A DNA stretch of 64,000 bases, taken from Schmidtea nova (taxonomy: Eukaryota). The notes beneath the pieces are model-generated. The model had not been told where the DNA came from and did not search any database. It was given only the letters and a program-made list of their open reading frames with translations. Location of the stretch: the NCBI GenBank assembly GCA_044892505.1, contig CM097884.1, forward strand, positions 129,022,001 to 129,086,000, given 5' to 3'. Made by a program: the position numbers and the translations under genes. Below are positions 1 to 64,000 of the stretch, one piece after another (the first letter of the stretch is position 1; every line of letters begins with the position of its first letter).

Positions 1-585
1 AATTCAATTTTTATTTGCAAAGAGAAAAAATAAATTTCATTTTCGAAATAATTTCGAATGACTTTGAGGAGTAATAATATTTATTTGAACTAATCATTGT
101 TTCATTTGAGGCGACAATTAGTTTGAATTTTTTCTTTTCCTTAAACAGAAGTGAGTCAACGAATAAACAAGAGAAAGTTTTGTTGATGGAATATGTCATG
201 GATTTAGTAAAATAAAATCTGTTTGTGACGAAATAAAAAGTCGTTTGTTATTTCCTCCAAACTTTAATGTCTTCACTTTATAGCAAATGGATTCGACAAT
301 GCAGTTGAATTGATATCAAATGAAGATTGTTTGCGATTGTTGAAATACTTTGATTTTTGTTTTACTATTTGTTGAGTTTGTTTGTGTAAATTTTTTGTGT
401 TCGATTTATTTGTCGTAATGGAATTTTAATTTTTATTAAATTATAATNNNNNNNNNNNNNNNNNNNNNNNNNNNNNNNNNNNNNNNNNNNNNNNNNNNNN
501 NNNNNNNNNNNNNNNNNNNNNNNNNNNNNNNNNNNNNNNNNNNNNNNNNNNNNNNNNNNNNNNNNNNNNNNNNNNNNNNNNNNTA

Positions 586-1981
586 CCGGATTTTCTTGAA
601 TATAAGATTAATATTCGAGAAATAAATATTTAAAAAATTTTATTTAAATTCAATGTTAATAATTCCACTTAAATTAGCGTTTAAATTTAATATTTAATAT
701 TATTTTTAATGCTTTATAATTATTTTTAGAAATAAATTTTATCGTATGAATAGAGAATCTTATTTGATAATAGAAAAATTAAATGCTTTAAAAAAATTAG
801 AAGAAAATCATGAATAAAATTTGAAAGCCAGCAGCTGATCTTGGAATTTCTAGAAAAATGATTAGAGACAAAAGAATTTTATCATATAACTCATTTAAAG
901 AAAATGCATTGAAATTTGCTACAGAATTAAATATTCCTTATTTTTAAGCAAGTAACAATTGGATTTTTTTTGTTTTTAAAAAGAAATGACATATCCGTAA
1001 GGAACATAACATGAATCGGCCAAGAAGATAATAGACCTATTTTAAAGTTAAAACAATTTAGTTTTAAAATGTTTTAAAGAAGTCAACTGAAAAATATGTC
1101 AACTGAAAGAGTTTATAATATGGACGAAACACCAATTTATATTTATACTGTGAATAGTAGAACTGTTACATTTAAAAGTAAAAAAACATAAAAATTCATG
1201 CTACTGGACATAAAAAAACTCATTTCACTGTTGCTTTAACTACTTTGGATTTTGAAAATCTTCTAAATAATTTTGTTATATTAAAATGTTTAAAAGATTT
1301 TCTGATACCCTCAAATAAGGCAGAGACAAAATTTAAAACAGGGATGATGAATAAAAATCTAATTAATATATAATTTAACGCTGGTTTAAAGGAAGCAGGC
1401 TCATTTTTAATTACAGAAAAATAATTGTTATTTTTGGACAGTTTCTGTTCTCATAAAGTTGAAGTTTTTCTAAAGAATGTTTTTTAAGTACTTTTAAATA
1501 TGACCTTTTTCCATCTAAAGTCAACATCGTTTATTTAGTCACCATGCGTTTTAGGAAATTCAGTTTTTAAATTACATATAAAATATTTCTGGGAAGATTG
1601 GAGCAAAAATGGGTTATAAACAAAAACAACCATGAACCGTAATATTATCATTTATATCTTTAAAGAAAATTCATTCAACTCTTATTTGTAAATCTTTTAA
1701 ATTATGTGGGATTAATAACAATGAAGTTATTTTAGCAATGGAATGAATGGCAAACTTGAATAATACTAAATACTGGAAGCGTTGAATAATTTATATCCGA
1801 TTTTGATTCAAATAATGAATCAACTGATGGGCCAACGAAATATTCTATTGTTAAGGATATTAAATAAAAAGAATGTTATAGTATTTTTGTTCTTTAACTT
1901 TATAAGACCATGGACTCAACTATATTTTTATCTGGTAAAACTCGAATTCTAAAATATAATACTTTATTCGAGAAAATCTGG
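586..1981 (+). mobile_element. Decayed pogo/Tigger-family DNA transposon
   Basis: Imperfect TIRs ccggattttcttgaata at 586 and its reverse-complement-like tattcgagaaaatctgg ending 1981, each flanked by TA. Broken transposase motifs inside: ASNNW ~948, NMDETP ~1118, LFLDSFCSH ~1430. Confidence 0.7.
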
Positions 1982-3664
1982 TAATTAAATTTCTCAATTA
2001 ATAAAAAACCCTTTTAAGGCTTATTTTTAATATTGATATTTAAGTTACTTTGTTCTTTATTTTAATAAAATATAATTTTTATCATTATAGAAACTGTTGA
2101 AGCCTATACATATAAACATCATAAACATTGTGATTTTCGATTATCTTTTTAAAGTTTATTTTAAATGAAACTCGTTCAAAAATTGTTTTTACATATTTTT
2201 ATTAAAATGTTCTAAATATTACTGTAATAGATTGTTAATTATGATGAGTTATATGTGATTATGTTGAATAAATGTATTTGCAATGAAATCTGTTGAGCAC
2301 AGCCGAGTCACCTGTAAAAGTGTCGGGACAGCTGGGGTGTGTGGTATGTTGGTTTGTTTTGTGTGCTTGCGTGTATAATTTATCAAACAACTCAAACAGA
2401 GAATAATGAAAAGCTTTTCATTTGTCGGAGATAGAACAAGAAACTAATGCTAAAAATTACTCACAGAATTCGCATACGCTTATAATGTTATTTCTTCTCT
2501 TTCTTTCAATTTTCTGTTATTGTTAATTTAATTTCTTATTTTCTTATTCTTTTAAATACTCAATTCGTCTCTAGTGTAATTATTTGTCATCTTTTATTGA
2601 CAAAATTTAAATTTCATTATAATTTAATTCTTCATTTAATAAAACCATCCCATACCAACAACATATAATAAATCAATAAAATTAAACCTTAACATTTTAC
2701 AATTAAAGAACTCTTAAAATTGATTAAAAAACTGGGAAAACATTCACAAAAATTATTTGGAATTTAGAACTTGTTTCGAACCAGGCCAGACTGTTAAAAA
2801 TGCACTATTTTATGCGTTTAATAAAATTTTCAATTTATTTAAATGAATTTAAAGACAATTTTCTTTCTCAATTAATTAATAAAATTTAATTAATATTTAA
2901 TTGAAAATTAATTACCTCTGAAATAATTTTAGGATAAAAAATTTAAACTACTTAATTGCTTTGTTTTCTATATATAAGATCTCGAAAGTAATTATTGTAT
3001 TAGAATTATACCTGTCTCCCATAATTGACTAATCTCCTAAATTACTTGAAAATTTACAACAGTATCCCATATATAGATATCAGATTGTAAACTCTCTCTA
3101 GGCAAATGTCTGAGAGTTTGAGATATGGAAATTTCACTGAATCTGACCTGTTGAAGTATAATTTCTAACGATAAGAAAAACTTGATTTTCTGAGCTCGTC
3201 GCATTGACAATCGAAAATTTTAGAAATTAATTGATAATTTCTAAGGAAGACAAACTAAACCCACGACCAGATATGTAAATAAGTATTGAAGTTGTCGAAT
3301 TGAGTTTTCGGAGGTTTTATTTTTTTTTCAGAATATTGTCGAATTATTTCTTCATTAAAATTCCTGTCAGAAAATGATGTGAAATTTTCGTTGTGTTAAT
3401 TTGGAGATTGTGTGATGGGTTTTAGTTGTGGGAAACGTCTCCTATTTTGATTAATCTTTAAAAATTAGATAGATTTGTAAAGCAATCAACAATTGTCAAA
3501 TGTTTTATTTATATGGAATTCACAATTATTTTATGTGTTTCAAAGTGATTCGTATGATAAATATATTTAAATTTAATACAAATCAAAGGGTTGGTAATAC
3601 TTTCTTTTTAGAAGATGTCATGTTGTTGTGTATAGTTTTAATGTGATTTTCGATGCTACTTTTA

Positions 3665-3775
3665 ATGACGGCCGCGCTTGGAGTTTATTTGCTCTCAGTT
3701 GTGTCAACTAAGAAACTTGTTTCCACAAGGAATCGAACCGAGTGGCTTGAAGAATAAACCATTCCGCCAACAAGA
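3665..3775 (-). mobile_element. Possible tRNA-derived SINE head
   Basis: Minus strand has an A-box match TGGCGGAATGG (3759-3769) and a B-box match GGTTCGATTCC (3729-3739). The spacing is only ~19 nt and no cloverleaf forms, so it is not a tRNA. Confidence 0.4.
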
Positions 3776-5007
3776 TGTATTGAATATCTAAATATTTTTT
3801 ACTATTCTGATCAAATGTTTAATAATATCTTTTTTATATCTTACTAACTACACGTCATATCAAATAGTTTGAAACATAACTAACAGTTTGAATTAAGTAA
3901 TTAAGTAATTAAATAAAATTTTGATGTGATATACAATGTTATTTCTACTGTTTGATACTTTTGAGCTAAATATATTATTATTTAGACCGGGGGTAGGAAA
4001 AAGCCGGCCTTCGTTTTGATTTCAATCAAAAGCAAAAATGATTGCATTACATTGTATTGTCAATTATTATTATTTACACGCAAAGTTTTGTTTCAATTTT
4101 ATTATTTCTATGTGAGTAAAAGAACATTTTAGCCTTACAACGTAGTGTATATTTTTGGCATATCTGTACATCTGATAAATGTCCAATTATTTAAAAACAT
4201 CTAAATTCTGCAATGATGTAAATATGATGTTTCATGAGCCAGATATATAATGTTATTGTTCACGTTGGTGTATATTATGTATTATTAACTATGTCCATCT
4301 ATAAATTTTCATTAAAAAAGTAGATAGTACCCACTAGTATTTTAAATATATTTTGTTATAAAGATTTTGTGAATCCTAGAACTATACTTACAATGAAAAA
4401 CCTAAGTGTTTAGATAAACAAAAATTAAAGTTTTGTTGAAAAAATAAAATTATAAAAGGTGATTTTTCATAATTTTTCATCAGTGTTGCGAATTATTTCC
4501 AATGAAAGTTGTGAATAAAAGTGAAAATAGAATTTAAAAATTGGCATTACTGTTTGCCATTTTAATAACTTGGTTTCCGTTTCGGAAACATTTATGAACA
4601 ATTTTTCAAGTTTTTTGTCCAGGTTACAAATTGTTCATTTATACAAATTATCTAGTTTCGTTATTTTTCCGCATTAGTATTGTTTGGTTTTTGATAAGAT
4701 TATAATTTATATTTTGTTTTAATGACGTCTTACGTTGCATCGATTATCATTCTTTTATCAGCAATAAATATCCCACAAATATTTTAACATAATCTTACTG
4801 ATTTCAGCGTTTTGTCTAAACTAGAGAGTTAATAAATCGGAAACATCTTCAGAAACATTCATAACTTAATTTTATATTTAAATGAGGTTCTTAATAAATT
4901 TGTAATTAATTTTGTAATAAATTTGTAATTAATTTTGTAATAAATTTGTAAACCGTGTCTGTGTGTAATTATTTGTTTTTTACTCAATAATTTTTTATCC
5001 TCTATAT

Positions 5008-5284
5008 TAGGGGTTTTCAAATTTGGGTCCGCGAGTATAAATCAAGGAGTCATAGAAATATGAATTTTAATCCTAATTTTCCAAGAAAGACAACATGGCC
5101 TAACCAGCTCGTCTCAAAAAATCTACATTTGTCTTAACATTTTACCATAACATTAGTTTTATACCATTTCTGTTGCCCATTAATTTTAATTATTATTATA
5201 TATCAATTGTTGTTAGCAAAAAATAGTCCGCGAATTTGTTGTGGAGCCAAAAGGTTCCGCGATCAAAAAATTTGAGAATCCTTA
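5008..5284. mobile_element. hAT (Buster/Charlie-type) MITE
   Basis: Imperfect 14-bp TIRs taggggttttcaaa / tttgagaatcctta. Perfect 8-bp TSD CTCTATAT at 5000-5007 and 5285-5292 with central TA. Confidence 0.8.
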
Positions 5285-8200
5285 CTCTATATCATAGAAT
5301 CTTATTTAATATCAATGATATTAATGACATACACTTTTAAATAAATTAATAGATAACAAAAGAAGCATTTATTGCAAAATATTTTTTATTAATGGAAGAC
5401 TTTTTTTAAAAATAAGTAAAAGATTTATATTTGTTCCGAAAAATGTTAAATTTTAGAGTTTTTTTTATATTTTAAATTTTTAAACAAAAAGCATTTTTAA
5501 CTAAAAAGATTTTAAAATTTATAATAATCAGATTTACATCCAATGAAAAAGAAAATAAAATACGAGAAAGAATCAGCAGAAATGGATGAAGATACCAGTT
5601 AGATTTTGCATTAGGATTGATAAGGGTTATTTTACAATCGAAAATGTTTTATAGCATATATATTTTTATTAAAATATTTATTTTATATTGTTGAAGTTCT
5701 TGTTTACTGTCTTTTTGAATTAATGGGTAAAATTTCTCTTTAAAATTTAGCTATATCTTTTTTTCAATATTTTTATGTTTCTTAAGATAAAGTTGATAAA
5801 CGTATAAATCATTTTTAAAAAAATAAATATATTTTTTTTCATTTTTGATTGACTATTTGATTGTTGAAAATTGATAACACTTTGGTAAACACCAGAAATT
5901 AACTTTTGAACTCACTTTAAAATTTATTATTCATAATTTTCTTAAAAATTTAAATCTTTGAAGACACTTTTCCTTAAAAAATGAAGAAACTACTAATGAT
6001 AATAGTTCTTTTAGAAATGGATGAAAGTTATTTGTTAATAATAGCCATCTCTGTACCGTAATGGTTGGCCGTGTCTTATTCAGTGTTTCTCATTTGTGTA
6101 TTTTTTTATAATAAAATGTACATGTTATGCATTTTTATGTTTTCCTTCACCTTATTTTTTCTCCCTCATATAACATTCACTATTGAACATTTTTCTATGT
6201 AAGTGTTCCTGATAACCTGATTGCCAACAGATAAGTAATTCTTTTTATTATATAAAAATTTTATCCCAGTGCAATATATGTAAATATGGACGTTTTATTT
6301 TTTTATTTAATTTTTTTAAATCCACAAATTAAAAATTAACAATGCATTTTGAACAATCGATTTTGAAACTTTTCCCATTTATATTTTTCATTAAAAATTT
6401 ATTATCATTATTTAATAAAGTTTCTGAAACATGGACCTTTTAACTATTTTGATTTAACCCTTGATATAAACTGGTGATGAATGCATGAGTGATGTCTGAC
6501 AGTAGTTTATGAGATAGGTTCAAATGCGCAATGTTTGAATCACACCGACGGTGAAGGACACACCGTAAACACTAGAAAATAACTGCATTTATGCAAAACT
6601 GCGAACTTGATGGTTAATTTCTAAAATTAAAAAGAATATAAATGCATATTTAAAAAAATTAGTAATTTTTTTATCATTCAATTCTATTTATGGTATGTTA
6701 GCGCCAAAAGGACGCGCCTGATTATGAGTCGCAGGTTTTAAGGGTTTCAATAAAATAATTTCATAAGTCTCCAACATAAAATGGAATTTTGTTAGTATTG
6801 TTAACTACTAAAGTATTTTTATCGTACTTATCTAGCTTATCATGACTCACTGACGACTCGATGTTAAAAGATGTAAATATCTTATTGAGTTTGCATACAG
6901 TCAAATTAAAAGAAAATGTATTTAATAAGACCCATACGATTATAAGGTGAGGTGTGAGTTTCAAATCAGAAAAATAATTTTTAAAACTCGTCTTATATGC
7001 GGGAAAATCCTTCAAAAATAGAACAACTTTTTTTAATTTTACACTATTCTGTAATATCCCAATTAGTGCTCTAGCCGCGTTTCTAAAAGAAGCGTTAAAC
7101 AGGTTCATTTAGAATTATATATTCTTGGTCTATTGTGTGCTGATCTATATTTTTATACGTTAAAATGATCCCATTATGCGCTGTTTTGCTTAGAACTTTA
7201 TTTATAGGAACTTGACTAGAACGCTAGGGTCATTATGGACTATAATATACTTTAATAGCTTACTAATGAATCTGAATATGTTATGTATAAATTCATTCAT
7301 TTCTTCTATATTATGCTTTTCCCCGTAAACTACATTATCATCTTCTTGCAACACCAAAAACTTTTTGATTCTTTTCAATTTTTCGATTTGTTTCTATCTC
7401 TTATATTTAGTATTTTTCCTCAAATTTCATTTCTTTTCTCCGTAAGATTATCACTTTTGAGGTTGCTATCTGTTGACTTACGTGTCTTATATTTTCATTG
7501 TTTTTAATTTTCGTTTTTGAAAACTGATTTTTTTAATTAAAAGGGAGACGAAGTAGATATGAAAATGATTTCTCTAAGTTTAAAATATACCTTTTGTAGA
7601 TAAGACCGTTTTTAATAAATCTTTTGTTAACAACAGAGTTGAAAGTAAGGAATGAGTAATTTAGGAAATGCTCAAGTTTTAATCAGATTTTGGAAGTGAA
7701 TAATTATGGAAATACAATTATGAATTCAAGCACGCTGGCAGACAACTGACAGTGACTAAAAGGACCTTACATCAAATATCCAAGACAAGTAAATTTCAAC
7801 TTGGCAGCAGTTTAAAAGATTGCCAGTAAGAAACAATATTCTATTAAATAAACCCTTTAATGAATGTATTTTTTTTGAAACTTAGAGTTAAGCCGTTAGT
7901 ATATGTACAAATTAACAATAATATTTCGAAATATAATTAATTTTTTTAATCAAATAATTTAAATAATTAGGTATCGTTAAAAGTCTTTAATTTACATCAT
8001 CTTTGATCGCTTTTCAATTTAATTTTTTTAAACTATAAATCGAAAATTTAATTTTTTTATTCAACACATATTTTTATGTATTGTCTAAATATTTAAGGAA
8101 AAAATCAAACTAAAAATTAAGTAGCATTTTTTCGAAGAAAATTAAATTTTAAAAATTAATTACGAAAAATGAATTTTTTAAAAAAATTCTGTTGCATATG

Positions 8201-9864
8201 GATAGTTTGTTTAATTTTTGATAACAGTTGAAACTGATAAGTTAATTAAAGGCATATGTCGATAAATATGAGAACTAATTTTGTGATATTTGCGGGAAAA
8301 TTCCTATTCCAAATTGGCTATTAATTATTATCAATTGTCAAATTAGCGGACTGCCGTTTGAAGTGATCGAAATTTTGAAATTTGTAAAAAAAATAATTTT
8401 AATTATAGAAAATAAATCATTTTAGAATCGTGTTTTTCCTTTTCTGTCGATAATTTTTCCACAAAATAAAAGCTGCGCACAATTAACATTTTCTATTAAT
8501 GCTTTTCATTTTCCATTTCAAAAATTTCTATATTGCAATTTTTCACCAAAACCACCTCATAAATTTAAATTTTAAAAAAATTTAACGGGTTATTTTACTT
8601 GATTTTGGTTACATTTTTTTAAAATGAATTACAGATTAGGTACCAGTAAATATTGTAATTTTTGTCCACCATTCACTAAAAAGATTGTTTTATACTATTA
8701 TTTATGACGGTCTCTTTTTTTTATTAAAAAAAATTTATAATAAGTGGTGACAGACGGAGTGACAGTGGCACTTTATAAAAAATAACTATATACTAACGGT
8801 CTCATTTTTTAAATTTATATAAAATAAAATATGAATGGTGTCGGATGAACAGATAATTCTTTTATTCATTATTTATCACAAACTTCTTGCAGACGAAAAT
8901 TAAAAGTTATTTGTTTATGTTTAAAGCTATTTTTTTATTTTATTATATATGGAAAGTTGGCAGAATAGTATAGAACTATTAAACTAAAGTTTTTTTACAC
9001 CTGTTTCCACTAGTTAATTATAAAATGCGAATTATCGCAAATACTTCTTTGGATTTTTCAGGAATTTTCATTTTTTGAAGACATTAGACAAAAATTTCGT
9101 TTGTAAGCATACAAATTAACTAAACATTTTTTTCTATTGGGTATAAAATTTTAAAAATTATAAAATTGTTGGTTGTTGTTAAATAAACATTGAAGAAAAT
9201 GTTTACCATTTTAAATTATACTAATATATTTTGATCGATAGTTTGAAAAAATGAAAATAAATGAAATGACAACTAAGTCCATTGATAGATTTATTTTTAA
9301 ACAAAAATATATTAATAAATTGCTATTATAAGAAGATTGGGATCTGAGAAGTAATGAAAATCAGTATAAAGATTTTATTCCACATCAGTCATAACAAATG
9401 ATTATTTTAAATGTCTCTAAAAACTTGATTTTTATTTGCTCATTCTAGGACTTCATCAGCTAAATATTAATGAGCAACATGCGTGTACACACATTATTCA
9501 GCTTGATTATTCGTCCTGCAAAATAATATTTTTGTAATTTACAATGAATTTCACAAACTAAGAAATTGAAATCCAGTTCTTGAACTTCTATAATTTTTAT
9601 GGAATTTTTATGGAATTGTTTTGATATTTTAACTTTTTTTTCTAGACATTCTATTTTTTTAATTGAAACTTCAGCTTTTTTGTCAATTTAAACAACCAAA
9701 TATTTTTATTTAATTATAAATTATTTAAAAATAATCTAAAAATAATAACAAAAGCATTAATTTTGTTCAACTTTGGTTGCCTTTTTTTATTTCAGAAATT
9801 ATAATTTTTTTTATATAAAGACTAGATCAAAATTGCCTTATAGCACAAGAATAATGAGTAAAAA

Positions 9865-11251
9865 CCCCGGCCTGCCAAAAGTTTCCAGTCAGGTAGTTAT
9901 TTACATATCGCAATTTATAATGAACGTCTGTAGTGTAAATATGAACAGTAATGGGAACAAATGTCACAAACACACACGAATACTGAATGTCTGTAGTGCT
10001 AAGAAAGTTAGTACTTCGTTATATTACCTTACATATGGATAACAAGGCGCACTCGTTTAGACATTGTATCCATCACTTTTGTCAGGAAATCAAGGGAGAT
10101 GTGTGACTATTCCTCATGCAGATGCGTTTCCAGTTCGGAGGAGTTACGGGCAATTGGAATCCTTTTGCGTACTCGTCTACCAAGGACGTCCCACATAAAC
10201 TCAATAGGATTCAAATCAGAGTTTTGTGGAACGCAATCCAAAACGTTAATGCTGTGCAACAGAAATAATTCTTTCATAATGTGCGAAGTATGGATTGGTG
10301 CATTATCCTGTTGGAAAATGAGCCCCTCAATTTCTGAGAGAAAGGGAACTAGCTCATTTTCCAGAATGGCACGGTATTCTACTGACATCATGTGATTGCT
10401 GCATTTTACTAGAGGGCCAGTTCCACGAGCTGAGAAAAGACTCCAAAACATGTTGAAGCTTCCTCCCTATTTCTCAGTTGGCTGAATGCAGTCAGGGTGA
10501 AATTGTTCTCCTTAAATGACGCCAGCAGAATTGCTGTCCATCAGATTTGAAAAGAGTGAAACGTGATTCATCATTCCAAATGACTGAGCGCCATTATTCT
10601 GCTGTCCAACTCCTTCTCTCCTGGTACCACTTCAAGTGACGACGACGAATTGTTTCTGTAATCAAAGGCTTCCTTGCTCAGTATCTGATATATGAACCAT
10701 TAAAATGTAATTCGCGATGAATGGTGGACATGCTGGCATGCACAGGGCCAGTGTTAAATGTGGACACTAACTTGGACAGGGGGAACCGACGATGAGCCAC
10801 CACAAGTCATTTCAGCTGCCGTTGTGTACGGATGCTCAGAAGTTTAGGGCGGCCTGAACGTTGCTTGTTGACATGTCTCTGCGCCTGGCGGTACTTCCTC
10901 AGGAAGTAGTTAATAGTTCCTTTGAAATGGCCAGTCAATGCAATAGTTTCACTCTGACATTTTCTACAAAGGTAACATCCGCAAATAATGCCTTTCTGAA
11001 AGTCTGTAAGCTCTCTCCGAGTAGCCATATTCTAAGAAAATGACAATCCTTCATTAACATGACTCACTGTTATCGCTGTTGTGTGTCTCGTGTGAGAAGT
11101 CATATTCTGTGTCTGTAAATGTGTGCATGCAGCATGTTGAAGGTGTTGGTGACCTTTGTTCCTATTGCTGTTCATATTTACACTGCAGACGTTCATTTTA
11201 AACTGGAATAGGTAAATAACTGCCCGGCTGGAGACTTTTGGTAGGACGGGG
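9865..11251 (-). mobile_element. Tc1-family (DD34E) transposon, decayed
   Basis: ~110-bp diverged TIRs (ccccggcctgccaaaagtttccag at 9865; ctggagacttttggtaggacgggg ending 11251, then TA). Encloses a broken transposase. Confidence 0.9.
10107..11028 (-). pseudogene. Tc1 transposase pseudogene
   Basis: HTH and GRPK in 10807-11028; WNDES (D1) near 10570; FQQDNAPIH...DLNPIEFMW with 34-aa D-E spacing in 10107-10451. Interrupted by stops and frameshifts. Confidence 0.9.
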
Positions 11252-12512
11252 TACATACTTGAAAAAACCTGTTGAAAATATTTATCATATTAAGCAATTT
11301 TTGATTTAGTCTATATAAAAATGAAAATTTTTTTAAAACACTTTTATAAAATATATAGTTATGAATTATAGTCATATTTTATTATAAATAGAATAATTTT
11401 TGAGTTCTGCACTTTTTTGAAAAACCACAAAATCCNNNNNNNNNNNNNNNNNNNNNNNNNNNNNNNNNNNNNNNNNNNNNNNNNNNNNNNNNNNNNNNNN
11501 NNNNNNNNNNNNNNNNNNNNNNNNNNNNNNNNNNNNNNNNNNNNNNNNNNNNNNNNNNNNNNNNNNNNNNNTAAATTTATCGCTGAATTCAACTGGGAGT
11601 TTGCTTGTCAGTTAATTTTTGTATTGCAATTATCTCATTGGACATAAGTCAACCGAACATCCTTAAACATCCTTGTTTGAATTGTTATTTTGCTTATATT
11701 CTAAGTCATTATTCTTTATTAATTATTGTTTATTAATAAAAATTTATAAAAATGCTTTTCAGTAGTTAAGTCTACCTGACTAGAACTTTTTCTTTGGCTA
11801 AAATATACATTTCTCTAGTTAATATTGTTTTGAATCCAATTATAAACATCTATTATTCTTTGATTTGTGAGTAATTTTTGATCTATTTTTATGATTTTTC
11901 GATATTTTAAAACTGTTACATACCAACAAAAACATCTAGTTTTATACATTGAAATAATAATTTGAATTCTTTTTCAATGTTAGATTTTATTATCGAATTC
12001 GTGTTTATTTAATGTAATCTTTTTAATTATAAATTTGATTTTGGAATTATAATTACAAACCTTGAACAGCTGATTTTAATAAGTATTGAATTGCACTTCA
12101 AAAATGTGTTTTGAATGAAAAAATATGAAATATAAATTCTTTAAAAAAAGTTATTTAAATAATTATTTAAAATATTATTTAAAAACTTAATGCTAGGATT
12201 TTTGTATAGTGGTTTCAATAATTTGCACTGAATAAAATCTTACGAGAACGTATTCCGGGTTTTGTTGTAAACAAGTGTAAGCTGACAAGCGTCGCGCGCT
12301 TTAGCTGAAAATAAACCACTAGGAGTCGAGTGTGAATCGGTTTAGCAGAAATTTGAATGCATTCGGCGCGCCAGCGGATCTCGTTCAAAGGCATTAAGTG
12401 GTTAAACAAGATATTTATTTGACCTTTGTGCAATATTTTTGTACAATAAAAGTAGCCATATATAAAAATTAATTTCTATAATTATTCTAAATAAAATTCT
12501 TTCGGCACCGCT

Positions 12513-12513
<1 letters not shown>

Positions 12514-12544
<31 letters not shown>
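12514..12544. repeat. (TAA)n microsatellite
   Basis: Direct reading of the sequence. Confidence 0.9.
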
Positions 12545-12548
<4 letters not shown>

Positions 12549-13734
12549 CGGCCAAATGAGATTTTCTTTCTTAATTTGATTATTTTTTGTTTCATTTTCA
12601 ACTATTTTTCCCGTTGTTTAATCGAAGGAAATTAAATTGAATCAGTTTCAAAAAGTGATTTTTGTTGATAAATAAAATAAATTCATTTTCCAGAATGATT
12701 TCAACTCTAATTAAAAATTCCATTTACTTTAATTGTTTTTTTGCTTTAATTTCTTTTATTATTATTAATTCGTTCCAGTTTCATTTTACGCGATTCGAAC
12801 AAGAAAAATTAATTTGGCAAGTATAAATTTGAAATTCTATGGTAATTCTATACGGCATTAGGGTCGTGTATTTTTCAATTACATAACCGTTTCTATAGAT
12901 ACGGATTTTTATTTATTTGATCAGTTTTCTATAACTTTTTTTACGGAGAATTCTTTATACATTTTACAGTTCATTTGCTGAGATTATATAAACAAAAATA
13001 TACTCCGCAATTGAATTTTTTGATGTTATTTTTTAATAAATGATGAATTTCATTACTCTTTATAATTTTTGTTTATTAACATTTAAATATGTTTAATGAG
13101 ACTAGTAGAAAAGAAATATTGTTTCAAAATTTAATTTCCAAAGATGTGTAGCAATTAATATGGGAGAAACATATTTTAAACAAAAGTTGCATTTATCAAA
13201 ACATTAATTAATGTTCGGCGTTTCAAGATATTTTTCATTGGACATCGAACAAGTGGAGCGCTAATTATTATATTTGATATTTTGCCCTTTCTAAACAAAC
13301 TACGAGTGATTAAATTATTTATCTCAAATTTTTATTCTCTTTGCAAAAGCTTGAAATTTGTTATTTCAATTTTTTGCCAATTTTCATTTTATTCTTAGAA
13401 TTTTAGATATAATATTTAAGTAATAATTCATTTATTCCTGTAAATCACACTAATACATTTTCACACTCACTTTTACCTCCACAAATAGTCATCACATTAT
13501 GAGTAATGCACTTATTTACATCATTCTATATTCTACATGCACACAAGCACACGAGCACATTTGTGACACGGAGCCAAAATCACGGAACAACTAAGTAAAT
13601 GGATTATAAATACATCCGGATTGATTACCATTTCATGTGAACAAACAATTTTAAGTTTTTGACCATTTCCCTTTTATCACACAAGCATGCGTAAAAATTG
13701 CCTGCTAAGACTCAATAAGATAGTGAAAGTCATC

Positions 13735-13965
13735 CTTGAGTTGCAGATGTACGTGGTCTCCCAGAACCTTTTCGGCTCTCAAATGAATCAGACTTAATAA
13801 CGTGAAATTCTTTCACAATTTGTTTCACTCTTCTGACAATAATTATATTTCCTCGCGTTTTCGATAAGGCGGTGAATGTCGGTCGTTCCAAAACCAATCT
13901 TTGTTAGAATGATGATAATAAACTTTTGTTCAGAAAATGTAATTTTCTCCTCCACGGACGGTTCT
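13735..13965 (-). pseudogene. mariner/Tc1-like transposase N-terminal (HTH) remnant
   Basis: Minus strand reads ...EQKFIIIILTKIGFGTTDIHRLIENA...IVRRVKQIVKEF...RKGSGRPRTS, i.e. HTH plus GRPR motif. No ends found. Confidence 0.5.
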
Positions 13966-16900
13966 GTTAGTGAAAATAAGAAGTGGATAAACTGAAAATC
14001 AATAATTGATTTGAATATATTTAAATTTCAAATAATTTCGATAAATCATAATTGATTTAGGCTATCATAATTAAGGCTATCGTTTTATAACAAAAATCAA
14101 TAAATGGGAAATTTTTTCGAAACACCGCCATAATTTAAAATATAAAATCAAATCAAAATTCCATATTTAAGATTGAGTTAAATTGACTATTGAAATAATT
14201 TTTATCGATAGTCTAAAAATGGAAATAAATTAAAAACTTTGAAATAAATTATAAAATATTTTTTTTCCGACTACAATTACATTTTTATTTTATTAAAATA
14301 TTTTATTTTTTTTGATCTCTTCTTATTTACAGTTTCGGAAATTTTCATTTATTTTTTTTATAAAAGACCTGATCAAATATTTTTTTTTAAAAAATAAAAT
14401 TTTATTTATTCTTTTTATATAAAAATTATAAATATTTGTTATTTTATTACCTTATTTTAATGGGTTATTGTAGCTAATATTAGTATTATTAAACATTTTA
14501 GAATAATTTTATTTGACTTAAACAATTTACAGAAAACATTCAAAATCATTTAAAATGACTTTTCATTGTTTTATCCGCCACAATTCCTTTGATATTTGTT
14601 CCTTTATGAGCTAGTTGGATAATTATTATAATTAAAATTATTAAGTAAATAGTATTAAATTATACTGTTTATTCAATAGTCTGCATGACTTTTTATGTAT
14701 AATTTTATTCTGTTTTATCTGAATACCGCATTTGATTATTATATTCATCTAATAAAACAACTTTTTCTTTATAATTGAATTTAGTCTCTCTACGTTACTC
14801 AGTACATTTTTAATTGTTTTAATGTTTTGTCATTTTCAGACATCCCAGATCGATATCCAATAACTCCATTCAAACAAAATAAAAGTATGATAAAATTGTT
14901 NNNNNNNNNNNNNNNNNNNNNNNNNNNNNNNNNNNNNNNNNNNNNNNNNNNNNNNNNNNNNNNNNNNNNNNNNNNNNNNNNNNNNNNNNNNNNNNNNNNN
15001 NNNNNNNNNNNNNNNNNNNNNNNNNNNNNNNNNNNNNNNNNNNNNNNNNNNNNNNNNNNNNNNNNNNNNNAAAATAAAGATATAATAATCAAAATTATTT
15101 TAAATTTAATTAATATGAGAAAAAGAGAAACACAAATTTAAATTTATTATTAAATTTTCGACCCTAAAGCCTCCTCAAATTTCAAGTATATATTTATTAA
15201 TGCTATTGAACATCTGCTATCGAATCATTAAAACAACTAATTAACTTAATTTCAAAATATTAATAAAAGAAAGGCCGAATAAAAATGAAACTAAATTGAT
15301 AATTTTTCAAAAAAAAATAATTAGAAATATTTTTTATGGGTTAAATTGTTAGTGTGACACGATTGGGTGTTTTTCGGTTGGATCTGATAATTCCTCACTA
15401 CCTCAAAGTTCATCTGATTAAAACAAAATATCAAAAATAATTTGCCGATGTCAATATTTAATTCGAAAGTCAGTCAGATAACCTTTCACTATTATAAAAT
15501 AGTTGAAATTGACATACTTCATTAACTTGTGAAGCTCGTCCATCGTCTCGACAACATTAAGTAATCAACTAATCTGGTCAAGTAAATATTTATTAAACTG
15601 TAGCCTCTTTCTTTACTTTTAAAAGGCACTTTTTGTAATTATAATAACTATTAGCCCAATAAAAATTATTTTAACGATTCTGTTAACTCCTGAAGTAGGC
15701 ACTGAAACACAACTATAAAGTTTACTGTAGAATCATTTAAGCTGGAAGAAACAAAAGTAATACAACTTAATAAAATATCCCTTTCTGTATGTGACTGTAC
15801 GTATATAGGAAAAAAACATTATCAAATGCAATATTTTTAGCATCAGAAAAATAATAGTTTTCAATTCATTATTTTATTGTAAATAAAAAAAATATTGAGA
15901 AAGTTATTAAAAACAAACACGTAACATATTTTTAAAGCCGTTTCACAGCAGTTTTATTAACACAATCGGTATTTATTTTTGTCATTTGATTGCCGGTTTT
16001 TGCGGCTGTACGATTTGACATTCACGAAATGAATAATAATTGGCAATGCATGTTTACATGCGCCAAAATCAAAGATAGTTTGATGATAAAAACTTTAATG
16101 AGAGAGCTAAAACTTTTCGAAATTCTTTGTAAAATCAAGAGTGAATTTTGATATTAAATTATAATAAATATGTAATTTAGAAATATCAGTGATTATTCAC
16201 TTCAAATTTGATATAATTTATTTTACAATGTAATAATTATGATGATGNNNNNNNNNNNNNNNNNNNNNNNNNNNNNNNNNNNNNNNNNNNNNNNNNNNNN
16301 NNNNNNNNNNNNNNNNNNNNNNNNNNNNNNNNNNNNNNNNNNNNNNNNNNNNNNNNNNNNNNNNNNNNNNNNNNNNNNNNNNNNNNNNNNNNNNNNNNNN
16401 NNNNNNNNNNNNNNNNNNNNNNNNNNNNNNNNNNNNNNNNNNNNNNNNNNNNNNNNNNNNNNNNNNNNNNNNNNNNNNNNNNNNNNNNNNNNNCATTATA
16501 TATTATTAAGAAATTAGCCTTATATATTTTAAATTATTTTTACAGAAATAGAATATATCATTTATTCAACAAAAAGCCTAATTAATTTTTTTGTTAAATG
16601 AAAAAAAATCTGCTGATATTCTATATTGAAACCATTCATTGAGAAAACAAATAAACAAAAAAAATAAAAAGGCAACAAATAAAAAATAATTTATTAAAAA
16701 TATGTTTTGAAAGAAATATAAAAACTTAATTCTTTTTCAATACGATCCTTTTAGTAAAACCAATTTCCTTCGATGAATTGTAAGGAAAACTTCAAAAATC
16801 TTCTAAATCAAATTAGATTGACTACTAATCCAATTTTGGTAGAAAATTTTCAGCATTTCTAAAGTTTACATAAAATATTTGAGAAAATTTAAGATTTAAT

Positions 16901-17687
16901 TTTGCTGATTCAGTATATGTACTGGAATGAAATTTTGTTATTTGGTGGTTTGATATGGCGATTTTCTTTAAATTTGGGAGCCGCATTAGTTAAGGATTCT
17001 TGCATTTTCAATGTTAATAGAATTATAATTAATGAAATACTATTAGGATTCCCGACATGCGCTGTGGATTCATGAAACACGAATCGGTTTTCCATTTGGT
17101 TGAATTTTATTGGTTTATTTAGTTGGTGTTAGTTACCGTGAATACGGTAAGAATTACAACTCCATAAGCTACTTTGAGTTAGAGCCACATGTTTCTATTT
17201 TAGAAGTCCATTGGCCAAATATGATTATTTGAAGTTATTTTTCTTTTTTTGACATAAGGTTAATAGAAATTTTTTTTTCAATAGAAATTTATTGCTGTTT
17301 TTTCTCAAATTATCACTTGATAAAGCAATGCCGAAAATTTTCGCTGATTAATAAATAATCGTTTTTTATATACAAATAAGAAACATAAAAGATGATCAAA
17401 CGTGCCAAGGAATAAAGATTTTTCATATGTCGAGAATATAATAAAATTTTGATAAAGTATTTCATTCAAACAATTAATTTAATATTTTAAATATGTTAAG
17501 ATCAAAATTAATCTTAACACAGAATATAAATATAACTGTTTTTATAAATAATAATAAAAGATATTATAATTGATCTTAGTCGTTTGTTAGTTCCTATTCA
17601 AATAAATGAAATAAAGACAATTACTTTTCTAATGTTTTAATTAACAATAAAATTTACAAAATCTCAATTGTGTTTACTATTAAAAAG

Positions 17688-17746
17688 TGTAGTGCCTCTA
17701 CTTTATGCATATTTATAATATCCTATATATACTAAATTTAAATATC

Positions 17747-17777
<31 letters not shown>
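17688..17777 (+). repeat. Gypsy 5' LTR, left fragment ending in (TATC)n
   Basis: Similar to 39461-39515. (TATC)n runs 17743-17777 up to the Polinton terminus. Confidence 0.75.
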
Positions 17778-17778
<1 letters not shown>

Positions 17779-19160
17779 GTAGTAGGATGTGAGCGCATCA
17801 GATATAGGTCAAGACCCCCCCCCCCTAGAAAAAAAAAAAAAAAAAAAAAATTTTTTATGTAGGTCGATTTAAGGTCAAATTTTTTATGTAGGTCGATTTA
17901 AGGTCAAATTTTTCGCTTAAGGACACTTTAAGGACACTTTAAGGTCAAATTTTTCGCTTAAGGTCATTTTAAGGACACTTTAAGGTCAAAAAAGTATGTC
18001 AAGGTCGTTTTAAGGACATTTTAAGGTGATTTTAAGGTCAAATTTATGGTTTAAGGACACTTTAAGGACAATAAAGTAGGTCAAGGTCGTTTTAAGGACA
18101 CTATAAGGTCAAAAAGAATGCCAATTTAAGGTCACGATAAGGACAAATTAAGTAGGTCAAATATTTTTAAGGTGATTTTAAGGTTAAAATAAGTAGGTCA
18201 GATATAATTTTCAAATTTTTTCTATGTCAGAAAAAAGTAGGTCAAATATTTTTAAGTTGCTATGACAACGAATAAGTAGGTCAACTTTATTTTTTTTTAA
18301 ATTTGCTAGTTGCTATGACAACGAATTAAGTAGGTCAATAATAATTTTGAAAATTTTTCTATGTCAGAAATAAGTAGGTCAACTTTATTTTTTCAAAAAT
18401 TATTCTATGTCAGAAATAAGTAGGTCAAATATAAAAAACTTGAAAATTTTTCTATGTCAGAATTAAGTAGGTCAAATATAAATACTTGAAAATTTTTCTA
18501 TGTCAGAAATAAGTAGGTCAACTTTATTTTTTCAATAATTTTTCTATGTCAGAAATAAGTAGGTCAACTTTATTTTTCTCAAAAATTTTTCTATGTCAGA
18601 ATAAAGTAGGTCGATTTAAGGTCATGATGAGGACAAAATAAGTAGGTCAATAATTTTCAAAAAAGTAGGTCAAATATAAATACTTGAAAATTTTTCTATG
18701 TCAGAAATAAGTAGGTCAACTTTATTTTTTCAAAAATTTTTCTATGTCAGAAATAAGTAGGTCAACTTTATTTTTCTCAAAAATTTTTCTATGTCAGAAT
18801 AAAGTAGGTCGATTTAAGGTCATGATGAGGACAAATTAAGTAGGTCAATAATTTTCAAATATTTCTAAGTAGGTTAATAATTTCTGTATATGGCTATCTT
18901 ACGTGTGTGTATGTTTTTAATAAGGATAATAGTATGCATTGAACGCGCGTTTCACGCGCGTTCTTCTCCTGTTATTGTTTAAGACAAATAACAGTACTCA
19001 TTGAACGCGCGTGAAACGCGCGTTCTGCTTCTCTTGTTGTTTAAAATAAATAACAGTACGAATTTTCTAAGTCAGAAAAAAGTAGGTCAACTAGATAATT
19101 TTCTATGTCAGAATTATGTAGGTCAAATATAAAAACTTTAAAATTATTCTATGTTAAAAA
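17778..19160 (+). repeat. Polinton left TIR (at least 1383 bp; inner end in gap 19161-19513)
   Basis: Reverse complement of 33499-34759. Made of tandem ~10-46 bp units containing AGGTCA/AGGACA/ATGTCA. Confidence 0.95.
18941..19025. other. Pair of 23-bp hairpins with mutually inverted loops in the TIR
   Basis: GAACGCGCG-TTTCA-CGCGCGTTC (18941-18963) and GAACGCGCG-TGAAA-CGCGCGTTC (19003-19025). Mirrored in the right TIR at ~33634-33718. Confidence 0.9.
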
Positions 19161-19649
19161 NNNNNNNNNNNNNNNNNNNNNNNNNNNNNNNNNNNNNNNN
19201 NNNNNNNNNNNNNNNNNNNNNNNNNNNNNNNNNNNNNNNNNNNNNNNNNNNNNNNNNNNNNNNNNNNNNNNNNNNNNNNNNNNNNNNNNNNNNNNNNNNN
19301 NNNNNNNNNNNNNNNNNNNNNNNNNNNNNNNNNNNNNNNNNNNNNNNNNNNNNNNNNNNNNNNNNNNNNNNNNNNNNNNNNNNNNNNNNNNNNNNNNNNN
19401 NNNNNNNNNNNNNNNNNNNNNNNNNNNNNNNNNNNNNNNNNNNNNNNNNNNNNNNNNNNNNNNNNNNNNNNNNNNNNNNNNNNNNNNNNNNNNNNNNNNN
19501 NNNNNNNNNNNNNAAAAATAATAATATAAATAATAATATTAACAACAAAATATATTTTCTAAGTCGGAAAATTTATTGAAACAAAAGCCGAAAATAATAT
19601 TTTTCATATAATAATGTTGATGATGTGATGAAATTGAATAAAGCCAAGA

Positions 19650-22600
19650 TTAAGTTCTTTCAAAGGGATCAGCCCATTCACCGAAATCGTACGGATCATC
19701 GGTATAGTTATTTGACTCATTGATTTCACTTGATAATTCATCCGGTAATTGATTCGGTGGAATGTTATCGTCATAGGTTCTAGCATTGATTCCTAAATAA
19801 TGACCAAATGCGAGACTTGCATTTCTCCCCACCCATTCGCGCTTGTCGTCATTATTGCTAAGAGCTATTTTTGTATTTTTTATCGTATAAAGCTGGTGAT
19901 TTTTAGTTCCTATACGCGTTTGAGGAACAGTTATTATCCGGTCATTTAGATAGCAGTCAAGATAAGATTGATGTTTTATTTCAGTCTCGCCAAGTGTAAT
20001 CCCTTTGGCTTTGTTATATTCAGCATCACCAAGAAGACTATAACATTTAGGACGCAAGAAAACCCATTCCTCATATCTATGACCTTTACTTTCATCCTTA
20101 AATTTCCCTATAACAGAGTCGAGACGTCGTGAATATAATGGATGGTCTGGATCATAGTTTGATGTATCTAAAAGATCATCAGAAATCATAGCTGGTAAGA
20201 GAACATCAAGTTTACAGTGTCTAACCTCAAGAAAGAACGAGTCAGTGTCGCCAGCGACAATTCCTATCTTACAATCAAAGAGGTCCCTATATTTCTGCAA
20301 TTCAATATATTGCAGTTGATACATCCGCAGCTTAGATAGATCTAGTACCGTTTGACCGATATAACTAGGTCTATCTAAGCATATTAAATCTTTATTCAGA
20401 TGTGCTGCAATCAGATCGTCATCAATTTTGATGGACTTTCTGAAAGACGGCTTTGAAGCATATATAATCATCTTTTCAGATGAATTACATAATCTCAAAT
20501 TCATCCGTTTTTTCAGATTTTCGACGGATTTACCATATAGGCTATTATTATTGAGTTTAAAATAATTTTTATCGAGTTTATTGGTAGAGTTTGCTCTTAA
20601 CTGAGTATTCGTATCGATGTAAGCCTTAAAGATTTTCGATTGCTTAAATCTAATCGCTCTATGAATTTTAACTACCTGAACCCCAAGAGAAACAAACATC
20701 TTCAACAGTCTCCAATGTATGACATAGTTATACTTCGGATAATGTGTAAGCATTAACTTGTCAACTTTCGAACCTGGTGGGCACATCTTTTCCGGAGCAA
20801 CAGGGAAATCATCCAAAAACACATGCATGTTTTCAGGAACAATGATATCAACTTCCATAGTGTAACCATATGAAAGATTATCAATATCCGTCGACATGCA
20901 TTCGGTCAAGATATTATCAAGATCATTATGTACCCACCTAAAATCACCAAAAGGAAGATTTTGGCTAAGAGCCCAACCATATAGATTATTAATATCTATA
21001 TATAAAAGCTCAGTGTCATCATCAGTCTTTACATACTTTTTGTTGACGAATGTCAAACCACCCCGTATTCCTCCCTCATAGAAATTATACATTTCCATGT
21101 CTTGAAGGAGTTCAATGGGTTCCTTCAAAGTCATCAAAGCAGATGCCCAACTCATACCGGGAATACCATAAAAATTTAAGGGATCTAAGCCATTGTGAGC
21201 AATGGACTTAGCTCGAAATTGTTGAAAGTAATCCGCTAGAAGAAATACATCCAACTTTAGATAAACCTTCATATAGTCTAACAAGTTGACACAATTATTT
21301 TCAGTCCAAATTTGTTGAGCTCGTAAATAATCAGTCTCAGACACCTTAGCCCAAATCGGAGGCAATTCAAGAGTGGATTCTAGGACTTCAAGACTCGTAG
21401 CAAAATTAAAAGGGAAAATACCCTTACAATCCATAATTGAACCAGTGAAAACTGAAGATGTTAAGGGAAAAACTGACAGAGTTTTAACCGCATTATCTAA
21501 AGACTCTGATACAAATTGATAACTGTCAATAAACCTAACAGCAAGTTTATCAATGTGAGCTATAAGAGAAATAAATTTCTCTGTAGTAGTCGGAATAATA
21601 TTTAATTTCCAAGATGAACAATCAGACAGACCATACTTCAAAATGTGATGTAGGTCATAACCTTTCAAATTATGAAAAATAACAGGTAAGTGTTTTCTAA
21701 TTCTACGGGAAATATTACAAATGTTGCAAGCAGCGCCAAGATATCTACCAGAAAAGTGATCGTGATCACGAACTCTATTTCTAATTGGTTTCTTACATAA
21801 ATAACAATTTGAACAAGTCCTAAAAGCTTCCTGCTCAGCAAATGATAAAGGCCCTAATGGAGTATTTCCGAATAAATCATAATACGGGAGTACTATTGTG
21901 ACAGCAATTTCCTCCACTTTCTTTAAAAATTCTAACACACATTCAAGACCTATAAATTCATAATATGATTTTGAATTATTTAAATTATTTAAAAGTAATA
22001 GACCTGCTGATATCGGTAAATGTTTTTGGTGATACCTGTCATCACCCGGTAAAATTGACTCAAAGTCAGCATAAATTACGAAAGGTGGGGTTACGGTTTT
22101 GGAATAGTCCTTAAATTCTAAATATTTATTTTTTGGTAGACTATAAAGGGTTGCACCTATTTGATTATTTTTACATAAATTAAAATGCTTATCAAAGGTT
22201 TCCTGAATACGGAAACCGTTTAAACATCTGGGACACCATATCGACTGAATCCTATTGGTAACTGTACTATTTATACTACTGTTCATTAACCTTTGCAGAT
22301 TAATAACTGCAGTATAATGGAAAATTCCCTTATCTTCTAATAATAAAAGATAAATAGGGTTTAAATGATTTAATTTTGTGCGATGGATTATTTCCAAGTG
22401 GGGATGATGAGGAACATAATCATCATCTTCTATATCTATATTGTTATTTCTAATCACTTTAGGGTTATAAGATAGCACATTAATGGCTAAGCCAGGGTTA
22501 TTATTTTCGAATTTAGGGATATTGCATAATTTCATGGGACAGTCTTTTAAAGGGTCAAAAACTAAATCATTTAAATACGGTACATAACTCGAGGCTGAAC

Positions 22601-23630
22601 TATGATTATTAACGATTAAATTATATTTTGTTATAGCCAAAACACTATATATAAAACATAAATCATCTGAATTTTTTACATTTATAATTGCCCTTTTATT
22701 TTTTAATGGGTTAGGAGTTTCAAAATGTCCGTGGCCAGATAATCGATTCATGGTAGAAATTTTTGTCAAAATAAAATGGATTTCCATTATTTTATTAACA
22801 ATCCAGCCGCTACCCCGTTGTGTAAAATTTTCTATTTTATTATTTAATTTCCTAATGCTTTCTATTAAGAAATTATCTGAAAAGATCTCAGCTTTAGTGG
22901 ACAAAAATTCATTCTTAAAGACCCCATCTTTTTCAAATTCAATATTAAGGGCGAATTGAATTTTTACGTTCCCCATTTTGATAATTTCTTTATTTAACCG
23001 CACAGAAATTTTTTCTGTGACAGCAATTTGATTAATATTATGGGATTCGACATTAAAAGTTAACGAGCGTCGAGATCCCCTTAAGTCTTTTTCCACTACA
23101 GGCTCATCGTCGATATCAATAGATCCTCCTATTTGATTAATAATTTCCTCATCGTCGCTAATTATAATTACTTCTGGTTTATATTTTTTAGGTGCAATAA
23201 TTTTAATTTTATCAGCAGGTCTTTTCTTGATATTATTATTATTATTATTATTTATATTAATAATTTGAACGTCTGAATTATTTAATAAATTATTGAGTAA
23301 TTTATTCTTAGAAGAATTATCAACAGATACATTATTCGACGAAATTTTAACCGAAGACGATTTCTCAGCAGATACCTTATTCAAAGAAGTTGATTTCTCA
23401 GTAGATACCTTAATCGACGAAGAAGATTGATTTTTACATTTTTTAAAAATAAGTTTTTTCGATTTGAAAAATTGTGTAAGATGCTCATGATGTTTAGAAT
23501 AAAAATCAGAGTAGGGTAGGGATTGTGAAGTCTCACATTTTGGGCATATATAGTAATCAATGCCATTAAACTTCTGACGATAATAAACAGTCATGAGTTT
23601 GTGGCATTGAGTGCTGTGTCTACCTGACAT
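19650..23630 (-). CDS. Protein-primed family B DNA polymerase (pPolB), 1326 aa, with vOTU-like, zinc-finger and endonuclease-VII-like inserts
   Basis: Exo motifs IYADFES, FHNLKGYD, YLKLDV. Pol motifs YIDINNLYG, KLNNNSLYGK, GDTDS, FLRPKCY, KAKGI. OTU-like NSDDLCF...FHY. C2H2-like CPRCLNGF...KHFNLC. EndoVII-like CYLC...RDHDHFSGRYLGAACNICN. Confidence 0.97.
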   Translation of the reverse strand: MSGRHSTQCHKLMTVYYRQKFNGIDYYICPKCETSQSLPYSDFYSKHHEHLTQFFKSKKLIFKKCKNQSSSSIKVSTEKSTSLNKVSAEKSSSVKISSNNVSVDNSSKNKLLNNLLNNSDVQIININNNNNNNIKKRPADKIKIIAPKKYKPEVIIISDDEEIINQIGGSIDIDDEPVVEKDLRGSRRSLTFNVESHNINQIAVTEKISVRLNKEIIKMGNVKIQFALNIEFEKDGVFKNEFLSTKAEIFSDNFLIESIRKLNNKIENFTQRGSGWIVNKIMEIHFILTKISTMNRLSGHGHFETPNPLKNKRAIINVKNSDDLCFIYSVLAITKYNLIVNNHSSASSYVPYLNDLVFDPLKDCPMKLCNIPKFENNNPGLAINVLSYNPKVIRNNNIDIEDDDYVPHHPHLEIIHRTKLNHLNPIYLLLLEDKGIFHYTAVINLQRLMNSSINSTVTNRIQSIWCPRCLNGFRIQETFDKHFNLCKNNQIGATLYSLPKNKYLEFKDYSKTVTPPFVIYADFESILPGDDRYHQKHLPISAGLLLLNNLNNSKSYYEFIGLECVLEFLKKVEEIAVTIVLPYYDLFGNTPLGPLSFAEQEAFRTCSNCYLCKKPIRNRVRDHDHFSGRYLGAACNICNISRRIRKHLPVIFHNLKGYDLHHILKYGLSDCSSWKLNIIPTTTEKFISLIAHIDKLAVRFIDSYQFVSESLDNAVKTLSVFPLTSSVFTGSIMDCKGIFPFNFATSLEVLESTLELPPIWAKVSETDYLRAQQIWTENNCVNLLDYMKVYLKLDVFLLADYFQQFRAKSIAHNGLDPLNFYGIPGMSWASALMTLKEPIELLQDMEMYNFYEGGIRGGLTFVNKKYVKTDDDTELLYIDINNLYGWALSQNLPFGDFRWVHNDLDNILTECMSTDIDNLSYGYTMEVDIIVPENMHVFLDDFPVAPEKMCPPGSKVDKLMLTHYPKYNYVIHWRLLKMFVSLGVQVVKIHRAIRFKQSKIFKAYIDTNTQLRANSTNKLDKNYFKLNNNSLYGKSVENLKKRMNLRLCNSSEKMIIYASKPSFRKSIKIDDDLIAAHLNKDLICLDRPSYIGQTVLDLSKLRMYQLQYIELQKYRDLFDCKIGIVAGDTDSFFLEVRHCKLDVLLPAMISDDLLDTSNYDPDHPLYSRRLDSVIGKFKDESKGHRYEEWVFLRPKCYSLLGDAEYNKAKGITLGETEIKHQSYLDCYLNDRIITVPQTRIGTKNHQLYTIKNTKIALSNNDDKREWVGRNASLAFGHYLGINARTYDDNIPPNQLPDELSSEINESNNYTDDPYDFGEWADPFERT

Positions 23631-24330
23631 GTTGCAATATTTAGGGTATAGAGAGCCTGAATATACAGGAGAAAATTATAAAATGTTTATTATTATTATT
23701 ATTAAAATAGAATATAAAATTAAAATTATACAAATAAAATTGAATTAAAATAGTATTATAAAATATTTGTACATTATCTCGATTTCATCGTGAGATAACG
23801 TAAATTATTATTATAAAAATAACTTGAAATAGTAAGTTTAAAATATTTGAAGAAATATTATAGTAACGAATTTACTATGATATGTCTTGAAATATCTTAA
23901 ATAGTTTAAAATTATTAAAATAATATCATAAATTATTTNNNNNNNNNNNNNNNNNNNNNNNNNNNNNNNNNNNNNNNNNNNNNNNNNNNNNNNNNNNNNN
24001 NNNNNNNNNNNNNNNNNNNNNNNNNNNNNNNNNNNNNNNNNNNNNNNNNNNNNNNNNNNNNNNNNNNNNNNNNNNNNNNNNNNNNNNNNNNNNNNNNNNN
24101 NNNNNNNNNNNNNNNNNNNNNNNNNNNNNNNNNNNNNNNNNNNNNNNNNNNNNNNNNNNNNNNNNNNNNNNNNNNNNNNNNNNNNNNNNNNNNNNNNNNN
24201 NNNNNNNNTAGTAAAATTATTATTATTAATATTAAGAAAATCATTTATTACATATTATAAAATTATTAATTATATATTATAAAATTAAAAAAGTATTTCA
24301 AAATGCTATAAAAATAGAATAAAAACTTAC

Positions 24331-24816
24331 ATTTATCAGATTCATTTTCATTCAAAATATCATCATCATCCGAAATATTATATATTTCCTCCGAATTCTT
24401 TTGCATATCTTCATCATTATTATTATTAAATTGTTTCGACGATTTTCTACATTCGTCATTATTTTCTAAAATAATTTCTAAAATAACAATATATAATATT
24501 AAATAATAAATTACCATTAGTATATTCGGCATCAATATCAGCGGGAAAAATGCGTCCGCGTTGGTCTATCGGTCTGAATAAATTTGATTTAACTTGTCGA
24601 ATTTCTAAAATTTTAAATTTTAAAAAATATATTTAAAATAAAAATAAATACCATTTTGCCCTAAAACAATATTTACTGGGGCTTCATACTTCAACTTGGA
24701 ATCATTCGAAGCTGCTGAAAATTGAAATAATTTAAAGATAATATAATAAAATAAAAAATAAAATTACCCATGGCGGCGACATTCTTCTTTGTTATATTTT
24801 TAATATTATTCAGCAT
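24331..24816 (-). CDS. Spliced Polinton gene (4 or more exons, 3' part in gap), possibly the 5' exons of pPolB
   Basis: Exons 24816-24768, 24714-24652, 24604-24515, 24477-24331. GT-AG introns of 53, 47 and 37 nt, all phase 1. Joined frame is open: MLNNIKNITKKNVAAMAASNDSKLKYEAPVNIVLGQNEIRQVKSNLFRPIDQRGRIFPADIDAEYTNEIILENNDECRK...DK. Next donor GTAAGT at 24330. Confidence 0.65.
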
Positions 24817-24896
24817 GTTGATTGAGAGATTTTAATTAAATTGAATGCAATAGTAAAATTGGTTGTTAAAAAGTGATGAAAAATGAAAAGATAGTG

Positions 24897-25100
24897 TATA
24901 TAACTAAAATTATTCAACGGTTATTAACCGGCCAATCAAATACGTTTTAGGTGAGAGAAATATACGCACACATATATTTCTTTATGGTTATTACACTGAC
25001 GTGTTTATAATACTAGTATGTGTGTCAATATAACATATGATGTCATGTCAGTTTCCATGTGAATTCATAAAGACATGTGAGTTCATGACCTCTGACGTCA
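24897..25100 (-). promoter_or_regulatory. Putative Pol II promoter of the spliced gene/pPolB
   Basis: TATATA at 24897-24902, CCAAT at 24932-24936, CRE palindrome TGACGTCA at 25093-25100. Short motifs in AT-rich DNA. Confidence 0.35.
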
Positions 25101-25218
25101 TTGTCGACTTTATCTAGTCTTTGTTAACTTTGTTAGTTTGCAAATAATAATATTCATTAAATAATAATAATAAAAGACATTAATACAATGAAATAAATTT
25201 ATTGAAATAACAATATAT

Positions 25219-25605
25219 TTATGACTTTAAATAATCTATAACACTACGCAAACATTCTTTATAGGCACACATACTATGGTCTCTATAGGGACAAGAAATA
25301 TTATCTGGAACATCTTCAATTTCTTTTAAATTATATTTGATTAGTCTCAAAGTGGGAAAATATTTCTTCAAAGCAATAAGTTTATCCATATCTGTGACAT
25401 AGAAAATAGCATTACTATCTTCAATATCTTTCATAATACATATTGGACAAAAGTAATCTTCCTCCTCATACCACTCACTACAAACTTTATTATATATGTA
25501 ATATTTAGGTCTAAAAATATTATTAACGTTTATAATACATAATTCATTAATAATTAATCTTCCATTATTGTAAATTCCTATAAAATCAATAAAATAACAA
25601 GTCAT
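25219..25605 (-). CDS. Polinton accessory protein, DEDD/DnaQ- or Maelstrom-like fold with C-H-C motif (~128 aa)
   Basis: N-terminal FIDFIG...IINELCII pattern and C-terminal CPYRDHSMCA. Start at 25605 preferred because the longer ORF overlaps the protease. Confidence 0.5.
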   Translation of the reverse strand: MTCYFIDFIGIYNNGRLIINELCIINVNNIFRPKYYIYNKVCSEWYEEEDYFCPICIMKDIEDSNAIFYVTDMDKLIALKKYFPTLRLIKYNLKEIEDVPDNISCPYRDHSMCAYKECLRSVIDYLKS

Positions 25606-25637
25606 TTTTATACTAAATTTTATTTTTATTAAATTGT

Positions 25638-26020
25638 TTATACATTTAACATGGATAATAACCATGCAAGACAATGTTGACCACAAGTAATTGTTAATGG
25701 ATGTTGATATCGAATTCTATTGTATACAATCGGTTTACCCAAAGTTTGCAATTTACTAACTAATAAATTGGGATAATAACATCCAAATGGATCAAATGCA
25801 TATATTCGATCTGGTTTAACGTAAACAGCAATCCAATGTTCACCACCCAAAGTAGATGTCTGAGTATTTACGATGATAGCTTGATTAACATCCATATAAG
25901 GAATTTTATCTAAGGGATAAACTCCAATAAATTGATTTCCCAATAATTTTTTGCCAAGTCTATATACCTGAATTGAACTAATTTAATTAATTATTTTTAC
26001 AAATTAAAATCTTACTCCAT
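25638..26020 (-). CDS. Adenain-like cysteine protease (spliced, ~114 aa)
   Basis: GEHW, FDPFG and Q...CGQHC catalytic motifs. Exon ATGGA (26020-26016) plus a 38-nt GT-AG intron (26015-25978) gives MDSIQVYRLGKKLLGNQFIGVYPLD. The track ORF starts at an internal TTG. Confidence 0.9.
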
Positions 26021-26111
26021 GATAATTTTACTATAGTGATTTGGTTCATTTATACTATAAGAGTTCAAATCAGTGATGTTTGAGCTCAAACTAATAATGT
26101 TTGAGCTCTGC

Positions 26112-27332
26112 TCAAACCAATACTGTTCGATTTGCAGTAATTTGGATTTCATTTTCAAAAACTCCATATATTATTACATGAACCGGTTCCTCAATGGCTT
26201 TACCAAATTTGATATCTAATCGTAAATTTCCATTTTGAGGGATTTGACTTTGATTCAAATCGAAATCAGGAGCAAGAACAAACGTAAAGAATGGATAACT
26301 AGATTTAAATTCATCTAGACTTATACCACAATTCAAGTTTTTATCCAAATATCCTAAATTCCGGACAAGACTTTGCATATATGTGGCACTAAAATTATCA
26401 TTTTCAAAATCTTGATTATAAGTTTCCCGATAATCAGTATTTTTTGACAGAGATAATGATGTTACATTGAAATGTTTGAATGTAGATGAAGAAGCAGAAT
26501 AAGATCCGTTATATTGATTTTCAGTTTGAAAAGCTACAAGAATGAAATTAGGCATTCTTCTATCTCCAAATATTTGCTCCTTGTAAAATGATGATGCCCC
26601 TTTACCGATTGCAAAAGATACAATTTCTTTTGATTTTATCGGATAAATTGCATGTTTGTTATTTAATCCAATTTGATGTCCAGCTAATACTGAAGATTCA
26701 CATCGAACTCTTCGTACCATTAATTTTGCATCTACTATTTGTATTATTGGTTTCCCAGCTGTAGATGCCAATGATAATGCAGAATCAGATCTCTTCAATC
26801 TAATATGTACATTAACTCCCGGAAGTAAATATTTAGGTTGATCCAAAAAATCTAGTTGTAATGATGAACACATGTTGAAAAGTTTCGATCCTTTAATCCA
26901 CTTTTTTCTATCGTCAGATGCGCCGTATCCCATTGGAGTAAGACAAGTTTCTTTTGCATCACTAGTATAATTTAAAATAGTTTCAATTATTGCCTTGTGT
27001 GCATATGTATTGTTTCCACCCTCAACTTTTATATTATTAAATCCAAGAATTGCATCTTTGAAAAGTGTATGAAACAGGTAATTATTAGGTACTACATCAC
27101 TAGCATCAGCTAATTGTTTTTTATCTTTATCTACAACTTTGACAGTAACGGATAATAAAGTATCATTTAAATCTAAATATTCGGTTTGTGAACCGTTAAT
27201 GTAAAATTCGATATCATTTCTACTATCTGTAATGGAATTCATTGGAAACACATCTTCAAACACCCCATATTCAATAACTGCTTGGGGAGATGGTCGATCA
27301 AAAAGACATAATTCAGATTTACCGCAAATCAT
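26112..27332 (-). CDS. Major capsid protein (double jelly-roll, Polinton PY/hexon-like), 406 aa
   Basis: Characteristic N-terminus KSELCLFDRPSPQAVIE...IEFYINGSQTEYLDLNDTLL and C-terminus GNLRLDIKF...VYGVFENEIQIT, plus size and position. Confidence 0.9.
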   Translation of the reverse strand: MICGKSELCLFDRPSPQAVIEYGVFEDVFPMNSITDSRNDIEFYINGSQTEYLDLNDTLLSVTVKVVDKDKKQLADASDVVPNNYLFHTLFKDAILGFNNIKVEGGNNTYAHKAIIETILNYTSDAKETCLTPMGYGASDDRKKWIKGSKLFNMCSSLQLDFLDQPKYLLPGVNVHIRLKRSDSALSLASTAGKPIIQIVDAKLMVRRVRCESSVLAGHQIGLNNKHAIYPIKSKEIVSFAIGKGASSFYKEQIFGDRRMPNFILVAFQTENQYNGSYSASSSTFKHFNVTSLSLSKNTDYRETYNQDFENDNFSATYMQSLVRNLGYLDKNLNCGISLDEFKSSYPFFTFVLAPDFDLNQSQIPQNGNLRLDIKFGKAIEEPVHVIIYGVFENEIQITANRTVLV

Positions 27333-27694
27333 TCTTCAAATATAGTTCCATGTCCTTTCATTCGATTGTTTATACGCTTTCTACCTTTTTTACGTTTTGG
27401 TTCTACTGGTTCAGGTTCTGGTTCATTTTTTGTAAACATATTTGTAATTGAAGGAATCGCTTTTGAAACAGCATCCATAGCATTCGTTTTCAATGAAGGC
27501 AATATTTTTTGGTCTTTCATGATAACATCTCTAGCAGTTTTCATTCCAAAACTACCTAGTCGTTTAAGAATTGGAAGTGCAAATCTACCAATAGTTTTCA
27601 ACCAACCTGATCCATACTGCTTACCTACAAAATACGGTAATTCACCACCGGTTTGGCTATTACTATACAATGAAATTATATCGGGATTACTCAT
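27329..27694 (-). CDS. Putative virion core protein with QxGG/QxGxG maturation sites, 121 aa
   Basis: SQTGGE, KQYGSGW, amphipathic helix, basic tail KRKKGRKR. Overlaps the MCP and penton ORFs. Confidence 0.65.
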   Translation of the reverse strand: MSNPDIISLYSNSQTGGELPYFVGKQYGSGWLKTIGRFALPILKRLGSFGMKTARDVIMKDQKILPSLKTNAMDAVSKAIPSITNMFTKNEPEPEPVEPKRKKGRKRINNRMKGHGTIFEE

Positions 27695-28733
27695 TTAATT
27701 TACGAAAATGTAATGTCAAATGTGTTTTTGAATCTTTTGGAAAATTTATTAATTTACCACTATCGTCACGTATATTTATTTCTATATTGTTTATACATGA
27801 GGTAGAAATAGGTAAGTACATTGGATTATCCATTACTATTTGTACAACTTCATCCTGTTCATATTTTTCGATCCATACAGATTTCAGTAGAGGAACCAGA
27901 GAATCACCGACAATTATTGGTTCAATAATGTTACTGTAAATGAACATTTGTTGATGATGAACAAGTATTTTAGGTTTCACAGTCCCATCGATAAGGTTTC
28001 GGTCTCTATACGTTTGTTTAGCTAATCCTAAAGTATTGACCAAGTTTTTATCAAATGTAACTTCACTAATATTATCATTGAGACAGAATTGGAACCATTT
28101 ATTAATCTCTAGAGTTTTAAAGATATGGGAACAATTGAATGATAAATATTTAGATAAATCTTCCAATTGTACTATATACAAATCATTTGCAAATGTAAAT
28201 GTATCTTCAATTTCTGCCTCATAAGATATTGTCACCGTAATATCTTCTTTCAAATAACTATTCGGTTCAAATAATATGAACTTTAATTGATATTCTTTTA
28301 GTGTACTCACAATTTTAAGTTGATTACTTCCCATTCGCTTGGCTTCTTCAATATTTTTAAATGTAATTGTATATGGAGTAAAATCACAATTAATATTTAA
28401 ACAACCATTGCTGAAATACATACTACAATGAACATTCAAATTTTGGTTAGGAATATTATAAATTCTTTCAAAATTGTTGATGATGAATAGACCACTGCAT
28501 GTTCTATTTTCAATTCTTTTGTAATCAATCTTACATTGACTATAAAATGGAAATGTATTGTACACAAACGTGAAATCTTGTAATGCAACTTCCCAATTAC
28601 CATCTAAATAAATTGGATTTTGAAGATTGACCATGAATTTACTGGCTTGATTGTCTGGATGTATTAGCGGACAGCTATTACTTGGTAATATAGTATAAAA
28701 ATTCACTTTACTAGGTTTTTTGACGATATCCAT
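27687..28733 (-). CDS. Minor capsid protein (penton-like, Polinton PX), 348 aa
   Basis: FYTILPSNS...FMVNLQNPIYLDGNWEVAL N-terminus and FIYSNII...VGDSLVPLL...YLPI...IEINIRDDSG C-terminus. Confidence 0.9.
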   Translation of the reverse strand: MDIVKKPSKVNFYTILPSNSCPLIHPDNQASKFMVNLQNPIYLDGNWEVALQDFTFVYNTFPFYSQCKIDYKRIENRTCSGLFIINNFERIYNIPNQNLNVHCSMYFSNGCLNINCDFTPYTITFKNIEEAKRMGSNQLKIVSTLKEYQLKFILFEPNSYLKEDITVTISYEAEIEDTFTFANDLYIVQLEDLSKYLSFNCSHIFKTLEINKWFQFCLNDNISEVTFDKNLVNTLGLAKQTYRDRNLIDGTVKPKILVHHQQMFIYSNIIEPIIVGDSLVPLLKSVWIEKYEQDEVVQIVMDNPMYLPISTSCINNIEINIRDDSGKLINFPKDSKTHLTLHFRKLNE

Positions 28734-29750
28734 GATGGTTCTTTATATCCATGCCACTTGACGTAGTATTGTTTATCTTTACCGACCATTTTAGTTTTCA
28801 ATATTTTTTGAATTCTAGATATTGTCGGAGGGGGAATAACTTGTAATTCTTGCTCATAGAATTTTCCACTGACTATATTGTTATCAGAATCAGAAATAGT
28901 ATACATGACAGGATTCTGGACTGTGTTGACTTTCGATATTTGAAATACCTCATCACTCCAATTACTATCAAAATTTTTAATGAATGGCGATGCGCTAATT
29001 TTACTAATTCGAACATGATCACCTATTTTATATTTTGGTTTCTTTATTTTTGTATCACTCAAAATATTTTCAGTATCAACTACTTCAGCAGGTTTCTTTC
29101 CATTTATACCTCGATGAGCAGAATGATTATAACTATGAATAATTTGTGGTAAAACATTAATCCATGTTTTATTCCCTTGATGCACAAAATACTTTTTGAG
29201 ACGATCTCGTAATGTACGATTAAATCTTTCAACATGAGCGGCTTTGAATTGAGAGAATACTGAGTAATGATTGATTCCCTTTATAATTTCTTTGACTTTG
29301 CTATTGTAAAATTCCTTACCTGGATAAATAATTATCATTATATAAAATATTTATTAGCTTACCCAAATCAGTTTGTAAATTAGTTGGACGATCCTGTTTC
29401 ATCATTGTTTTGATTGCGATTGCCATATCATTAGCAGATTTAGATTTTACTGGAATAGCTCGAGCGAAACGACTGTAAACATCAATACATGTTAAAATAT
29501 ACTTGTATCCCTTGTTAATTTTTGAATACGGAATCATTTCCATCAAATCCATTTGCCACAAATCATTGATTCTATATGTTTTATATGCTCGAGTCGGAAA
29601 CCGTTTCAGCATCGGTTTGTTTAGACTGTATGCAAGTTGCCCCGATAACCAACTTTGAGTCTGTTTTTTCGAATTCAATACATTTTTGCTTAGCTTTTCG
29701 ACTCCACCGAAACCTGCTTCGTGTTTTGGGTTGGTCCAAATCTTCTCCAT
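28703..29750 (-). CDS. Retroviral-type (rve) integrase with C-terminal chromodomain, spliced (~334 aa)
   Basis: The two track ORFs join through a 43-nt phase-1 intron (29362-29320), restoring QTDLG|KEF. DDE residues in WQMDL, QTDLG and VERFNRTL. Chromo-like QKIL...YYVKWHGY..PSWI. Confidence 0.92.
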
Positions 29751-29805
29751 TACAACAAGAAGATTTAAAGTTTAAATTAAGATTAGGCAATGATTGTCCC
29801 ATTGT

Positions 29806-30348
29806 TTATGACTGTTTTCCTAATAAACCAGCACCTCCTAATAGTGATAATGCTAATGGTAACAATGCTGCAATAAACCCTCCTTGTTGTTTATATATTA
29901 TTTTACGCATTAATTTTCTATTTTTGGTTTTTACAAGTGATAACAATGGTTTCTTGTGTTTGTTCAAAACTCTTCTATTAGATTCACTTATATTGATTTT
30001 ACCTCTAACAACTTTAATTAAAATCATTAGTAAATCGTCAATAACGTAATTAGGAAACGATTGTAAAATACTCATTCTTCTAATACTAGGGGCTTTAAGT
30101 AATGCGTTGAAAAATGGGAAACTACGATGATGTATTTGTTTTGGATTTGGTTTGTAAGTATTTTGAATACGATTACTTTTTGGGATATTATCAATAAGTA
30201 ATTTTTTAGATGGTGTATAACTGGTTTTTGAAACTGGTTTCTTTGTTTTCTTTGTAAATACTTTCTTTGAAACTAATTTCTTTCCCGGTTTCTTCATTTT
30301 TCTAGCCTTTATCAAGCGCTCAAACTTTACTCTAGATTTCATTAACAT
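29806..30348 (-). CDS. Lys-rich putative core protein with adenovirus pX/mu-like C-terminus, 180 aa
   Basis: Basic N-terminus; C-terminal QQGGFIAALLPLALSLLGGAG. Confidence 0.65.
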   Translation of the reverse strand: MLMKSRVKFERLIKARKMKKPGKKLVSKKVFTKKTKKPVSKTSYTPSKKLLIDNIPKSNRIQNTYKPNPKQIHHRSFPFFNALLKAPSIRRMSILQSFPNYVIDDLLMILIKVVRGKINISESNRRVLNKHKKPLLSLVKTKNRKLMRKIIYKQQGGFIAALLPLALSLLGGAGLLGKQS

Positions 30349-30368
30349 GATTGATAATATACATCTAG

Positions 30369-30992
30369 TTAACTTTGTTTATAAACCATGGCTCCTTCCT
30401 TGTTGAAAATATCGGTTCTAACTCTTAAATCATCACTACATTGTTGTGTGAAATCAAGAAAAAGATATCCATGAGGTGCTTTTGTGGCATCTTGGAATGC
30501 ATCAATCAAGAAATTACGATTAGAAGGGTATGCTTGTCTTGCAAGAAAATCAATCACTGTTGCGTCTCTAGGATTTTTAAAAACAACAAGATATTGAACA
30601 TTCAAATTACGAGTTCGATGACTACCGCCCTGATGAAATAAATTCTGAGTAATAAATATGACTGTAACACCTTTGTGTCTAGCGATTTTGGTAAATAAAT
30701 TATTAAAATCCTTTTCTTTATTTGCTTCTTGGTACAAATCATCAATAATAATCACATCCCCTTCTCTTAATCTAGATGACCAATTTTTATCGAAACCTTT
30801 TATTATAGTCATTTTTATTTTACAAAATTGATCTTGAGTCATTCCATGTTCATCATCCGCACCCCTATGCCAATAAATTTTATTAAACTTTGATTTAAAT
30901 AATTTTGATTGTAATAATTTACAAACAAATAAAGTTTTTCCACTACCGCTTGGTCCAACAATTTGAAACACTGCATCATTTCTTAATTCCAT
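30369..30992 (-). CDS. A32/FtsK-type genome packaging ATPase, 207 aa
   Basis: Walker A GPSGSGKT, Walker B IIIDD, and RHKGVTVIFITQNLF and FKNPRD motifs. Confidence 0.95.
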   Translation of the reverse strand: MELRNDAVFQIVGPSGSGKTLFVCKLLQSKLFKSKFNKIYWHRGADDEHGMTQDQFCKIKMTIIKGFDKNWSSRLREGDVIIIDDLYQEANKEKDFNNLFTKIARHKGVTVIFITQNLFHQGGSHRTRNLNVQYLVVFKNPRDATVIDFLARQAYPSNRNFLIDAFQDATKAPHGYLFLDFTQQCSDDLRVRTDIFNKEGAMVYKQS

Positions 30993-31008
30993 ATTTTTTA
31001 TTTTATTA

Positions 31009-31045
<37 letters not shown>

Positions 31046-31107
31046 GTTTATATTTGTTTTAAATAATAGTTTTAATTATTATTATCATATTTAAAAAATT
31101 TCCAGTA

Positions 31108-31575
31108 ATGATTAGCAACATAAATTATAAGGGTAAGACAGATGTATCACACATGAAATTTCCTAAGGGGAAACCACAACAAATTATTGATAGAAGTGGT
31201 AAATATCCGATAATATATTTTAAGACCGGGAGATTTAGAATTATGGGATGCAAGGAATTTATAAGTGATGAAAAAGTAAAGATTTATGATTTAACAATCC
31301 AATCGATTACTGTAACGACAGATTTAGGATTTATTTGTAATTTAAATGATTTGGCTAAATTACTAGAATGTGTTTATGAGCCTGAATTATTTCCAGCTTT
31401 GAGATATATAAAATATAATCCCATGTGTGTTAATATATTTGCAAGTGGTAAAATAGTTATATTAGGTTTAAAAGACAAAGACTATTTAAATATAGTTGAT
31501 AATATTATTACAGATATAAAATCAATTATTGAAGATAAAGCCTTTGTTGATTTCATATTATCGTGTGACTCATGA
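31108..31575 (+). CDS. TATA-binding protein (TBP)-like protein, 155 aa
   Basis: The second repeat TIQSITVTTDLGF..NL..LA...YEPELFPAL.Y...P....IFASGKIVILGLK aligns by eye to TBP repeat 2 (KIQNMVGSCDVKF..RL..L...YEPELFPGLIY...P....IFVSGKVVLTGAK). The first repeat is degenerate (SNIN...YFKTGRFRIMGCK). Confidence 0.88.
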   Translation: MISNINYKGKTDVSHMKFPKGKPQQIIDRSGKYPIIYFKTGRFRIMGCKEFISDEKVKIYDLTIQSITVTTDLGFICNLNDLAKLLECVYEPELFPALRYIKYNPMCVNIFASGKIVILGLKDKDYLNIVDNIITDIKSIIEDKAFVDFILSCDS

Positions 31576-31610
31576 TTGCAAATAAGATGCAAAAGAAATG
31601 CACGATTCTG

Positions 31611-31716
31611 ATTGGTTCAGTGTGTATTTCAATAATAAAGACATATTATACATACTCGAATCTGATTTGTTGATTGTGTGTTTCAATTTCTTGTGTGTTA
31701 CTTTGGTATATATATA
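31611..31716 (+). promoter_or_regulatory. Putative CCAAT + TATA promoter
   Basis: ATTGG at 31611-31615 and TATATATA at ~31707-31716, ahead of the ATG at 31750. Confidence 0.3.
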
Positions 31717-31749
31717 GAATGAATATTTTTCATTCATTATAATTTTACA

Positions 31750-32357
31750 ATGTGTCTAAAATCCACTCTAGTGAAATATGGTAAAGTTTTGAATTTATTA
31801 TTTTTCATTATTATAATATTTATTTTTTAGATAAATTAATGACAGTTCTTTTAGGGAAAGTAGAGGAGATGTTTCCTAATCTAATGGCGAATTTAATTTA
31901 TACAGCGCCGGAAATGCTCCCAATCAAAATATTATCGATCACTGGGATTGATATTAACCAGGTCTTGCTAGATCACCTGGCCAACTTGGATTTGGAGCTG
32001 CCATTCATGGCAGAGCACATTCTTTGTGCCTACCAATGCGGTCACTGTACAGATAGAATTGCAAAATATCGGATTTGGGTTTTGAGAAAGGCGCTCAAAA
32101 ATTTCGAGATGGATTCTCGAAAAGAAAAAGAAAATGAAGAAACACCAATACAATGGCCAAACTCAACTCCTGAAGATGCGTCCGAATGTGACCAAAATAC
32201 TGATGGTCCCGATTCTTCAAATTGTCCAGCACCAACCATCGATGGACCATATCCGCTGGAATGCGATCAGTCTCCAGCATCGCAAGAATCACCAGAATCA
32301 CCCAATTGCGATGAATGCCATCGCAAAGTTGATAATGATATTGACATGGTTGAATAA
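31750..32357 (+). CDS. Orphan Polinton protein, spliced (~185 aa), acidic/Pro-rich tail
   Basis: Exon 31750-31780 (MCLKSTLVKY) and a 50-nt phase-1 GT-AG intron (31781-31830) join in frame to the track ORF at 31839. Confidence 0.65.
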
Positions 32358-32555
32358 ATGTTTTTGTATTATCATTTTTATTTGTTATATGTTATTATTT
32401 TTGTTACGATTTAATAAATGTTTATTTATTTATGTCTTCGGTTTTTATTTCACTTTATTTTAGTGTATTTTAAAGTAAAAAATAAAAGTCTTTAAAGAAA
32501 GATAAAGTAAAAAATTAGTAGAATAACTTTTTGAATGTAAATAAGTTTCTGTGAT

Positions 32556-32700
32556 ATGTTTTAATTTTGAAAAGTCATTATTTAATATGATAGAAAACAC
32601 GATAATTAGTTTTTAATTTTGAAAAGTCATTATTTAATATGATAGAAATCACGATAATTAGTTTTTAATTTTGAAAAGTTATTTTTTATTATGATAAAAA
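32556..32700. repeat. ~61-bp tandem repeat (about 2.5 copies)
   Basis: ttttaattttgaaaagtcattatttaatatgatagaaa..acgataattagt repeated. Confidence 0.8.
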
Positions 32701-32826
32701 ACATGATAAATAAAGTTGATAAACACATTAATTAAACACACAAGCATACATACAACAAAGACACACACATACATATGCATGCAAACAAAGACATGCAGTC
32801 ATAGTGCAATACAAATGCATGATTTT

Positions 32827-32860
32827 GATTGGACAAAGGCATAACTCGTCACTATAAATA
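32827..32860 (+). promoter_or_regulatory. Putative CCAAT + TATA promoter
   Basis: GATTGG at 32827-32832 and TATAAATA at 32853-32860, 36 nt upstream of the ATG at 32897. Confidence 0.4.
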
Positions 32861-32896
32861 CAAAGACATTTTTAAGATATTGTCACAATTTATAAA

Positions 32897-33313
32897 ATGC
32901 CAGCACGTAAATCAACTTATGACATCAGTGAAGAAAGAAAAATCAATAATGAAGTGAAACCAGTACAAATGTATTACGATTACAAAATTTATTTCCTGGT
33001 TCAAGAAATACCATTTCGTTTATCGTATCCAGTTAAATTAACAAAGTCATTGTATGATAATTTAGCCGCAAATCTAAGTAAAGAAGATGTTGTTGCACTG
33101 AATAAAGTTTTATTCAAAATCAATAACAATTTAAGCTGCAAGGAAACTATATGGATCAACAATCGAAAAACCCGTTTCCATGATGCTTTCCAATCTATCG
33201 AATACAAGGATCAAGAAAATTGGTTTATTACCATAATCATTCAGGGTTATAAAATCGATACCAAAGATGTTATAACTCCAATTTGGAGAATCGACAGTGC
33301 ACGATATACATAA
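32897..33313 (+). CDS. Orphan Polinton protein, 138 aa (possible OB-fold ssDNA-binding protein)
   Basis: Clean ORF with promoter motifs. Beta-rich C-terminus WFITIIIQGYKI...ITPIWRI. The function is inference only. Confidence 0.55.
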   Translation: MPARKSTYDISEERKINNEVKPVQMYYDYKIYFLVQEIPFRLSYPVKLTKSLYDNLAANLSKEDVVALNKVLFKINNNLSCKETIWINNRKTRFHDAFQSIEYKDQENWFITIIIQGYKIDTKDVITPIWRIDSARYT

Positions 33314-33498
33314 ATATTATTTTATAAATGTTATATTCAATAAAGTTTAGTAATTTGGATTTTANNNNNNNNNNNNNNNNNNNNNNNNNNNNNNNNNNNN
33401 NNNNNNNNNNNNNNNNNNNNNNNNNNNNNNNNNNNNNNNNNNNNNNNNNNNNNNNNNNNNNNNNNNNNNNNNNNNNNNNNNNNNNNNNNNNNNNNNNN

Positions 33499-34759
33499 TT
33501 TTTAACATAGAATAATTTTAAAGTTTTTATATTTGACCTACATAATTCTGACATAGAAAATTATCTAGTTGACCTACTTTTTTCTGACTTAGAAAATTCG
33601 TACTGTTATTTATTTTAAACAACAAGAGAAGCAGAACGCGCGTTTCACGCGCGTTCAATGAGTACTGTTATTTGTCTTAAACAATAACAGGAGAAGAACG
33701 CGCGTGAAACGCGCGTTCAATGCATACTATTATCCTTATTAAAAACATACACACACGTAAGATAGCCATATACAGAAATTATTAACCTACTTAGAAATAT
33801 TTGAAAATTATTGACCTACTTAATTTGTCCTCATCATGACCTTAAATCGACCTACTTTATTCTGACATAGAAAAATTTTTGAGAAAAATAAAGTTGACCT
33901 ACTTATTTCTGACATAGAAAAATTTTTGAAAAAATAAAGTTGACCTACTTATTTCTGACATAGAAAAATTTTCAAGTATTTATATTTGACCTACTTTTTT
34001 GAAAATTATTGACCTACTTATTTTGTCCTCATCATGACCTTAAATCGACCTACTTTATTCTGACATAGAAAAATTTTTGAGAAAAATAAAGTTGACCTAC
34101 TTATTTCTGACATAGAAAAATTTTCAAGTTTTTTATATTTGACCTACTTATTTCTGACATAGAATAATTTTTGAAAAAATAAAGTTGACCTACTTATTTC
34201 TGACATAGAAAAATTTTCAAAATTATTATTGACCTACTTAATTCGTTGTCATAGCAACTAGCAAATTTAAAAAAAATAAAGTTGACCTACTTATTCGTTG
34301 TCATAGCAACTTAAAAATATTTGACCTACTTTTTTCTGACATAGAAAAAATTTGAAAATTATATCTGACCTACTTATTTTAACCTTAAAATCACCTTAAA
34401 AATATTTGACCTACTTAATTTGTCCTTATCGTGACCTTAAATTGGCATTCTTTTTGACCTTATAGTGTCCTTAAAACGACCTTGACCTACTTTATTGTCC
34501 TTAAAGTGTCCTTAAACCATAAATTTGACCTTAAATTCACCTTAAAATGTCCTTAAAACGACCTTGACCTACTTTTTTGACCTTAAAGTGTCCTGAAAAT
34601 GACCTTAAGCGAAAAATTTGACCTTAAAGTGTCCTTAAAGTGTCCTTAAGCGAAAAATTTGACCTTAAATCGACCTACATAAAAAATTTGACCTTAAATC
34701 GACCTACATAAAAAAAATTTTTTTTTTTTCTAGGGGGGGGGTCTTGACCTATATCTGAT
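33499..34759 (-). repeat. Polinton right TIR (at least 1261 bp; both ends in gaps)
   Basis: Reverse complement of the left TIR, with about 3 substitutions and two fewer ~46-bp units. Confidence 0.95.
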
Positions 34760-61476: not shown

Positions 61477-62478
61477 CCCTGTTTTTTGGTTATAAGGTAC
61501 TACTCCCTACTAAGGTACGACATTATTAAAGTTTTTGGAAGCCCACGATTTTTGTACTATCTTTACAAAGGTACCACTTTTTACTAAGGTACTAATTCTA
61601 CGTTATAATATTTAATAAAATATTTTTTTAAAAATTAAGATACTAATAATAAATCAATAATTTTTTTTAATTATATAATTAATTTAACAAATTCAAATTA
61701 AATTGAAAAATGGCAGACAAAAAACGAAAAACATATACAATACAATTTAAAGAAGCTGCTGTGAATTCATCCATTTCAAAAGCAATTGAACATTATGGCT
61801 GTCACATTAACCTCATCAAGCGATGGAAAAAACAAAAAGATCTTCTGCAATCAATTGGGAATAAAAATGCAAAAGTAGTCAAGAGAATTCGACCCATTCA
61901 ATGACCAGCATTGGAGGATTATTTGAAGAAATGGGTTATTCAGCAGAGAAAAAATGGATTTCCAGTTTCTGGAACATCAATTTTGCGAGAAGCTCGAGCA
62001 CAGGCAATACAAATGAAAATTAACAACTTCAAAGGATCTGGAAATATGAAGCGAGCTTCCTACGAAGAGATTTGTCATTGGATATCTGAGGCATGGAAGG
62101 CAGTACCAGTTTCTGCAATAAAAATGGTTTCAGATCGATAACCATTGATTTTTATACAGAAGACTTGGATGATATTAATGAGCCAATGGTTGAGGATTGT
62201 TGGATGATAAAGATGAAGAAGAAAAAGACGATAATGATATTCGTGATCAGCTTATTGATATATTTCTTGATGGAGAAAACTTTGCTAGTGAAGAGGAAGT
62301 AGAATTTTTTGAATAAAAATTTTTAATACTTTTTATATTTTCTGAGTATAAATTTTTTTACCGTTTTTTTCTAAGGTTCCACTTGATACTAATGTACCAT
62401 TCTTTACTAAGGTACCTTTTGGCTCAAAAAAAACTTTTAAAGTTTACTAAGGTCGTACCTTATAACCAAAAAACAGGG
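61477..62478 (+). mobile_element. Internally deleted pogo element (Brinker-DBD/CENP-B type)
   Basis: Perfect 24-bp TIRs ccctgttttttggttataaggtac, TA flanks, subterminal actaaggtac repeats. ORF pieces 61710-61904 (RKTYTIQFK) and 61911-62141 (CENP-B HTH fused to the C-terminal helix); the DDE core is absent. Confidence 0.9.
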
Positions 62479-62596
62479 TAAATTTTTTTCTCTGTTTTAT
62501 TTAAAACTAGCTGAGAAAATTATAATTTCCCGGCGAAAAATGTTGAAAATTTTCTACTTATTAGTATAAGCTGTTTAAAATTTGATTTTATTTCAG

Positions 62597-64000
62597 ATGT
62601 CGGTTCGACAAATATTGTACATTATTTCCATATTTCTGATTGACTTTGCGTTGTCGGATAATTGTCCGAGCGTCTGCCAAGAAATGGCATGCAAAACAGG
62701 AATCCTTACTTGCCCAGACGGAGGACTGAAAAGTATTCCTGAGCATCTGCCTGCCTCGACAACAAAAGTGTTATTAGTCGGTCACATATTTGACAATCCG
62801 CAATTAAGTGGGGCTAACTTCACGAATTACGCCGCATTTAACATTGCTAAACTCACCTTGCTTAATTGTTCCATCAACTCAATTGAGCCGTACACTTTTT
62901 ACCACATGACTCAACTGCAAACTCTCGATTTGTCGAAAAATAAAATCAAACTTATTAAGCCGAATACTTTCCGTGGTTTAACTCTCAGTTTTCTCAGATT
63001 GGATGAAAATAAAAACATTGAGCTGAGAAAGAATTCGTTTTCCGGTTTAAAAGTAAAGAAATTAAGCCTCAATGACTGTGATCTGAATGAGCTGAACTAC
63101 GATAGCTTTGCGGATTTGATTGGCAATTTAGAGAGGCTGACTCTAACGCAAAACAATTTGCGCATAATTGACTCGAAATTCACCAACATATTCCGCTCTC
63201 TGGTAGAATTAGAGTTGAACAACAATCCGTTAGATTGTTCCTGTGATATGAAATGGCTTTCAGGAGTTTTGAGGTATCGTCAGACCATCCAGAAAGACAA
63301 AAAGAAGGATGACAATCTCGCTCGGTGTGCTACACCGCCGGATTTGACGAATAAACTGATTCATTTGTTAAATGATTCGAGTTACATTTGCGGAACCCCG
63401 AGTTTGGTGGAGCTTGACTTGTTTATTCTCTCAAATGACAGTGCTAAATTGAGTTGCGTCACGGCTAGAAATCAGAACTCTCGAATCATGTGGCATTTCT
63501 ACGACAAAGACGGCTATAGGATCTTTCCGAATTCTATGTCTCAGATGTACAATTCAACTATTAAAATCAAACGAAAATACCAGACCGATAAATATTTCTG
63601 TTCAGCTCACAATCTGAACGGCAATTCAACAATCGAAATCCGAATCAAATGGCCGCAATTCTATCACAGAACCACTTACTATCCAACGGGTGTAAATAAA
63701 AAACTCCCCCATCCTTCATATGACAAAGATTTTTTCTTCCAACGGCAATTCACGCTGTTGGAAATGATCGGCGGAGTCGTCGGAACATTCACCGGAACTT
63801 TGTTGTTGTTTCTGTTGATTTATCGATGCTTCATTCAAAAGCACCGGAAAGAAAGTCGGAAACGAAAATTGTATGAAACGGTAATCTATTCCGACTCTCA
63901 AACCTATGACATTCCACACCAGCCTTATTATCCGATTCATGCCTACCAAACCAGTCCAGCACATTATTTAGATTTCAAAAATCCACAATTGGTTAACAAT
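62597..64000 (+). CDS. Host LRR + Ig-domain type I transmembrane protein (ORF runs off the window, at least 468 aa)
   Basis: ATG directly after a splice acceptor (tttcag). Signal peptide; LRRNT (CPSVC..C...C); ~6 LRRs (LQTLDLSKNKI, LERLTLTQNNL); LRRCT (NNPLDCSCDMKWL...C..P); Ig (LSC..W..YFCSAHN); TM (MIGGVVGTFTGTLLLFLLIY); basic stop-transfer and Tyr-rich tail. No stop in frame; missing from the ORF track. Confidence 0.92.
   Translation, partial: MSVRQILYIISIFLIDFALSDNCPSVCQEMACKTGILTCPDGGLKSIPEHLPASTTKVLLVGHIFDNPQLSGANFTNYAAFNIAKLTLLNCSINSIEPYTFYHMTQLQTLDLSKNKIKLIKPNTFRGLTLSFLRLDENKNIELRKNSFSGLKVKKLSLNDCDLNELNYDSFADLIGNLERLTLTQNNLRIIDSKFTNIFRSLVELELNNNPLDCSCDMKWLSGVLRYRQTIQKDKKKDDNLARCATPPDLTNKLIHLLNDSSYICGTPSLVELDLFILSNDSAKLSCVTARNQNSRIMWHFYDKDGYRIFPNSMSQMYNSTIKIKRKYQTDKYFCSAHNLNGNSTIEIRIKWPQFYHRTTYYPTGVNKKLPHPSYDKDFFFQRQFTLLEMIGGVVGTFTGTLLLFLLIYRCFIQKHRKESRKRKLYETVIYSDSQTYDIPHQPYYPIHAYQTSPAHYLDFKNPQLVNN

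Follow-up and report, generated by a model that had tools for sequence, protein, structure and literature searches.

The window, the whole 64,000-nucleotide stretch of Schmidtea nova DNA that we analyzed, contains a mobile element of about 17 kb, in which sequence at 17.8 to 19.2 kb pairs as an inverted repeat with sequence at 33.5 to 34.8 kb. We found a Polinton gene set between these terminal inverted repeats (TIRs), which bears out the original prediction that the region is a Polinton TIR. The first gene encodes an open protein-primed DNA polymerase B (pPolB) of 1,326 aa (19650..23630, minus strand) that reads toward the left TIR. It has 585 relatives, many of them annotated with PF03175, and the window pPolB itself had no match to PF03175 at an E value of 0.01. 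Weak zinc-ribbon matches lie at its N terminus. Also on the minus strand, we infer by eye a probable small multi-exon gene with short introns (24266..24820), which is followed by a 148-aa ORF (25219..25665) with a relative in the related locus L126 and by an adenovirus-type protease (Peptidase_C5, E value of 1e-5; 25638..26020). The 406-aa major capsid protein (26112..27332, minus strand) is double jelly roll (DJR)-like (E value of 4e-4, below the cut-off) and has an Atlas score of 0.98 to a cluster in which 15% of the members carry PF21738; no capsid relatives were found in viral_contigs or phages. The next ORF (348 aa; 27687..28733, minus strand) has no Pfam match and, judging from its position, is a probable minor capsid protein. 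Two further minus-strand features are a retroviral-type integrase with a chromodomain, which occupies two ORFs (rve, E value of 8e-9; 28703..29750), and an A32-like packaging ATPase (Pox_A32, E value of 3e-6; 30369..30992). The plus strand carries a TATA-binding-protein (TBP)-like ORF (PF00352, E value of 2e-14; 31108..31575) and a 138-aa ORF (32897..33313) that reads toward the right TIR and for which all matches in an Atlas search were under 0.9. Four ORFs, of 138, 148, 172, and 180 aa, have no family. When the ORFs of the element were compared with nuclear receptor and other DNA-binding families at an E value of 0.01, none matched except TBP.

Judged by its pPolB, rve integrase, ATPase, protease, DJR-like capsid, and AG(T)-starting TIRs, the element is a Polinton/Maverick (adintovirus-like), a group with which it shares these genes and the AGT-starting TIRs. 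It differs in that its TIR consists almost entirely of receptor-type half-sites. The two integrase ORFs are separated by an apparent 43-nt GT-AG intron. Short GT-AG introns would agree with the division of the integrase into two ORFs and with the shortness of the protease ORF, and the protease probably starts on a short upstream exon. The likely short spliceosomal introns are at 29320 to 29362 (integrase) and at about 25980 to 26015 (protease), on the minus strand. Four related loci (L044, L051, L056, and L059) apparently have short introns at the 5' end of pPolB too. The TBP-like gene may point to element-directed transcription. TBP-like genes are also present in three related Polinton loci (L126, at 2029 to 2415, L064, and L061) and appear in the figure key of PMC8502044. 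The read depth of single contigs inside the element was tens to hundreds of times that of the unique flank in three runs; these depths, which are not copy numbers, indicate that the element belongs to a multi-copy family. At the right edge of the window lies a host gene for an LRR-Ig membrane protein (62579..64000, plus strand). Among named relatives, the best match comes from Schmidtea mediterranea (39% identity, E value of 8e-90), and the next named match has an E value of 5e-15. By this one gene, the host is very probably a triclad-like flatworm.

The left TIR (17778..19160, plus strand) starts with AGTAGTAG and is at least 1,383 bp long, near the top of the range of 100 to 1,500 bp given for Polinton TIRs in PMC10748475. 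The visible part of the right TIR spans 33499..34759 on the minus strand, and N gaps at 19161 to 19513 and 33365 to 33498 conceal the inner limit of the repeat. Excluding the terminal homopolymer runs, the two TIRs differ by three substitutions, one 1-bp gap, and one 92-bp block, by which the right TIR is shorter and which corresponds to two 46-bp units. A probable right end, AGTA, is found just past an N gap (34918..34921, minus strand). We found no target site duplication of 5 to 8 bp: the flanking 6-mers on the left and right differ, and the right junction abuts the N gap. The scaffold may be misjoined at the right junction and may join two element copies. A (TATC)n run (17743 to 17777) immediately precedes the element and shows no matching target duplication with the right flank (34918 to 34935).

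According to the original prediction, the left TIR holds about 18 matches to WAWNTRGGTCA, the RORE pattern, and about 9 TTAAGGTCA-class sites, all on one strand. The counts came out at exactly 18 (13 TAAGTAGGTCA, 4 AAAGTAGGTCA, and 1 TATGTAGGTCA) and exactly 9, all on the plus strand. Hexamers within one mismatch of AGGTCA numbered 62 on the plus strand and 0 on the minus strand. They comprised 29 AGGTCA, 12 ATGTCA, 10 AGGACA, 6 AGGTCG, 2 AGGTGA, 2 AGGTTA, and 1 AAGTCA, so that the predicted variant half-sites AGGACA, AGGTCG, and ATGTCA are all present. The right TIR mirrors this on the minus strand, with 17 RORE-type and 9 TTAAGGTCA sites pointing inward. Neither motif occurs in the element interior (19515 to 33000), and the flanks (about 47 kb) hold one WAWNTRGGTCA and no TTAAGGTCA. 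In 1,000 dinucleotide shuffles, a background suggested along with the prediction, the mean was 0.056 RORE (maximum, 1) and 0.135 TTAAGGTCA (maximum, 2). Half-sites were separated by 5 nt in 18 of 63 spacers, by 9 nt in 12, and by 0 nt in 2. As direct-repeat half-sites we counted 10 TAAGGTCA and 8 TAAGGACA, and there were 18 DR5 pairs. The ERRE-type pattern TNAAGGTCA had nine matches, all with T at N; TCAAGGTCA was absent from the left TIR, and TCAAGGTCG occurred twice.

The two classes occupy different zones, again as predicted: 7 of the 9 TTAAGGTCA sites lie within 17869 to 18126, nearer the terminus, and 17 of the 18 RORE matches in the left TIR lie at or beyond 18149. The first AGGTCA half-site (17806..17811, plus strand) is 29 to 34 nt from the element end. 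It is followed by a terminal zone (17861..18186, plus strand) of (T)TAAGG(T/A)CA, AGGTGA, and AGGTCG half-sites in an 11-bp register, mostly as DR5, in which two DR0 pairs produce TCAAGGTCG at 17999 and 18081. The inner zone (18190..18876, plus strand) consists mostly of 46-bp units and includes two 198-bp higher-order copies. Each 46-bp unit has a weak half-site (ATGTCA or ATGACA), 9 nt, and then the RORE-type site WAWGTAGGTCA. Two more inner units with RORE-type sites are found at 19069..19125 (plus strand).

The array also contains palindromes. The imperfect palindrome GTTGCTATGACAAC (18256..18269, plus strand; second copy at 18309 to 18322) resembles the RFX X-box consensus; its strict form occurred in none of 115 related loci. 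Between the inner zone and the last inner units are two 62-bp units (18926..19064), each with a GC-rich palindrome that has ACGCGCGT arms and a 3-nt center (z of -9.1). Their centers are mutually inverted (TTC and GAA). The two palindromes resemble flip/flop hairpin forms and are able to pair with each other. Inside the element, a noncoding half-site palindrome (IR0; 25080..25100) is one mismatch from AGGTCATGACCT and adjoins a perfect TGACGTCA. This IR0/TGACGTCA site is upstream of the probable multi-exon gene, where CCAAT and TATA-like words also occur. As motif matches, the X-box-like and GC-rich palindromes and the IR0 site would suit a compound regulatory region.

Because the TIR is made of tandem units, the motif copies are not independent, and the significance in the shuffle comparison is overstated. 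The tandem periods are nested (11, 29, 41/82, 46, 62, and 198 bp); therefore, the comparison speaks to nonrandomness and not to function. All motif copies may descend from one seed. One explanation to be weighed is neutral amplification, by which an AGGTCA seed was expanded by slippage and homogenized between the TIRs, the motif serving as recombination homology and needing no binder. The nested periods agree with it, as do the 92-bp difference in unit number between the TIRs and the joints between repeat units, of which there are hundreds among the family copies. Such joints are expected from unit slippage, and slippage can preserve a motif while shuffling its flanks. Against it, the 5' extensions differ by unit type, and each is receptor-like.

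We looked for constraint on the motif with a test anchored on TAGGT alone, which gave 18 distinct contexts. Position -4 was A in 18/18, -3 was W in 18/18, -5 was W in 17/18, and +7 was A in 17/18; +8 was conserved in only 7/18. Positions -6, -5, and -3 varied between A and T, and G at -2 was more fixed than WAWNT requires. The WAW extension was kept at 23 of 24 TAGGT sites, which also argues against a neutral origin. Slippage in A runs and recombination at the motif that the units have in common could produce a similar pattern. At about 28 bp, the conserved block of the 46-bp unit exceeds the footprint of a single monomer. Among family copies, 1 of the 17 TIR variant positions that appear among the 40 listed of 185 fell inside a hexamer. 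Hexamers make up 29% of the bases, and repeats cross-map. This sole hexamer variant was a change to AGGTCA, a form also found in the right TIR.

As a third test of constraint, we compared the TIR with 115 related loci collected by polymerase similarity. Most of these are short contigs without ends, and several closely related ones, which have an assembly prefix in common, are not independent. Clusters of at least two ROREs within 250 bp were found in 2 of the 115 loci, L059 and L128; 400 permuted motifs gave 0.10 such loci on average (P = 0.005). Five patterns were tried in all, of which RORE was the one chosen beforehand. In the same 115 loci the total RORE count was at chance (13 versus 12.1), and clusters of TAAGGWCA, TAAGGTCA, and TNAAGGTCA were not enriched (P of about 0.2). 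L059 has three ROREs with TCAAGGTCA, CCAAT, and TATA upstream of pPolB. In L128, a tandem RORE triple separates divergent ORFs; the TIR of this locus contains no RORE. At candidate termini of related elements, chosen because they start with AGT or show an inverted repeat, an array was found at 0 of 7, and 6 of the 7 had no RORE in the first 600 bp. TBP-bearing L126 has a single antisense RORE about 37 to 47 nt from its AGTAGT end. The comparison with related Polintons called for in the original prediction was thus divided: arrays of this kind do not recur at the seven candidate termini, but RORE clusters recur near genes in two loci. We detected no DNA similarity to this TIR in the first 81 of the related loci, L059 among them. 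That RORE clusters occur in two distant loci with no detectable DNA similarity to the TIR speaks against neutral amplification. We found that some other related loci carry arrays of unrelated words in noncoding DNA, each with its own motif (L052 at about 1430 to 2170, L053 at about 340 to 680, L079 at about 3560 to 4050, L096 at about 10900 to 11150, and L098 at about 900 to 1350), as would be expected if such arrays arise neutrally. A phage collagen-like gene makes the same point, since its coding repeat produces a dense one-strand AGGTCA/AGGACA array without receptors. Each of the three tests (TAGGT contexts, copy variants, and related loci) is modest. The conservation pattern and the recurrence in two related Polinton loci would fit a bound site, and we consider a purely neutral origin unlikely.

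Two other sets of clusters were set aside. L090 has RGGTCA/TGACCY clusters in both orientations and away from its end and was not counted, and the clusters of L076 sit in apparent host repeat DNA. A scan of viral_contigs for paired motifs returned 41 stretches, none shown to be a Polinton end, and the richest proved on inspection to be coding repeats. L126 and L128 are near-complete Polinton-like elements. L048 (2358 to 2645) and L059 (1 to 284) have common noncoding blocks, one of them inverted, that flank pPolB and may mark one family. The 34 loci L123 to L156 are polymerase relatives inside prokaryotic MAG records, probably as binning contamination.

The identity of the inner motif as a RORE held up letter for letter, both against the core of standard RORE reporters and against a Bmal1 RORE. 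The core TAAGTAGGTCA binds RORgamma and has been used in 4x and 6x reporter arrays and in pull-downs (PMC6443933 and PMC6330298), and AAAGTAGGTCA is a Bmal1 RORE (PMC3479213). One site in the TIR has AGGTTA, the half-site of the other Bmal1 RORE. The factors assigned to these sites in the original prediction, ROR/Rev-erb (HR3/E75) and ERR, fared less well. We used the receptor set of S. mediterranea as a proxy for the host. For Schmidtea, the published survey of flatworm receptors (PMC8363021 and PMC11637366) lists no ROR, Rev-erb/E75, E78, ERR, or GCNF; it lists three TRs, NR1a, NR1b, two RXRs, TR2/4, two COUP-TFs, two NR4As, FTZ-F1, HR39, and four receptors with two DNA-binding domains (2DBD). 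The same sources report that ROR/HR3 and Rev-erb/E75 are missing in all flatworms analyzed and that ERR is missing in S. mediterranea and present in Macrostomum. Because ROR and Rev-erb are both absent from the Schmidtea list, the predicted competition between activator and repressor lacks its participants, provided that the proxy is sound. We also dropped the idea of an ecdysone or circadian loop for the reported absence of its receptors in flatworms. The suggested coupling to a hormonal, circadian, or germline program found no support in the analysis. The receptors first named for these sites are probably wrong.

Better candidates are available for both zones. For the inner 46-bp units, the most likely candidate is NR1b (nhr-10), which is HR3-like. 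By its DNA-binding domain it is the flatworm receptor nearest to HR3/ROR, yet it falls outside that group. Its P-box is CEGCKG. In the tapeworm Echinococcus, the NR1b orthologue, there termed HR3, has a GRIP-box extension, which is used in monomer binding (PMC5625357). For the terminal run, the nine TTAAGGTCA matches exist as predicted, but their reading as ERR/SF-1-type sites is weakened by their second position, where ERR favors a C that they lack (PMC5476932). In their 11-bp register, TTAAGGTCA and the eight TAAGGACA look more like TR-type half-sites in DR5. NR5A shares the ERR preference for C. The optimal octamer for TR is TAAGGTCA. PMC3110202 prints this octamer with seven letters. In schistosomes, TRalpha binds both DR0 to DR5 probes and a probe with a TAAGGTCA half-site (PMC2045677). 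TR orthologues would thus be better candidates for the terminal 11-bp TAAGG(T/A)CA array, and RXR, COUP-TF, TR2/4, and FTZ-F1 are further candidates for this run. We put the likelihood that a classical nuclear receptor of the host binds the TIR, in whatever role, at somewhat better than even.

The reader of the array might instead be a protein of the element. The pPolB N terminus, the integrase, or one of the ORFs of 138, 148, 172, and 180 aa would then bind iteron-like sites that organize the ends for replication, excision, or packaging, and the receptor likeness would be a coincidence. The single orientation, the 11-bp (helical-turn) register beside the end, and the presence at both ends are in keeping with such sites, and the ORFs without a family and the weak zinc-ribbon matches at the pPolB N terminus offer possible binders. 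Subterminal arrays bound by element proteins occur in other transposons, such as the TnpA sites of CACTA elements and the TIRs of Foldback/Galileo. There too, oriented short repeats fill long terminal regions; the difference is that the binder is an element protein there, and here such a binder would be hypothetical. However, all 11 nt of the extended site for a known class of receptors are matched, the RORE clusters of relatives are at internal promoter-like places and not at ends, and none of the element proteins looks like the DNA-binding domain of a receptor. We regard an element-encoded reader as quite unlikely.

Host receptors could also assist protein-primed replication, or else end pairing and packaging, as cofactors, with transcription not the main role. 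NFI and Oct-1 act at the auxiliary origin in the adenovirus ITR, and COUP-TF acts at the packaging A-repeats. The two systems are alike in having host factor sites in a terminal repeat of a protein-primed linear DNA element. They differ in factor class and in scale, with a few sites in about 50 bp there and about 60 half-sites over 1.3 kb here. By analogy, the position of the first half-site, 29 to 34 nt from the end, would suit an adenovirus-type auxiliary origin, and the lone RORE near the L126 end lies at a comparable place. No inward-reading ORF begins beside either TIR, which is also compatible with a cofactor role. In contrast, the array extends over 1.3 kb, far past a minimal origin; the L059 and L128 clusters are at internal promoter-like places; and ROREs are missing from the first 600 bp of six of seven related candidate termini. 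A mainly replicative or packaging role is very unlikely in our estimation.

The 28-bp conserved block covers two half-sites, which raises the further alternative that another kind of host factor reads the array: a two-DBD receptor on an unequal DR9 (ATGTCA-n9-AGGTCA), a zinc finger protein, a TALE homeodomain protein, or RFX, possibly as a host silencer. The region of 46-bp units contains TGTCA/TGACA cores and the two X-box-like palindromes. An element would not, however, be expected to amplify a pure silencer site. Schmidtea has four 2DBD receptors with a unique first P-box (PMC8363021, PMC11637366, and PMC1810520). The schistosome receptor 2DBD-alpha failed to bind AGGTCA repeats with spacings of 1 to 6 nt, a series that did not include DR9 (PMC1810520). 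Readers of this kind seem highly improbable.

The reading that we prefer is that the TIR is a compound array of sites for host factors, mainly nuclear receptors, which was amplified and selected as an enhancer or chromatin switch. From the sequence evidence assembled here, we give it slightly less than an even chance. According to this model, tandem duplication would have amplified the site array and selection would have retained it. The inner WAWGTAGGTCA units would have as their reader an HR3/ROR-type receptor that binds as a monomer, most likely NR1b, and the terminal TAAGG(T/A)CA run of DR5 and DR0 pairs would be read by TR orthologues. Because both TIR-adjacent ORFs read toward the TIRs, the array would work at a distance on internal promoters and not as a core promoter, an argument that holds unless the N gaps conceal something. 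Expression, and hence copying, of the element would be limited to cells or states with active receptors. A more specific version, in which the TIR is a zoned sensor with NR1b/HR3-like sites inside and a TR-type tip and in which RORE control recurs in animal Polintons at promoters or ends, is possible and rather doubtful.

That viral enhancers and terminal repeats carry sites for host factors is well established. The glucocorticoid response elements (GREs) of MMTV, the RAREs of the cytomegalovirus immediate-early region, and the HBV enhancer, with its RFX and receptor sites, are proven and lie directly upstream of a promoter. Like these, the TIR has tandem sites for host receptors in a terminal or enhancer region that could tie the element to host cell state; unlike them, it has neighboring ORFs that point into the array, and its function is putative. 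Multimerized RORE reporters and the ROREs of the Bmal1 promoter share with the TIR identical 11-nt words placed head to tail; here, however, the array is a natural one, with 18 copies inside a mobile element, and the lineage is reported to have neither ROR nor Rev-erb. We found no published description of receptor site arrays in Polinton TIRs in the literature searched, which mostly excluded subscription papers and Repbase. The excerpts of PMC8502044 and PMC10748475 describe TIR length and gene content and mention no TIR motifs.

A TIR made almost wholly of receptor-type sites, belonging to a family that is multi-copy and has open genes, bears on what activates animal Polintons and in which cell types. 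It provides a concrete hypothesis for planarians, namely, that the element may sense the state of the host cell through its terminal sites. If this is true, a host switch is named for an animal Polinton, flatworm receptors (NR1b, TRs, and possibly two-DBD receptors) have natural high-copy targets, and the many insertions could spread enhancers that respond to receptors across the host genome. Should the array prove neutral, it would be a warning not to take motif arrays within tandem repeats for functional ones.

Two other mobile elements are present in the window to the right of the Polinton. A Tc1/mariner-type (DDE_3) element (43817 to 45319) has TIRs of 125 bp with 100% complementarity and encodes an open 400-aa transposase. 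The region from 37191 to 39251, judged from its translations, appears to be a degraded reverse transcriptase region resembling that of an LTR retrotransposon.

Follow-up and report, generated by a model that had tools for sequence, protein, structure and literature searches.

Large DNA viruses that carry a TATA-binding protein (TBP) mostly also encode an RNA polymerase of their own. The TBP-like proteins of Nucleocytoviricota (ASFV B263R-like, poxvirus VITF-3) are virus-encoded and divergent, with an N-lobe regulator surface that is not conserved (PMC7221094, PMC12917281), and the former survey describes them as mostly accompanied by a viral TFIIB and as having a variable stirrup. In beta- and gammaherpesviruses a viral TBP (vTBP; KSHV ORF24, EBV BcRF1, HCMV UL87) acts at TATT late promoters and needs five more viral proteins (PMC7498053). 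ORF24 consists of several domains and makes direct contact with the Pol II CTD. For integrated Polintons and their switch from quiet transposon to virion production, no description of a promoter or activator was found in the literature searched. The only precedent found in print is a bare 'TBP' label in a figure legend (Starrett et al. 2021, PMC8502044, Fig. 5) to the genome map of a MELD virus, which likewise places a TBP-like gene in an element with an adintovirus-like PolB. The label may stand for the mini or the full type; one supplement of the same paper has no whole-word mention of TBP, and the text searched contains no analysis of the gene (PMC8502044).

The window analysed here, a stretch of 64,000 nt from Schmidtea nova, contains a Polinton of ~17 kb with a gene for a small TBP-family protein, which we call mini-TBP. 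Like the herpesviruses, this element combines a virus-encoded TBP fold with a private TATA variant before structural genes and, here by prediction, host Pol II, and by analogy it most likely works like the ORF24/TATT system, but in minimal form. ORF24 is larger and relies on its further viral factors, whereas mini-TBP is a bare, reduced TBP with a cellular-like sequence and a retained TFIIB stirrup. Its TBP fold begins at residue 1, so that an N-terminal Pol II CTD-binding domain is absent, its model gives a weak fold match to BcRF1 (E 0.04), and the word found in the element, [T/C]ATAAAC[A/G], differs from TATT; mini-TBP is not a member of the herpesvirus vTBP family. Fold matches to the TBP-like proteins of large DNA viruses range from E 1e-7 to 1e-3. 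Unlike those viruses, the element showed neither a viral TFIIB nor an RNA polymerase in our scans, and both stirrup Glu are kept.

Neither 'TBP' nor 'TATA' occurs in the main texts of PMC11071296 and PMC11071308, and four supplements of PMC7221094 name no polinton, maverick, adinto or virophage. Beyond the Starrett label we found no account of mini-TBP or of the word in the literature searched, a scope outside which lie subscription journals, Repbase, figures and bioRxiv supplements. The preliminary description of this DNA knew of no report of TBP in Polintons. Given the bare label in PMC8502044 and the herpesvirus late-gene TBP mimics already known, the novelty is slightly lower than supposed.

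The Polinton and its mini-TBP gene

The element is a Polinton/Maverick. With the adintovirus-like members of this group it shares long TIRs, AG...CT ends and 6-bp target duplications, as well as a gene set of pPolB, integrase, ATPase, protease and capsid genes (Table 1). In four of six sister copies fetched from the genome, AGTAG...CTACT ends were flanked by perfect 6-bp target duplications; in the other two the element ends were not found. The TBP-family gene and the shared promoter-like word are extras compared to other Polinton/Maverick elements, with no description in the literature searched. The earlier statement that TBP is not among the core Polinton genes is supported.

Table 1. Features of the element and sites of the promoter-like word (positions in the window).
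Feature	Position	Strand	Remarks
Left TIR	17778..19294	.	starts AGTAG; inner end uncertain, partly N
pPolB-like frame, 1326 aa	19650..23630	-	open frame; homologues beside capsid genes in relatives
orf148, conserved Polinton gene	25219..25665	-	homologues in 13 loci
Word TATAAACA	25635..25642	-	37 nt before Met21 of orf148
Adenovirus-type cysteine protease, part with in-frame ATG	25638..25895	-	PF00770 E 1.2e-5
Major capsid protein (MCP)	26112..27332	-	PF21738 DJR-like E 4.3e-4, below cut-off; homologues in relatives
orf121, basic core-protein-like (inferred role)	27329..27694	-	homologues in 6 loci
Word TATAAACA	27367..27374	-	42 nt before MCP ATG
Putative minor capsid protein	27687..28733	-	no Pfam match; conserved position in relatives
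Word TATAAACA	27788..27795	-	101 nt before orf121, inside minor capsid gene
Retroviral-like integrase with chromo-like tail	28703..29750	-	PF00665 E 8.4e-9, PF00385 E 1.4e-4
Word CATAAACA	29803..29810	-	60 nt before integrase ATG
orf180, conserved basic protein	29806..30348	-	
Second integrase word site	29888-29895		
A32-like packaging ATPase	30369..30992	-	PF04665 E 2.7e-6; head-to-head with mini-TBP gene, 115-nt gap
Word TATAAACA	30376..30383	-	35 nt before orf180, inside ATPase codons Y-K-Q
Word TATAAACA	31045..31052	-	60 nt before ATPase ATG
mini-TBP gene	31108..31575	+	155 aa; PF00352, predicted fold, family alignment
mini-TBP parts	aa 1-47; 48-59; 60-153		repeat 1, helix-less in the model; short linker; complete repeat 2
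orf172, fast-evolving neighbour	31839..32357	+	present in own-genome subfamilies
orf138, likely T7 gp2.5/Enc34-type single-strand DNA-binding protein	32897..33313	+	canonical TATAAAT upstream
Right TIR	33365..34759	.	outer end under N

For the pPolB-like frame, which contains recognisable polymerase motifs, Pfam returned only a weak endonuclease VII match. The putative minor capsid protein is assigned by its position. The integrase consists of two frames around a 43-nt GT..AG intron-like stretch (29320-29362, minus strand). It has two frames in the sampled own-genome copies and one frame in relatives; a frameshift common to relatives was rejected as an explanation, as relatives are single-frame and the junction resembles a short intron. 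Nuclear Pol II transcription of the element would fit this intron-like stretch. The start of orf148 is likely Met21 (25605). At about 25900-26050 on the minus strand, the first part of the protease lacks an in-frame ATG and may hold a short intron. No homologue of orf172 was detected in 81 metagenome and viral loci. The orf138 product is predicted to adopt an OB fold (pLDDT 86.7) with middling similarity (Z 7-8) to phage and ASFV SSB folds, the nearest being Enc34, T7 gp2.5 and ASFV CP312R; its family occurs in 21 of 80 loci, and searches of Atlas and PHROGs gave no useful match. As a transcription partner of mini-TBP orf138 was set aside because of this SSB-like predicted fold.

Other features of the window were noted in passing. 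On the minus strand, 24250-25110 holds an apparently spliced accessory gene behind a CRE-like TGACGTCA, together with repeated CATG-containing words, a CCAAT-like box and a TATAAACAC site; these upstream elements are a possible stress-responsive control region. Outside the element, a transposon of the Tc1/mariner type at 43817-45319 has perfect inverted repeats of 125 nt and encodes a DDE transposase in an open frame of 400 aa. Two further stretches are probably other repeats: a 117-nt inverted repeat flanking a GC-richer stretch (9857-11259), and a GC-rich region of strong skew at 35900-39500, whose 220-aa ORF has no Pfam match.

The ORF at 31108-31575 was confirmed as a real TBP homologue within this Polinton/Maverick. 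It lies between the TIR arms detected at 17837-19294 and 33365-34729 and head-to-head with the ATPase gene, as the preliminary description had it, and its translation contains both YEPELFP and IFASGKIVILG. PF00352 matched residues 62-129 as a single stretch (E 2.1e-14) with 53.5 bits, far above the curated Pfam cut-off of 22.9, and all 35 matching sequences in a PDB sequence search were TBPs. An AlphaFold2 model built from a 54-sequence alignment (mean pLDDT 93.6) superimposed on TBP over residues 1-145 with Z 12.1 and an rmsd of 2.9 A (142 aligned), compared to Z 6.3 for the best non-TBP fold, and Foldseek matched it to TBP with E 3e-9. The model thus predicts a two-lobed saddle with a continuous curved sheet, the same over both halves as in cellular and archaeal TBP (PF00352; PDB 5fur_A, 1mp9_B, 2z8u; Z 12, rmsd 2.6-2.9 A, 142 residues). 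BLASTP of one mini-TBP half against the other detected no likeness (E 3.1), so recognition of repeat 1 comes from the fold and the family alignment. In common with cellular and archaeal TBP are the complete repeat 2 (YEPELFP stirrup, both Phe, Pro) and the second Phe of repeat 1. In contrast, mini-TBP has ~150 rather than ~180 aa, H1 and H2 of repeat 1 are missing from the model, and the Asn-Val-Thr contact positions of cellular TBP are replaced by family-specific Asn, Arg, Met and Ser. By profile and fold mini-TBP is a TBP-family member, but it lacks the two complete repeats, the four Phe and the basic H2 patch of a canonical TBP.

Repeat 1, DNA face and stirrup of mini-TBP

Two segments in and directly after repeat 1 fall short of their full-type counterparts by 13 and 16 residues: N6-F38 comprises 31 residues and G47-S66 18 residues, where the medians of full-type TBPs (56 sequences, from cells, archaea and other sources) are 44 and 34. 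The second segment has at most 25 residues in 134 of 175 family members but in none of the 56 full-type proteins. Since these segments are short and the model has no helix before residue 79, H1 and H2 of repeat 1 are both lost in the predicted structure, while its strands and F38 are kept. The short linker and the loss of H2 had been noted at the outset and stand; the additional loss of H1 and of one repeat-1 Phe had been missed, as had the retooled DNA face and the promoter-like word. The absent residue is the first Phe of repeat 1, presumably the yeast F99 position: Phe occurs there in 0 of 175 family members and in 49 of 56 other TBPs. Three of the four intercalating Phe are kept (F38, F95, F111).

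Repeat 2 is complete, with stirrup residues E91 and E93 followed by F95, P96 and F111, and the earlier observations of a conserved C-terminal repeat beside a shortened N-terminal one and of a retained stirrup with both repeat-2 Phe were borne out. Ten residues (P23, F38, R44, M46, S66, E91, E93, F95, R99, F111) are invariant in 54 of 54 aligned sequences, the register around P23 being alignment-based; this alignment gives the fair counts for R44 and M46, as the 175-member set was defined by these two residues. In the larger set N109 is found in 174 and N6 in 151 of 175 members, and the stirrup has Glu or Asp at the E91 position in 171 and E93 in 174 of 175. At the new-face positions other TBPs have mostly Val, Thr, Asn, Ile and Leu. 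Judged from these alignments, the DNA face of mini-TBP appears as a fixed new state rather than an eroded one, and the acidic C-lobe stirrup expected for TFIIB has been kept.

R99 and N109 align with what we take to be yeast I194 and L205. TBPm3, a variant of altered specificity, carries changes at three residues, and these are two of them (PMC1636458). The same source assigns the reading of the 5' half of the box to the C-proximal repeat of TBP and that of the 3' half to the N-proximal one, and C was disfavoured at randomised 3' positions in the TBPm3 selection. The basic H2 patch of TBP binds TFIIA, Mot1, TAF1, Brf1 and Brf2 (PMC7221094), and the segment that would hold this N-lobe patch is deleted in mini-TBP. 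Because of this deletion, the alternative of a regulator-insensitive viral TBP raised in the preliminary description fits the alignment. A sister clade (L074-L094) has the new DNA face with near-full segment lengths, suggesting that the face was altered first and the helices lost afterwards; the H2 region of this intermediate clade is present and mostly acidic or neutral. Giardia TBP, in which three Phe are missing, binds single-stranded DNA (PMC12209930), so that the ligand may shift with the loss of Phe.

Conservation and history of the family

In its own genome the gene is present in many intact copies. Among the best 150 mini-TBP matches, all were 98-100% identical and free of stops (150/150). 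A 23-mer of the TBP gene has 343 exact matches and one of the MCP gene 715, a gap explained by the sites that have the MCP 23-mer alone: of 20 inspected, 16 have a TBP variant of full length (86-98% identical) and the other 4 end before the gene is reached. A further subfamily also carries the mini-TBP gene at 4/4 sites. Compared with the window copy, dN/dS was 0.12-0.24 for 18 of the 20 sister copies, while the two remaining ones, which are nearly identical to it, gave 0.39-0.42, and 1/20 has a stop; these 20 copies fall into few subfamilies and are not independent. The mini-TBP gene is under purifying selection. A decaying host capture was rejected on the basis of the low dN/dS, the intact sister copies and the placement of the gene apart from host TBPs.

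This placement comes from a quick tree with 147 rows (every dereplicated locus row, a third of the remaining family rows and 56 others), in which a branch of SH-aLRT 99 separates the mini-TBP family from everything else, the four TBP stretches of the host included. Of the several TBP paralogues of the host (L140-L144), two are divergent (L142, L143), and one of these (L143) lacks Phe at two repeat-1 sites; the host TFIIB gene is spread over several exons. Judged from the sequence, the host is AT-rich, probably an animal, and its introns are short.

A protein search with mini-TBP gave 70 matches, of which ~66 were short relatives found in metagenomes or in assembled sequencing runs, and among the best 120 profile matches none came from NCBI or UniRef. 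Another gene of the element type is carried by 57 of 80 metagenome loci: 42 have a capsid, packaging or integrase-module gene, 2 only pPolB and 13 only orf138. The remaining loci are 18 contigs of at most 3.1 kb without match and 5 with cellular-type TBPs. TBP distances track those of ATPase, MCP and integrase (Mantel rho 0.80, 0.83 and 0.84; n=18, 10 and 13), with at most 1/2000 permutations as high as observed. Mini-TBP is thus co-inherited with the Polinton core genes. The own-genome copies L120-L139 are mosaic: identity to the window copy is mostly 93-99% for capsid genes, 86-90% for TBP genes and 55-66% for orf172, a pattern that points to an exchange of modules among subfamilies.

Three Polintons of other types (L111, L105, L178) encode full two-repeat TBPs of 180-188 aa with the F99 Phe, all outside the mini-TBP family. 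TBP genes may be common in Polintons and may have been gained more than once. In L111, PC4-like genes lie beside the full-type TBP (PF02229 E 3.6e-21), and L105 has a second TBP-like ORF. The contigs L174-L178 are Polinton-like but lie inside bacterial MAG records and are probably mis-binned eukaryotic DNA. A close relative that had lost the mini-TBP gene was found neither in viral contigs nor in genome contigs. The TBP search of viral contigs gave one match, a full-type TBP without a matched Polinton gene (L031), and ATPase or MCP queries detected no Polinton there; with a divergent MCP query the own genome yielded nothing but 25-27% matches, most of which have the frame length of this element family, and a scan of genome contigs yielded 6 distant contigs.

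The word [T/C]ATAAAC[A/G] and its candidate reader

Across the whole window TATAAACA is not above chance, with 14 occurrences compared to 10.6 expected and 17 of 100 shuffles reaching 14; the signal is local to the element. Inside it, all ten occurrences of [T/C]ATAAAC[A/G] lie on the capsid-module strand, compared to 8 and 5 per strand outside, and the unmasked part of the TIRs contains none. In an unbiased ranking of heptamers over 92 kb of late-gene sequence in 35 dereplicated regions, 34 of them from metagenomes, ATAAACA and TATAAAC were the top two, and TATAAAC occurred 91 times in sense and 6 times in antisense direction with 24 expected. Strand counts were 66/0 and 20/0 for TATAAAC[A/G], compared to 51/39 and 12/12 for canonical TATAAA[A/T/G] in the same regions. 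One-letter variants of the word had little or no strand bias, GTAAACA being mildly sense-biased (19 versus 5). Within the last 60 codons, the synonymous sites were fixed for the word in 23 of 24 Y-K-Q/H triplets (0.43 expected) and likewise in 29 of 36 I-N-A.. triplets (0.11 expected), the latter compared to 6/47 elsewhere.

An ORF start lies within 120 nt of the word at 123 of 176 sites. The distances peak at 30-39 nt (48 sites), only 13 being closer than 30 nt, and 22 of the 123 start-linked sites have no stop nearby; another 18 sites are near a stop without a start within 200 nt, several of them at contig ends. In the loci of relatives, the word was found at -110 to -20 before ATPase (19/22), MCP (9/10), orf121 (6/6), minor capsid (6/9), integrase (8/14) and orf148 (3/6) genes, but before none of 51 TBP genes, 27 of which are preceded by a canonical TATA. 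The own-genome copies keep the word before ATPase (20/20), orf180 (22/22), integrase (21/21), orf121 (20/23) and MCP (23/23), with a distance to the ATPase ATG of 36-37 nt in 18 of 20 sister copies. In the same genome, no word occurs within 120 nt before the minor capsid gene (0/24) or before orf172 and orf138, the TBP genes have neither the word nor a canonical TATA (0/20 each), and orf138 is preceded by a canonical TATA in 10/10 copies. Altogether, the word is a DNA-level signal tied to gene starts.

Strand enrichment of the word was absent from six ATPase-found contigs without mini-TBP in their assembled part (1/1, 0/0, 0/0, 2/2, 2/3 and 1/1; two with 25-27% GC, one with a full-type TBP) and from L111 and L105 with their full-type TBPs. 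These control Polintons are incomplete contigs of other lineages, so that the contrast amounts to about one lineage versus the rest and is confounded with descent. Protein and word are linked only by co-occurrence in these sequences.

By analogy with the described systems, we consider it probable that mini-TBP is a late-gene TBP that reads the element's own promoter word together with host TFIIB and Pol II. Mini-TBP would be made first, from a host-read promoter; this step is weak in the present family, because its own TBP genes lack a canonical TATA. The two Phe of repeat 2 would then grip the word at its 5' half and the acidic stirrup of this repeat would bind host TFIIB, and the retooled repeat 1 (one Phe lost; Asn6, Arg44 and Met46 fixed) would read the 3' half with a preference for C, which cellular TBP tends to avoid there. 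Mini-TBP would accordingly prefer TATAAACA over TATAAAAG. The loss of H1 and H2 would keep it from binding TFIIA, TAF1, Mot1, Brf1 or Brf2, so that its action would be confined to Pol II genes and it would evade eviction. The outcome would be an early-to-late switch for the element, as in beta- and gammaherpesviruses.

A host factor reading the word, be it TFIID that takes it for a weak TATA variant, a TBP paralogue or a forkhead protein, with mini-TBP acting elsewhere or only assisting, is unlikely, though several points speak for it. ATAAACA is a forkhead-type site, and the host has its set of TBP paralogues. TBP can also be crystallised on the C(-25) TATA variant (PDB 1qn3), and the controls are confounded with lineage. 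However, canonical TATA words show little strand bias in regions where TATAAAC[A/G] is exclusively sense. The word is one-directional, has a single distance peak, accepts G at its last position and is common to many environmental lineages, and a host reader would leave the fixed new DNA face unexplained.

The preliminary description had also raised a TFIIB decoy. For a dominant-negative protein damping host transcription without action on the element promoters speak the strongly kept stirrup beside a reduced repeat 1 and the element's want of a TFIIB match of its own. But a decoy could do without three of the four Phe and several residues of the new DNA face, all of them invariant, the matching promoter-like word would be left without explanation, and a general inhibitor in hundreds of genomic copies would presumably be costly. 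We regard this reading as quite improbable; TFIIB binding as such is expected under both main readings.

Mini-TBP could instead serve the word as a viral TBP only together with a partner encoded by the element (e.g. orf148, orf180 or an unrecognised TFIIB-like protein), host TFIIB alone being insufficient. An unseen viral partner is conceivable because herpesvirus vTBP needs its five additional proteins, six factors in all (PMC7498053), most TBP-bearing viruses in one survey encode a TFIIB-like protein (PMC7221094), and the loss of two helices may bare a partner surface. Yet no accessory gene accompanies TBP in all clades, and the commonest neighbour, orf138, has an SSB-like predicted fold. 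The TFIIB family (PF00382) gave no match in the scanned window ORFs or in 74 accessory ORFs of relatives, among which a remote homologue could escape; further viral activators likewise had no Pfam match among the scanned ORFs, most accessory ORFs being without a family. The acidic stirrup is kept in mini-TBP, compared to ~40% conservation in those viral TBPs (PMC7221094). We regard such a dependence as quite improbable as well.

Barely credible is a role of mini-TBP in replication, integration or packaging (at TIRs or single strands) with the word as an RNA 3'-end signal: the word does contain a polyA-like hexamer and is often near a stop, and the gene is often beside an SSB-like gene, but the word tracks starts and not stops, 22 sites having no nearby stop, it is found at 55 of 93 gene ends with a gene following versus 6 of 23 without, it precedes the head-to-head ATPase where no gene ends, and it is missing from the unmasked TIR part.

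On the late-gene reading, the evidence can be joined into a fuller proposal, to which we give an even chance: mini-TBP would be the smallest working TBP, of ~150 aa, which has shed the whole regulator-binding face, reads [T/C]ATAAAC[A/G] and forms a Pol II initiation complex with host TFIIB alone, free of TFIIA, TAF and Mot1 control; this orthogonal pair would be the Polinton late-gene switch, and the graded clades (full-length, re-faced, helix-less) would record its origin. If true, Polinton late genes would have a named activator and a named word, and a 17-kb element would run a herpesvirus-like late programme with one small gene. Mini-TBP would be a natural test of which TBP parts are needed for Pol II initiation and could supply an orthogonal TBP-promoter pair, and the word could serve as a marker for start sites in related elements.

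A different word was noticed in the Polinton L111, where GTAAGAAT stands directly before the ATG of 3 of 13 ORFs (positions 2741, 7285 and 8225), possibly by chance. It recalls the late TAAG element of baculoviruses.
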